Shown piece by piece: positions 1 through 32,357 of a stretch of 32,357 bases of DNA (positions are counted from its first letter, which is position 1; every line of letters starts with the position of its first letter). This DNA is from a virus, in the IMG/VR virus record IMGVR_UViG_3300045988_092796, positions 1 through 32,357 of that record; one strand, 5' to 3'. The position numbers and the translations under genes were made by a program. The notes beneath the pieces are model-generated. The model was not told the origin of the DNA, made no database searches, and saw nothing but the letters and a program-made list of their open reading frames with translations.

Positions 1-22
1 TTTGTTTAGTGGTTTTATAACC
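1..22. repeat. att core copy (lysin-proximal end)
   Basis: tttgtttagtggttttataacc is identical to 32336-32357. The repeat may extend beyond the window edge. Confidence 0.8.
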
Positions 23-112
23 TTATTTAGCGATTGGGTAAACAGAAACTTGTTTAATGGCTTTTTTATGACATTTAATGAAATAGCCTTAAAACTCGCA
101 TTGATTAATACC

Positions 113-134
113 TATCACAGTTAAATCTGTGATA
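113..134. repeat. Perfect 8-bp-arm inverted repeat in the att arm (tatcacag-ttaaat-ctgtgata); possible protein-binding site
   Basis: Read directly. No flanking T-run on either strand, so it is not an obvious terminator. Confidence 0.4.
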
Positions 135-157
135 AAAAATGTAATATTTATAAAAAG

Positions 158-179
158 TGGGTATCAATTTGGGTATCAA
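158..179 (+). repeat. Two direct TGGGTATCAA repeats, 12-bp start-to-start; candidate arm-type integrase binding sites
   Basis: tgggtatcaa at 158-167 and 170-179. The same motif pair with the same spacing and orientation occurs at 32277-32298, next to int. Confidence 0.55.
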
Positions 180-235
180 AAACCAGTGAATTTATGTCTG
201 TTGAAATAGACATTTTAGCTTTTTTCCATTTAAAC

Positions 236-261
236 GAAAAAAGATCTATTACGATCTTTTT
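236..261 (-). terminator. Rho-independent terminator of the moron operon
   Basis: aaaaagatc-tattac-gatcttttt stem with T-runs on both strands. It overlaps the stop codon of CDS 260-997. Confidence 0.6.
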
Positions 262-997
262 ATTCAAAATGTAATAAGTTGCTTTCTACGACCGCCTCAA
301 GAGCTAACGATTTTCTTCCTGCATCTTCAAAATCTATAACAATAGTATTTTCTTTGATTTCTACCACTTTACCAATTCCAAAGGATGAATGTTTAACTGT
401 TGAACCCGCAACATCTTTGTGAGCTTCAACCCATTCTTTAACTTTCTCATTTTCTTCTTGTTCTTGAAGAAGACCAGACTGTTTCATTAATTCAACAACC
501 TCAAAATATCCACTTAAAAAGGTTTGTTTGAAATCAGAACCTGTAGATAATTCTGAGCGTTTTACAGGCTCACCCAATCCTAGCATTAGTTGAATAGCTT
601 TCAAAATAACATCATCAGAGACGTTACGACTATCAAGCTGTCCACCAACCGCATCCCCATAAACTCCGTAGAAGTGTCCATCTTCACCATCATGTCCATA
701 GATATCCATAATATTGCTAGTTTCTCTGTTGCAATAAACTGCTCCGTCTTCATTGACAATAGCGTATGATACGTCGTTGTTTTTGATTGTTTCAAGTAGC
801 TGATTTGCTTTTTCCATTTTCAATTCCTCTGCATATTCTGTTAACTTACTAGCCACTTTTAAGCTAAGGTTTTCAATTTTTCTTGTACCTGACTTAATAT
901 TTGACAAGCTAGGCTGGGCCACTCCGGTTGCTCTTGAAATTTCGTATTGGCTGAAATTATCAAGTAACCACTTAATCTTTTTACTATCCGCTTTCAT
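260..997 (-). CDS. Moron protein: N-terminal XRE-like HTH, an unassigned central region, and a C-terminal motif resembling the PcrA/UvrD C-terminal (Tudor-like/DUF3553-like) domain
   Basis: Strong SD aggagaaggtcagATG. HTH-like segment YEISRATGVAQPSLSNIKSGTRKI. C-terminus GSTVKHSSFGIGKVVEIKENTIVIDFEDAGRKSLALEAV matches the G-x-V-x-H-x-x-F-G-x-G-x-V...F...G-x-K-x-L pattern. Located between lysin and att. Confidence 0.6.
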   Translation of the reverse strand: MKADSKKIKWLLDNFSQYEISRATGVAQPSLSNIKSGTRKIENLSLKVASKLTEYAEELKMEKANQLLETIKNNDVSYAIVNEDGAVYCNRETSNIMDIYGHDGEDGHFYGVYGDAVGGQLDSRNVSDDVILKAIQLMLGLGEPVKRSELSTGSDFKQTFLSGYFEVVELMKQSGLLQEQEENEKVKEWVEAHKDVAGSTVKHSSFGIGKVVEIKENTIVIDFEDAGRKSLALEAVVESNLLHFE

Positions 998-1008
998 CTG
1001 ACCTTCTC

Positions 1009-1110
1009 CTATTTAATTAAAATGTAAATAACGGCAACAATTACAATCAACCAGATAATGAATGCTATCCAATCAAAAGGATGCTTGGTAATTCTAAAGT
1101 TTACTTTCAT
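1009..1110 (-). CDS. 33-aa small membrane peptide (MKVNFRITKHPFDWIAFIIWLIVIVAVIYILIK)
   Basis: ORF is below the track cutoff. It has one clear TM helix, and its TAG stop overlaps the SD of the downstream HTH gene. It has no convincing SD of its own. Confidence 0.35.
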   Translation of the reverse strand: MKVNFRITKHPFDWIAFIIWLIVIVAVIYILIK

Positions 1111-1158
1111 AAGAATTTTTGATATACTATACATAAGCCCCCTTAGGGGCGGGGAGGT

Positions 1159-1266
1159 TTACTCCCCGATTTCAATTTGCCATTCAAAGCTGATGATTAC
1201 TAAGTTTATCTTGACGGAGAACTTGAATTTCAGTTTTGATGGCTTTTTCTTATGCTTGGCTCGCAT
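1159..1266 (-). CDS. 35-aa Lys-rich small ORF (MRAKHKKKPSKLKFKFSVKINLVIISFEWQIEIGE), possible leader peptide
   Basis: Perfect SD taggaggtaaagatATG. The stop codon lies in the loop of the GC hairpin at 1151-1167, which is followed by a second GC hairpin at 1137-1150. Confidence 0.45.
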   Translation of the reverse strand: MRAKHKKKPSKLKFKFSVKINLVIISFEWQIEIGE

Positions 1267-1317
1267 ATCTTTACCTCCTATTTTATTTGTAAGGTCTGCC
1301 AACCTCCTTACATTATT

Positions 1318-1346
1318 ATTATATAACATTTGTTATATATTGTCAA
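1318..1346 (-). promoter_or_regulatory. Consensus sigma-A promoter TTGACA-17-TATAAT with a 9-bp-arm palindrome (tatataaca-aa-tgttatata, 1320-1339) filling the spacer
   Basis: Minus strand reads ttgaca atatataacaaatgtta tataat. Both hexamers are perfect, the spacer is 17 nt, and the operator-like dyad sits inside it. Confidence 0.7.
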
Positions 1347-1391
1347 CCCTTTTTACAAACTTTTTTTAAAATTTTTTTATTTTTTTACAAC

Positions 1392-1422
1392 AAAAAAGCC
1401 CTACCAGCCTAAGCCGGTAGGG
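1392..1422 (-). terminator. Rho-independent terminator after the endolysin gene
   Basis: Minus strand reads ccctaccggcttaggctggtaggg followed by cttttttg. Confidence 0.7.
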
Positions 1423-1479
1423 TTGAATTAAATTTTAATTTCTATGTTTTTATTTTCTCAGAGTTTCCGCTCTGTTTTT

Positions 1480-2217
1480 TTATGACAACTCGCCCCAGAG
1501 GTCAATTCTATTGCCTGCCTCATCTGTTTGGCCAATAGCCAAATAGTTACGATTGCCAGACTCTCCCACGTATGAAATCCAGCGGTAGCCATCATTAGAC
1601 CCCTTGGAATCATAATGAACCTTATCTCCCGGCTGATAGACTGCCACGATTTCACCAGTTAAGCTAGGTTCACGTCGGACATTGATTGGGCTATCACCAA
1701 CGGTAAATGTGGCGTCTTCTGAATAAAATGGCGCCTCATGGCTTTCCATGACCTCAGTAACAGCTTCTTTAAGCTCTTGCTTAGGCAATGCCTCACCTTT
1801 AGGACGAAATGCCGTTGGATAAAGGGTGCTGTACGGAAAGGCAACAAGGTTAAATGCTCCGCCTCCGTTTGGTCCAGCTTCTCCGCCTTGGTTTTGACCC
1901 AAGAACCAGCCTTGTGTTCCGTCAATGTCAGCGATGAAAACAGCAACGTGAGAAACGGGAGTCCATTCATTTTCCGTAAAGATAACAACTTCCCCACCCT
2001 CTAAGTTTTCGACCTCGTCGAAGTAATCAAGGATACCGTTGTTGTAGCGCTGTTCCCATAGATCCTTCACATAGCCAGAAACCATACAGTTTGAAAACGG
2101 CACGCCTAACCATAAACAGTATTTAGCATACCCGTCCCAACATTGCCAACCGAACCAGCCGTCAATGTCGAATCCAGACCCTAGAACCTCATTTTGAAAT
2201 AATTTGACCTTATCCAT
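1480..2217 (-). CDS. Endolysin, N-terminal CHAP domain + C-terminal SH3b domain
   Basis: CHAP Cys/His context (GWQCWDG ... SHVAVF). The C-terminus INVRREPSLTGEIVAVY...GYRWISY...NYLA is SH3b-like. Start chosen at the ATG preceded by gaggagaa; the track start at 2244 lacks an SD. Confidence 0.85.
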   Translation of the reverse strand: MDKVKLFQNEVLGSGFDIDGWFGWQCWDGYAKYCLWLGVPFSNCMVSGYVKDLWEQRYNNGILDYFDEVENLEGGEVVIFTENEWTPVSHVAVFIADIDGTQGWFLGQNQGGEAGPNGGGAFNLVAFPYSTLYPTAFRPKGEALPKQELKEAVTEVMESHEAPFYSEDATFTVGDSPINVRREPSLTGEIVAVYQPGDKVHYDSKGSNDGYRWISYVGESGNRNYLAIGQTDEAGNRIDLWGELS

Positions 2218-2231
2218 TGTGTTTTCTCCTC

Positions 2232-2561
2232 TTATTTTTTCCAAGATTCGTTAGCCGTTTTAACGGCTGACTCAAGAAATGTATTTAGCTGATCGTTAGT
2301 AAGATAAATATTGTATGCTTCAAGGCTTTCAATCAAGCTAGTTTTAGCATGTTCAAATTTATCTTGTCCGTTGATTCCCAATTTGTCCGCTACTTGTTCC
2401 GTAGCCTGTACGGCATTTTTAGCTAGGATTTCAGCGGTTTCAATGGCTTTCTTGCCTCCTCTTGTCAAAAGGTACTGTTTAACAGAGTTAACGACAATAC
2501 CAACTAGCACTACTAAAATACTCATAGCTCCGCTTACGACAATATCTGTGATTTGATTCAT
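2232..2561 (-). CDS. Holin, LL-H-like (single N-terminal TM followed by a helical tail)
   Basis: N-terminal TM IVVSGAMSILVVLVGIVV. Sits directly upstream of the lysin. Family assigned from memory. Confidence 0.6.
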   Translation of the reverse strand: MNQITDIVVSGAMSILVVLVGIVVNSVKQYLLTRGGKKAIETAEILAKNAVQATEQVADKLGINGQDKFEHAKTSLIESLEAYNIYLTNDQLNTFLESAVKTANESWKK

Positions 2562-3013
2562 TTTTTACTTTCTCCTTTTTTAATCAATTTACTTGGTCCT
2601 TTCGAACCTTCTTTTAACTTAAATTTTTCATGATCAATATTTTGTTTTACAAGATGATCCAGCCCAGGGATTTCAACACCTAAAGCTGAAAGACTGGCTA
2701 GAATACTAGAACCGTAAGCCGCCATCATTGCAACAATGAAGGCATCAACTACAGGCCCCAGATTCATGTATAGGGCGAATGGATAGCCAATTGCTACAAT
2801 TAAAATCATAGCTGTGTGGCTCACTAGCCCTTTTCTCCATTTGCGACTTGAAAACTCGTGATAGGCCCACGCTCTAGATACTCCTATAACGATATCTAGA
2901 GCAACAATGGCCATCAATAGAAATACAATCATGTGTTCATCAATTCCGTGATCATAGAAGTCACGGACTACTTCAATAATTCCAAAGATTCCATCTGGTT
3001 CTTGATACATCAA
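2558..3013 (-). CDS. Holin, multi-TM (phi LC3/TcdE-like family)
   Basis: Three or four predicted TM segments and a charged C-terminal tail. Lies in the lysis cassette with an ATGA overlap onto the next gene. Confidence 0.6.
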   Translation of the reverse strand: MMYQEPDGIFGIIEVVRDFYDHGIDEHMIVFLLMAIVALDIVIGVSRAWAYHEFSSRKWRKGLVSHTAMILIVAIGYPFALYMNLGPVVDAFIVAMMAAYGSSILASLSALGVEIPGLDHLVKQNIDHEKFKLKEGSKGPSKLIKKGESKK

Positions 3014-3028
3014 TCACACTCCTTTCAA

Positions 3029-3700
3029 TTAAGATTCAGGTTGTGCCACTGGTTGGGTCTCAAGGTCTCCTGATGGTTTGTTTTTCTTATCTTCTTTAGG
3101 AACCTCCCAATTGTAGATTGCAAGCTTGCCATTTTGAAAAAGCGGCCCTTTCAAATCTTTGATTGATTCCCCATTGTATGTGAAATCATAGTTGACTTGT
3201 ACAAGGACACGTTTCCCTTCGCTGTATTGTTCAGTGTGGTCTGGATCAATCAAGGTGAAGATATCATGTTCTTTGTAGGTCTTTCCTAATTGGGCAGCTT
3301 CCACAAGTTCAAGCGCTCGTTTGTAAAGAGTGGGATCAAGTGGATTGTCTTGATTGGTAACAGCTACGAGAACCGACCAATCAGCAAGAGCTTTGTTGTT
3401 CTGGATTTGAGCATCTTTTCTCTCATTTTCTTGAGTTAGCTCTTGGATCTTCTGAATGGCTCCATTGTTAGCTTCAATAGATTTGTCAAGCTCTTTCTTG
3501 AGTGCTACGATAGCACCAGATGGATCCAGCTCCATCCGAACGATATTCAGCACAGCCTCAACCAAAGTAGTTTCGTCTTCTTCTGTGCGATTATTTGATA
3601 GGATTTCTTCAAATACTCGGTACGGGAAATCTTGCTTGATTGCCACTTTCGTCGTATTTGTGATGGGATCAAAAAATCTTGATTGTACTTTATAGTCCAT
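3029..3700 (-). CDS. Hypothetical phage protein (between tail and lysis modules), coiled-coil centre
   Basis: Long ORF translationally coupled to its neighbours; no recognisable motif. Confidence 0.5.
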   Translation of the reverse strand: MDYKVQSRFFDPITNTTKVAIKQDFPYRVFEEILSNNRTEEDETTLVEAVLNIVRMELDPSGAIVALKKELDKSIEANNGAIQKIQELTQENERKDAQIQNNKALADWSVLVAVTNQDNPLDPTLYKRALELVEAAQLGKTYKEHDIFTLIDPDHTEQYSEGKRVLVQVNYDFTYNGESIKDLKGPLFQNGKLAIYNWEVPKEDKKNKPSGDLETQPVAQPES

Positions 3701-3921
3701 TAAGCATTTACCTCGTTTTTATTTTTGATTTCTTCGAACAAGTCCTTCAAATCTTTGTCTGAATCAAGGACAGAGCGATAGACTTCAACTTCGTTATAAA
3801 GTTGAGCTGTTTTTTGTTTTTCATCATTCAGTCGGGCTTTATATTCGACCTCATTGAGTGTTTTATCACTGAGTTGTTGATTTAACTCAGTGATGATTGC
3901 TAGTAAGATATTTTCTTCCAT
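3700..3921 (-). CDS. Hypothetical small coiled-coil phage protein
   Basis: ORF with an SD (aaaaaggagaaaacATG); ATG/stop overlap with the next gene. Confidence 0.5.
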   Translation of the reverse strand: MEENILLAIITELNQQLSDKTLNEVEYKARLNDEKQKTAQLYNEVEVYRSVLDSDKDLKDLFEEIKNKNEVNA

Positions 3922-3935
3922 GTTTTCTCCTTTTT

Positions 3936-6900
3936 CTATTTAAAGCTGTACTTGTTAAGTACGCCCGTTATGTGACTTCTGATGTTCTGGTTTTTCAGAT
4001 CCCAGCCATATTTGGAAATTTGACCAAGGCATGTCAATAGATCCCATAAATAAGTACCAACGTTATAAGCGTTTTTACCTATAAAAATATTATCTATCCA
4101 AGCTCCTGAAAAATGCTTGTCACCACGCCCCAAATTGTGCCGTACGCCCTTTTCATTTCCTGGAATCAGATAAGAGCTTCCATCTCGCGTGTTATTGTGG
4201 ATAATCCACGGGCTACGATAGCGTCCGTTTGAGTAGAAGATGATACGGTCTGATACGATTTCATAGAGCGATTCATTTTCTGACCCGCTCTTACCAGACC
4301 AGAGACGAGTTCCAGCGAATGTCTCATTCTCAGTATTTTCCGTCTTGTCATGGTTAGTACCAATTACGATTCGGGCAGCCTTCGAATCCCTCACCCGCTC
4401 TCCGATAAATCCGCTCTGGTTTAACTTGATAAACTCTGATGCTGTAGTATCATCAATCCGCCTGATTACTCCTGTATTCGAATATAAATTAATACTTCCA
4501 TCGTTTAGATTAAAGTCAGTTGCTTTATTAATCGAGAGCAACCGACCGCCCTGCATCCGCTCAGCACTGAAATCGATCGAGTTAATCTGAGTGATAAAGG
4601 CTCTCTGAGAAGTCAATTCTCGGATAAAGGCTTGATTGGCAATTAATTTACTGATCAAGGCATAATCTACCTGAACCTTATCAGCAGTAACAGCGTTAGC
4701 TGCTAAAATTTCACTGGTTACTGATCCAGCCTTAAAGTGGCCCGTCTCTAATGTGCCAGTTTTAAGATGTCGGCCCAAGATAGACCCATCAACAATCATA
4801 TCCCCTTTGACCTTGATTAATTTTGAAATCAAGGCAATCGATTCAGGATCCTGCACGAATAATGAGCTAATAGTCTTGCCGTTGATGGTTTTTCCAACGC
4901 CAAAAGTGATTTGACCTGGTGTGATGTCTACATCAGTCTTTTTGATAGTATCATCAATTTGACTTGCCAATTTCTTCAACTCACCATCGATGGTCTGACT
5001 ATATTCTGCCATCTTTGTTTCCAGCTTCTTGCCAGCTTCGTCTTCAGCAGCCTGCCAAGGTCGCTCAATCGTTCCCTCATAGACATCCACATCAGCGATG
5101 TATAGTGCAGATTCGTCACCTTCAGTTTTACCGCTACTTTTAAACCTCAAAAAAGCTTCATCATAAATTTCAGAATCAACCTTAAAATAAAATCTTTTAG
5201 CTTCATTGTTAGGTAGCTGTACTCCTTCAAGCAATGTAATGAATCTTTCGAATAGTTGTGCAGATCCTTTTCTTCTGAGGAAAAATACTAATTCAGCACC
5301 TTTTAAATTTTCCGAACAAAAAAGTGTAATCCCAACAGTATAAGTGGTTTTTTGCCTAACATTAAATCGATGAGAAGAAAGAAACTTGGAATACGCACTA
5401 TTTCTATTGATTATAGCTAGTAGCTTACGAGTCCCGTCAAAATATAAAGGATTAGTCACTATTTTTGCTGTTGGTTCGGAATCTGGAGAGATTTCACCCC
5501 AATTTTTTAGATTTTGAGGATCACCACTGTTCAGGACAAGATTTTGTCCACCAGTTTTCAACTCTTCAAATCTTCGAGTAATCCCACGAGAATCTTCTTC
5601 GTATTTGGATTTTGATATATAGCCAGATTCTATATCCTCTCTAAATGCGGTCAAACTAGATGCTGTCTTATCTTCGATGTACTTCTTCAACGTCTCTTGA
5701 CGTGTTCCATCAGCTTGAACATAAGATTCAAAAGATGTGATTTTAGTCTCTAAACCTCTAGCAGTTTTCTCGAACTCAGCTTGGAATGTACTTGTGGCAT
5801 CTTCGGGGGCTTCGTTCCAGTCGCCAGGCATGTTACCCTCAAAAACGGCTGGAGCACATATTTCAAGCCAATCACCTTTCTTTTGGCCATAATTTGCCCC
5901 GTGTCGCCCAAAAATGACACGTTTAGGCACACTTACGGGTGTTTGGGTCCATTTTACCCAATATAGTCTCCATTCGTTAGTAATAGTAAATATAGCATAT
6001 CCATCAATCAAGTTGTCTGCAACGAATCCTGTACTAGTAACTACTTTTGTAACACTGTTAGGGCTAAATAGATGCAGTACACATCTATAATCGTTGCGAG
6101 AAGCCCTGGCCCAAAATATAGCTGTATATTCGGTTCCAACCATTGGCACAGTTGTATTCGTCACGAACATATCAATAACCTTTTGATTTTCTTGCGTGAT
6201 TTCAGACCGAATTACTTTAAATCCATTGAATTCACCGACTACTCCTTTAATCCCTGGGAATAGACGAGTCCCTTTTATCAAATTTCGTCTACCGATTTTG
6301 ATATTTGAGATTGTCTCTTTAATCCCTTGAGCCGTCTGCTCTACATAAGCCCGATCAGCTTTATTTTGTGCTACCTTCACAAGGTCAGAAATCGCTTTGT
6401 TGGTACTTTGCTCATAATGGGACTGCGCACCCGATATACCAGCAAACTTACTTGCAGTCGAAGCCTTAAAGTTATCCATTTCTTTTTGGATCGCAGTGTT
6501 CATTTCTGACAGCCCGTTAGCAGTAGCCTTAAGATCCTCTACCTTGACTTCAATGCCATTGTATCTAGCTTTGAATTCTTCTATAATTTCATCTTTATTA
6601 GTCTTGTTAGCAGCTTTTATTTTCTCAGAGATTTCAGCGGTAATCTCTTCCTTTACTACCTCGGCTTTAGCCTTAGCCTGTTCGATTCCGTCAGTAATGT
6701 CCTGCTCTAGACTCTTAACCTTCTTATCGTACTCAGCATTAGCATTATCGATAAGTTGTTGGACCTTTGCATCATGACTAGCAATTTTATCCGCCACCGA
6801 ATCATTAATGATTTGACCGATAGCTCCACCAAGAGATCGCGAAATTTTGCCAAATCCGATTTTCTTTAGCTTCTTGGCCATCGGACCATAACTATACTTT

Positions 6901-7802
6901 GTAATTTTCTTTCGAATATCCACATTGTATAGCTCATAATAGATTGATGCAGTATCAAAAAGTTTAACAGGCTGGTCAGCTTGACCGATAACATTAATCT
7001 CTAGATTCTCTTCAGGCAGGTCACACAGGCTTGATTGAAAGTATTTCTTACCATATTCTTTCAAATCCTCAAGAGTTTTAACATCCTGATCTTGGACTTC
7101 CATATCATACTCGTAGATATGCTTATACTTATCTACCAGCGTACTATCTACAGTAACTTCAAGGACTTTCTCTTTCTCACCCTCGCCAGAGGCAGTAATG
7201 ACCTTGCGAAAGTGAATCCTTGTTTTTAGGGATTTAGTAGTGGTCGATTCTTTGTACTCGGATAGATTTTTTTTGTACATAAAAAGAGATTGATTTTCAA
7301 TCCCTCCATTTTTTAATAACCTAACTGAGTATTTATCACGGATTAAATCACCACCCCATTGACCAATAATCGAATGTTGACCTTTTGTGAGCGCATCAAT
7401 TACCGATACATTATCAAGTCTAAGAGTATGCTTGTCTTGGATGTCTGAAAAAAATGTAAAAGGACATTCTCTTTTTAGTCCTTCTACCAGCTTATTCATG
7501 ACTGTCGCCCCATTTGCTCGATCTACATCAATCTTACGGACGCTATGACCATTTAGCAAGGTAGCCACTTGATTAGCATAGACAGTAATATACCCATGTC
7601 CCTTTTGGACATCAATGATTACAAATTCTTGCTCTCCAGACAAATCATCAGCAAGAAGATGCACTTCATTTTTTAACGAAGTCCATTTCTCATCACTGAC
7701 TGGAAATTTAAAGGACAATTGATAAGTATTGTTCGCTTCTTGAGTGATGTCATCTTCAAAACAAAAATTAAGAGGGATATTACCCTCTTTTAAATAAATC
7801 AA
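3936..7802 (-). CDS. Tail-associated protein (Tal)/receptor-binding tail fibre, about 1288 aa
   Basis: N-terminus is typical of the prophage-tail 'minor structural protein' family. Follows Dit. Long coiled coil and two beta-rich, CBM-like insertions. Likely TTG start (ggaggtatcgcatTTG) overlapping the Dit stop. Confidence 0.8.
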   Translation of the reverse strand: MIYLKEGNIPLNFCFEDDITQEANNTYQLSFKFPVSDEKWTSLKNEVHLLADDLSGEQEFVIIDVQKGHGYITVYANQVATLLNGHSVRKIDVDRANGATVMNKLVEGLKRECPFTFFSDIQDKHTLRLDNVSVIDALTKGQHSIIGQWGGDLIRDKYSVRLLKNGGIENQSLFMYKKNLSEYKESTTTKSLKTRIHFRKVITASGEGEKEKVLEVTVDSTLVDKYKHIYEYDMEVQDQDVKTLEDLKEYGKKYFQSSLCDLPEENLEINVIGQADQPVKLFDTASIYYELYNVDIRKKITKYSYGPMAKKLKKIGFGKISRSLGGAIGQIINDSVADKIASHDAKVQQLIDNANAEYDKKVKSLEQDITDGIEQAKAKAEVVKEEITAEISEKIKAANKTNKDEIIEEFKARYNGIEVKVEDLKATANGLSEMNTAIQKEMDNFKASTASKFAGISGAQSHYEQSTNKAISDLVKVAQNKADRAYVEQTAQGIKETISNIKIGRRNLIKGTRLFPGIKGVVGEFNGFKVIRSEITQENQKVIDMFVTNTTVPMVGTEYTAIFWARASRNDYRCVLHLFSPNSVTKVVTSTGFVADNLIDGYAIFTITNEWRLYWVKWTQTPVSVPKRVIFGRHGANYGQKKGDWLEICAPAVFEGNMPGDWNEAPEDATSTFQAEFEKTARGLETKITSFESYVQADGTRQETLKKYIEDKTASSLTAFREDIESGYISKSKYEEDSRGITRRFEELKTGGQNLVLNSGDPQNLKNWGEISPDSEPTAKIVTNPLYFDGTRKLLAIINRNSAYSKFLSSHRFNVRQKTTYTVGITLFCSENLKGAELVFFLRRKGSAQLFERFITLLEGVQLPNNEAKRFYFKVDSEIYDEAFLRFKSSGKTEGDESALYIADVDVYEGTIERPWQAAEDEAGKKLETKMAEYSQTIDGELKKLASQIDDTIKKTDVDITPGQITFGVGKTINGKTISSLFVQDPESIALISKLIKVKGDMIVDGSILGRHLKTGTLETGHFKAGSVTSEILAANAVTADKVQVDYALISKLIANQAFIRELTSQRAFITQINSIDFSAERMQGGRLLSINKATDFNLNDGSINLYSNTGVIRRIDDTTASEFIKLNQSGFIGERVRDSKAARIVIGTNHDKTENTENETFAGTRLWSGKSGSENESLYEIVSDRIIFYSNGRYRSPWIIHNNTRDGSSYLIPGNEKGVRHNLGRGDKHFSGAWIDNIFIGKNAYNVGTYLWDLLTCLGQISKYGWDLKNQNIRSHITGVLNKYSFK

Positions 7803-8503
7803 ATGCGATACCTCCAATTCCCTTGAATTTTAATTTTAGATACATTTCCCGTAGTCGTAATCCCGCTGATTCCTGGTTTTAGTTCGAAGAACGGACCTCT
7901 TACACGGATAGTGTTTCGCAGTTGCCCGTTTAACGTATAGACATTTTGCTTACGTTGCCTACAGTCAATTTTAGCCCCACCAGAAAGATTCAAAACCATC
8001 GTCTGATTTCCGATGGTTAACGTTACTTCACCTTGCCCCTCAATCGTGATGATAGGCTCTGAGTAAACCGTTCCTAGATTGGTCACTGTTCCACTGCTAC
8101 CAAAAGCAACCTCTTGAACATTTTTTAAATATCTGAAAGGATGTTGATAGATCTTGATGCTTACAATCCAGTTGTTTTGACCATGAAGCGATATTTCCGA
8201 ATCCAACAAATCAGCATAGTGGATACTATCAGGTTGATAACTAAACTCTAATACATTATCAAGCTTGTTAAATGCATTGATGATTGCTTGAGCGTCCTCG
8301 TATCGTTTTACGAAAACTTTCAACGTCCGCTCATAGCCATCATAAGCACCATCTTCGATATTGTACTGACCATTGATCCCATAGAGTTTCTTTTGTTCAT
8401 CGTAGCGAGGGATAGCTCCTTTAATATCTCCAAAATCAGTTACTACACTATCTGATATAGTGCCAGTATTAAATTTATTGATAATCAGATAATTTACTGC
8501 CAT
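7799..8503 (-). CDS. Distal tail protein (Dit)
   Basis: Position between TMP and Tal. Size is typical and the sequence resembles siphovirus tail-component family proteins. Confidence 0.75.
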   Translation of the reverse strand: MAVNYLIINKFNTGTISDSVVTDFGDIKGAIPRYDEQKKLYGINGQYNIEDGAYDGYERTLKVFVKRYEDAQAIINAFNKLDNVLEFSYQPDSIHYADLLDSEISLHGQNNWIVSIKIYQHPFRYLKNVQEVAFGSSGTVTNLGTVYSEPIITIEGQGEVTLTIGNQTMVLNLSGGAKIDCRQRKQNVYTLNGQLRNTIRVRGPFFELKPGISGITTTGNVSKIKIQGNWRYRI

Positions 8504-11500
8504 TAAATCCCCTCTCTAGCCATGATCTGTCCTTGACGTTGATAAGCATTAATAGCCAATTTCTCACCGTCCAGATACGTGTTAGAGTCTTTATTTGATA
8601 TCTTCTCAAGCCACATATCTAAACTTGACCTTAGAATGGCAATCTCAGATACCATCTTAGACTCTGTGGTTTCATATTTGCTATTTGGCATCTGAAGTGT
8701 AGATGTGATATTGCGATTAAAAGCAGTATCATTTCCAAAATCAAATCCATCTCCAGAAACGGCATCTGAAATCCAACCAGCAACTCCTCCGACCGTCTTC
8801 TGGACACCTTTAAAGCTTTCTTGCAGGGATTCATCAAATCCTCCCATGATTGCCTTACCAGCAGGGATCAGCAACTTACGGTCATAAGAAATCGGTCCTT
8901 TGTGCTTCCGGATCCAGCCAGCGATACCGCCAACAAAATCCTGAATACCACCCCAGACAGCTTTTAGACCGCCAAGGAATCCATTCATGATTGCCTTACC
9001 AGCGCCAGCTAAGTCAATATGAGCCAAGCCACTAAATAGATTTTTAACACCATCGCAAAGATTTTTAACGCCATTTTTCATACCGTCCCAGAACCTTTGC
9101 GCACCAGAAACCAATCCGTCAATTATATTTAAAGTCCCTGTTTTGATGCCATTCCACATGTTTGTTGCTGTGGATTTAATGCCGTCCCAAAGGCCAGCCA
9201 TAAACCCCTTAAACCCATTCCATGCGGCTTGAGCGCCAGCAATAAAACCATCAATAATGGCTTTTATGCCAGAACAGATCCCGTTCCACATGCTTATGGC
9301 TGTAGATTTAATGCCGTCCCAAAGTCCAGATAGAAATCCTTTAAATCCATCCCATACAGCCTGAGCACCAGCAATAAAACCATCAATAATGGCTTTTATA
9401 CCGGATGTGATTAGATTCCACGCAGTCTCAGCTACAGATTTAATTGCATCCCATACACCAGCTAAAAATGTCTTAAGTCCTTCGAAAGCTCCAGTAAAGA
9501 AACCAATGATTGTATTAATAATTCCTGAGAAGAAAGTACAGATACCATTCCAAACAGTTGAAATGGCGTTCTTAATACCATCCCAGATTAATCCCAAATC
9601 CTCACCTAACTTCTTAAAATCAAGTGTTACCAAATCAATGATGAACAGGACCGTTCCTAATACAATACTTTTAATCAACTCCCAAGCACCAGTAAAAATA
9701 GACTTAATCCCTTCGAATACCTGAGAAATACCATCTTTCATGCCATTCCAGATGCTCATGAAAGTATCGATGAAAGGTTGCACAATCGATAAAACTGAGC
9801 TGGTGATTGTGGTCCATGCTGTAGTTGCTAAACTAGTGATTGATTCCCACAATCCAGAGAAGAAATCGGAAATCCCTTGCCAGGCAGATTTAATCCCCTC
9901 AATCGTTCCGTTCCAGGCATTCGAAGCTCCATCAGAGATACCACTCCAGAGGCCAGAGAAGAATTCCTTGATTCCTTCCCATGCACCCTTGATGCCATCA
10001 ATGACACCATTCCAAACTGATACCACTCCATTCCAGAGATTGATAGCTCCATCAGAAATTCCTTTCCAAAGACCAGAAAAGAATTCAGCAATCCCTTTCC
10101 ATGCGGATTTTATCCAGGATACAAAACCACTCCAAATCTTACGACCTGTCTCGGTTTGAGTAAAGAACCAAGTTAAACCAGCTGTTAGTGCAGCAATAGC
10201 TGTGACAATTAATCCAATAGGATTTGCAGATAAGACTGTGTTGAAAATTCCAAACGCTCCACTTGCTCCCATTGTTGCAGCTGCATTAGCAGCCTCAGCA
10301 GCAGTTAAGGCATTAGTTCTGACGAATTGAGCCAACATCAACCCATTTGTTATTGCGAGTATCGCTTTTCTGGCAGTCTCAATTCCTTTTATAACTCCCA
10401 TCACTACTTTATAGCCAGTCCATGCAGTTGTGATTCCCACAACTGAAGCCTTCAAGGCATCTAATGCAGCAGGATTGCCTTTTAGCCAGCTCGTAAAATC
10501 TTTTAATTTTGCAGATGCACTCCTCAAAAATTTAGTAAGACCTTCAAATGCTGAAGCTATCAAGTTCACACTTTGTTCACTTCCACCAATTCCAAGCAGA
10601 TCACTGACAAAACTACCTACAATACCAGCGATATTTCCGATGGTGGCCCCGATATTCTCAAAGGTCACACGGATATTTTCCCCAATATTTACAATGCTAC
10701 GAGCTGTCTTTTCATCGATACCCAAGTAGCTTTTTAAGAAGTCAACATTGTCCATCTTGTTCATGGAACCGAATATCATATCGAACAATGTATTTGCAAT
10801 TGCGCTAATATCAGCAAAAGTGTTATACACCCATTCAAGTATTGGCTCAGCAACGCCCTCACCAAAAACAGCAGTAAGGCCATCCTGCAAGATTCCATAA
10901 ATAAGATGAGGAATCCCTTTCAAGACATTCCCGATCATAGGGATGAGATTTCCAACTAAAAATGTCTTCGCTGTTTCGTATAAACTATGAAGTGATGGTC
11001 CAATATCTTTCCCAAGGGCCAAATTACCCAAAACATTTTGAGCAGCAGCTTTCATCGCATTAAACGACCCTGTAAAGGTAGTTGATGCTTCGACAGCTGT
11101 CGCTCCAGTAATTTTTAAATCACCTTGGATGGCGTGAATTGCCTGATAGACGTCTGACAGATTATTAATATCATACTTGACACCCGTCAGCTTAGTAGCA
11201 TCAGCTAGCAAGCGCTCCATCTCGGTCTTGGTACCACCGTACCCGAGCTTAAGGTTATCCAACATCGTATAATTCTGCTTAGCAAATCCTTGATAAGCAT
11301 CTTGTATACGATCCATGGATGTACCCATCTTATTGCTATTATCTGCCATATCAATCATGGCCATGTTAGCCACATCTGCAGCCTTCCGAGTATCGCCACC
11401 CAAAGATTGCAACAAACTTGCACTAAAGCCAGTCACGTTTTCCATGTAGGCATTGGCTGAAAGACCTGTCGTCTTATATGCTTCGTTAGCATATTTTTTG

Positions 11501-11772
11501 ACAATTTTTGCAGACCCTTGGAAAAGTGTTTCGATACCACCAATTGATTGTTGGAGATTCGCACCCTCCACGATTGAAGCAGAAAAGAACTTCCCTATCC
11601 CAGCTACGGCAATAGCCTTCTTAGCAAGGCTGACCATCCTCTCTCCTAGAGATGCACCAGCACTTTGCCCAGCAGATTCTACTTCTGGCGAGATAGCAGC
11701 TTTAATCTTCCCGCTGATTCCACGAGCAGAAGGCATAATCTGCACATAAGCTTGGCCTAATTCTGTTGCCAT
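8503..11772 (-). CDS. Tail tape measure protein
   Basis: 1089 aa. Contains a TP901-type core segment (YQGFAKQNYTMLDNLKLGYGGT) and many W-x-G-I/F-x-G-L-W repeats. Follows the chaperone pair. Confidence 0.9.
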   Translation of the reverse strand: MATELGQAYVQIMPSARGISGKIKAAISPEVESAGQSAGASLGERMVSLAKKAIAVAGIGKFFSASIVEGANLQQSIGGIETLFQGSAKIVKKYANEAYKTTGLSANAYMENVTGFSASLLQSLGGDTRKAADVANMAMIDMADNSNKMGTSMDRIQDAYQGFAKQNYTMLDNLKLGYGGTKTEMERLLADATKLTGVKYDINNLSDVYQAIHAIQGDLKITGATAVEASTTFTGSFNAMKAAAQNVLGNLALGKDIGPSLHSLYETAKTFLVGNLIPMIGNVLKGIPHLIYGILQDGLTAVFGEGVAEPILEWVYNTFADISAIANTLFDMIFGSMNKMDNVDFLKSYLGIDEKTARSIVNIGENIRVTFENIGATIGNIAGIVGSFVSDLLGIGGSEQSVNLIASAFEGLTKFLRSASAKLKDFTSWLKGNPAALDALKASVVGITTAWTGYKVVMGVIKGIETARKAILAITNGLMLAQFVRTNALTAAEAANAAATMGASGAFGIFNTVLSANPIGLIVTAIAALTAGLTWFFTQTETGRKIWSGFVSWIKSAWKGIAEFFSGLWKGISDGAINLWNGVVSVWNGVIDGIKGAWEGIKEFFSGLWSGISDGASNAWNGTIEGIKSAWQGISDFFSGLWESITSLATTAWTTITSSVLSIVQPFIDTFMSIWNGMKDGISQVFEGIKSIFTGAWELIKSIVLGTVLFIIDLVTLDFKKLGEDLGLIWDGIKNAISTVWNGICTFFSGIINTIIGFFTGAFEGLKTFLAGVWDAIKSVAETAWNLITSGIKAIIDGFIAGAQAVWDGFKGFLSGLWDGIKSTAISMWNGICSGIKAIIDGFIAGAQAAWNGFKGFMAGLWDGIKSTATNMWNGIKTGTLNIIDGLVSGAQRFWDGMKNGVKNLCDGVKNLFSGLAHIDLAGAGKAIMNGFLGGLKAVWGGIQDFVGGIAGWIRKHKGPISYDRKLLIPAGKAIMGGFDESLQESFKGVQKTVGGVAGWISDAVSGDGFDFGNDTAFNRNITSTLQMPNSKYETTESKMVSEIAILRSSLDMWLEKISNKDSNTYLDGEKLAINAYQRQGQIMAREGI
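9181..9444. repeat. Near-identical 132-bp (44-aa) tandem duplication inside the TMP gene
   Basis: gccgtcccaaag at 9181 and 9313; agcaataaaaccatcaataatggcttttat at 9238 and 9370. Protein units are IKAIIDGFIAGAQAVWDGFKGF... and IKAIIDGFIAGAQAAWNGFKGF... Confidence 0.85.
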
Positions 11773-12146
11773 TAACTACCTCCTCCAATTTTTTTTAACA
11801 TTTCATTTCTATAGTTTTTAAATTCCTCTCCAGATGAGAATGTCATTTGTTCTCGTTCCTCTTCGGCCTTAGTCAATTGATCAACCATTGAAACAGGACG
11901 ATTAATCCCATTCTGGCCATCCTTGGTCTTAAACCAGACCAGCATAGATAATCTATCTAAAATACTTGCCTGGATGAGTAACTGCATTGAAACATTCTGC
12001 CCTGACATTGCGACTTTGATTCTCGAATCCTCACGTAACCCATATGAAAAAACAGCTACCTGATAGGCAGGTAGCTGTCTGTAGTCATAGATTTGATACG
12101 TTTCAGCTAAATCACAAATCAAAGCATCCTCATCTGTCTGAATCAT
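11772..12146 (-). CDS. Tail assembly chaperone, T part (probably also expressed as a G-T fusion by -1 frameshift)
   Basis: Sits immediately upstream of TMP. It is in the -1 frame relative to 12161-12430, and the reading frame is open across the junction. Confidence 0.65.
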   Translation of the reverse strand: MIQTDEDALICDLAETYQIYDYRQLPAYQVAVFSYGLREDSRIKVAMSGQNVSMQLLIQASILDRLSMLVWFKTKDGQNGINRPVSMVDQLTKAEEEREQMTFSSGEEFKNYRNEMLKKIGGGS

Positions 12147-12160
12147 TCTAGAGAGGGCTA

Positions 12161-12430
12161 CTATTTTTTTACTGACTGAGATTCAAAAATATCCGTGATT
12201 TCTTTCATCAATTTGTCAGTAGAAACCATTCCGTCTTCATCTCTGACATGGTTTTTCAAGTCTTCCGCTTGTTCTCCCAAAAGTAATTTCAAGAGTTTTG
12301 GTACTAACAGAGGATTGCTATCAATTTCAGCTAAAACCTCAAGGACTTCATAGTTTTCCATTCGCTTTTGGCTAATATCAAACTCAAAGCCTGTTGAAGT
12401 AGTCCCTTTAAATGATTTAATTTCAGACAT
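12161..12430 (-). CDS. Tail assembly chaperone, G part
   Basis: Small acidic ORF between the major tail protein and TMP, ending in an A7 slippery run. Confidence 0.65.
   Translation of the reverse strand: MSEIKSFKGTTSTGFEFDISQKRMENYEVLEVLAEIDSNPLLVPKLLKLLLGEQAEDLKNHVRDEDGMVSTDKLMKEITDIFESQSVKK
12164..12170 (-). promoter_or_regulatory. Candidate -1 programmed frameshift slippery site (A AAA AAA) at the end of the chaperone G ORF
   Basis: Minus strand reads gta aaa aaa tag. The -1 frame reads ata gta gcc ctc tct aga ATG att cag, which runs into ORF 11772-12146. Confidence 0.6.
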
Positions 12431-12433
12431 GTA

Positions 12434-13033
12434 TTATTCTCCTTTGATATATTCGTAGTGAGTGTCGCCTTCAGCGTTTGGAAATGCTGTAAGTGTTGTT
12501 TGATAGCCTACAGTTTCAGCATCCTTGTAAGAGATAGTGCCGATGGATGTAACCTTACCTTGAGGAATTACAATCCGCTTAAATGTACCATCTTTCAAGA
12601 TCATATCAACCACCACACAATGACTAGCAAGTTCTTTCGAGTTGGCCTTGATAGTGATACCTGTCTTAAGATCTCCAGATACATTATCAGCTCCGTAGAT
12701 TTCTTTTAACACATTGAGATTCAACGCTTCAATCAGAGTGTAGTTAAAAGTATCAGGTTTTTCTGTCAGTGAAGAGTGCACGATGTCACCGCCCCAAGCT
12801 TTCACGTTTTCGGATTCAGGAGAGTTTTCATTTTCTAGTCCATCTTCCGAAATGTAGCCAAGCGATACAAATTTCTTGTCCAGTGCTGAGGTCGCATCTG
12901 TAGGCAATGCTGTACCAGTTGGCGCAGAATAAATTGCTCCGCCTACCTTGGGCTTGGCAGTCGTCACCAATGATGATGAAGTTGTTGATGTTGTTTGTGT
13001 TGTCTGAGCTTCTGTTCCCATTCCATTCTCCAT
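12434..13033 (-). CDS. Major tail protein
   Basis: Position and size fit. T/S-rich N-terminus. Family resemblance to phi13-type major tail proteins, assigned from memory. Confidence 0.75.
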   Translation of the reverse strand: MENGMGTEAQTTQTTSTTSSSLVTTAKPKVGGAIYSAPTGTALPTDATSALDKKFVSLGYISEDGLENENSPESENVKAWGGDIVHSSLTEKPDTFNYTLIEALNLNVLKEIYGADNVSGDLKTGITIKANSKELASHCVVVDMILKDGTFKRIVIPQGKVTSIGTISYKDAETVGYQTTLTAFPNAEGDTHYEYIKGE

Positions 13034-13036
13034 TTC

Positions 13037-13372
13037 TTAAAAATAATTAATATCAAATACCGCTTGATAGCGATATTTTTTAGTTCCAGTATCTGTAAAA
13101 TTGTAGTCGCTATTTAGATGAATTCCGCTGATTTCATTCAGCTCGATCATGTCATAGATGACTTTCTTAACCTTCTCGTTTAATTCAGCAGCTTTTTGCA
13201 AGCTACTTGCATAACTTTGGAAAGCAAATGTAGCAGATTTTGCGTAATCCTTATTAGCTCCTCTGGTCTTTTCTACAATGACAAATTCTTTCGGCATTGT
13301 CACCTCATGCTCAAAAAATGACGGGACAGACAAATGACCGTCAAGATATTTTTTAACCACAATCTCTATCAT
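13037..13372 (-). CDS. Tail completion/terminator-like neck protein
   Basis: Assigned from gene order upstream of the major tail protein. Confidence 0.5.
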   Translation of the reverse strand: MIEIVVKKYLDGHLSVPSFFEHEVTMPKEFVIVEKTRGANKDYAKSATFAFQSYASSLQKAAELNEKVKKVIYDMIELNEISGIHLNSDYNFTDTGTKKYRYQAVFDINYF

Positions 13373-13609
13373 TTATCTCACCGCCTTCAAAAGAGTATTA
13401 TTTTTCAAGTTGTCCTTCTTAGCTTTATAGGTCTTGGCACTAATCATAGCATTAGCACGATTTTTACCAACATGGATATCTTTAACATACCCATCACCAC
13501 ACCTAGCTTGTATGTCTGATGCATATTGAGAAAGGACCTTCTGCATAGGACCTGATTTCATCAATTCCGACACTCCAGCACGATTCAACTTAAAATCCGA
13601 ATTACCCAT
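13373..13609 (-). CDS. HK97 gp10-like neck protein
   Basis: Assigned from gene order and weak sequence resemblance. Confidence 0.45.
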   Translation of the reverse strand: MGNSDFKLNRAGVSELMKSGPMQKVLSQYASDIQARCGDGYVKDIHVGKNRANAMISAKTYKAKKDNLKNNTLLKAVR

Positions 13610-13949
13610 AGCGCTCTACCATCACTTTCTTATTCCAACTCAGAGGAATCATTTCCTCGATGCCTTCTAGTGGAATCCCAAATGTTTTCCAACGCTTACC
13701 AAAAAACAAAACCTCTTTATTCTCCCAATCATGAATATCACCCTTTGGAATCGCAAGAGTGTATTCCGCTTTTCTTCCGGTCAAGTTCATTTGAGTTGTG
13801 ACGTCATCAGTTGAGGTAGGAGAAATGAGGACATTATCTACTTGAGTTTTAACTTCCTCAAAAATGGGATGACCGAAGTCATCCCTCCCTTTCTCAACAG
13901 TTTCTATAAGAGTGATTGTAATTCCTTTAATTCGTCCCATAGATATCAA
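13602..13949 (-). CDS. Head closure/head-tail adaptor protein (SPP1 gp16-like)
   Basis: Assigned from gene order and size. Confidence 0.5.
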   Translation of the reverse strand: MISMGRIKGITITLIETVEKGRDDFGHPIFEEVKTQVDNVLISPTSTDDVTTQMNLTGRKAEYTLAIPKGDIHDWENKEVLFFGKRWKTFGIPLEGIEEMIPLSWNKKVMVERYG

Positions 13950-14322
13950 TCACCCCATATCTTTGCTTTTTAAGCCCCAGACGTTTCAACTCAGAGTCCT
14001 TGATAAAGAGACCGCCTCCAGGAACCAAATATGAACCACTAAAGGAATATCCCATGGCTGACTCAGCCATTTGAGTCATCGGCTCCTGATCTGTCGAGGT
14101 CATCAAAGTACGAGCCACCACATCTATAGTTACAGATTTAACGACGCTTGAATAAGATGTGCTTTCAGCTACCATCTTATCCAAATCCTTGCTGACTTTC
14201 TTAGCTTCCTCACGAAGAGAGTCTGACACTATTGTCAACAGCGCCTCTGCTCTCTTTCGTTCATCAAATTTCAAGGAACGCCACAAAGTTTCAAGGTCTT
14301 CCACTGTTGCAAATGTTGTCAT
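13927..14322 (-). CDS. Head-tail connector protein (gp15/gp6-like)
   Basis: Assigned from gene order. The N-terminal ATVEDLETLWRSL motif is typical of the family. Confidence 0.55.
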   Translation of the reverse strand: MTTFATVEDLETLWRSLKFDERKRAEALLTIVSDSLREEAKKVSKDLDKMVAESTSYSSVVKSVTIDVVARTLMTSTDQEPMTQMAESAMGYSFSGSYLVPGGGLFIKDSELKRLGLKKQRYGVIDIYGTN

Positions 14323-14327
14323 TTTAA

Positions 14328-14567
14328 CTACCCTTCATGTTGTTCTAAAAGAGCAAGCAAGTCAGCCTTCTTAGCTCCTTTGTCGTACTCGACACCCAGC
14401 TCATCCAAGCGGGCTTTAATTTGAGAGACAGTCAGATCTCCCTGACTGTCTGCGGCTTCTTGCGAATCCACATTTTTAGTAACTTGATCAGCTGGAACCC
14501 AGTCGCCACCGCTAATTGCATTTTCGGTAACAATAAAAGCCCCAGTTTTTACATTAATGTATTCCAT
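14328..14567 (-). CDS. Small protein with a C-terminal HeH/Rho-N-like motif (head-associated)
   Basis: TVSQIKARLDELGVEYDKGAKKADLLALL is an HeH/SAP-like motif. Located just after the capsid gene. Confidence 0.5.
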   Translation of the reverse strand: MEYINVKTGAFIVTENAISGGDWVPADQVTKNVDSQEAADSQGDLTVSQIKARLDELGVEYDKGAKKADLLALLEQHEG

Positions 14568-14570
14568 ATA

Positions 14571-15467
14571 CTACCCCGCTTTCACAATACGAGCGAAACT
14601 AGCAGCGTCCATGATGCCCCATCCAATGTATGCTTCGCAACGGATATAAATCTGGTTATGCCCTTTAAGGTCACGACCGCTGTTATCAGGATCACCATAC
14701 TTGATGATTTCCATCGGAACTTCTTTCGCATAGCCCCATTTAAACATTGTTTCAAAATCCCCAACAATCGCTGTGTTTTTAGGATCTGTTTGTGAGTATG
14801 ATACAGTGCGGTTTTTATCTACTGCCAATCCATTGATTGCATCAGGTACACCACCCCATGCCAATTCAGGATACAATTTCCCACCTTCAGCATTTTTCAT
14901 TTTCGAAAGTGCTGTAGTAAAGATAGGGTCCAAAATTGCTCCAGTTATATCACGTTCTGAACCATCAATCATACCAACTGCATCTTCCATGTTTTCATCT
15001 GGGTTAGTTTCTTTGAAAGGAACTGTCTGAGTAACTTTTTTATCAAAGCAATTATCACCAATAATTGTGGAGGCTTGTTTGGTTCGTGGATTAATACCAT
15101 GAATACTCATGATATCAAGACCACGAGCTAATTTTTTAGAAAAACCTTCAACAAAATCAGTGAGCATGTCAACTTTTGCTTCTTCAGAAGCATACAAAAA
15201 CTCATCAGATACTCGAGCGCCGTATTCAACTTTGAGTGGCACAATAGTTACAGGCTCGAGGCTCACACCACCGTGAGTCTTTTTGCCGTTTTCTGCTACA
15301 ATATCGATATCAGAATCGAAATCGAAAACGAACTCTCGTTGTCCATTAAACGGAATAGGCTTTTGGGGTGATAGCTTAGCGATTGACGAATGACCCTTCA
15401 CCTTGTTGATTACTTTTGTTACAAGTTCTGGATTAAATAGATTTCCTTTTGAAAGTTGTTCTGACAT
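14571..15467 (-). CDS. Major capsid protein (HK97 fold)
   Basis: About 298 aa, following the scaffold gene. SD aaaggagaaaaaaatATG supports the start at 15467. Confidence 0.8.
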   Translation of the reverse strand: MSEQLSKGNLFNPELVTKVINKVKGHSSIAKLSPQKPIPFNGQREFVFDFDSDIDIVAENGKKTHGGVSLEPVTIVPLKVEYGARVSDEFLYASEEAKVDMLTDFVEGFSKKLARGLDIMSIHGINPRTKQASTIIGDNCFDKKVTQTVPFKETNPDENMEDAVGMIDGSERDITGAILDPIFTTALSKMKNAEGGKLYPELAWGGVPDAINGLAVDKNRTVSYSQTDPKNTAIVGDFETMFKWGYAKEVPMEIIKYGDPDNSGRDLKGHNQIYIRCEAYIGWGIMDAASFARIVKAG

Positions 15468-15480
15468 ATTTTTTTCTCCT

Positions 15481-15948
15481 TTAATCTTCAATATTTAAAC
15501 TTTGAACCAAGTTTCTAACCATGGCTCTGTCATCGTCCTCTTTAGGGACGATTGGTTCTGTTGATTTTATAGGTGCTACTTTGCTTACTGGTTTCATAAA
15601 TTTAGCCAAGCGTTCCGCATCAGCTTTAAAGCTTTCTTCATCAGTTCCCTGCAAACGATCTGCAAGGTCATAAGGTAAGCCATACTGTAGAGCCACACGA
15701 GTTCGCAAACTAGCTGTCTCATAACCAGCGATTTGCTTCTGCATGTCTTCAAGTTGCTTATCAGCATCTGCTTTACTTTGATTAGTAGCTTCGATCGTTG
15801 ACTTCAAGCCAACATTTTCTTCTTCCAATTCGGTAACACGAGATTTGATCTGGTCATAGTCGCTATACTTTGATTTCTCACGAGATAAACGCTCCTTAAT
15901 AGCAGCATCAAATTCTTCTTGTGTAGTGATTGGTTTAAATTCTGACAT
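15481..15948 (-). CDS. Capsid scaffolding protein
   Basis: Coiled-coil acidic protein directly upstream of the capsid gene. The second ATG has better SD spacing. Confidence 0.7.
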   Translation of the reverse strand: MSEFKPITTQEEFDAAIKERLSREKSKYSDYDQIKSRVTELEEENVGLKSTIEATNQSKADADKQLEDMQKQIAGYETASLRTRVALQYGLPYDLADRLQGTDEESFKADAERLAKFMKPVSKVAPIKSTEPIVPKEDDDRAMVRNLVQSLNIED

Positions 15949-16001
15949 TCTCATGTCTCCTTTCTCCTGCTTCCCCGGCAGTTCGGTAATTTTTGGGCAT
16001 C

Positions 16002-16026
16002 AAAAAAAGCAGTCACAAGACTGCTT
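16002..16026 (-). terminator. Rho-independent terminator immediately after terL
   Basis: Minus strand reads aagcagtc-ttgt-gactgctt followed by ttttttg. Confidence 0.7.
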
Positions 16027-16029
16027 ATT

Positions 16030-17442
16030 TTAATAACTGATTTTTTGCTTTTTCTTAGGCTTAGCCGTAGCACAAGCCCAATGCGCAAGCAAAGCGCTAT
16101 CCATCAATGAAATATCCATGTCGTCAAAGTGCGATCGATAGCCAAAACCACCATTTGAGCCAATATTCCGCTTGTCGCAGTTAGTGGCTACTTTAGACAA
16201 TGATGGTTGACCAGCATGGCAGATGGTCTTCTGGTAAATTCCCTGTTCCCAAAGAGCGTTGGCCACGATGATTTCTTTCACCGTCGGCAGAATCACATTC
16301 TTGATTCTATAGTCCTTCAACTCTTCGTCCAGGATCTTTTGACCACTTGCGCCATCAATGACAATCTGAGCCACATCAGCTTGACGCAAAAATGCAACCA
16401 TCCACTCATTCCCATTACGAACAGATTGACAATCTACTGTCTCAACAAAGAAACGACCATCTTTAGTCCGTGCAGCAATACTCAATGCCACGTTCGTTCC
16501 ATCTTGGCCATACTTAATACCAACAGATAGCTTGCCAGATAATTTTGGAACATCATCCACCTTAAGCTCATTCCACTCCGTCTCAGAAATGGCAGATTTC
16601 TGGTTGTAAGTTGGCCAAAATCCCAAACGTTGGATATTATGGTCCAGCTTATCCTCACCAAGCTCTGCCTCAATCTTACGCTCATTTAAGTGGTAACCCA
16701 TGGATGGATTGGAATTATACCAGGCTTCCACATCGTCGATTTCCTTTTCATCAGAAACAGACCACTCAGCCCAACCAGAATACTTCCCTTTTCCAAAAAG
16801 ACAAGTCTCACGATACTTAGTAAAGACTGTACCGCTTGAAACAGGGGTCGGAGGTGTCCCACACATGATTGTGATAGGATTTTCACTGTCCGTAACCGTG
16901 TATTTCAAAGCAGATTCTTGCTCGGTCGTGTACTCCTGAGCCTCATCAATGATCAGCATGTCAAACCCTTCACCAAGACCGCCATTTGAAGTCCTGGTAC
17001 GAAATTGGACAACACCACCTGTTGAGTAAAGTTCAATTCTCTCCTGCCCTTTCGCACGAATGGAATTGAAATCCTCACCATCCACATATCCCATTTTTTC
17101 AAGGTATCGTTTCACCTTCTCAAATGAAGCATGTGATGTAGAAATTCGGTGAGCTGTATGTAGGATATTCAATCCCTTATGCAGCGCCCAAATTTCAGCT
17201 ATGTAGAGGATTTCGGACTTACCATTACGACGAGGAATAGAGTATCCGAACTTTTGGTGTACCCAAAGCCCATTTTTATCTACCGCCATCAAAGGCAATA
17301 GCAGGTTTTTCTGCCAAGCATAGCAAGAAAGCCCTGTCCGCTCGTAAAGTTCAATCGCTTCTTTAGCTCTTGAATTTTTCTTGACGTATTTTAAAATTAC
17401 CGATTGAGTAGGATTCTGATTGCCAAGTTTCTTCCTTGCCAT
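16030..17442 (-). CDS. terL: Terminase large subunit
   Basis: Walker A PRRNGKSE and Walker B MLIIDEAQE. The 470-aa size is typical. Confidence 0.85.
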   Translation of the reverse strand: MARKKLGNQNPTQSVILKYVKKNSRAKEAIELYERTGLSCYAWQKNLLLPLMAVDKNGLWVHQKFGYSIPRRNGKSEILYIAEIWALHKGLNILHTAHRISTSHASFEKVKRYLEKMGYVDGEDFNSIRAKGQERIELYSTGGVVQFRTRTSNGGLGEGFDMLIIDEAQEYTTEQESALKYTVTDSENPITIMCGTPPTPVSSGTVFTKYRETCLFGKGKYSGWAEWSVSDEKEIDDVEAWYNSNPSMGYHLNERKIEAELGEDKLDHNIQRLGFWPTYNQKSAISETEWNELKVDDVPKLSGKLSVGIKYGQDGTNVALSIAARTKDGRFFVETVDCQSVRNGNEWMVAFLRQADVAQIVIDGASGQKILDEELKDYRIKNVILPTVKEIIVANALWEQGIYQKTICHAGQPSLSKVATNCDKRNIGSNGGFGYRSHFDDMDISLMDSALLAHWACATAKPKKKQKISY

Positions 17443-17495
17443 TCTAATTTCCTTTCAATCGTCATTGCATGATAACCCTCTCGCTGGGAGATATC

Positions 17496-17507
17496 GGATC
17501 ACCTCCT
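17496..17507 (-). other. 12-nt perfect anti-SD complement (AGGAGGTGATCC on the minus strand) with no canonical start codon at SD distance
   Basis: Plus strand reads ggatcacctcct, identical to the 16S rRNA 3' tail sequence. Lies in the terL 5' leader, 54 nt upstream of the terL ATG. Confidence 0.4.
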
Positions 17508-17517
17508 AATCTAAACC

Positions 17518-17544
17518 ACAATAAAAGCACTCTTTCGAGTGCTT
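17518..17544 (-). terminator. Rho-independent terminator after the small ORF that follows the MuF gene
   Basis: Minus strand reads aagcactc-gaaa-gagtgctt followed by ttattg. Confidence 0.6.
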
Positions 17545-17551
17545 AAAATTA

Positions 17552-17791
17552 CTATTTTCGGTCTGAAAAAAACTCAGCCCAAAATGGATTTTCTTTATCA
17601 AAGATTTCAACCTCTTCTAAAGTCATATTATGAGGATAATCTTCAAAAAGGTTATAGAACTTTTTCTTATCAAATGTAAACAACATCAATCCTCTAGCAA
17701 ACCATGACGTATCAACCCACCAAATTTTATCATCATCATTTTCTTTATAACAATATTCGGACCAATTTACTTCTTCATAATCACTTTTCAT
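17552..17791 (-). CDS. 79-aa acidic, Trp-rich protein; putative immunity/partner of the MuF C-terminal domain
   Basis: The ATG overlaps the last 11 nt of the MuF gene, suggesting translational coupling. No recognisable family. Confidence 0.5.
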   Translation of the reverse strand: MKSDYEEVNWSEYCYKENDDDKIWWVDTSWFARGLMLFTFDKKKFYNLFEDYPHNMTLEEVEIFDKENPFWAEFFSDRK

Positions 17792-19187
17792 GGCCTTCAA
17801 TTCCTTTCATTTGCTTAGAACCAGCTGTGTTAATGAAGCTCAATAAATTATGGAACTCAGGATTATCTTTCAATGAATTTGAATCGATGATATAACTATC
17901 CACTTCATATTTTCCATGTCTGGTACTATGTGTTTTTTTACACTTGAATCTTTCTTTCAGAACAACATTATCTAATGGTTTAAACCCGTTTGATATTCTG
18001 GATTGCAACTCCAAATATTCAAAACGTCCTTCATTTTTTCTTATAACAGCCGCATGCCTACCTGTTGCCAAGTAATATTCATTCCCATCTTCTACCTTTT
18101 TCAACAATTCTCTGACTGCAGTAAAGTCATTCGTGTTTTTAACGACATGCATTTTAACACCAGGAAGATTTCCTATCATTTGGATTCTACTATCTCTAGA
18201 GAAGAAGTCACAGCTTTTACCTCCTCGAAAATCTAAAACAGTATAACCGCCTTTATTTCCAATATACGCAAATGCTGCTGACGAACATGACCCTTTTGTT
18301 TTATCACCGCCACTAACAGCAGTGATGATTTGTTCCTCAGTTAGTTTTTTACGACTTTTTTTGATAGGATTTGAGGAAATTCCTTCTTGAAGCGCAAGTT
18401 TTCTCACTTCGCTCATTTGAGATTTTCCATTGATATTTTTTCTTGCTTCTATCTTATCACTTTCATCTGTTTTTCTCCAAATTTTGCTCCAAATGTCTTT
18501 AACTTTCCCGCTTTTTGGGTCATAGTCAACAATACAACGACAATGTTGATGCCTCCTATAAACATCTCTTGGAACTCTTGGATATTTATAGCTACCTTGT
18601 ACTTCTTGACACCAATCACAGCAATGAAAATAAGATTTTCTAACAATTTCAGGTTGTAATCCAGATTTGTAATGGAACTCCGCATTTTTTTGAATACTAT
18701 CATCAATGATAGATTGAGAAAAATTAACGATAGGCTCACCAAACAACCAACTGACATCTTCAAATTTTTCTTCAGATGCCAATCGATTAACAATGCCAGC
18801 AATTCTATCCTGATTCAATTCAGGAACTTGCACTTTCAAACTGATTTTTGCATCTGTATTCAGTTTCTTCTGTACATCTCTCGTATAACCGCTTATTATC
18901 TCATAATTACGCCCTAGAACGTCCGATAACAACCGTTGAGCGATATTGTAATACATTTTTCCATCTGGCAATTTATCAGCGATTAAAGAAGCTCCTAGAG
19001 CCTTAGAAAGAATTTCTCCGACCTCAATAGCAAACTCATTTGCTGTTTTGTAGGTTGCTTTTTTAGCTTCCAACGTGGCAAAAGCATTTCTGACGATCTC
19101 ACTTTTCCCATAATCTCTCTCGAATCTCTCTTGAACTTCTTGAAGAATAGCAGGTAAAACATCATGTTCCATCTGATTCACCTTCAT
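17781..19187 (-). CDS. MuF/SPP1 gp7-like head morphogenesis protein fused to an unassigned C-terminal domain of about 190 aa (Cys301/His378 candidate catalytic pair)
   Basis: MuF signature HCCDWCQEVQGSYKYP...RRHQHCRC at residues 188-218. It is followed by a Lys-rich linker and an extra domain (GSCSSAAFAYIGNKGG ... ATGRHAAVIRK). An alternative start at 19172 has a better SD. Confidence 0.75.
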   Translation of the reverse strand: MKVNQMEHDVLPAILQEVQERFERDYGKSEIVRNAFATLEAKKATYKTANEFAIEVGEILSKALGASLIADKLPDGKMYYNIAQRLLSDVLGRNYEIISGYTRDVQKKLNTDAKISLKVQVPELNQDRIAGIVNRLASEEKFEDVSWLFGEPIVNFSQSIIDDSIQKNAEFHYKSGLQPEIVRKSYFHCCDWCQEVQGSYKYPRVPRDVYRRHQHCRCIVDYDPKSGKVKDIWSKIWRKTDESDKIEARKNINGKSQMSEVRKLALQEGISSNPIKKSRKKLTEEQIITAVSGGDKTKGSCSSAAFAYIGNKGGYTVLDFRGGKSCDFFSRDSRIQMIGNLPGVKMHVVKNTNDFTAVRELLKKVEDGNEYYLATGRHAAVIRKNEGRFEYLELQSRISNGFKPLDNVVLKERFKCKKTHSTRHGKYEVDSYIIDSNSLKDNPEFHNLLSFINTAGSKQMKGIEGHEK

Positions 19188-20430
19188 TCACAATAGGCAC
19201 AGCAGACATATCACCTGCAATTCCTGTAAGATCACGAATGGTTTCAGCGTTAATATAACCAGGTAATGCCTGATTCAATTTCAGGGCACCATCGCCAACC
19301 ATGGTCATCATATTAGCATCTGCTTCAAATAATGGTTCCCATTTAACTGTTGTTCTCACAAATTCACTTCTTACGTAATGAAATTCATCACGCAAACAAG
19401 CAGCAACATAAGCAACATTTAAAAATCCAGCGCCTAAAGACCTTTGTGCCTTCCGTCCTGCCAAGCGCAAATTCTCATGACTAGCCTTGATAGCTTCAAC
19501 TGATGATGGATTGTCTGACACAAACCCTAAATCATCTAATGTCAAGCCCATTTCGCCAGCAAATCCAGCAGCAGCTGTTCTTAGCTGTTCGGTAAAAGGA
19601 GACATGCTGGCAGTGCTAAACTGGCCAACGTTTGGCTTTTCCCCATTATCACTAGCCGAAATCGTCAACAGGCTTGATACAGTCGCTTGCCATTTTTCCA
19701 AAGGCTCTGCATCAGGATCCAGTCCAAGAATATACTTTTGAGGCCATGAGTAGAACTCTGCCGTAATATCCGCCCGTTCCAAAGTACGCTTAGCATATTT
19801 TTGATAATACATGCCAGCCCTCGTGATACGACTACGGCCAAACGGTCTTACCGCATCAGGCCGATGAATCACAGGAACCAGCAGTGGAATATTCGTTGGA
19901 TTGCTGATCGAGTAGGTTTGACCATCTTTCGGGATGAAATGGGTTGCATTTGGCTCAAAGTAAGCCTCTAAAGTTGCCCGACCATAATCGTCCCTAGCCA
20001 ATACCGCATAACCTTCAACAAGCAATCCAGTAATAGGATCAATTACTCCAGTCGCATTACTCGATTCAATGACTTGTAATCTCACCTCATCATCTTCGTC
20101 TTTCGAAATATAGATAAAACTACACGATCCAATCAGTGCTGATAGAATAGTGCTATCAAAGAAGATATCAGGATTGTTCCGATTGAAGATTTCCATAACT
20201 TCAAAATCATCATTGGCAAATTCTCTAAAAATCAAACGATCTGCAAGACTATCTACTCCTTTTGCAGCCCAACCCAAAGTGGACCGATACTGCGCCCTGA
20301 TATTTGGAGGAATCGTTATTCCTATCGACGCTTCATAATATTTCATGGCGTAATGCTTGTATCTCAGATTAACTCTTAACCTACAAGATTCAAGTTTTCT
20401 TCTCAGATAGTCAATCCCTCTTAATTCCAA
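19162..20430 (-). CDS. Portal protein, SPP1 gp6-like
   Basis: Size and motifs (RPFGRSRIT) fit. Followed by the MuF gene. Start chosen at the TTG preceded by aaaggagactgaa; the track's longer N-terminus has no SD. Confidence 0.75.
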   Translation of the reverse strand: MELRGIDYLRRKLESCRLRVNLRYKHYAMKYYEASIGITIPPNIRAQYRSTLGWAAKGVDSLADRLIFREFANDDFEVMEIFNRNNPDIFFDSTILSALIGSCSFIYISKDEDDEVRLQVIESSNATGVIDPITGLLVEGYAVLARDDYGRATLEAYFEPNATHFIPKDGQTYSISNPTNIPLLVPVIHRPDAVRPFGRSRITRAGMYYQKYAKRTLERADITAEFYSWPQKYILGLDPDAEPLEKWQATVSSLLTISASDNGEKPNVGQFSTASMSPFTEQLRTAAAGFAGEMGLTLDDLGFVSDNPSSVEAIKASHENLRLAGRKAQRSLGAGFLNVAYVAACLRDEFHYVRSEFVRTTVKWEPLFEADANMMTMVGDGALKLNQALPGYINAETIRDLTGIAGDMSAVPIVNEGESDGT

Positions 20431-20454
20431 TTCAGTCTCCTTTCGTCTTGAGAT

Positions 20455-20533
20455 TTGGCGCGAGAAAAAATGTACAGTGACGGCGTGAAGCTCGGCCGAG
20501 CCTCTGGGGAGGGGGTAACCCCCCACCTTTGGC
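20455..20533. other. GC-rich island with a 12-bp palindrome gctcggccgagc (20490-20501) and a G5-taa-C6 hairpin (20511-20524); cos/pac candidate
   Basis: Read directly. It contrasts sharply with the flanking AT-rich DNA and lies between the HNH and portal genes. Confidence 0.4.
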
Positions 20534-20669
20534 AATTTTAAAAAATTTTAAAATTTTTATTTTTTCTCAAAAATCTTCAAAATTATTATTTTTTTACTTT
20601 TTTAAAAAAATTACTATTTTTTATTTTTTTAATTATTTCTATGATTTTTAAAAATATTTTTAAAATCAT
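20534..20669. repeat. Noncoding block of about 135 bp that is almost pure A/T, with phased A- and T-tracts and a 29-bp near-palindrome (20641-20669)
   Basis: ttttaaaaaattttaaaatttttatttttt... No ORF on either strand. Confidence 0.6.
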
Positions 20670-21008
20670 TTACGATCTGTATTTCGTCCAGTCTCTACTC
20701 TGTGGCAGATTCCTATTCCCAACAACTGTACTGTTGGCTGATCTATCATCTGCATATAACTTATCAGACTTCTGTCTGTTGCATTGCCAATGCGATAACT
20801 GCAAGTTCTTAATATCAGATGGATGACCATTCCTATTAATTGGAATGATGTGATCAATAACTGGACTCAAAGGGTGCGGGTACTTCAATGATTTATCTAC
20901 GGGGAGTCCGCATATTCCACAAGTATTCCTTGTTTTAAGGATAATCTTTTTATTTTTTTCAAAAGCTACTCGATGTGGTCCCGTCCTATCTTGCCTGAGG
21001 TTATTCAT
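20670..21008 (-). CDS. HNH endonuclease (phage packaging-associated type)
   Basis: Motif CGICG...DHIIP...GHP...NLQLSHWQCNRQKSDK. Confidence 0.85.
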   Translation of the reverse strand: MNNLRQDRTGPHRVAFEKNKKIILKTRNTCGICGLPVDKSLKYPHPLSPVIDHIIPINRNGHPSDIKNLQLSHWQCNRQKSDKLYADDRSANSTVVGNRNLPQSRDWTKYRS

Positions 21009-21130
21009 TGAGGGGGGCCTTTCTTTTTTAGGGTAGGGGGGGTGATATTTTTAATATCATTTTTTTTCTAACCAGGGTATTTTTTTTATCAAGCCTACCC
21101 CATTTTTTTATCAGGGGGAGGGTACTTGAA
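21009..21130. repeat. Array of G-runs with AGGGTA motifs at 21030, 21074 and 21119 (44-45 bp spacing), each next to a T-tract; one inverted TACCCC (21096) and the palindrome tgatatt-ttt-aatatca (21043-21059)
   Basis: Read directly. Noncoding region upstream of the HNH gene. Confidence 0.6.
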
Positions 21131-21252
21131 TTTAACATATCTTATATTCTGTTAATTTAAACCATAGGGTCGTCTTCCTTACTCTCTCATAAGATGTATT
21201 TGATTTTGCTTAATATGAATTTACTTTTTTTTATTATGTTAAATAAATACTG

Positions 21253-21819
21253 CTAATAGCTGAAATTCAACATGCTATTATCTAACTCATCCTGCTTAAA
21301 TCCTATATAACCTAAGGTAATATCTGGTGAAGAATGATTAAACAATTCCATCAATATCCCAACGTTCTGATTTTTTCTATAGTGATGATAACCAAAGGTC
21401 TTTCTCATTGAGTGAGTTCCGATATTGGTAAGACCTGTATGTTCTCCTGCATCTCTTAAAATCTGATAAGCAGCTACCCTGCCAATATGTGTTATCCTCA
21501 AGCCTTCGCTATTTACTTTTTTTCTGGAAGGAAATAGATAATCATAATCTTTCAGATCATTTTCTTTAATATAATGATCAAGGGCTTTTCTTAAGGCTGG
21601 ATTAATAGCGAACCTTTTAGTCTTTCCAGTCTTACGTTCGGTCACTTCTATATGACTTCCCTTCACGCTCTTAACCTTTAAAGGAAGGATGTCGCTAATT
21701 CTCATACCAGAATACAATCCAGTGACCATCAACACATAATCTCGTTCATTCTTATCCTTTAGATAATCCTTCATGCGTTCGATATCATCTGTATCACGGA
21801 TTGGTTCCACTTTTCGCAC
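21253..21819 (-). CDS. Small tyrosine recombinase, catalytic domain only (about 188 aa)
   Basis: Candidate catalytic residues: R in GMRISD, HxxR in THSMRKT, H in FNHSS, Y in TLGYIG. There is no N-terminal core-binding domain. GTG start preceded by ggaggtgaggat. Confidence 0.75.
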   Translation of the reverse strand: MRKVEPIRDTDDIERMKDYLKDKNERDYVLMVTGLYSGMRISDILPLKVKSVKGSHIEVTERKTGKTKRFAINPALRKALDHYIKENDLKDYDYLFPSRKKVNSEGLRITHIGRVAAYQILRDAGEHTGLTNIGTHSMRKTFGYHHYRKNQNVGILMELFNHSSPDITLGYIGFKQDELDNSMLNFSY

Positions 21820-21837
21820 ATCCTCACCTCCAATCAA

Positions 21838-21863
21838 ACGAAAAAGGCAGGGTGTTCCTGCCT
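21838..21863 (-). terminator. Rho-independent terminator downstream of the ArpU-like gene
   Basis: Minus strand reads aggcagg-aacac-cctgcct followed by ttttcgttt. Confidence 0.65.
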
Positions 21864-21886
21864 AGTCCTTATTATTCGATAATACT

Positions 21887-21895
21887 AGTATAACA
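21887..21895 (-). promoter_or_regulatory. Extended -10 element TGtTATACT without a recognisable -35 (activator-dependent late promoter candidate)
   Basis: Minus strand reads ggtgttatactag, 18 nt downstream of the last GCGGAG repeat. Confidence 0.4.
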
Positions 21896-21913
21896 CCATT
21901 TCCCCAAAACAAT

Positions 21914-21952
21914 CTCCGCATTTACTCCGCAATTTCTCCGCATTTTCTCCGC
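21914..21952 (-). repeat. Four direct GCGGAG repeats at exactly 11-bp spacing
   Basis: ctccgc on the plus strand at 21914, 21925, 21936 and 21947. The array spans the last codons and the stop of the ArpU-like gene. Confidence 0.8.
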
Positions 21953-22389
21953 TTTTCGACAACTAGAACAGCATTTCTATATTGTTCAGCAAAGGCTAAC
22001 AGGGCCATATTTCTCATCTCGAAATATCTCGTATTCTCGACATGTAGTAACCTAGCAATCTCATTATGTTGCAATTTAGGCTGCCTGACATATCTATTAA
22101 TTAAAATACAACGATAATCCGTATCAAATATATTGCTAATGGATTGCTCAATAGCTTCTAGTTCTGATGTTGCATCAGCTCTTCGAATCCCTAGCTTTTC
22201 TACCTGCTTACTAGGTTTTCCGCCTCCTCTTGGCTCAATCGTAAAGCTTTGAGTTATTTTTTGTTCGAGAGATTCACAAGCAATAATTTTCCAACGATGG
22301 TACTCTTCAAGCTTCGACTCCGCCCGTCTAATCGTCTCTTGCTCGTTTATTTCTGGTAAAAGCGGTATCCCCTCAGAACTATATTCCAT
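21922..22389 (-). CDS. ArpU-family-like late transcriptional regulator
   Basis: About 155 aa and the last gene of the early region. The C-terminus is sigma-region-4/HTH-like. Family assigned from memory. Confidence 0.6.
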   Translation of the reverse strand: MEYSSEGIPLLPEINEQETIRRAESKLEEYHRWKIIACESLEQKITQSFTIEPRGGGKPSKQVEKLGIRRADATSELEAIEQSISNIFDTDYRCILINRYVRQPKLQHNEIARLLHVENTRYFEMRNMALLAFAEQYRNAVLVVEKRRKCGEIAE

Positions 22390-22403
22390 AATACCTCCTT
22401 GAA

Positions 22404-22748
22404 CTACTTTTTAATTGGTACTAGTCGGACAGACTCTTTCCATTTAATAAGCTTTCCGTTATTGTCATTATTGTGATAAGGCGGAAGTCTTGCGCCTTTA
22501 ACTTCTCGATAGACTACTTTCTCTATCACTTTTATTAGTGGCATTTTTTTCTCTCTTTTATCAACCCATCCGATAAGCCATGAGGGGGGGACATCGTATG
22601 CTCTAGCAATTACTTCAATCTGCTTGATTGATGGAATCCCTCCTTTTTCATACAAGCGAATAGAGCTTTTAGATATGCCTGTGTCATTAGATACATCACT
22701 CACAGACAAGTCAAGATCTTCTCTCAACTCTTTTAACCTTAATTCCAT
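22404..22748 (-). CDS. XRE-family HTH protein (114 aa)
   Basis: LSVSDVSNDTGISKSSIRLYEKGGIPSIKQIEVIARAY. Start taken at the ATG with an SD; the track's N-terminal extension overlaps the upstream gene. Confidence 0.65.
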   Translation of the reverse strand: MELRLKELREDLDLSVSDVSNDTGISKSSIRLYEKGGIPSIKQIEVIARAYDVPPSWLIGWVDKREKKMPLIKVIEKVVYREVKGARLPPYHNNDNNGKLIKWKESVRLVPIKK

Positions 22749-22764
22749 TTCTGACCTTTCTTTA

Positions 22765-22959
22765 TTATTCGACTTCAATAGGATAAAATTGACCGTAAGA
22801 ATTATAGAGTGCATGCAATACTTGAACTGCCGCCCCACGGCTAGAAAATCGCATCGCTTTAACTTCGTCTGAAAATGAAGCTTTGATGCCGGTTCTATCA
22901 AAAGATACATTCATTAAATATTGTTTCTTTTGATTTTCTGTATGTTTTAAAATAAACAT
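22765..22959 (-). CDS. Hypothetical 64-aa early protein
   Basis: The ATG directly follows the stop of the replisome organizer gene, with ggagaag as SD. Confidence 0.45.
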   Translation of the reverse strand: MFILKHTENQKKQYLMNVSFDRTGIKASFSDEVKAMRFSSRGAAVQVLHALYNSYGQFYPIEVE

Positions 22960-23868
22960 TTACTTCTCCAATTTCTTAAGCAACTCTTGCTTCTTCTTAT
23001 CAAGCTCAGCTTTTTTCTCAGGACTAATTTCATTTTTATAGTCTGGCTTGCTCCATTCAGGGTTATTACCTGATGATTTTTTAGCGCTATTCATGGTCTT
23101 ATTATTTTTCTTAGCTTGAAAATCACGTTGAGCTTGATAGGCTTGTTCAGGCGTTTTAATGCCTTGATCAATCCAATTATCCAAAATTCGTGCAATGTAA
23201 TTAAATTTACGTACATTGTTCGCAACAGCTATTTTAACAGCTTCGAGGAATAGGGCAGTAGAGACTTTTTGATTCAATAGATAGTCATTAATCATGTCAA
23301 ATTCAAATTTTACAAGACCACGACCTAGATTTGCTTCAATTTTTTGAACAAAATTTTGCTTATCTATTACTACTATATTATCTTTATCTTCTTCTCTATC
23401 TGTTTCTATCTCTATATCTATATCTGTTGCGTTACTTTGCGTTACTGTAACGTTACTTGTAACGTTACCATTTTCAAGTAACTGCTTTTGTTTTTCTCGA
23501 TAACGAGCGACTCTTTTTCTTGTTTGCTCTTTGGCTTTCTCCATTCCATCAACATTTTGGTGTTTTTCCCAATTTGGTAGTGAAATAATGCCGTTGATTA
23601 TTTCGATCATGCCAAATTGCTCAAATATCTGCAATGCTAGACGTATTGTTGCTAACGGCCGACAAAAAATGGCAGCTAGCATCTCGTCTGTATAATGAAC
23701 TTTATTAGTCATCATCAACAATCCGTTTCCGCCTTGTCGCCCGGCTAGAGTCAAAATCTTAAACCAGATCACCAAGATAGCATCATGTTCTGGCAATGAA
23801 TCGATTAATCGTATTTTTTCATCATCAAAAATATCTGTCGTAATTTTGATCCATTTAATTTCTGACAT
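22960..23868 (-). CDS. Phage replisome organizer (N-terminal domain) fused to a DnaD/DnaB_2-like C-terminal domain
   Basis: N-terminus MSEIKWIKITTDIFDDEKIRLI...ILVIWFKILTLAG is typical of the family. C-terminus contains NYIARILDNWIDQGIKTPEQA. Confidence 0.8.
   Translation of the reverse strand: MSEIKWIKITTDIFDDEKIRLIDSLPEHDAILVIWFKILTLAGRQGGNGLLMMTNKVHYTDEMLAAIFCRPLATIRLALQIFEQFGMIEIINGIISLPNWEKHQNVDGMEKAKEQTRKRVARYREKQKQLLENGNVTSNVTVTQSNATDIDIEIETDREEDKDNIVVIDKQNFVQKIEANLGRGLVKFEFDMINDYLLNQKVSTALFLEAVKIAVANNVRKFNYIARILDNWIDQGIKTPEQAYQAQRDFQAKKNNKTMNSAKKSSGNNPEWSKPDYKNEISPEKKAELDKKKQELLKKLEK
23380..23469. repeat. Ori-like repeat block inside the replisome organizer gene: TATCT-type short repeats followed by five GTTAC and two copies of the palindrome GTAACGTTAC
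   Basis: Sequence gcgttactttgcgttactgtaacgttacttgtaacgttacc at 23429-23469. It lies in the acidic linker between the two protein domains. Confidence 0.6.
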
Positions 23869-23882
23869 CCTTATATCCCTTT

Positions 23883-24122
23883 CTAATGCGCATGCCATTT
23901 TCTTGCTTGTTTTCGCTTAAATGCCGTCTGTGCCATATCTTCCCAAGTTTTACGAGCCAAGTCTTCTACTAAAATCATTTTTTGCCTTACCAGATTATCA
24001 ATCTTTGCTTCATTTTCTTCCATATCATGATAACAGCGCTTGACTTCATCTTTGAGAAATTCATATTCCTCAATCACTGATTTCATATTATTAACGAAAT
24101 CGTTGTTTTTTAAATTTTCCAT
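23883..24122 (-). CDS. Hypothetical coiled-coil early protein
   Basis: ORF within the co-oriented gene array. Confidence 0.45.
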   Translation of the reverse strand: MENLKNNDFVNNMKSVIEEYEFLKDEVKRCYHDMEENEAKIDNLVRQKMILVEDLARKTWEDMAQTAFKRKQARKWHAH

Positions 24123-24131
24123 ATTGTCTCC

Positions 24132-24392
24132 TTAAAACGGCAGTTGGTCTCGCTCTGTATAATTTTGGTACATCATCCGTAGCCACATACCATCGATTTT
24201 TTCGAATTGATCAAGAGTAAGATAATAAATCTGTTGCTCAAACCAATAAGAAAAATCTTCAAAATTATCGATTACAACAAAATTATCATATATATCAGCA
24301 TAATAATTACTTCCGTAAAAATTACCGGAAATTGAATAAACATAAAAGTAGTCTCTATGCTGACTTTCTTTCCTATAGATTTTTAATCTCAT
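24132..24392 (-). CDS. Hypothetical aromatic-rich 86-aa protein ending in ...ERDQLPF
   Basis: ORF directly downstream of ssb. Its C-terminal LPF matches the SSB tip. Confidence 0.5.
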   Translation of the reverse strand: MRLKIYRKESQHRDYFYVYSISGNFYGSNYYADIYDNFVVIDNFEDFSYWFEQQIYYLTLDQFEKIDGMWLRMMYQNYTERDQLPF

Positions 24393-24401
24393 TTTTCAAC
24401 C

Positions 24402-24800
24402 TCAAAATGGTAAATCATCATCGCTAACATCAAGGGTATTTGGTGCTTGGCCATATAGGCTGTTTGCATTATCAGTATTGTCTCTCTTCTCTAAAGTCTG
24501 GAATCTTTCGGCAACGACTTCAGTAATATGGACACGCTGACCTTGTTGATTTTCGTAGTTTCTGGTCTGTATTCGACCAACAACAGCAATCAAAGCCCCT
24601 TTTTTAGTCCAATTAGCCAAATTTTCAGCATTAGTTCCCCAAATCACGCAATTGATAAAATCCGCTTCTCTCTCACCATCGCTATTTTTAAAATTCCGAT
24701 TGACAGCCAGGTTGAATATAGCGACCGATTGACCGCTAGGAGTCTGCTTTAATTCGGCATCTCTTGTCATTCGGCCTATAAGCGTTACATTATTGATCAT
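24402..24800 (-). CDS. ssb: Single-stranded DNA-binding protein
   Basis: OB-fold N-terminus [23 protein letters not shown] and C-terminal DDDLPF tip. Confidence 0.95.
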
Positions 24801-25072
24801 TTTCCTCTTCCTTTCAAATAATCGGGTATCTCGTCACCGATTTCTAATTCCTCATACTGCTCGGCTGATAGCAAAAACTTGCCATAAGCGCCAGCCGTGA
24901 CCGTGTAGTGCCCGTCTATTATCTCTTTGTTCGTGATGTAGCCGTGCATTTCTGCGCCTGCATTATCAACCTGATAAATGATAATTGGCTGTTTTGGCTT
25001 GCTCAACACCACTCCCGCGTAGAACGATACCACGCAAGAGGTAATGAAAAATATTAATTTAATCTCGGCCAT
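24797..25072 (-). CDS. Hypothetical signal-anchored protein
   Basis: N-terminal TM segment; coupled to ssb. Confidence 0.45.
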
Positions 25073-25084
25073 TGGTTGCCTCCT

Positions 25085-25420
25085 TTATTTTTCTAACGTT
25101 TTGATTACATTTTCAATATGTTCTTTCTTTTCTTGCAACTCTTCCAAACTTTTGAGCTCTAATGCTTTTTTAATAATTTCAAGCTGTTCGATTTCTTTTT
25201 TAAACTTTATAAGTTCATCAACTTTGCGAGCATAATCCCTAAAATTATTTGCCCAGTCCCATTCTTCCCAGCCAAAAACTCTTACAATTTCTTGTTTTAA
25301 GTCATAGTATTTTCTTTCTAAATCTCTATTGACCATCGCTTGAGAATACATAATGTAGAATGTCATAGCTGAAATCAGCAAACAAGCAAAGAACATTCCC
25401 CAAAACATCAAATCTTTCAT
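25085..25420 (-). CDS. Hypothetical protein with an N-terminal TM and a coiled coil
   Basis: ORF with an SD (aggaggtggaagaATG). Confidence 0.45.
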   Translation of the reverse strand: MKDLMFWGMFFACLLISAMTFYIMYSQAMVNRDLERKYYDLKQEIVRVFGWEEWDWANNFRDYARKVDELIKFKKEIEQLEIIKKALELKSLEELQEKKEHIENVIKTLEK

Positions 25421-25578
25421 TCTTCCACCTCCTTTTTTGGTTTTACCTCGATTTCTAAGTAAAAGGGAGGGCCGGGTATGTCCATTCTTACAGCCGTAAT
25501 TTCGCCATCAGAGCTAGTTATAGTTTCGCCGATTGCTAAAATCAAGTCGCTAATTGTGCTATTTAGCGTTAATCCCAT
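25417..25578 (-). CDS. Hypothetical 53-aa protein
   Basis: ATG preceded by ggaggtggagtg, overlapping the upstream stop by 1 nt. The track's extension is unlikely to be translated. Confidence 0.4.
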   Translation of the reverse strand: MGLTLNSTISDLILAIGETITSSDGEITAVRMDIPGPPFYLEIEVKPKKEVEE

Positions 25579-26063
25579 CACTCCACCTCCTCTACTTCTA
25601 TGCCTGGGCAATCAAACACCCAGCCAAAGCCGGCTTCTTCTAATTGTTTTCTAGTAAATCTTTCAAGATCGCCATACACTTTTTCAAAATCAAGACGATC
25701 CTCACCCTGTCTGTACACAGTTTTCAACGACTGTCCATTGCACAATATCACTTCATATCGCTTCTCTTTCTCAACCTCGTAGCCATAAACAAAAGCTAAA
25801 TGCAACTTTCTGAGATTATCTTCTGTCGCATATACCCAATCATAAATTTCACTTGGTACTGAGTCGTAATTTAACCCAAACAGGCCACTTTTTAGTTTAC
25901 TCAACCAATCCGCCACAAATTGCGGTACGACTGGTTTTTGTGGCTCCGAATTAGTCAATTTTTCATATTCTCTGATAAAAATTTTTACGTTTGTGAAACT
26001 TGGGAAATATCCAAAAATTTGCATTCGGTTCATCAATGCCTTAACCAATTTTTTTTTATTCAT
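25578..26063 (-). CDS. DUF1642-like streptococcal/lactococcal phage protein
   Basis: The PVVPQFVADWL segment resembles the family (recalled from memory). SD gaggagatggaaaATG. Confidence 0.5.
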   Translation of the reverse strand: MNKKKLVKALMNRMQIFGYFPSFTNVKIFIREYEKLTNSEPQKPVVPQFVADWLSKLKSGLFGLNYDSVPSEIYDWVYATEDNLRKLHLAFVYGYEVEKEKRYEVILCNGQSLKTVYRQGEDRLDFEKVYGDLERFTRKQLEEAGFGWVFDCPGIEVEEVE

Positions 26064-26322
26064 TTTCCATCTCCTCAATCAACCAATCCAGATTTTTTCT
26101 GGCCTTCTTCAAATCTTCCAGTCCGTTCTTCGCTTGGAATCGCAATAGATACTTAATTGCATTGCCCCAATAAAATCCTTGCACGGCTGTTAGATTACCT
26201 GCGAAGTTTCGGACAACGTCTATTGCCTCAAGACCAAACTTGCCCTTGTAGTGATTCGGATTATTGACCTTGTCTTCTTCAATCATTTCATCAAGCACTT
26301 GTTCGTATGATTTTTCTTTCAT
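26056..26322 (-). CDS. DUF3310-like phage protein
   Basis: NPNHYKG...IEAIDV...GNAIKYLLR motif. SD taaggagaataaaATG. Confidence 0.6.
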   Translation of the reverse strand: MKEKSYEQVLDEMIEEDKVNNPNHYKGKFGLEAIDVVRNFAGNLTAVQGFYWGNAIKYLLRFQAKNGLEDLKKARKNLDWLIEEMENE

Positions 26323-26332
26323 TTTATTCTCC

Positions 26333-26590
26333 TTACTTACGACACCCGCTGAGATCTTCTTCATCCCAGTTTCTCATTTTAAAAGTCCGTTTTTTGCGTT
26401 CTTCTTGGCTACGTAGGGCAGCTTGACGCACGGCATATTCTTGTGCTGCCAAAACATACATAGCCTGCAGATCAAGCAACTCTTCTGCTTCACGCTTTTT
26501 CTCAGCCTTTCGCCATTCTAAATATTGGCAAAAAGCTCCCATCATAAAGAACATCATCAACGTAAAAATTCCACCTAATACTTCACTCAT
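26333..26590 (-). CDS. Hypothetical membrane protein
   Basis: N-terminal TM followed by a basic, helical tail. Confidence 0.4.
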   Translation of the reverse strand: MSEVLGGIFTLMMFFMMGAFCQYLEWRKAEKKREAEELLDLQAMYVLAAQEYAVRQAALRSQEERKKRTFKMRNWDEEDLSGCRK

Positions 26591-26864
26591 TGTTTAAATC
26601 AATCCTTTCTCTGATCAATTTATCATCTTGCTCAAGATATGAAATCCTGATAGCATTGTTTCTCATGCTATCTCTGTTGTCAGTTATTTGAGATCGAAGC
26701 TCTTTAATTTGATGATTTCGATCATCTTCAATCTTTACTACGAAAACAACTGCAACAAGTAAGCAGAGACTCAAACCGATAACTATCAATTTCAAATCTG
26801 CTAATGTCCTACTCAAATACACATTCTCATGTTTTAACAAATGTATCTCATCTCTAATACTCAA
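26583..26864 (-). CDS. Hypothetical TM + coiled-coil protein (TTG start)
   Basis: SD aggagggcaggttt upstream of the TTG. Confidence 0.4.
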   Translation of the reverse strand: MSIRDEIHLLKHENVYLSRTLADLKLIVIGLSLCLLVAVVFVVKIEDDRNHQIKELRSQITDNRDSMRNNAIRISYLEQDDKLIRERIDLNNE

Positions 26865-26897
26865 AAACCTGCCCTCCTGCTCAATTCATCCTCTCTT

Positions 26898-27164
26898 TTA
26901 AATTACAATATTTTCTTGAATGAATGTATCTAATTCATTCTTATCAATACGCTTCGTCCCATCGATTTTATAAAGATTTAAACCCATCTTTATCCACTTT
27001 CTGATGGTGTTAGAACTGCAATCAGCATAGTATGCAGCACTCTCAAGCGATAGCCAACGTTTTTCTGCCACCTCTTGGTCCAAGAATTCAGTGAACGATT
27101 CTTTAAATTGAGTTCGTACCGCTGTTCTTATTCCATTTTCAAATTCTTCACTTAGAATATTCAT
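26898..27164 (-). CDS. Excisionase-like/MerR-type HTH DNA-binding protein
   Basis: WLSLESAAYYADCSSNTIRKWIKMGL. Start taken at the ATG with ggagttgaag as SD. Confidence 0.45.
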   Translation of the reverse strand: MNILSEEFENGIRTAVRTQFKESFTEFLDQEVAEKRWLSLESAAYYADCSSNTIRKWIKMGLNLYKIDGTKRIDKNELDTFIQENIVI

Positions 27165-27195
27165 CTTCAACTCCAACTTATGATATAATGTAAAT

Positions 27196-27242
27196 GTTTT
27201 TATTTTTGTTGAGCACTTCACTTGTTTTGTGAAGTGTTTTTT
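27196..27242 (+). ncRNA. Candidate antisense small RNA of about 47 nt (own extended -10 at 27181-27189, intrinsic terminator at 27214-27242)
   Basis: Plus strand reads TGaTATAAT, then cacttcac-ttgtttt-gtgaagtg followed by tttttt. No plus-strand gene lies nearby. Confidence 0.4.
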
Positions 27243-27243
27243 A

Positions 27244-27672
27244 TTATCCAACCAAACTCATCTGTCCATTGCGAGCTTTGATTTCAAGCTTAGTATTCGC
27301 TGATGGCTCCCAGCTGTTCCAGTAGTCAAATGCTTGCTCTTCATCCTTACGCTTCAATAAGTCGTAGCGAGGGATACGGAAGTAGTCCTTGAAGTCTTTA
27401 GCAGCCTGAGCAAATACAGATTGTGCAAAATGTCGGTCACGGTATGCCTGGCTGTCTTTCCCACCAAGCAAAGCCACGACTTTCTTCTTACGCAATTTTT
27501 CCAATGCTAGACAAACCGAAGGGTTGACTGGTTGCTCATTTTTTAAATAATCAACATCTATGGCTAAAGTTTCTTGATTTTGTTTTAACTCTTTTTGAGT
27601 CTGCAAGACTTGAATTAAAATATCTTCCTGAGTAAGTTCGTTTTGATTGACTTGCATAATTTCTGATGTCAT
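27244..27672 (-). CDS. ORF6C-domain-like early phage protein
   Basis: The C-terminal half resembles the ORF6C domain (recalled from memory). Confidence 0.45.
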   Translation of the reverse strand: MTSEIMQVNQNELTQEDILIQVLQTQKELKQNQETLAIDVDYLKNEQPVNPSVCLALEKLRKKKVVALLGGKDSQAYRDRHFAQSVFAQAAKDFKDYFRIPRYDLLKRKDEEQAFDYWNSWEPSANTKLEIKARNGQMSLVG

Positions 27673-28577
27673 AGTAATTCTCCTTCTAAAATGTCACTTT
27701 CTTTGCGAATGTCGTTCAGGTCGTTGAAGAAACGAAGGCCACGGCTAATAAAACTATCAAATTCATTTCTTATAATTCCATCTGCTTTCAGGACTTTTTC
27801 TTCGTCTGCATAGATCAGACCTCCCATACTTGCTAAAAAGTCATTTCCCTTTTGAAGTAGGTTTGTGATATTCTTGTAAGCCGAGATTTGCTTCTGTACA
27901 CTATTGAGTTGCCCTTGCGATTCTTCAATCGCTCGTGTTAATTCATCGTACTGAGCAGATTTCTTGTCTACCTCTTCCCTCTGGGCCAGTGTGTCAGCAA
28001 GTTGCTTTTCGATAAATTCAGAGCGTTCTTCCATCGCCTTCACACTTTTTGAGAGTTCCTTATTTTTTTCTAGCAGCTGCTTGTTAAGGTCCTGTGTAGC
28101 CTTGTAGTCGTCCGGAATTACTTCCTTGATGGTCTCTTTCACTTCTACTTTTGAAGACTTGATTTTCTCATTTTCAGCTTTTAAAAGCTCATTTGCTTTT
28201 TGGCTAATTTTTAGTTTATTTTTTAGTTTTTGCAATTCTCTGACGGTCGGACTGTCCCCTTGCTCAATCCTGTTAATTTGAGCTTTTTGTTCGTCCTCTG
28301 GAAGAGTTGCAATCAAGTAAAGTGCGTTAATCCCTAAATTCTGTGACGTCACAGAATATGGAAGTTCTTTTGCTACTTTCATAAACTGGTTAGCGACTGT
28401 CTGGCTAAACTCTATTTTCTTCAACCATTCCATAAACTGTCCATGTGCCAAATCATTTTGTTTTACATGATTTAATCGTCTGCCGATTTCCCAAATGGAC
28501 TGACCAGCTATTTGCTTGTGGTGGCTGATTTCAAGCTCAATCTGAGTTAAATTATTTGATAATGCTACTTCGTTCAC
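27669..28577 (-). CDS. DUF3102-like N-terminal domain + long coiled coil (GTG start)
   Basis: IAGQSIWEIGRRLNHVK...HGQFMEWL...ANQFMKVA pattern. Confidence 0.5.
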   Translation of the reverse strand: MNEVALSNNLTQIELEISHHKQIAGQSIWEIGRRLNHVKQNDLAHGQFMEWLKKIEFSQTVANQFMKVAKELPYSVTSQNLGINALYLIATLPEDEQKAQINRIEQGDSPTVRELQKLKNKLKISQKANELLKAENEKIKSSKVEVKETIKEVIPDDYKATQDLNKQLLEKNKELSKSVKAMEERSEFIEKQLADTLAQREEVDKKSAQYDELTRAIEESQGQLNSVQKQISAYKNITNLLQKGNDFLASMGGLIYADEEKVLKADGIIRNEFDSFISRGLRFFNDLNDIRKESDILEGELL

Positions 28578-28598
28578 ACGCTATTTCCTTTCTAAATT

Positions 28599-28607
28599 TG
28601 GTATAAT
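28599..28607 (+). promoter_or_regulatory. Extended -10 promoter TGgTATAAT for the plus-strand DUF4145-like gene
   Basis: tttggtataataaa, 28 nt upstream of the ATG at 28635. Confidence 0.55.
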
Positions 28608-28634
28608 AAAATAAAAACGATTGGATTTTTTATT

Positions 28635-29315
28635 ATGAAACTTAATGTTGAGATTGCTTTTAGAGATAGACGAAGAATCGTTACAATTGACACACCTTCA
28701 AAATGTCCTCACTGCGGTAGAACCATGTCTCCTCAACATGTTGGACAAAGTACAAGCTCTGAAACAACAAGTTTTTTAGATAACGGGAGATTTGCCGTTA
28801 TTTTCCGATGCTCTTTTGAAGATTGTTTGAAATATTTTGTGATAGAATATATCAATGATGATTTTGATACATCAACGGTAAATTATACCTACCGCCCTCA
28901 AATCAAGGTTAAACTCCCTGAAAACATAGAAAAAGTTTCTCCTGTTTTTGTCGAAATCTATTCTCAAGCAACCGTTGCTGAATCTGAGGTATTGAATCAA
29001 ATTGCAGGCGTCGGCTATCGTAAAGCAGCAGAATTTCTCATAAAAGATTACGCGATATCTAAAAATAAAGACGACGAAGAAAAAATCAAAACAATTATGC
29101 TTGGGCAAGTAATTGCTACATACTTAAACGATTTTCCGAAAATTCAAGCCTTGGCAAAATCTGTTGCCTGGATCGGTAATGATGAGACTCATTATGTCCG
29201 CAGGCATGATGGTAAAGATATCGAGGATTTAAAGAAGTTCATTCTATCAGCAGCTCAATTTATCGCAGCAGATTACGACGCAGATGAAGCATTGTCTTTC
29301 ACTTCTCCCAATTGA
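28635..29315 (+). CDS. Zinc-ribbon + DUF4145-like domain protein (candidate prophage-encoded defence/exclusion factor)
   Basis: CPHCG...C-x4-C at the N-terminus. The C-terminal half has GYRKAAEFLIKDY and WIGNDETHY (GN-x3-H) motifs, like DUF4145 as recalled from memory. It is the only plus-strand gene inside the minus-strand early operon. Confidence 0.6.
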   Translation: MKLNVEIAFRDRRRIVTIDTPSKCPHCGRTMSPQHVGQSTSSETTSFLDNGRFAVIFRCSFEDCLKYFVIEYINDDFDTSTVNYTYRPQIKVKLPENIEKVSPVFVEIYSQATVAESEVLNQIAGVGYRKAAEFLIKDYAISKNKDDEEKIKTIMLGQVIATYLNDFPKIQALAKSVAWIGNDETHYVRRHDGKDIEDLKKFILSAAQFIAADYDADEALSFTSPN

Positions 29316-29407
29316 GAGATCTTAATATCCAACTCATCAAACTTCTCAGCAATATATGTCACAGTCCTCAGTATTTCATTGAGGGCTGTTCTTTCTAGTT
29401 CGTTCAT
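29273..29407 (-). CDS. Hypothetical 44-aa early protein
   Basis: SD taggaggggtagaATG. Its 3' end overlaps the convergent gene 28635-29315 by 43 nt. Confidence 0.45.
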   Translation of the reverse strand: MNELERTALNEILRTVTYIAEKFDELDIKISQLGEVKDNASSAS

Positions 29408-29417
29408 TCTACCCCTC

Positions 29418-29609
29418 CTACTCAATCCCATAATCTTCAATAACCTGAAGAATGAAACTGTTCGCTCGTGGACCTTTTGTCGTTCCACTTAAAATATTTG
29501 TAACTTCCTGTCGTTTAAAACCATAAGCGACCGCTAGAGTTGATTTTTTAATGCCTTTCTCTTTCAAAAAAGTATTAACCTTTTCACGACCGTTTGCGAT
29601 ATCTGGCAT
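29418..29609 (-). CDS. Cro-like HTH protein
   Basis: The segment GIKKSTLAVAYGFKRQEVTNILSG is HTH-like. Divergent from the repressor gene. SD aggagggaacgtatATG. Confidence 0.7.
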   Translation of the reverse strand: MPDIANGREKVNTFLKEKGIKKSTLAVAYGFKRQEVTNILSGTTKGPRANSFILQVIEDYGIE

Positions 29610-29623
29610 ATACGTTCCCTCCT

Positions 29624-29641
29624 ATTTACAATTTTGTAAAT
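29624..29641. promoter_or_regulatory. Operator-like palindrome atttacaa-tt-ttgtaaat
   Basis: 8-bp perfect arms, just upstream of the cro SD. Confidence 0.5.
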
Positions 29642-29682
29642 AAGAAACAACTAAATTTTTTAACTATTTTTCTTTATTACGC

Positions 29683-29711
29683 TTGACAACTCACACCAAA
29701 TCGGCTAAAAT
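29683..29711 (+). promoter_or_regulatory. Candidate repressor-side promoter TTGACA-17-TAAAAT
   Basis: Read directly. The spacer contains cacaccaaat (29692-29701), which is repeated at 29855-29864. Confidence 0.5.
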
Positions 29712-29819
29712 GAAAGCATAATAAAAACAATAATAAATCTATAAATACCGTTCGCCAAAACATTTTTTATGTATTTATTTCTTAGTTGTTTTTTTAGTTA
29801 TTTCTTACTTACAAAAAAC

Positions 29820-29848
29820 ATTTTACACCTTTTGGGATAATTAGTCAA
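29820..29848 (-). promoter_or_regulatory. Candidate lytic (cro-side) promoter TTGACT-17-TAAAAT
   Basis: Read on the minus strand. The identical 9-mer ttttacacc occurs at 29821-29829 (over the -10) and at 29852-29860 (beside the -35). Confidence 0.5.
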
Positions 29849-29907
29849 CCTTTTTACACCAAATTTGTTAAATTTTTTTGTAATGTCTTAGAAAGGTTGA
29901 TTTAACA

Positions 29908-30255
29908 ATGTTTGAGACATTTGAAAAAATTAAAGAATTAGCAAAAAAGCGTGGAAAAGCTCTTGGACAAGTCGAAGAAGACTTAGGTTATGGCAGAAAT
30001 ACACTGTATAAGATAAAAAACTCTACGCCAAATGCTGAGCGTATCGCAGAAATTGCTAACTACTTCAATGTGTCCACCGACTACTTATTAGGACGCACTG
30101 ATAATCCGAATATTGTAAAAAATGGTGATGCTTCTGCACCATTAGACCTCAGAGATATTGCTGCACAATCAATGTTATTTGACGGGAAGCCCCTGTCAGA
30201 TGAAGACATCGATTTTATCACAGCGGTCTTGGAGGCACATTTAAAAAATAAATAG
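29908..30255 (+). CDS. XRE/CI-like prophage repressor
   Basis: HTH LGYGRNTLYKIKNSTPNAERIAEIANYFNVSTDYLLGRTD. Followed by an ImmA-like gene. Confidence 0.8.
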   Translation: MFETFEKIKELAKKRGKALGQVEEDLGYGRNTLYKIKNSTPNAERIAEIANYFNVSTDYLLGRTDNPNIVKNGDASAPLDLRDIAAQSMLFDGKPLSDEDIDFITAVLEAHLKNK

Positions 30256-30266
30256 AGGTGCTAATT

Positions 30267-30653
30267 ATGACTGTGCAAGAATTGTGCGCTGTTGAAGGCG
30301 TTAACTTGTGCTACTTCGATGGGGAAGAATGGCATAGCCAAGGATTTTACAATCCAGTTCTTAATGTCCTGGCTTTAGATGTACGCTTATCTGATGATGA
30401 CCAGAAAAAAGTGGCTCTACACGAGCTTGGACATAGAGAACATCTGCCATGTAATTACCAAGCGAATAGGGAGAAATGTGAGTTACAAGCGAATAGAAAC
30501 ATGATACATCATTTGCTTGAAGCAGAACTCAAAGAGCTAGATGATGTATCAAATTTTAATTACGTTCGTTTCATGGAAACTTACAAATTAAAAACCATCG
30601 CTGATGAAGAAATTGTAAAAGAGGAGTTTTATAATTTAATTAATAATATTTAA
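30267..30653 (+). CDS. ImmA/IrrE-like zinc metalloprotease (anti-repressor protease)
   Basis: HELGH motif and pairing with the XRE repressor. SD agaggtgctaattATG. Confidence 0.7.
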   Translation: MTVQELCAVEGVNLCYFDGEEWHSQGFYNPVLNVLALDVRLSDDDQKKVALHELGHREHLPCNYQANREKCELQANRNMIHHLLEAELKELDDVSNFNYVRFMETYKLKTIADEEIVKEEFYNLINNI

Positions 30654-30664
30654 GGGAGATTATT

Positions 30665-31036
30665 ATGAGTTTTAAAGGATTTCTAAAAGCAAAAACAGTT
30701 GGTGAATTTCTACAAGCCAGGAAAGACCCTGAATTGATGAAAGAGATTGAAAATCGATCTGTAAAAACTGTATTGGAAAATTCTGTTGAATTTACCGAGC
30801 AAAACAACGCTTTGAAAAAACAAAAAATGTTAGAAAAAAATGCTATCAAATGTCCTCATTGCAAGAGCAAAAATGTAAGCTTTATGCAGCAAGGTAAAAA
30901 GGCTTTTTCTGTTGGAAAAGCTGTTGGGGGCGCTGCTTTAACAGGTGGAATCGGTACTCTTGCAGGATTTGCTGGAAAAAAAGGAAAGAAACAATGGCAT
31001 TGCCAAGATTGTGGTAATGTATTTGAAACAAAATAA
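30665..31036 (+). CDS. Split zinc-ribbon protein with an internal glycine-zipper segment (lysogeny-module accessory gene)
   Basis: CPHC ... GKAVGGAALTGGIGTLAGFAG ... CQDC. Located between the repressor/ImmA pair and int. Confidence 0.6.
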   Translation: MSFKGFLKAKTVGEFLQARKDPELMKEIENRSVKTVLENSVEFTEQNNALKKQKMLEKNAIKCPHCKSKNVSFMQQGKKAFSVGKAVGGAALTGGIGTLAGFAGKKGKKQWHCQDCGNVFETK

Positions 31037-31055
31037 ACTAGGAGAAAATAAATAA

Positions 31056-31089
31056 CCTACACTCGAAATTTGGCGATCTAGAGTGTAGG
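31056..31089. repeat. 9-bp-stem inverted repeat cctacactc-N16-gagtgtagg between the zinc-ribbon gene and int
   Basis: Read directly. No T-run follows it, so its function is unclear. Confidence 0.4.
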
Positions 31090-31168
31090 TGTATCGATGA
31101 AGTGTAAAACAGGCATTAAAAAGCCCTTTTTACTATGCCTATTTTACCAATAAATGAGGTAAAAATCA

Positions 31169-32272
31169 ATGATCAAGAAATATAAAAAAGGTGACGGCTT
31201 TGCTTACTATTTTAAAGCATACCATGGGATTGATCCTTTGACTGGTAAGAAGATAGTAACTCTTAGGCGTGGTTTTAAAACTGAGCGTGAAGCTAGACTG
31301 GCTGAAGCTAAGTGTTTAGCTGATTATGAGAAGAAAACCTTTAGAAGCAGAAATACAACTACTACTTTTAATCAGGTATATGAAACCTGGAAAGCGCATT
31401 ATAGAAATACCGTAAAAGAATCAACCTACGTTAGCCAAATTGACAAAGCAGATAGACTTATTATCCCTCATTTTGGAGATAAGCCTATAAATAAAATAAG
31501 TTTGACCATGTGTCAAACTCAGGTTAATAAATGGGCTGAAGAATATAAACGATTTTTTGGAATTATCAGCATAACTAATCAGATTTTTGATTATGCAATA
31601 TCTATGGAATTGATTGATAGCAATCCAATGAAAAAGACACTGAAGCCTAAACGACAAAAAAATAATACAGATGAACTTGAAAAGTTCTACAACAAAGAAG
31701 AACTTAAGGAATTCTTTAAAATCGTTAAAGGCTTCGACGATAATGAAATGCTGACGTATTTTAGATTACTAGCTTTTACTGGAATGCGAAAGAATGAAAT
31801 TAGCGCTCTAAGATGGTCTGATATCGATTTTAAAAAAGGACAGATTACTGTCAATCAAACCTTGGCCAAGGGTGAAGATAATAAACTTATCTTTCAGACT
31901 CCAAAGACAAAAAAGAGTGCCCGAACAATTACCCTCGATTCAAAAACAATCAAGGTTTTAAAAGATTGGCACAAGTATAGTACAAAAGGACTTCTTTTTA
32001 AAAATGAGAATGGAGAACCTAAGAGTGTTGTCCATGTCAACAATATGTTGAACAGAATCTGGAGAAAGTATCCTGATTTTAAACGTATCACCCCACACGG
32101 ATTCAGACACACCCACTGCTCCCTATTGTTCGAGGCTGGAGCAACTATTAAAGAGGTTCAGGAACGATTAGGGCATGAAAACATACAAACAACGATGGAC
32201 ATATATGCTCATGTTACCCAAAAAGCAAAAAATGAGGTTGCTGACAAATTCGCTTCATACATTGGTTTTTAA
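31169..32272 (+). CDS. int: Tyrosine integrase
   Basis: Full-length (367 aa), with RKNEISALRW, HGFRHTH and LGHENIQTTMDIYAHV motifs. Adjacent to the att core. Confidence 0.95.
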   Translation: MIKKYKKGDGFAYYFKAYHGIDPLTGKKIVTLRRGFKTEREARLAEAKCLADYEKKTFRSRNTTTTFNQVYETWKAHYRNTVKESTYVSQIDKADRLIIPHFGDKPINKISLTMCQTQVNKWAEEYKRFFGIISITNQIFDYAISMELIDSNPMKKTLKPKRQKNNTDELEKFYNKEELKEFFKIVKGFDDNEMLTYFRLLAFTGMRKNEISALRWSDIDFKKGQITVNQTLAKGEDNKLIFQTPKTKKSARTITLDSKTIKVLKDWHKYSTKGLLFKNENGEPKSVVHVNNMLNRIWRKYPDFKRITPHGFRHTHCSLLFEAGATIKEVQERLGHENIQTTMDIYAHVTQKAKNEVADKFASYIGF

Positions 32273-32276
32273 AATA

Positions 32277-32298
32277 TGGGTATCATGGTGGGTATCAA
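32277..32298 (+). repeat. Two direct TGGGTATCA repeats, 12-bp start-to-start; candidate arm-type integrase sites
   Basis: Copies at 32277-32285 and 32289-32298. Same motif, spacing and orientation as 158-179. Confidence 0.55.
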
Positions 32299-32309
32299 AA
32301 CAAAAAAAC

Positions 32310-32342
32310 AGGCTCTCTGATTTCTCAGAAAGCCTTTTGTTT
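32310..32342 (+). terminator. Intrinsic terminator whose T-tract is the start of the att core
   Basis: aggctctctga-tttc-tcagaaagcct (one mismatch) followed by tttgttt. An A-run upstream makes it potentially bidirectional. Confidence 0.6.
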
Positions 32343-32357
32343 AGTGGTTTTATAACC
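32336..32357. repeat. att core copy (integrase-proximal end)
   Basis: Identical to 1-22. Confidence 0.8.

Follow-up and report, generated by a model that had tools for sequence, protein, structure and literature searches.

The closest described relatives of the locus are the Aca11-controlled anti-CRISPR operons of streptococcal prophages. Aca11 binds the inverted repeats IRacrIIA3 and IRacrIIA25 in EMSA, and the repeat is needed for repression; mutagenesis has assigned Y18, Q28 and R39 to DNA binding and V3, T5 and L44 to dimerisation, with the Q28 and R39 mutations abolishing repression (PMC12658196, PMC12282945). The anti-CRISPR AcrIIA24 binds the HNH domain of St3Cas9 and blocks cleavage but not DNA binding, and a loop comprising E32–D38 is required for both HNH binding and inhibition (PMC8934645, PMC12282945). 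AcrIIA24 of phage CHPC930 is reported to inhibit Cas9 DNA cleavage, and Acr-Aca fusions have already been noted among AcrIIA24 orthologues (PMC8934645). Lysogenic transcription of acrIIA24 is reported for Streptococcus oralis subsp. tigurinus 859, and the Acrs assayed in that work inhibited Cas9 cleavage, but not binding, in TXTL, presumably from a construct containing the full 244-aa acrIIA24 gene (bioRxiv 10.64898/2026.06.01.729453).

The unit analysed here encodes two micro-proteins (ORF1 and ORF2) and a 245-aa protein (ORF3), and is an operon of this already described Aca11/AcrIIA24 kind. Since the kind of system is known, the main value of the analysis is a precise annotation; what is new is the module formed by ORF1, a pair of hairpins and ORF2, together with a Tudor extension of ORF3. 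The original prediction of an undescribed system holds for these two micro-ORFs and the extension only, and not for the rest of ORF3 or for the type of operon. Our best explanation, to which we assign a probability of about 0.8 as a whole, is that the unit represents a self-repressed anti-CRISPR operon of the Aca11 family, which a Streptococcus (gordonii-like) prophage bears as an exchangeable cassette at its lysin-attR end.

The window, by which we mean the whole stretch of 32,357 nucleotides that was analysed, begins and ends with exact copies of TTTGTTTAGTGGTTTTATAACC, a direct repeat of 22 bp (1–22 and 32336–32357), and therefore corresponds to one complete prophage, with an integrase gene at 31169–32272. 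The unit occupies the minus strand throughout, and is situated, as had been predicted, between the lysin and the att core at 1–22. Its upstream limit is the strong intrinsic terminator of the lysin (1399–1422, minus strand), which has a 10-bp stem with 7 GC pairs and a T-run (dG −20). The dedicated terminator that had been proposed for the unit is only partly borne out: an AT-rich hairpin and T-run are present 3' of ORF3 (about 236–260), but the hairpin is weak (RNAfold dG −8.8) and was left unflagged by the terminator scan. A plus-strand ORF of 103 aa (1058–1369), antisense across the promoter, was set aside as spurious.

Transcription is predicted to start near 1311, from a sigma-70 consensus promoter (1318–1346; 12/12 match) that has a −35 hexamer TTGACA at 1346–1341, a 17-nt spacer, and a −10 hexamer TATAAT at 1323–1318. 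This is the sole perfect TTGACA-17-TATAAT in the 32-kb window, compared with 0.05 expected from shuffles. The spacer is filled by an inverted repeat (1319–1340); both the perfect promoter and its embedded dyad had been noted correctly. The core of the dyad, ATATAACAAATGTTATAT (1338–1321), has one exact site in the window, with 0.09 sites of three or fewer mismatches expected by chance; a candidate second operator at 21130–21147 has three mismatches and was dismissed as probably a chance match. The promoter/operator region is virtually identical to the published acrIIA3 promoter probe (28/29 bases), reading TTGACAATATATAACAAATGTTATATAAT in the window and TTGACAATATATAACAAATGTTATATACT in the probe, and the dyad core is the same as that of IRacrIIA3 and IRacrIIA25, again located between −35 and −10. 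Based on this identity to a published, EMSA-verified site, the dyad is an Aca11-type operator. On the 5' side of the −35 hexamer, an A/T-rich, UP-element-like tract can be read directly (1347–1392); it is kept in every promoter class and also in Javan242, whose sequence departs within the spacer. The 5' leader forms a hairpin (1289–1311; RNAfold dG −6.1), with a Shine-Dalgarno-like AAGGAGG and no start codon, which has equivalents in the leaders of 23TH and Bonnie and possibly functions as an mRNA stabiliser.

ORF3 (997–260) is preceded by the Shine-Dalgarno sequence AGGAGAAGG, and consists of three parts. The first, residues 1–60 (818–997), is an Aca11-like HTH that aligns with Aca11 of PDB 9lx2 (phmmer E 1.9e-12; 48% identity) and superposes closely on it (Foldseek TM 0.87; rmsd 0.9). 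Y18, Q28, S32, R39 and L44 are identical in the two proteins, while two DNA-contact residues of Aca11 (K22R and K38T) and two dimer-interface residues (V3A and T5S) show conservative changes. Under our best explanation, this N-terminus, an Aca11 homologue, would act as the repressor module, lowering expression from the operon's own promoter.

The second part, residues 61–162 (512–817), is the AcrIIA24 domain. Residues 61–161 match AcrIIA24 in BLASTP with 64/101 identities (63%; E 2e-49), spanning residues 1–101 of its 104, and the region also matches phage CHPC930 at the DNA level. The HNH-binding loop, ETNNIMD in AcrIIA24 (E32–D38), reads ETSNIMD at ORF3 92–98, and the stretch T93–D98 shows no variation among 26 homologues (group A1). 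By homology, ORF3 carries a Cas9-inhibitor domain of the known AcrIIA24 family. The corresponding part of the AF2 model is of low confidence (pLDDT 42–72) because the alignment is shallow, and was excluded from claims about the fold. Taken together, the Aca11 operator, the Aca11-like HTH and the AcrIIA24 domain support the acr-aca layout of the original prediction, in which a strong promoter would be auto-repressed, through the dyad, by the HTH protein encoded last.

The third part, residues 163–245 (263–511), comprises a helical linker and, from approximately residue 196 to 245 (263–412), a PcrA/UvrD-type Tudor domain with a local pLDDT of about 78. Its best structural counterpart is the C-terminal domain of Thermus UvrD (7egt_B; Foldseek TM 0.83, rmsd 1.7, 33% identity), followed by 9dqs, 5dma and 7egs (TM 0.65–0.72). 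The sequence falls below the Pfam thresholds (DUF3553, 17.2 bits with a cut-off of 20.3; PcrA_UvrD_tudor, 16.6 with a cut-off of 23.9), and a precomputed PF12073 match is present in some ORF3 homologues. H203, F206, K229 and L231 match, with the same spacing, PcrA residues H681, W684, K712 and L714, which are required for RNAP binding (PMC5397179); the PcrA numbering was mapped by motif spacing, the alignment itself having been made to the Thermus UvrD C-terminal domain. A PADLOC match to DpdF (E 5e-6) was rejected as a sign of a defence system since it is limited to the C-terminal, Tudor-like end of that helicase, and NCBIfam matches to GreA and YajC were rejected as lying far under their cut-offs. 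ORF3 had been thought to match no recognisable family, and a structure search had been proposed as a check; the Foldseek matches to the Aca11 HTH and the UvrD C-terminal domain, together with the AcrIIA24 homology, overturn this view.

ORF1 and ORF2 precede ORF3, in the predicted order of two tiny ORFs and then the HTH protein. ORF1 (1159–1266) is a 35-aa basic micro-protein, MRAKHKKKPSKLKFKFSVKINLVIISFEWQIEIGE, with a Shine-Dalgarno sequence AGGAGG at 1279–1274. ORF2 (1009–1134) is a 41-aa single-pass membrane micro-protein, for which an alternative start at 1110 would give 33 aa. We found 86 related units, and analysed 81 of these after leaving out five in which no ORF1 start could be assigned. 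The length of ORF1 is 34–36 aa in all 81, indels between subfamilies keep its frame, and its pN/pS is 0.29 in frame versus 1.03 and 1.44 out of frame. ORF2 ranges from 33 to 41 aa, its variable sites are distributed over the three codon positions as 4/4/13 and 7/4/14 in two analyses, and its pN/pS is 0.22 in frame versus 0.64 and 1.16 out of frame. These patterns point to real, conserved micro-proteins under purifying selection, which is the form that ORF1 and ORF2 probably take in our best explanation. As had been anticipated, neither has a family match in Pfam, PHROGs, NCBIfam or PADLOC, and in a collection of 5.8 billion proteins ORF2 is found in only two clusters, both labelled "hypothetical". 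The phrog_3399 micro-protein has a basic C-terminus (KEKKRKPRPRKFK) whose resemblance to the basic N-terminus of ORF1 (KHKKKPSKLKFK) is indistinguishable from chance.

Between the two ORFs are twin GC-rich hairpins (1137–1167; dG −22.3), of which hairpin 1 (1167–1151) spans the ORF1 stop codon and hairpin 2 occupies 1150–1137. The two-hairpin layout is also seen in 23TH/SpSL1 and Bonnie, where hairpin 1 has another sequence and the loops vary. We infer that the pair serves as a partial terminator, a processing site or a stabiliser.

A survey of related prophages, which had been suggested along with the original prediction, finds the entire unit kept in many phage contigs, and this conservation indicates that it is not a chance pattern. 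The module of ORF1, twin hairpins and ORF2 recurs in 81 viral units, and extends from phages of the mitis group and S. gordonii to those of S. suis. In 65 of the 81, the HTH gene encodes a stand-alone protein of 59–63 aa, and the only other genes are ORF1 and ORF2. The AcrIIA24-Tudor body is conserved, and the HTH modules fused to it are of at least four kinds. The HTH variants co-vary with the dyad: types sharing Y18/Q28/R39 share the operator, each of four other types has a distinct dyad at this place in the promoter, and five variants co-occur with different dyads. This co-variation lends indirect support to the predicted binding and repression by the HTH. PH15 combines this promoter, ORF1, ORF2 and HTH with an AcrIIA31-like C-terminus. 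In one further locus (L023), the unit is immediately preceded by an AcrIIA3 homologue, and there is no free-standing aca gene. The ORF1-ORF2-HTH module is present in the pneumococcal phage SpSL1 as well; because pneumococci are not known to carry CRISPR-Cas, the ancestral job of the operon may have been other than anti-CRISPR.

This distribution is the basis of the alternative that survives best, which we regard as a tentative reading, clearly less probable than the one preferred here. It takes the unit to be a micro-protein cassette first and foremost, in which ORF1 and ORF2, under an Aca-like autorepressor, would act at the membrane to exclude superinfecting phages, manipulate the host or inhibit a defence other than CRISPR, and the AcrIIA24-Tudor part would have been added late, in the smaller share of lineages. 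The prevalence of the stand-alone HTH accompanied only by ORF1 and ORF2, the conservation of the module as far as S. suis phages, the purifying selection on both micro-ORFs, and the occurrence in SpSL1 all speak for it. However, it is compatible with the anti-CRISPR reading, as ORF3 of the window has a full AcrIIA24 domain; the micro-ORFs, being devoid of family matches in the four databases searched, cannot be assigned a function; and they could themselves be anti-CRISPRs.

A bolder combination, which we consider rather unlikely, is that the ORF1-hairpins-ORF2 module represents an unrecognised class of Aca-controlled micro-protein effectors directed against a non-Cas9 defence or process, missed so far because gene callers skip them, and that the Tudor domain tethers ORF3 to RNA polymerase or UvrB. 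If this were true, the tether could, for instance, help to cope with the Cas9 roadblock that is left on the DNA when only cleavage is blocked.

Another possibility is that the region of the tiny ORFs encodes no protein and acts as a regulatory or effector RNA, be it a leader-attenuator or an anti-CRISPR RNA resembling a tracrRNA or viral sgRNA. Streptococcus acr islands of just this type house phage sgRNAs (bioRxiv 10.64898/2026.06.01.729453), nucleotide variation is lower in the ORF1 region than in ORF2, and a leader hairpin is combined with conserved twin hairpins. Nevertheless, the constant length of ORF1 in every analysed unit, its frame-preserving indels, and a low pN/pS in the ORF frame only are a clear coding signature; moreover, an Rfam search of positions 1–1500 at E≤10 gave no tracrRNA or other relevant match, and neither the vsgRNA region of S. 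tigurinus nor the SpCas9 sgRNA scaffold gave a match in blastn-short. We rejected the vsgRNA/tracrRNA reading of ORF1 on these grounds, and the RNA reading in general is very improbable, although the hairpins may have an RNA-level role beside the peptides. Least probable of all is a reading of ORF2 as a membrane peptide resembling type I toxins, under the control of a short antisense RNA from a plus-strand promoter facing the hairpins: a promoter-like site (1100–1128; TTTACT-17-TATACT with TG) and a terminator-like hairpin (1150–1168) are present, and TTTACT-17-TAnnnT can be read by eye at the same place in 23TH and Bonnie, but the site matches at only 9/12 positions, a score for which 8 ± 3 sites per 3 kb are expected in such AT-rich DNA, its −35 reverse-complements conserved ORF2 codons, so that coding explains its conservation, conservation of the antisense terminator does not extend to the other subfamilies, and the operon already has a dedicated protein repressor.

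Returning to the self-repressed anti-CRISPR operon, its predicted operation can be described as follows. Upon phage entry or induction, the consensus promoter would fire at full strength, and the transcript would yield ORF1, ORF2 and ORF3 (245 aa). Through its AcrIIA24 domain, ORF3 would engage the HNH nuclease domain of a type II-A Cas9, blocking DNA cleavage. As ORF3 builds up, its Aca11-like HTH would dimerise on the dyad that separates −35 from −10 and shut the promoter down, so that the lysogen keeps a low, steady output. The Tudor domain probably docks onto RNA polymerase beta or UvrB, and ORF1 and ORF2, which occupy the "acr position" of the operon family, would be further payload.

The annotation has several implications. 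It places an Aca11-like::AcrIIA24::Tudor fusion as the last gene of an Aca11-type self-repressed acr operon. The HTH types with their own dyads on one AcrIIA24-Tudor body amount to a natural swap experiment on Aca specificity, and would offer ready-made orthogonal repressor/operator pairs. A Tudor domain with intact RNAP-binding residues on a protein of the AcrIIA24 family hints at a link between anti-CRISPR activity and transcription or repair. Finally, the micro-genes that fill the "acr slot" in at least 81 phage units are almost never annotated, and are candidate anti-defence or host-control peptides.

With respect to known systems, the C-terminal part of ORF3 resembles the PcrA/UvrD C-terminal Tudor (PDB 5dma, 7egt, 7egs, 9dqs; Pfam PF21196/DUF3553) in its five-strand barrel and in the motif H-x-x-F-G...K-x-L; unlike the helicase domain, it is attached to an anti-CRISPR/repressor protein, and its sequence scores are sub-threshold. 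ORF3 would share with the Acr-Aca fusions AcrIIA1, AcrIIA13-15 and AcrIIA32 the union, in one polypeptide, of a Cas9 inhibitor and an HTH repressor acting on a palindrome in its own promoter, and residues 1–60 superpose on the N-terminal domain of AcrIIA15 (PDB 8jfr; TM 0.88, with a sequence match at E 2e-6). In contrast to ORF3, these fusions have other inhibitor domains and no reported Tudor, and AcrIIA32 bears its Aca13 module C-terminally. The 104-aa AcrIIA24 of S. thermophilus phage CHPC930 (AZF92405.1) aligns over essentially its full length, E32–D38 loop included, with ORF3 61–161, whereas ORF3 adds the N-terminal Aca module and a C-terminal extension of 84 residues that terminates in the Tudor domain.

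S. oralis subsp. tigurinus 859 encodes a homologue, likewise called "AcrIIA24" (ATE37_01985, LNVH01000004.1; L029 3001–3735), that has the same three-domain architecture in 244 aa, is 74% identical to ORF3, and has an operator identical to that of the window. It differs in that its HTH is the canonical Aca11 sequence, and in that its gene is found after a vsgRNA and AcrIIA25.1 and before AcrIIA3, without the ORF1/ORF2 micro-ORFs. The acrIIA25.1-aca11 and acrIIA3 operons of Streptococcus sp. F0441 (PMC8934645, PMC12282945, PMC12658196; PDB 9lx2) correspond to the window in the −35 hexamer, the 17-nt spacer and the inverted-repeat operator, in a four-helix HTH that is homologous and has Y18, Q28 and R39 among its DNA-contact residues, in the niche at the end of a Streptococcus prophage after the lysis genes, and in the logic of a strong promoter with autorepression. 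Here, however, the Aca is the N-terminal module of a 245-aa fusion, 48% identical to the free 63-aa protein of F0441; the −10 is a perfect TATAAT rather than TATACT; the leader has a hairpin with a Shine-Dalgarno-like sequence; and the "acr" slots, which in F0441 hold AcrIIA25 or AcrIIA3 upstream, are taken by the two micro-ORFs.

The operon at 260-1346 is a member of the Aca11-regulated acr operons, with an AcrIIA24 fusion as its main protein. A single complete prophage makes up the window, which is cut exactly at the att cores, since an exact 22-bp direct repeat, TTTGTTTAGTGGTTTTATAACC, stands at both ends (1-22 and 32336-32357) and an integrase gene occupies 31169-32272; the operon therefore sits between the lysin gene (SH3_5 domain; 1480-2217, minus strand) and the left-end att core (1-22). 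The prophage shares about 90% identity with Javan240 and Javan242, both from S. gordonii. Just inside both ends are paired GGGTATCA direct repeats (159-178 and 32278-32297), in the forms GGGTATCAATTTGGGTATCA and GGGTATCATGGTGGGTATCA, which may be arm-type binding sites of the integrase. Upstream of the lysin, two holin genes of different families (2232-3013) overlap by 4 bases: Holin_LLH (2232-2561) and Phage_holin_4_1 (2558-3013).

The promoter-dyad-micro-ORF-HTH unit that the original prediction placed at this lysin-att junction is real, and its features were confirmed on the minus strand. The strong terminator ending the lysin gene (1422-1399) is followed by an A/T-rich tract and then by TTGACA (1346-1341), a 17-nt spacer and TATAAT (1323-1318). 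Both hexamers are indeed perfect, and no second site in the 32-kb window reaches a 12/12 sigma-70 match; shuffled sequences predict 0.05. The dyad ATATAACAAATGTTATAT (1338-1321), present as one exact site in the window, fills the spacer. EMSA, scrambled-repeat controls and reporter assays published in 2025 show that two acr promoters of Streptococcus sp. F0441 are repressed by Aca11, which binds an inverted repeat located between their -35 and -10 elements (PMC12658196, PMC12282945). The published acrIIA3 probe includes TTGACAATATATAACAAATGTTATATACT (PMC12658196), and its counterpart in the window, TTGACAATATATAACAAATGTTATATAAT, is identical at 28 of 29 bases. The identity of the operator is established at the level of sequence, and the dyad and the ORF3 HTH correspond to a known repressor/operator pair. 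The sole other operator-like site in the window, ATATAAGATATGTTAAAT (21130-21147; 3 mismatches to the Aca11 core), is probably a chance match. From the predicted start near 1311, the leader folds into a small hairpin (dG -6.1) that bears a Shine-Dalgarno-like AAGGAGG without a start codon, and may stabilize the mRNA. At the other end of the operon, the predicted dedicated terminator is present as an AT-rich hairpin and T-run (about 260-236, minus strand), but it is weak (dG -8.8).

ORF3 (245 aa; 997-260, minus strand) has three parts. PDB sequence searches returned Aca11 (9lx2; E 1.9e-12, 48% identity over residues 1-60) and AcrIIA15 (8jfo; E 2e-6), and the AF2 model (mean pLDDT 69.6; >90 at residues 11-60) superposes on Aca11 (TM 0.87, rmsd 0.9) and on the AcrIIA15 N-terminal domain (TM 0.88). 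Aca11 residues Q28, R39, Y18 and S32 and the dimer residue L44 are kept, and the changes K22R, K38T, V3A and T5S are conservative; in Aca11, mutation of Q28 or R39 abolishes repression, and the effect of Y18 is partial (PMC12658196, PMC12282945). Residues 61-161 are 63% identical (E 2e-49) to residues 1-101 of AcrIIA24, a validated 104-aa anti-CRISPR of phage CHPC930 (sequence from Table S1 of PMC8934645), and the two genes match at the DNA level too. AcrIIA24 binds the HNH domain of St3Cas9 and blocks Cas9 cleavage, not DNA binding; once its loop E32-D38 (ETNNIMD) is deleted, it has neither binding nor activity (PMC12282945). The counterpart in ORF3 is ETSNIMD (residues 92-98), of which T93 to D98 are invariant across 26 homologues. 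Fusions to Aca proteins have already been remarked for orthologues of AcrIIA24, 29, 31 and 32 (PMC8934645).

In the third part, residues 198-233 match the Pfam families DUF3553 and PcrA_UvrD_tudor, both below threshold. The modeled C-terminus (local pLDDT about 78) matches the C-terminal domain (CTD) of Thermus UvrD (7egt_B; TM 0.83, 33% identity), as well as 7egs (the UvrD CTD on the RNAP lobe), 9dqs and 5dma, and on this model it is a PcrA/UvrD-type Tudor domain. PcrA residues H681, W684, K712 and L714, mutation of which abolishes RNAP binding (PMC5397179), have counterparts, judged from motif and spacing, in ORF3 H203, F206, K229 and L231; across ORF3 homologues K229 is nearly invariant and the other three are invariant. 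The PcrA Tudor domain binds a helicase-interaction motif in RNAP beta and UvrB (PMC8318588), and that of ORF3 might dock on either protein. We found no mention of a Tudor domain in the Acr literature surveyed. Sequence comparison shows homology for all three domains, with their functional residues conserved. The structure-prediction search ended in known folds for the two terminal domains, and the earlier view that no product belongs to a recognized family fails for ORF3 (Aca11, AcrIIA24, Tudor), but stands for ORF1 and ORF2, whose peptides have no family match in Pfam, PHROGs, NCBIfam or PADLOC. The acr-aca-like architecture had been read correctly, given the Aca11-type operator and HTH and the AcrIIA24 domain. 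On entry, the promoter would fire strongly, and ORF3 would then throttle its own promoter and, by analogy, inhibit host Cas9; in experiments on the homologues, Aca11 binds its repeat and represses, and AcrIIA24 binds HNH and blocks cleavage (PMC12658196, PMC12282945).

An exhaustive search with ORF3 residues 62-245 gave only 51 clusters, in which the AcrIIA24 domain is found by itself (about 100 aa), with an added N-terminal HTH (160-190 aa), with the extension but no HTH (P0122, 184 aa), or in the full form; a genome scan gave 21 loci with ORF3 homologues. Full-length homologues are strongly conserved across residues 61-245, and their N-terminal 60 residues fall into at least four unrelated-looking variants. 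For every HTH variant there is a near-consensus promoter whose spacer contains a dyad particular to that variant. The window and canonical Aca11 types, which both keep Y18, Q28 and R39, share TTGACAATATATAACAAATGTTATATA(A/C)T (window and L029, a related locus); the "MSKADFNKIQKLL" type (loci L026-L031) has TTGACT-ACCGCATTATAATGCGGT-ATAAT, and the "MRKQIEKVL" type (L038-L044) has TTGACT-TTCTCGGTGTACCGTGA-TATAAT. Stand-alone HTHs are found with TTGACA-TTATACAACTTTAGTTG-TATAAT in 23TH and SpSL1, and with TTGATT-GCTATTATAAATAATAG-TATAAT in S. suis phage Bonnie. This modularity, and the covariation of HTH type and dyad seen in the sequences, support autoregulation. Because the window and canonical Aca11 types share an operator, the Aca11 of a resident prophage could repress the cassette of an incoming phage, and vice versa. 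In Streptococcus sp. F0441 and relatives (L034-L036, about 3824-4436), a further consensus promoter follows the AcrIIA24-fusion gene; it contains yet another dyad, TTGACAAACTATCTTTTATGATATATAAT, and drives a 183-aa protein, MEINNDIKDLILEYVGRYF....

S. gordonii PH15 shares the window's promoter, ORF1, ORF2 and HTH (93% DNA identity), but the C-terminal domain of its fusion is AcrIIA31-like. The sister prophage Javan242 has the lysin terminator, A/T tract and -35 hexamer in common with the window, and departs from it inside the spacer, with another dyad and other cargo. These patterns show that the cassette is exchanged at the promoter itself, which makes the lysin-att junction a hot spot for operator-controlled cassettes. 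The Javan242 spacer dyad (L125, MK448882; 2100-2200, minus strand) is TTGACAATATACGCAATGCGTGTTATAAT, and its small-gene string (505-2088, minus strand) includes a 104-aa Gp111-like protein and has PH15 homologues, gp55-57. PH15 (L001, NC_010945) also carries a full-length ROOL RNA (Rfam RF03087, 349.6 bits; 469-1035, minus strand of the locus) about 120 bp downstream of its homologous acr operon; this RNA is absent from the window.

ORF1 (35 aa; 1266-1159, minus strand) has a good Shine-Dalgarno sequence, and ORF2 (41 aa; 1134-1009, minus strand) has one transmembrane helix. At their junction are two adjacent GC-rich hairpins (1167-1137, minus strand; dG -22.3), the first containing the ORF1 stop codon; the pair may determine how much ORF1 is made relative to the genes downstream. 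Degenerate scanning for the core motif of ORF1 yielded 82 viral contigs, and 81 of 86 units (counting the window and earlier loci) were analyzable. The survey found the module conserved as ORF1 (34-35 aa), twin hairpins and ORF2 (33-41 aa), followed by a stand-alone 59-63-aa Aca11-like HTH (65 of 81), the 245-aa fusion (7), a 122-aa AcrIIA31-like fusion (3) or a 66-aa HTH (2), the remainder being truncated by contig ends. In the largest subfamily, pN/pS is 0.29 in frame versus 1.03 and 1.44 out of frame for ORF1, and 0.22 versus 0.64 and 1.16 for ORF2, with 0.15 in frame for the HTH gene as control. In-frame indels separate ORF1 sequences of different subfamilies, and both hairpins are retained between subfamilies, where hairpin 1 differs in sequence and the loops vary. 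By these codon-level signals, ORF1 and ORF2 are real genes, and they form the conserved core of the operon family. A collection of 5.8 billion proteins holds only two ORF2 clusters, both "hypothetical", which fits genes usually skipped by callers. Other AcrIIA24-fusion HTH variants (L026-L046; e.g., L026 2700-2995, L041 2680-3020) are preceded by micro-ORFs of shared layout and unrelated sequence: first a 48-51-aa protein (phrog_3399, E 5e-26) whose basic tail reads KKRKPRPRKFK, next a hairpin, and last a 23-41-aa membrane peptide.

Pneumococcal phage SpSL1 carries the ORF1-ORF2-HTH module as well, and pneumococci are not known to have CRISPR-Cas, so the two peptides need not be anti-CRISPRs. 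ORF1 and ORF2 might then be the primary payload, with AcrIIA24-Tudor a later add-on; as a rival this is possible rather than probable, although for the operon family as a whole it is likely, and it is compatible with a self-repressed acr operon. It is very improbable that the ORF2 region is a type I toxin/antisense system, as might be read from a plus-strand promoter-like site antisense to the operon and facing the ORF1/ORF2 junction (TTTACT-17-TATACT with TG, 9/12; 1100-1128), the terminator-like hairpin after it (1150-1168), and a similar TTTACT-17-TAnnnT in 23TH and Bonnie; the site may be a by-product of ORF2 codons, which account for its conservation. An RNA-only ORF1 region (vsgRNA or attenuator) was rejected on three grounds: the Rfam search, a direct comparison to the vsgRNA of S. 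tigurinus, and the codon signature.

The operon has a close counterpart in L029, the prophage locus of S. oralis subsp. tigurinus 859 (contig LNVH01000004.1) described in bioRxiv 10.64898/2026.06.01.729453. There, the gene for a 244-aa three-domain protein, 74% identical to ORF3, lies between AcrIIA25.1 and AcrIIA3 homologues, and is the gene named acrIIA24 in that work. It is reported to be expressed in the lysogen, and the Acrs assayed in TXTL blocked cleavage by Cas9, not its binding (bioRxiv 10.64898/2026.06.01.729453); the construct tested was presumably this 244-aa gene. The kind of system is already known and a close homologue of the main protein already studied, and what survives of the "undescribed system" of the original prediction is limited to the two conserved micro-ORFs, the hairpins beside them and the Tudor extension, set in an otherwise familiar Aca11-regulated operon.

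Follow-up and report, generated by a model that had tools for sequence, protein, structure and literature searches.

The head protein encoded at positions 17781..19187 (minus strand) of the window, by which we mean the entire 32,357-nt stretch of viral DNA analysed here, ends in a papain-like domain. Most likely this domain is an effector that the capsid delivers, accompanied by an inhibitor of its own, a DUF7675 protein. The two would together form a MuF polymorphic toxin/immunity module of a temperate Streptococcus phage, a reading to which we assign a probability of about 0.6. We favour it because the domain is swappable, papain-like and paired with a small acidic DUF7675 gene. The fold class, the invariant residues of catalytic type, the cassette exchange, the gene pairing and the prophage context are all observations, and an integrase gene at positions 31169-32272 marks the window as a prophage, that is, as a temperate phage. 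Neither the domain nor the small ORF is a chance feature, since the former has representative homologues in 1061 clusters at 50% identity (E<=1e-3) and the latter matches the whole of the PF24723 (DUF7675) model (positions 1-65 of 65; E 4.4e-32) and scores 110.2 bits where the gathering cut-off is 27.

A MuF3-type head protein with an exchangeable C-terminus

The ORF list gives a 468-aa minor head protein of the MuF3 type with a predicted C-terminal effector domain. It matches PHROG 7104 over its full length (E 2.9e-249), and its gene is 96% identical at the DNA level to those of the Streptococcus phages Javan242/Javan240. The ORFs, coordinates and residue positions given in the original prediction for this gene and for the small ORF agree with the ORF list and with the verified residue numbering: CCDWC occupies residues 189-193, HQHCRC 213-218 and KKSRKK 276-281, Cys301 lies in GSCSS and His378 in GRH. 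The coordinate 18347 that it had used is the first base of codon 281. Directly upstream, and overlapping the start of the MuF gene, is the portal gene (19162..20535, minus strand), which was recognized from the annotation of its homologues (portal protein in Javan242, Phage_prot_Gp6 domain protein in phiARI0285-3); a position directly after the portal gene is also that of MuF polymorphic toxins. Directly downstream, the large terminase gene (16030..17442, minus strand; PHROG 9 'terminase large subunit', E 1.1e-83) forms a conserved flank of the cassette, and window positions 17400-17512, immediately beyond the cassette, are 93.8% identical to phage SM1.

Residues 1-250 (18438..19187, minus strand), which include CCDWC and HQHCRC, make up a MuF3 N-terminal domain that is predicted from sequence to target the protein to the capsid/portal. 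We base the MuF assignment on 66% identity over residues 6-275 to SM1 gp35, whose first 250 aa served to seed the MuF3 profile (PMC5576092), on the match of this part to PHROG 2494 'minor head protein' (E 5.5e-132), and on a local hhalign alignment with MuF1-type N-termini (71% probability, E 3.8e-5) in which the C..C...H..CRC motif is aligned. The same evidence bears out the earlier claim that this part is a normal MuF domain. The MuF protein of the S. suis phage Javan589 is 60% identical up to residue ~252, and the Pfam Phage_Mu_F model (PF04233) gave no match to the N-terminal part.

Homology to other MuF3 proteins breaks in the Lys-rich linker that follows (residues 251-292; 18312..18437, minus strand; pI 9.8). 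Identity to SM1 and Javan589 stops at about residues 245-275, and at one further locus (L280) the linker is shared up to KKLTEEQ and then gives way to a different C-terminus, and the recombination junction lies near KKLTEEQ (281-287). The predicted architecture of a Lys-rich linker (KKSRKK) leading into an extra domain was found as described, the latter being a separate C-terminal domain of ~200 residues.

To follow the C-terminus within one lineage we compared 63 complete MuF3 proteins whose N-terminal 250 aa are 71-99% identical. The papain-like domain was present in 38/63, while the other 25/63 carry different C-termini of at least six kinds, including two HExxH types and the nuclease type of SM1. 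SM1 and Javan589 themselves also carry other C-terminal cassettes, with breakpoints at the linker. These sequence comparisons support the view that the domain is an exchangeable cassette, and the presence of at least six other cassettes on such similar N-termini supports the polymorphic pattern, a MuF protein with a variable toxin-like C-terminus, that had been proposed. The domain is not needed for morphogenesis, since SM1, Javan589 and 25 IMG/VR loci share the portal, MuF N-terminus, terminase, scaffold and capsid genes and yet lack it.

The C-terminal domain is predicted to be a papain-fold thiol enzyme

The core of the domain spans residues 293-468 (17781..18311, minus strand, stop codon included). 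An AF2 model of residues 268-468 reached a pLDDT of 91.3 and a pTM of 0.90, and Foldseek, the kind of structure search that had been proposed for this domain, returned papain-fold enzymes for 20/20 of the top-20 PDB matches, although these matches are weak (best E 2.6e-3, TM 0.18-0.38). They include phytochelatin synthase, UfSP, lymphostatin, SpvD, staphopain, M48 USP, Josephin and MINDY. A homologous 'minor capsid component' (TM 0.92) was among the structure matches in BFVD, where the second-best match bears the annotation 'Papain fold toxin 1, glutamine deamidase' (E 1.4e-4, probability 1.0, TMq 0.46) and further neighbours are labelled 'capsid maturation protease (and MuF-like fusion)'. UFM1- and ubiquitin-specific proteases are among the nearest structural neighbours of the domain.

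At the sequence level the domain matched nothing in Pfam, NCBIfam or PADLOC, including any known protease family of Pfam/NCBIfam, and PDB sequence searches with the full protein or with an 83-sequence profile gave only noise (HTH regulators and ATP synthase b). We considered and rejected two further assignments. A peptidoglycan hydrolase of the CHAP or NlpC/P60 type was set aside, as neither occurs among the Foldseek PDB fold matches; membership of a prohead or capsid maturation protease family was set aside for want of a Pfam/NCBIfam protease match, and sister phages have the same head module and lack the domain.

A candidate active site can be assigned from the secondary structure of the model and from residue conservation. 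Cys301 (codon 18285..18287, minus strand), the predicted nucleophile, sits in the motif GGDxTxGSCSS at the N-terminus of helix 33-45 (AF2 model numbering, here and below); His378 (18054..18056, minus strand), the predicted general base, opens beta-strand 111-118; and Glu393-Leu394-Gln395 (ExQ; 18003..18011, minus strand) is predicted to supply the third catalytic or orienting residue, with Glu393 and Gln395 lying 15-17 residues past His378 at the next strand, just after strand 121-126. In papain, Asn175 holds a comparable position relative to His159. Cys301, His378, Glu393 and Gln395 are invariant across 80 diverse full-length relatives, as are D295, T297, D319, R321 and S325. A catalytic role is indicated, since the Cys at the helix N-terminus, the His and the Glu-x-Gln are invariant, in canonical papain-fold order and spacing, across phyla. 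The model, its fold matches and these residues together support a papain-fold thiol enzyme, with activity predicted, in line with the earlier suggestion of a papain-like or other Cys/His enzyme.

The domain ends in a conserved tail of fixed length, residues 451-468 (17784..17837, minus strand), with the consensus (F/Y)INTxxxxQxKGxxGxx(K/R)-COOH. It was kept in 31/31 diverse relatives inspected and has low pLDDT (55-60) in the AF2 model. Since the tail is retained whether DUF7675 overlaps the stop codon or is convergent, it is not merely the product of a ribosome-binding-site constraint.

The domain is found on phage head proteins of many bacteria

Among the matches listed, the domain was C-terminal in 150/150. 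When 80 relatives were scanned with Pfam and PHROG, every N-terminus that was identified was of the phage MuF or head-morphogenesis type (MuF1 in 38/80, MuF2 in 9/80, head-morphogenesis PHROGs in others, with the Bxa-type N-terminus, PHROG 16625, in 12/80), and none of these 80 carried the domain on a non-phage trafficking domain. The hosts include Streptococcus, Clostridia, Bacteroidales, Fusobacterium, Megasphaera and Treponema, among others, and many are oral or gut bacteria. A further toxin-like domain upstream of the papain-like domain was seen at one locus (ATLF/M90 in L125) and as an ADP-ribosyltransferase in 1/80; most family members have no other cargo.

Finding the domain solely on phage head proteins in this sample would also suit a releasing or maturation peptidase, the role that Zhang et al. 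proposed for Tox-PL1 fused to MuF (PMC3482391). Such an enzyme would cut the MuF protein, for instance in the Lys-rich linker, or other head proteins at assembly or ejection, and DUF7675 would time or restrain it. The upstream toxin-like domains could need release, the conserved tail could be a pseudo-substrate, and the BFVD neighbours annotated as capsid maturation proteases point in the same direction. However, SM1, Javan589 and the 25 IMG/VR loci have the same head genes with other cassettes in place of the domain, the typical family member has nothing to release, and prohead proteases are not known to have a dedicated inhibitor gene. Moreover, the releasing peptidases of polymorphic toxins are usually internal and not at the extreme C-terminus (PMC3482391). 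We consider a processing role unlikely.

A small acidic partner, DUF7675, accompanies the domain

The second gene of the cassette (17552..17791, minus strand) encodes a 79-aa protein that we predict to be the cognate inhibitor, or immunity protein, of the papain-like domain. PF24723 is its only Pfam match (there was none to Imm35), and it also matches PHROG 6473 (E 5e-43). With the ATG start that is annotated in relatives, the ORF overlaps the MuF stop by exactly 11 nt (ATGAAAAGTGA), which supports translational coupling; an alternative TTG start would give 82 aa (17552-17800, minus strand). A terminator-like hairpin (17525..17544, minus strand; 8-bp stem with 4 GC pairs, T-rich tail TTATTG) begins 7 nt past the stop codon of the small ORF and closes the two-gene cassette. 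The protein has a pI of 4.4, with 19 D+E against 10 K+R and 5 Trp in 79 aa, and its charge is complementary to that of the basic enzyme domain (pI 9.4). The acidic, Trp-rich ORF with its 11-nt overlap and following terminator was thus as originally described. Its AF2 model (pLDDT 90.2), put through the structure search that had likewise been suggested for it, gave no credible Foldseek match in the PDB (best E 2.0).

The two genes travel together. DUF7675 adjoined the papain-like domain in 62/62 diverse genomic loci (53 co-directional, 9 convergent), and when the search was made with DUF7675 the domain was adjacent in 71/80 of the loci found. Within the MuF3 lineage, DUF7675 occurs only with the papain-like cassette: the two are present together at 37 loci and are both missing from 25, and the single locus that departs from this rule is a truncated contig. 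The 62/62 adjacency and this 37/25 split support the toxin/immunity-like pairing that had been suggested. DUF7675 was found without the domain in a few cases, at L200, L230 and L233, and at L208 behind a different MuF C-terminus. We also considered DUF7675 as a small terminase or packaging protein of the phage backbone and rejected this, as it is absent from sister phages that have the same backbone and other cassettes.

DUF7675 is unusually well conserved: 18 positions in ~70 residues are invariant, and its mean pairwise identity is 53.6% versus 46.2% for the enzyme domain, being the higher of the two in 80% of pairs. Such conservation would fit a role as obligate partner in place of inhibitor, be it as chaperone, as activating subunit, as packaging adaptor or as the enzyme's substrate, with the pair acting as a conserved infection factor. 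The strict co-occurrence of the two is consistent with this, as are the overlap, which suggests stoichiometric co-translation, and the finding that DUF7675 shares no fold similarity with known immunity proteins. On the other hand, ~15% of pairs are convergent, so that DUF7675 can be made independently of the late operon, which fits a protective factor better than a stoichiometric subunit; the orphan copies are typical of immunity genes; and in both MuF toxins that have been characterised the inhibitor is a small protein encoded alongside (PMC11699363). An obligate partner in this sense strikes us as improbable.

Proposed mode of action

For the reading that we prefer, an effector with its own inhibitor, homology suggests that the MuF3 domain would bring a small number of protein copies into the capsid, to the portal, from where they would exit together with the DNA when a cell is infected; experiments on SPP1 gp7 are the ground for expecting packaging at the portal and ejection with DNA (PMC5576092). 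Cys301 would then act as nucleophile, His378 as base and Glu393 as orienting acid, with Gln395 nearby, and in the newly infected cell the domain would attack a cytoplasmic protein, by cleavage or by deamidation. A cytoplasmic target is favoured because the DUF7675 partner has, by eye, no obvious N-terminal signal sequence (it begins MKSDYEEVNW). DUF7675, which translational coupling would produce in roughly equal amounts, would, on this view, attach to the basic enzyme domain and keep it inactive in the cell where both are made; supplied by a prophage or an orphan gene, it would shield the cell from enzyme that arrives from outside. The domain should accordingly be toxic when free, and DUF7675 should neutralise it.

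Several observations sit less easily with an effector/immunity pair. The higher conservation of DUF7675 than of the enzyme domain is unusual for an immunity protein in an arms race, and the restriction of the domain to phage head proteins in our sample contrasts with the ~75% of MuF toxin domains that are common to other toxin systems (PMC5576092). Solved papain-fold enzymes resemble the domain only weakly, no fold relative of DUF7675 could be recognised, and the four loci named above have DUF7675 and lack the domain.

A more speculative reading, which we hold to be rather a long shot, is that the protein is not a classical growth-inhibiting toxin but a conserved 'first-minute' enzyme that the capsid delivers and that is confined to MuF proteins of phages. 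It might be a deconjugase, a protease or a deamidase that acts at DNA entry, disarming a host defence or reprogramming the cell. DUF7675 would then be a highly conserved safety catch and, when supplied by a prophage or orphan gene, a superinfection-exclusion factor against phages that depend on the enzyme. Finally, the extension might have no catalytic function and serve the head as a structural or decoration domain, with structural roles for the conserved Cys and His, since its activity is only predicted and public annotations name it only 'hypothetical', 'minor capsid protein' or 'head morphogenesis', but invariant Cys, His and Glu-x-Gln in papain-fold order and spacing across phyla, the replacement of a dispensable domain by metallopeptidase-like and nuclease-type cassettes in sister phages, and a dedicated small partner gene in all 62 loci make this very improbable.

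Relation to known MuF toxins

The concept of MuF toxins was set out in Jamet et al. 2017 (PMC5576092) and Zhang et al. 2012 (PMC3482391), and the window fits their pattern in its N-terminus, post-portal position, variable C-terminus and co-varying small ORF, as expected from the original prediction, which had appealed to MuF toxins with a downstream immunity gene as an established phage class. The prototype MuF3 toxin, gp35 of the Streptococcus mitis phage SM1, likewise comes from a temperate streptococcal prophage and has the same N-terminal domain and position after the portal gene, a swappable C-terminus and a small overlapping ORF downstream; it differs in its cassette, a putative nuclease with a 59-aa Cys-rich ORF behind it, where the window has the papain-fold domain and DUF7675. 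SPP1 gp7, the canonical short MuF protein, belongs to the same MuF superfamily (the hhalign alignment covers the C..C...H..CRC region) but has neither a C-terminal enzyme domain nor a partner ORF.

Tox-PL1 (PF15644, 'Papain fold toxin 1, glutamine deamidase') is the closest named family, although sequence searches did not place the domain within it. A Tox-PL1 domain fused to MuF was described in 2012 (PMC3482391), and it shares with the domain the papain-like fold and the C-terminal position on MuF proteins. Its signature, NC-H-DxQ (PMC3482391), compares with SC-H-ExQ here, so that the acidic-x-Gln is kept and Ser stands in for the Asn that precedes the Cys. Neither the full protein (E<=1) nor the domain alone (E<=10) had PF15644 among its listed matches, and the family was absent from the 25 most-matched of the 85 families matched by 83 relatives (E<=10), a few of which may still have a weak match. 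The partner of Tox-PL1 is Imm35, whereas here it is DUF7675, and Tox-PL1 also occurs on T6SS, T7SS and RHS proteins, where the present family was not seen among the 80 scanned relatives.

The description of the domain as a new cargo/effector type is therefore too strong, since both these Tox-PL1-MuF fusions and a pair reported in 2024 (PMC11699363) precede it; what stands is that the domain has no sequence match in Pfam, NCBIfam or the PDB. It is uncatalogued in those searches and is not a new kind of system, its class being that of the MuF phage toxins. A very common domain that had no family model nevertheless gains a fold class and a catalytic-residue hypothesis (C301/H378/E393), and Pfam DUF7675 gains a first functional hypothesis, with comparative-genomic support, as the cognate inhibitor or immunity protein of the papain-like domain. 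The annotation of hundreds of prophages, pneumococcal ones included, could improve as a result.

Injection together with the phage DNA is the presumed fate of MuF-fused cargo proteins, and only two of their chemistries have so far been characterised, (p)ppApp synthesis and ADP-ribosylation. These belong to Apk2, a (p)ppApp synthetase, and Bxa, an ADP-ribosyltransferase, both of them toxic and each neutralised by a small immunity protein from the neighbouring gene (PMC11699363). Bxa/Bsi and Apk2 thus provide experimental cases of a MuF-fused enzyme with an adjacent small inhibitor, the arrangement predicted here, although their chemistry is unlike that of a papain-like domain. The 2024 pair consists of a predicted MuF 'glutamine deaminase' (WP_139147237.1) and a small ORF (HMPREF2794_0665), for which AlphaFold3 puts the small protein in the active site (PMC11699363). 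This group may be the same family as the papain-like domain, since 12/80 family members have Bxa-type N-termini.

A MuF3 head protein ends in a predicted papain-fold enzyme

The 468-aa head protein (17781-19187, minus strand, from an ORF call) was originally predicted to be a MuF protein, and this identity is borne out, specifically as MuF3. The Pfam Phage_Mu_F model gave no match to its N-terminal domain. The MuF3 label is justified because residues 6-275 share 66% identity with gp35 from the S. mitis phage SM1, the first 250 residues of which Jamet et al. used to seed their MuF3 profile (PMC5576092), because the protein matches PHROG 2494 'minor head protein' (E 5.5e-132), and because local hhalign pairs MuF3-type with MuF1-type N-termini (71% probability, E 3.8e-5) with the C..C...H..CRC motif aligned. 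The residue-level features originally described were found in place: CCDWC at 189-193, HQHCRC at 213-218, KKSRKK at 276-281, Cys301 within GGDKTKGSCSS and His378 within ATGRH.

The C-terminal domain (core residues 293-468) had no match in Pfam, NCBIfam, PADLOC or PDB sequence searches. An AlphaFold model of residues 268-468, built from an 83-sequence alignment of the domain, is confident (pLDDT 91.3, pTM 0.90). In it a helix begins at Cys301, a beta-strand begins at His378, and Glu393-x-Gln395 lies on the following strand, 15-17 residues further. The catalytic residues of papain have the same order and spacing. When compared with the PDB by Foldseek, the model scored weakly (best E 2.6e-3, TM <= 0.38), and all of its top 20 matches were papain-fold thiol enzymes; the PDB matches include phytochelatin synthase, UfSP, lymphostatin, SpvD, staphopain, the herpesvirus M48 deubiquitinase, Josephin and MINDY. 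Among viral models the best non-homologous match was a phage protein that carries the annotation 'Papain fold toxin 1, glutamine deamidase' (E 1.4e-4, TMq 0.46). Invariant in 80 diverse full-length relatives are D295, T297, G299, S300, C301, D319, R321, S325, H378, E393, Q395, R413, F414, N453 and T454 (window numbering). Predicted fold, structural matches and invariant C301/H378 all support the earlier suggestion of a papain-like Cys/His enzyme, and we take the domain to be a predicted active enzyme with a papain fold, whose family is uncatalogued; it may act as a peptidase, an isopeptidase or a glutamine deamidase.

The protein closes with a fixed-length tail, (F/Y)INTxxxxQxKGxxGxx(K/R)-COOH (17784-17837, minus strand), which is predicted to be disordered and is conserved in the inspected relatives. 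Since the tail is kept even when the downstream partner gene is on the opposite strand, a ribosome-binding-site constraint does not account for it; candidate roles are pseudo-substrate, partner-binding peptide and packaging signal.

DUF7675 accompanies the papain-like domain

As originally predicted, the 79-aa ORF that comes next (17552-17791, minus strand, counted from its ATG) overlaps the MuF stop by 11 nt, encodes an acidic, Trp-rich product (pI 4.4, five Trp) and is followed, 7 nt past its stop, by a hairpin terminator with an 8-bp stem (17544-17525, minus strand). It belongs to Pfam DUF7675 (E 4.4e-32). The proposed pairing with the C-terminal domain is supported by 61 diverse genomes: all 62 of their ORFs that bear the domain (38-57% identity to the window) have DUF7675 as a neighbour. 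It is co-directional in 53 cases, where it mostly overlaps or abuts the stop, and convergent in the other nine. Starting from DUF7675, the domain adjoins in 71 of 80 viral loci, several of the other nine being truncated contigs. Among MuF3 phages with near-identical backbones both are present in 37 and neither in 25, the one exception being a contig that ends at the gene; DUF7675 thus travels with the domain and not with the phage. The two partners are oppositely charged, which together with the 11-nt overlap fits a stoichiometric binding pair. The structure search was also run on DUF7675, whose model is confident (pLDDT 90) and has no fold relative in the PDB.

At convergent loci (L180, L211, L236 and others), which make up about 15% of pairs, an operon on the other strand closes with DUF7675, 1-15 nt from the MuF gene 3' end; adjacency persists without co-transcription. 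In a further relative (L208:1522-3725) a MuF1 protein has a different C-terminus with a JAB/MPN-like motif (HNHPASMPPSAND). An acidic ORF of 46 aa comes next and DUF7675 after it; the latter looks like an orphan partner gene remaining after cassette displacement.

The domain is abundant and exchanged as a cassette

At E<=1e-3 an exhaustive profile search matched the domain in 1061 representative clusters, formed at 50% identity; 843 of them match at E<=1e-30. It lies at the extreme C-terminus in all 150 matches listed, in proteins of 224-1016 aa. Among 80 scanned members the N-terminus matched Pfam Phage_Mu_F in 38 and Phage_min_cap2 in nine, and the remainder matched 'minor head protein' or 'head morphogenesis' PHROGs; 12 of the 80 share their N-terminus with the Bacteroides toxin Bxa, and a secretion-system trafficking domain was seen in none. 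Hosts comprise Streptococcus, Peptoniphilus, Clostridia, Lachnospiraceae, Fusobacterium, Megasphaera, Bacteroidales, Fibrobacter, Treponema, Schaalia and Saccharibacteria. Butyrivibrio virus Ceridwen (MN882553.2, 4462-5148; 39% identity) is the sole non-Streptococcus carrier among the GenBank phage records searched.

In S. suis phage Javan589 the MuF protein shows 60% identity as far as residue ~252 and is unrelated beyond, with different small ORFs next; SM1 shows the same break past the shared N-terminus, with a Cys-rich 59-aa ORF next. Within the lineage (63 complete IMG/VR proteins with >=71% identity to the first 250 window residues) 38 proteins carry the papain-like domain and 25 carry at least six other kinds of C-terminus, among them two of HExxH type and that of SM1. 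The C-terminal cassette is polymorphic, as read from these comparisons, and its junction is placed at KKLTEEQ, the point to which locus L280 retains the linker before it switches.

Some relatives carry the pair twice or combine domains. A Clostridia MAG contig (L121:3179-6008) has two tandem MuF-papain-like genes (472 and 405 aa), and a separate DUF7675 ORF follows each of them. A 1034-aa MuF protein (L125:1523-4627) has anthrax-lethal-factor-like (ATLF) and Peptidase_M90-like regions with the papain-like domain last, and appears to be a multi-effector head protein. Other relatives contain an ADP-ribosyltransferase (n=1), an XkdF-type serine protease (n=1) or inteins (n=2).

Function and relation to known systems

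The feature is real and well supported. The suggestion of a new cargo or effector type goes too far: the domain is uncatalogued, but the class of system, a MuF toxin with a small partner, is already known. Among named domain families Tox-PL1 (PF15644), which has been reported on MuF proteins before (PMC3482391), comes closest. We do not assign the domain to it because PF15644 is absent among the Pfam matches listed for the window protein, its NC-H-DxQ signature is only partially matched by SC-H-ExQ, and its partner is Imm35 rather than DUF7675. In 2024 a MuF toxin was predicted to be a 'glutamine deaminase', with the product of its small downstream ORF docking in the active site (PMC11699363); given the Bxa-type N-termini in this family, that pair may be the same as ours.

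We favour, at a probability of about 60%, a papain-fold effector that would be packaged in the capsid and co-injected with the phage DNA, DUF7675 acting as its inhibitor or immunity protein. This is favoured because the locus anatomy matches that of MuF polymorphic toxin systems (Zhang et al. 2012; Jamet et al. 2017) and of the experimentally studied Apk2 and Bxa, both of them toxic enzymes that an adjacent small protein neutralises (PMC11699363). A simple toxin/immunity picture fits poorly with DUF7675 being more conserved than the enzyme (mean pairwise identity 53.6% vs 46.2%; 18 invariant positions), with the domain's apparent restriction, in the sequences searched, to phage head proteins, and with a tail conserved whatever the gene orientation. 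These points keep two alternatives alive. The domain could be a processing peptidase, a role that Zhang et al. suggested for MuF-Tox-PL1 (PMC3482391), although sister phages do without it and it is therefore dispensable. DUF7675 could instead be an obligate partner of the enzyme, against which stand its convergent and orphan copies. The value of the feature is mainly practical: DUF7675 gains a hypothesis of function, and a very abundant phage cargo domain one of catalysis.

Phage backbone

Every gene in this stretch is on the minus strand, in the order portal homologue (19162-20535; ORF call and homology), MuF, small ORF, terminator, large terminase (16030-17442; PHROG 9, E 1e-83), DUF4355 scaffold protein and major capsid protein. 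The region matches the Streptococcus gordonii prophages Javan242 and Javan240 at 96% identity and a pneumococcal prophage group at ~78%, and the element is temperate, since it carries an integrase (31169-32272). Two terminator-like hairpins with near-identical stems (16007-16026 and 17525-17544, both minus strand; AAGCAGTC...GACTGCTT and AAGCACTC...GAGTGCTT) flank the large terminase gene within the expected single late operon. The terminase is placed unusually, downstream of portal-MuF; in SM1 the cos site lies upstream of the portal gene. In the window, the portal gene is closely preceded by an HNH endonuclease (20670-21008, minus strand; PF01844, E 5e-11) and by a short integrase-family ORF of 194 aa (21253-21837, minus strand), both distinct from the full-length integrase; the short ORF is annotated in Javan242 as a site-specific recombinase.

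Follow-up and report, generated by a model that had tools for sequence, protein, structure and literature searches.

A Streptococcus prophage moron carries a candidate one-protein defence gene from a sister family of RAZR

What does a lone gene, oriented against the lytic operon that surrounds it, bring to the prophage that carries it? The gene in question lies in a stretch of 32,357 nucleotides (IMG/VR record IMGVR_UViG_3300045988_092796, positions 1 to 32,357; hereafter the window), which is the DNA of a complete Streptococcus prophage. It encodes a zinc-ribbon (ZnR) protein with a DUF4145-like domain and is placed antisense among the minus-strand lytic genes. Apart from it, all credible genes from about 260 to 29609 are on the minus strand, including those for the endolysin, portal and terminase, the replication genes, a DUF3102 gene, ORF6C and a cro-like gene. 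The plus strand holds the lysogeny module (29908-32272) with cI, ImmA, a Zn-ribbon protein and the integrase. The initial annotation described the only plus-strand gene within about 9 kb, antisense inside the early lytic operon. The strand map bears out the antisense placement, and the claim about 9 kb was even understated, since the minus-strand run is much longer. An identical protein is called in an unchanged gene context on human oral metagenome contigs, and the GC content (0.36 versus 0.37-0.38) gives no signal of foreign origin. The gene and its neighbours are as follows.

28635-29315, plus strand: coding sequence of 226 aa with an ATG start, ZnR and DUF4145/HEPN-like protein (ORF call, Pfam, PHROG 1305, AlphaFold2 model)
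27669-28577, minus strand: DUF3102 gene (ORF call and domain match)
29418-29609, minus strand: cro-like HTH gene that opens the lytic operon (HTH_26 and PHROG 1337 matches; 98.5% identity to Javan242_0045)
29683-29711, plus strand towards cI, and 29848-29820, minus strand towards cro: divergent switch promoters (promoter scan, 11/12 and 10/12 matches)

This gene belongs to an accessory cassette that is absent from the closest phage, Javan242, where 20 bp take the place of the 839 bp (blastn). The flanks align to Javan242 with clean junctions, at 88% identity for 26000-28576 and at 98.5% for 29416-29612. The DUF3102 gene is the first lytic gene reached beyond the cassette, after about 840 nt of read-through, of which about 680 nt are antisense to the DUF4145 coding sequence. 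The terminator scan revealed no terminator-like site on the minus strand from 29418 to 28577.

28577-29415: accessory cassette of 839 bp, made of promoter, ZnR-DUF4145 gene and small convergent ORF (blastn against Javan242)
28599-28607, plus strand: extended -10 promoter, TGGTATAAT (sequence; cross-locus conservation)
28621-28626, plus strand: weak Shine-Dalgarno sequence TTGGAT, which is GATTGGAG in relatives (sequence; alignment of upstream regions)
29273-29407, minus strand: lytic-strand ORF of 44 aa beginning MNELERTALNEILRTV, sharing 43 nt with the 3' end of the DUF4145 gene (PHROG 4488, E = 1.9e-21)
29361-29399, plus strand: hairpin and T-rich tail within the convergent small ORF, likely the intrinsic terminator of the cassette mRNA (terminator scan, folding energy)

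The promoter proposed for the gene is present and conserved. Of 22 homologous loci, 19 have the motif TGnTA(T/A)AAT at 31-44 nt before the start codon, among them some whose proteins are only 32-37% identical and one in a Fusobacterium phage. The promoter scan gave no usable -35 for it. Since extended -10 motifs are no rarer in the window than expected by chance (3 found, 1.8 expected), it is this conservation across loci that argues for the promoter. The site overlaps the reverse complement of the ribosome binding site of the minus-strand gene starting at 28577, and in phage SM1 the junction TTCCTTTCTAAATTTGGTATAAT lies upstream of three different antisense genes. The hairpin folds better on the plus strand (-17.0 kcal/mol) than on the minus strand (-10.5 kcal/mol). 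Across 13 loci it is kept by substitutions that G-U pairing tolerates, and one of these loci (L015) has a compensatory change from C-G to T-A. Considering the conserved promoter, the conserved plus-strand hairpin, the antisense orientation and the presence/absence pattern relative to Javan242, we regard the cassette as a self-contained prophage moron.

The encoded protein has two domains, each with its own signature.

28635-28880, plus strand: N-terminal beta-rich Cys4 zinc-ribbon domain (aa 1-82; C24, C27, C59, C64), candidate sensor (Cys conservation, AlphaFold2 model)
28926-29312, plus strand: C-terminal helical DUF4145/HEPN-like domain (aa 98-226), candidate effector (Pfam, Foldseek, hhalign to the RAZR-like family)
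29013-29039, plus strand: motif GYRKAAEFL (aa 127-135; R129 and E133 invariant), which lines up with RRCLQ of RAZR-type proteins (alignment)
29169-29195, plus strand: motif WIGNDETHY (aa 179-187), where H186 is the equivalent of RAZR H154 and A178 that of RAZR R146 (alignment)

The combination of a zinc ribbon with DUF4145 was confirmed by Pfam, by the invariant cysteines and by the AlphaFold2 model (mean pLDDT 95). The CxxC...Cx4C ribbon corresponds to C24-x2-C27 and C59-x4-C64, four cysteines that are all invariant or nearly so among relatives (C59 in 85 of 86). In the model, the N-terminal domain has a single short helix (aa 46-49) besides six beta strands. Its profile match to the zinc ribbon of Rpb9 is weak (E = 0.023), and no other part of the protein varies as much, with 24% identity here versus 47% for the C-terminal domain. 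The latter, which holds both GYRKAAEFL and WIGNDETHY as first described, is modelled as helical over aa 98-223. The HMM search placed Pfam DUF4145 (PF13643) at aa 122-202 with 24.3 bits (E = 3.4e-5), a match that is real but marginal since the gathering cut-off is 23.1; SM1 gp14, of the same family, scores under it (20.4 bits). No NCBIfam family matches the protein. PHROG 1305 covers almost its full length (E = 5.7e-57; aa 15-225 align with positions 10-220 of the 226 in the profile). The best Foldseek matches of the model in the PDB are the HEPN proteins 2q00, 1wol, 4nqf, 2hsb, Csx1 and Csm6', all with E >= 0.17, although 2q00 has a probability of 1.0 and the highest TMt (0.67). A Phage_CII match (E = 0.02) and PDB matches to C2H2 zinc fingers were treated as noise.

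The motifs are strongly conserved. Among 86-136 relatives, R129, E133, D183 and H186 are invariant, W179, G181, N182, E184, Y187 and F134 are nearly so, and other motif positions, e.g., A131-A132 and I180, vary. The extended pattern W-[IL]-G-N-D-E-T-H-Y-x-R, together with R129, E133 and K137, is invariant or nearly so across phyla. The canonical HEPN site implied by the initial annotation is thus there in one half: the histidine of GN-x3-H is invariant, but the HEPN arginine is replaced throughout the family by Ala, Thr, Val or Ser.

A single-gene zinc-ribbon-DUF4145 system had been presented as uncharacterised, which is out of date. PD-T7-4 is such a system (PMC9519451) and was later characterised as RAZR, the ring-activated zinc-finger RNase of E. 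coli UMB1727 (PDB 9Y9C; Nature 2026; PMC13017515; PMC9519451). RAZR joins a Zn finger to a DUF4145/HEPN domain, causes abortive infection and cleaves ssRNA. Rings formed by the portal protein or by the Erf-like Gp77 activate it, specificity is determined by the Zn-finger domain, where RAZR also varies most, it works without a partner gene, and the change of R146 to Ala abolishes defence (PMC13017515).

Judged by sequence, RAZR and the window protein are not orthologues, because the latter is missed by the PADLOC model of PD-T7-4, has no HMMER match to 9Y9C and carries Ala at the R146 position. It has no match at all in PADLOC. The PD-T7-4 model (PDLC04109) missed the window protein, SM1 gp14 and a Pseudomonas member at E <= 1, and matched none of 136 family members at E <= 0.01, whereas it detected three RAZR-like positive controls (E = 1.5e-15, 5e-67 and 8e-71). 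With the RAZR chain in the database, neither the window protein (phmmer) nor the family profile (hmmsearch) matched it at E <= 10, and a plasmid search with the Pseudomonas member, aimed at E. coli RAZR, gave no enterobacterial match. HMM scores are 140-366 bits within each of the two families and at most 18 bits between them. In the comparison with RAZR, whose sequence was used as aligned fragments recovered via the SM1 gp7 matches, an arginine at the R146 position occurs in 0 of 138 representatives and in none of 86 loci, where A, T, V, S or I is found instead. Hence, RNase activity of the window protein is not assured.

The window family is, by profile comparison, a remote homologue of RAZR-type proteins, i.e., a sister family. 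Its profile aligns with that of SM1 gp7-like proteins in hhalign over both domains (88.9% probability, E = 2.4e-6, 140 columns), and the two types have PHROG 1305 in common (E = 8.6e-45 for the RAZR-like SM1 gp7). The gp7-like proteins in turn match both the PADLOC PD-T7-4 model and the RAZR chain 9y9c_OA (E = 6.5e-7 with a single sequence, 5.8e-13 with the profile), and the similarity between window protein and RAZR chain is indirect, through this gp7-like family. Foldseek against the PDB was uninformative as a test of RAZR similarity: 9y9c is outside the top 50 for the window model and equally for the gp7 control model, which matches 9y9c by sequence.

The window-type family is large, with 2,239 clusters at 50% identity in many phyla, and is abundant in bacterial chromosomes and other non-phage contexts. 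In the part of the DefensePredictor tables that was searched, the GNDETHY motif was not found. In 28 Firmicutes loci the neighbours belong mostly to the Cro/CI HTH, antirepressor, ImmA and S24 families. The placement directly behind cro, together with the promoter, is shared by loci of Streptococcus, Enterococcus and Clostridia and by a Fusobacterium phage, and the switch-adjacent layout is found again in Javan197, SM1, Javan446 and the Fusobacterium phage phiHugo. Beyond Firmicutes, the gene is found singly and in unrelated surroundings, which fits a one-gene system. A survey of neighbourhoods, suggested at the outset as a way to reveal defence islands, showed no enrichment there: McrBC, ResIII, AbiEii-like or methylase neighbours are occasional in a heterogeneous set of mostly housekeeping genes. 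In SM1, one promoter/slot design drives the PD-T7-4 homologue gp7, the TIR-effector-like gp11 and the window-type gp14, and RAZR-type and window-type genes are found together in SM1 and IPP16.

On balance, the locus is probably a moron carrying a one-protein, Abi-type defence gene of a RAZR sister family that would be expressed in the lysogen. Given its own promoter and its relationship with RAZR, it is most likely a lysogen-expressed defence gene rather than a system of a new type. The role in defence or abortive infection that was initially proposed is still the best reading of these sequences, since the same slot and promoter in SM1 carry a PD-T7-4 homologue and a TIR-effector-like gene. 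Of the initial interpretation as a whole, the architecture, the promoter and the antisense moron thus held, and the novelty of the system and the canonical HEPN site did not. The gene would be transcribed from its -35-independent promoter on the lysogeny strand, features from which its product is expected to be made in the lysogen. The variable Cys4 zinc ribbon may recognise a protein of the incoming phage. This would activate the conserved DUF4145/HEPN-like domain, by analogy with RAZR through a rearrangement of the oligomer, and RNA would be damaged, which would stop translation and abort the infection. As the family is without the catalytic arginine of RAZR, the chemistry may differ. Upon prophage induction, transcription from the cro promoter would run antisense through the whole gene and lower its expression, a self-silencing that the orientation of the gene suggests.

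A bolder version of this proposal is tentative, and we consider it rather doubtful in its entirety. Here, the window protein would belong to a pan-bacterial RAZR sister family (more than 2,000 clusters at 50% identity) missed by defence models, whose effector site would have been rebuilt around H186, with a chemistry, substrate or activation geometry unlike that of RAZR. The prophage would be protected from it by antisense read-through and/or by the small lytic-strand protein. The residues that would form such a site are W179, D183, E184, Y187 and R189 around H186, plus R129, E133 and K137, all invariant or nearly so in a family that has lost the HEPN arginine.

The small ORF could have a more central role if the cassette were a toxin/immunity pair, in which the ZnR-DUF4145 protein is the toxin and the convergent lytic-strand ORF its antidote, guarding the prophage (its own portal ring) during its lytic cycle or stabilising the element. 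The cassette missing from Javan242 holds both genes, and a small 3'-overlapping lytic-strand ORF accompanies the ZnR-DUF4145 gene in every Streptococcus locus examined. The 44-aa ORF varies mostly at third codon positions across 13 loci and is called as a gene on metagenome contigs. Another small family, PHROG 14088, adjoins a convergent ZnR-DUF4145 gene in 8/8 phage records and in 22 of 24 IMG/VR loci, all retrieved by the small protein alone (the IMG/VR set via a four-sequence alignment). Its members are paired with RAZR-type and window-type genes alike, so that either type can occupy this cassette design, a point that also favours the defence reading. However, the ORF of the window is of the PHROG 4488 type, not 14088, and was rejected as a dedicated partner: this type is also found beside a non-DUF4145 gene (SM1 gp10/gp11), or, in phages such as phiARI0031 and MissC, without any antisense gene. 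Moreover, family members outside Firmicutes stand alone and RAZR needs no partner (PMC13017515), which makes a dedicated toxin/immunity pair unlikely.

The position of the gene, always just after cro and facing the early promoter, would also suit a nucleic-acid-binding regulator of the lysis-lysogeny switch, or a convergent transcript whose synthesis alone would hold down early lytic expression and keep lysogeny stable. The zinc ribbon and the PHROG 1305 label, "DNA binding protein", point the same way, but in the literature searched we found no experimental basis for this label. The near-identical phage Javan242 does without the gene, the family is abundant in non-phage contexts of many phyla, its best-conserved part is the enzyme-like motif and not the zinc ribbon, and the conserved hairpin should end the transcript before cro. 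A regulatory role is therefore quite improbable. Finally, a catalytically inactive HEPN-like protein, acting as an anti-defence decoy that co-assembles with and poisons RAZR-type defences of the host or of competitors, or as a pure binding or sequestration factor, would account for the missing arginine, for an architecture and possibly oligomer interfaces in common with RAZR-type proteins, and for the co-occurrence of both types in two phages, but it is very improbable given that the conserved motif pattern suggests an active site rather than a relaxed pseudo-enzyme and that the family is far too widespread in chromosomes without phage context for a phage counter-defence.

If the preferred reading of an active defence gene is right, thousands of immune genes would be unlabelled across Firmicutes, Bacteroidota, Proteobacteria and other phyla, including in prophages of S. 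pneumoniae, S. pyogenes, S. suis and oral streptococci, and would be invisible to the PADLOC PD-T7-4 model. The highly conserved motif without arginine would amount to a natural experiment on the requirements of a working HEPN-type site. The streptococcal cassette design (fixed -35-independent promoter, lysogeny-strand gene and small overlapping lytic-strand ORF) serves RAZR-type, TIR-type and window-type genes alike, and could therefore become a handle for finding prophage-borne defence genes. It may also help to explain how a prophage that encodes a sensor of phage ring proteins keeps from setting it off itself.

A similar problem is said to be faced by BstA, which Owen et al. reportedly described in 2021 as a one-gene abortive-infection factor adjoining a prophage immunity region, with self-immunity through its aba element, and which must avoid firing in the lytic cycle of its own prophage. 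The BstA protein is unrelated to that of the window, where the proposed self-protection is antisense read-through and possibly the small lytic-strand ORF. Such a self-immunity arrangement is not described for RAZR. Among DUF4145 (PF13643)/HEPN superfamily proteins, to which the window protein is tied by a score just over the cut-off and by a modelled helical-bundle fold, fusions to zinc ribbons were already listed by Anantharaman et al. 2013 (PMC3710099). The motif R-x(4-6)-H is retained by about 80% of DUF4145 members (PMC3710099), and the window family is in the minority without its arginine. DS-38 (WP_001313577, DefensePredictor), a validated one-protein E. coli defence with HEPN and zinc fingers (PMC13092281 and its bioRxiv version), also combines a HEPN-type with a zinc-binding domain. 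We rejected it as a true relative, as this 366-aa protein has the reversed order, with an N-terminal HEPN domain bearing RNRVVH and a C-terminal array of multiple zinc fingers. Closer are the prophage PD-T7-4 homologues SM1 gp7, phi891591_0053 and Javan263_0009, which occupy the same antisense early-region slot, with the same promoter junction upstream (in SM1) and the size and architecture of the window gene. Unlike the window protein, they keep the canonical arginine and score 55-236 bits on the PD-T7-4 model; gp7-type genes pair with the PHROG 14088 small ORF, and the window gene with the PHROG 4488 type. As for RAZR itself, both it and the window protein are single proteins of about 220 aa in which a linker connects an N-terminal Cys4 zinc ribbon to a helical, DUF4145/HEPN-like domain at the C-terminus, both have a CPHCG knuckle and a GN-x3-H with invariant histidine, both vary most in the zinc ribbon, and both are carried on mobile elements. 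They differ at the putative active site, where the window family has W-[IL]-GNDETHY-x-R instead of the RAZR-type R-x2-GN-x2-(A/V)H, so that the catalytic R146 gives way to Ala, Thr, Val or Ser while H154 is kept as H186.

The Streptococcus prophage in the window is complete and of siphophage type. Its lytic genes, including the terminase, the replication genes and an ORF6C antirepressor gene, are on the minus strand, and the only credible plus-strand gene among them is the zinc ribbon-DUF4145 (ZnR-DUF4145) gene. The elements on which the initial annotation was built, an antisense gene with TGGTATAAT, the cysteine pairs and the motifs GYRKAAEFL and WIGNDETHY, are all present in the sequence. 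The features are as follows:

1480-2244, minus strand: endolysin
19162-20535, minus strand: portal
27669-28577, minus strand: DUF3102 gene
28599-28607, plus strand: extended -10 promoter, TGGTATAAT, read from the sequence
28635-29315, plus strand: ZnR-DUF4145 ORF, 226 aa
29273-29407, minus strand: 44-aa ORF of PHROG 4488, overlapping the 3' end of the ZnR-DUF4145 gene by 43 nt
29361-29389, plus strand: hairpin followed by a T-rich tail, kept in 13 loci
29418-29609, minus strand: cro-like gene
29908-30255, plus strand: cI, lysogeny module
30258-30653, plus strand: ImmA, lysogeny module
30665-31036, plus strand: Zn-ribbon protein, lysogeny module
31169-32272, plus strand: integrase, lysogeny module

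The closest phage is Javan242 of S. gordonii. Its alignment with the window reaches 28576 at 88% and resumes at 29416 at 98.5%, with 20 bp in place of the intervening 839 bp. This cassette consists of the promoter, the gene and the 44-aa minus-strand ORF, which we regard as truly coding because most of the differences between 13 loci are at the third position of codons. An identical ZnR-DUF4145 protein is encoded in unchanged context on human oral metagenome contigs, where the prophage is integrated beside the L21/L27 ribosomal protein genes. The small convergent ORF would fit an alternative to a defence function, namely that the cassette encodes a toxin and its small immunity protein, but ORFs of the PHROG 4488 type also adjoin a non-DUF4145 gene and occur in phages without an antisense gene.

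Between cro and cI, Javan242 also has an insert of 668 bp (3310-3977) where the window has nothing (29612/29616), with ORFs of 43 aa (plus strand) and 60 aa (minus strand), which makes the switch region a second hotspot of indels between the two. In the window, the 123-aa product of 30665-31036 has two CxxC pairs around a Gly-rich hydrophobic stretch (GKAVGGAALTGGIGTLAGFAG), with matches to PHROG 6837 and to a PaaD-type zinc ribbon. The gene lies between ImmA and integrase, the classical superinfection-exclusion slot, and may be a second accessory gene expressed in the lysogen. The lytic part has only one further plus-strand ORF of at least 100 aa that is clear of any longer ORF on the minus strand (1058-1369, between endolysin and a PHROG 1529 gene). 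It has no PHROG match and may be a further moron or spurious.

The gene had been assigned its own extended -10 promoter. Within the window, TGNTATAAT occurs 3 times against an expected 1.8 and so is not rarer than by chance, and the site is absent from a consensus promoter scan since it has no -35. We take it as real because the motif is kept across homologous loci: TGnTA(T/A)AAT precedes the start codon by 31-44 nt in 19 out of 22, including those of proteins with 32-37% identity (SM1 gp14, Javan446) and loci from Enterococcus, Aerococcus, two uncultured Firmicutes and the Fusobacterium phage phiHugo. At the other end, the hairpin at 29361-29389 is likely the terminator of the cassette mRNA. 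Across the 13 loci its stability is -11 to -17 kcal/mol on the plus strand versus -6 to -14 on the minus strand; the plus strand is always the stabler, the two being nearly equal in a single locus (L015), and one locus has a compensatory C-G to T-A change. A terminator scan found no minus-strand terminator-like sites between cro and 28577, and lytic transcripts are therefore predicted to read through the cassette. Given the orientation of the gene, such transcription on prophage induction should lower its expression. Inside the gene there is a minus-strand promoter-like site (28846-28875; TTGATG, 18-nt spacer, TATATT, upstream TG; 9/12 matches) that, if real, could drive the downstream lytic genes without read-through from cro.

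The DUF4145 domain proposed for the product was recovered by HMM search, marginally (24.3 bits for a Pfam cut-off of 23.1). A profile search matched PHROG 1305 over the full length of the protein, and NCBIfam and PADLOC searches gave no match. The family is large, with 2,239 representatives of 50%-identity clusters (E <= 0.001), nearly all of 215-250 aa and aligned end to end with the window protein, from Firmicutes, Bacteroidota, Proteobacteria, Acidobacteriota, Saccharibacteria and further phyla. In an AlphaFold2 model (pLDDT 95), a linker joins a beta-rich N-terminal domain (aa 1-82) to a helical domain (aa 98-223). The former contains C24-x2-C27 and C59-x4-C64, the latter GYRKAAEFL (127-135) and WIGNDETHY (179-187). 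The four Cys, R129, E133, K137, W179, G181, N182, D183, E184, H186, Y187, R189 and K200 are invariant or nearly so, and the zinc ribbon varies far more, with 24% identity to the window protein versus 47% for the helical domain. A role as regulator of the lysis-lysogeny switch is disfavoured by the near-identical phage without the gene and by the wide occurrence of the family outside phages. That the protein is an inactive decoy is likewise disfavoured, by the extreme conservation of its motif and the spread of the family across chromosomes.

The position of the gene recurs. In Javan197, SM1, Javan446 and phiHugo it is on the lysogeny strand, one or two small genes downstream of cro, and many Firmicutes genome loci have an equivalent strand pattern. 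Among 149 neighbouring proteins in 28 Firmicutes loci, Cro/CI-type HTH proteins are commonest (19), followed by ORF6C, Bro-N, Peptidase_S24, Peptidase_M78, recombinase and terminase. Neighbours outside Firmicutes are mixed: mostly housekeeping genes, plus a few resolvases, ResIII, an AbiEii-like ATPase, McrBC and a methylase; hence the gene would act as an autonomous one-gene unit. In Aeribacillus phage AP45, a family member and a gene with a NERD (nuclease-related) domain run in the same direction and overlap by 4 nt (3961-4872 and 4869-5642), which suggests an operon of two genes in another phage setting.

Phage SM1 has three antisense cassettes in a row (5441-8439), each with the junction TTCCTTTCTAAATTTGGTATAAT upstream and a small lytic-strand ORF overlapping the 3' end. 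Read as its reverse complement, the left half of this junction is the ribosome-binding site of the lytic gene that follows. The three genes differ: gp14 is of the window type, gp11 (219 aa, PHROG 3634) matches a PADLOC TIR effector model (2e-17), and gp7 is a homologue of the defence protein PD-T7-4 (RAZR). Their presence under one promoter type indicates that the slot is used for defence-type genes, and the region looks like a modular defence-gene array within the early operon.

Another small protein, PHROG 14088 (50-80 aa, G-x-G-T-x3-P-x-R-x-V-x-QYW-x-L-x-G), is encoded convergently with ZnR-DUF4145 genes, overlapping or abutting their 3' end in all 8 distinct phage records. Instances of the pair are SM1 (8415-8627 with 7759-8439), L088 (2492-2644 with 2641-3360) and L089 (2465-2620 with 2617-3321). 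The arrangement also holds for window-type genes in nine genome loci (L028, L029, L031, L034, L037, L039, L040, L044, L059). When 24 IMG/VR loci (L097-L120, around 2001-2850) were retrieved by the small protein alone, 22 had a ZnR-DUF4145 gene so placed, 19 RAZR-type and 3 window-type. Both subfamilies are thus interchangeable in one two-gene design, which supports a common biology. PHROG 14088 is a candidate for a dedicated partner, perhaps in self-immunity or regulation; we know of no description of it, nor of such a partner for RAZR. The window's own small ORF is of the other type, PHROG 4488.

A full-text literature search for DUF4145 led to PD-T7-4, a one-protein "Zn finger-HEPN" system (PMC9519451) since characterised as RAZR (PMC13017515), so the statement that no single-gene zinc-ribbon-DUF4145 system had been characterised is out of date. 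RAZR has an N-terminal Cys4 zinc finger and a C-terminal DUF4145/HEPN domain, and acts by abortive infection: 24 copies assemble around rings of T7-type portal or Erf-like Gp77, and the activated protein cleaves ssRNA non-specifically, R146 and H154 both being essential; its zinc finger is the specificity determinant and the most variable region (PMC13017515). SM1 gp7, with CxxC...CxxC, LRKLGNIGAHP and a strong DUF4145 match (54.6 bits), hits RAZR chain 9y9c_OA among PDB sequences (E = 6.5e-7 with the single sequence, 5.8e-13 with its family profile). This chain is in the set searched (a Gp77 query returns 9y6u and 9y9c), and no match to it at E <= 10 came from the window protein or from its family profile. 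The PADLOC PD-T7-4 model detects gp7 (1.5e-15), phi891591_0053 (5e-67) and Javan263_0009 (8e-71), and misses three proteins of the window family: the window protein itself, SM1 gp14 and a Pseudomonas member. With an HMM built for each family, own members reach 140-366 bits and those of the other family 18 bits or less. Profile-profile comparison joins them at 88.9% probability (E = 2.4e-6), in an alignment of 140 columns that runs from the zinc ribbon through the R-x3-[EQ]-x3-[KR]-D helix to GN-x3-H, and PHROG 1305 includes both. HEPN proteins are the top PDB structural neighbours of the window model in Foldseek, none significantly (E >= 0.17); for the gp7 control model the search did not return 9y9c despite clear sequence similarity, and is thus uninformative on likeness to the solved RAZR.

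Aligned on GN-x3-H, CR146IVGNQAVH154 of RAZR corresponds to VA178WIGNDETH186 of the window protein. Of 113 RAZR-type sequences, 112 have Arg at the position of R146; the 138 window-type representatives never do, having A, T, V, S or I there. Judging from these comparisons, the window type is a distinct sister family of RAZR with a common architecture, remote homology and a rebuilt effector motif. The absent arginine is real evidence against a plain transfer of RAZR's RNase mechanism. Its part may be played by R129, R189 or the invariant D183/E184 pair, or the activity may differ.

The use of the slot in SM1, the architecture, the homology and the variable "sensor" domain lead us to lean slightly towards a defence gene. 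The analysis itself establishes no more than the anatomy, the conservation and the homology. From these we infer that the protein would be produced in the lysogen, that its zinc ribbon would recognise a protein of an incoming phage, and that the HEPN-like effector would then be activated and the infection aborted. RNA cleavage triggered by rings, as in RAZR, seems rather unlikely for this protein. The initial interpretation is partly supported: a defence role is the best reading, and the claimed novelty of the domain combination falls away. Among known systems, DS-38, a validated E. coli "HEPN + zinc finger" protein, is unrelated in layout, having 366 aa and the reverse domain order. RAZR shares with the window protein the order of zinc ribbon and DUF4145/HEPN-like domain and the variability of the ribbon, and differs in having Arg146 where the window protein has Ala178. 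The combination of domains is therefore already characterised in RAZR, and what is new is a very large, unannotated sister family without the arginine, carried in a neatly conserved prophage cassette.
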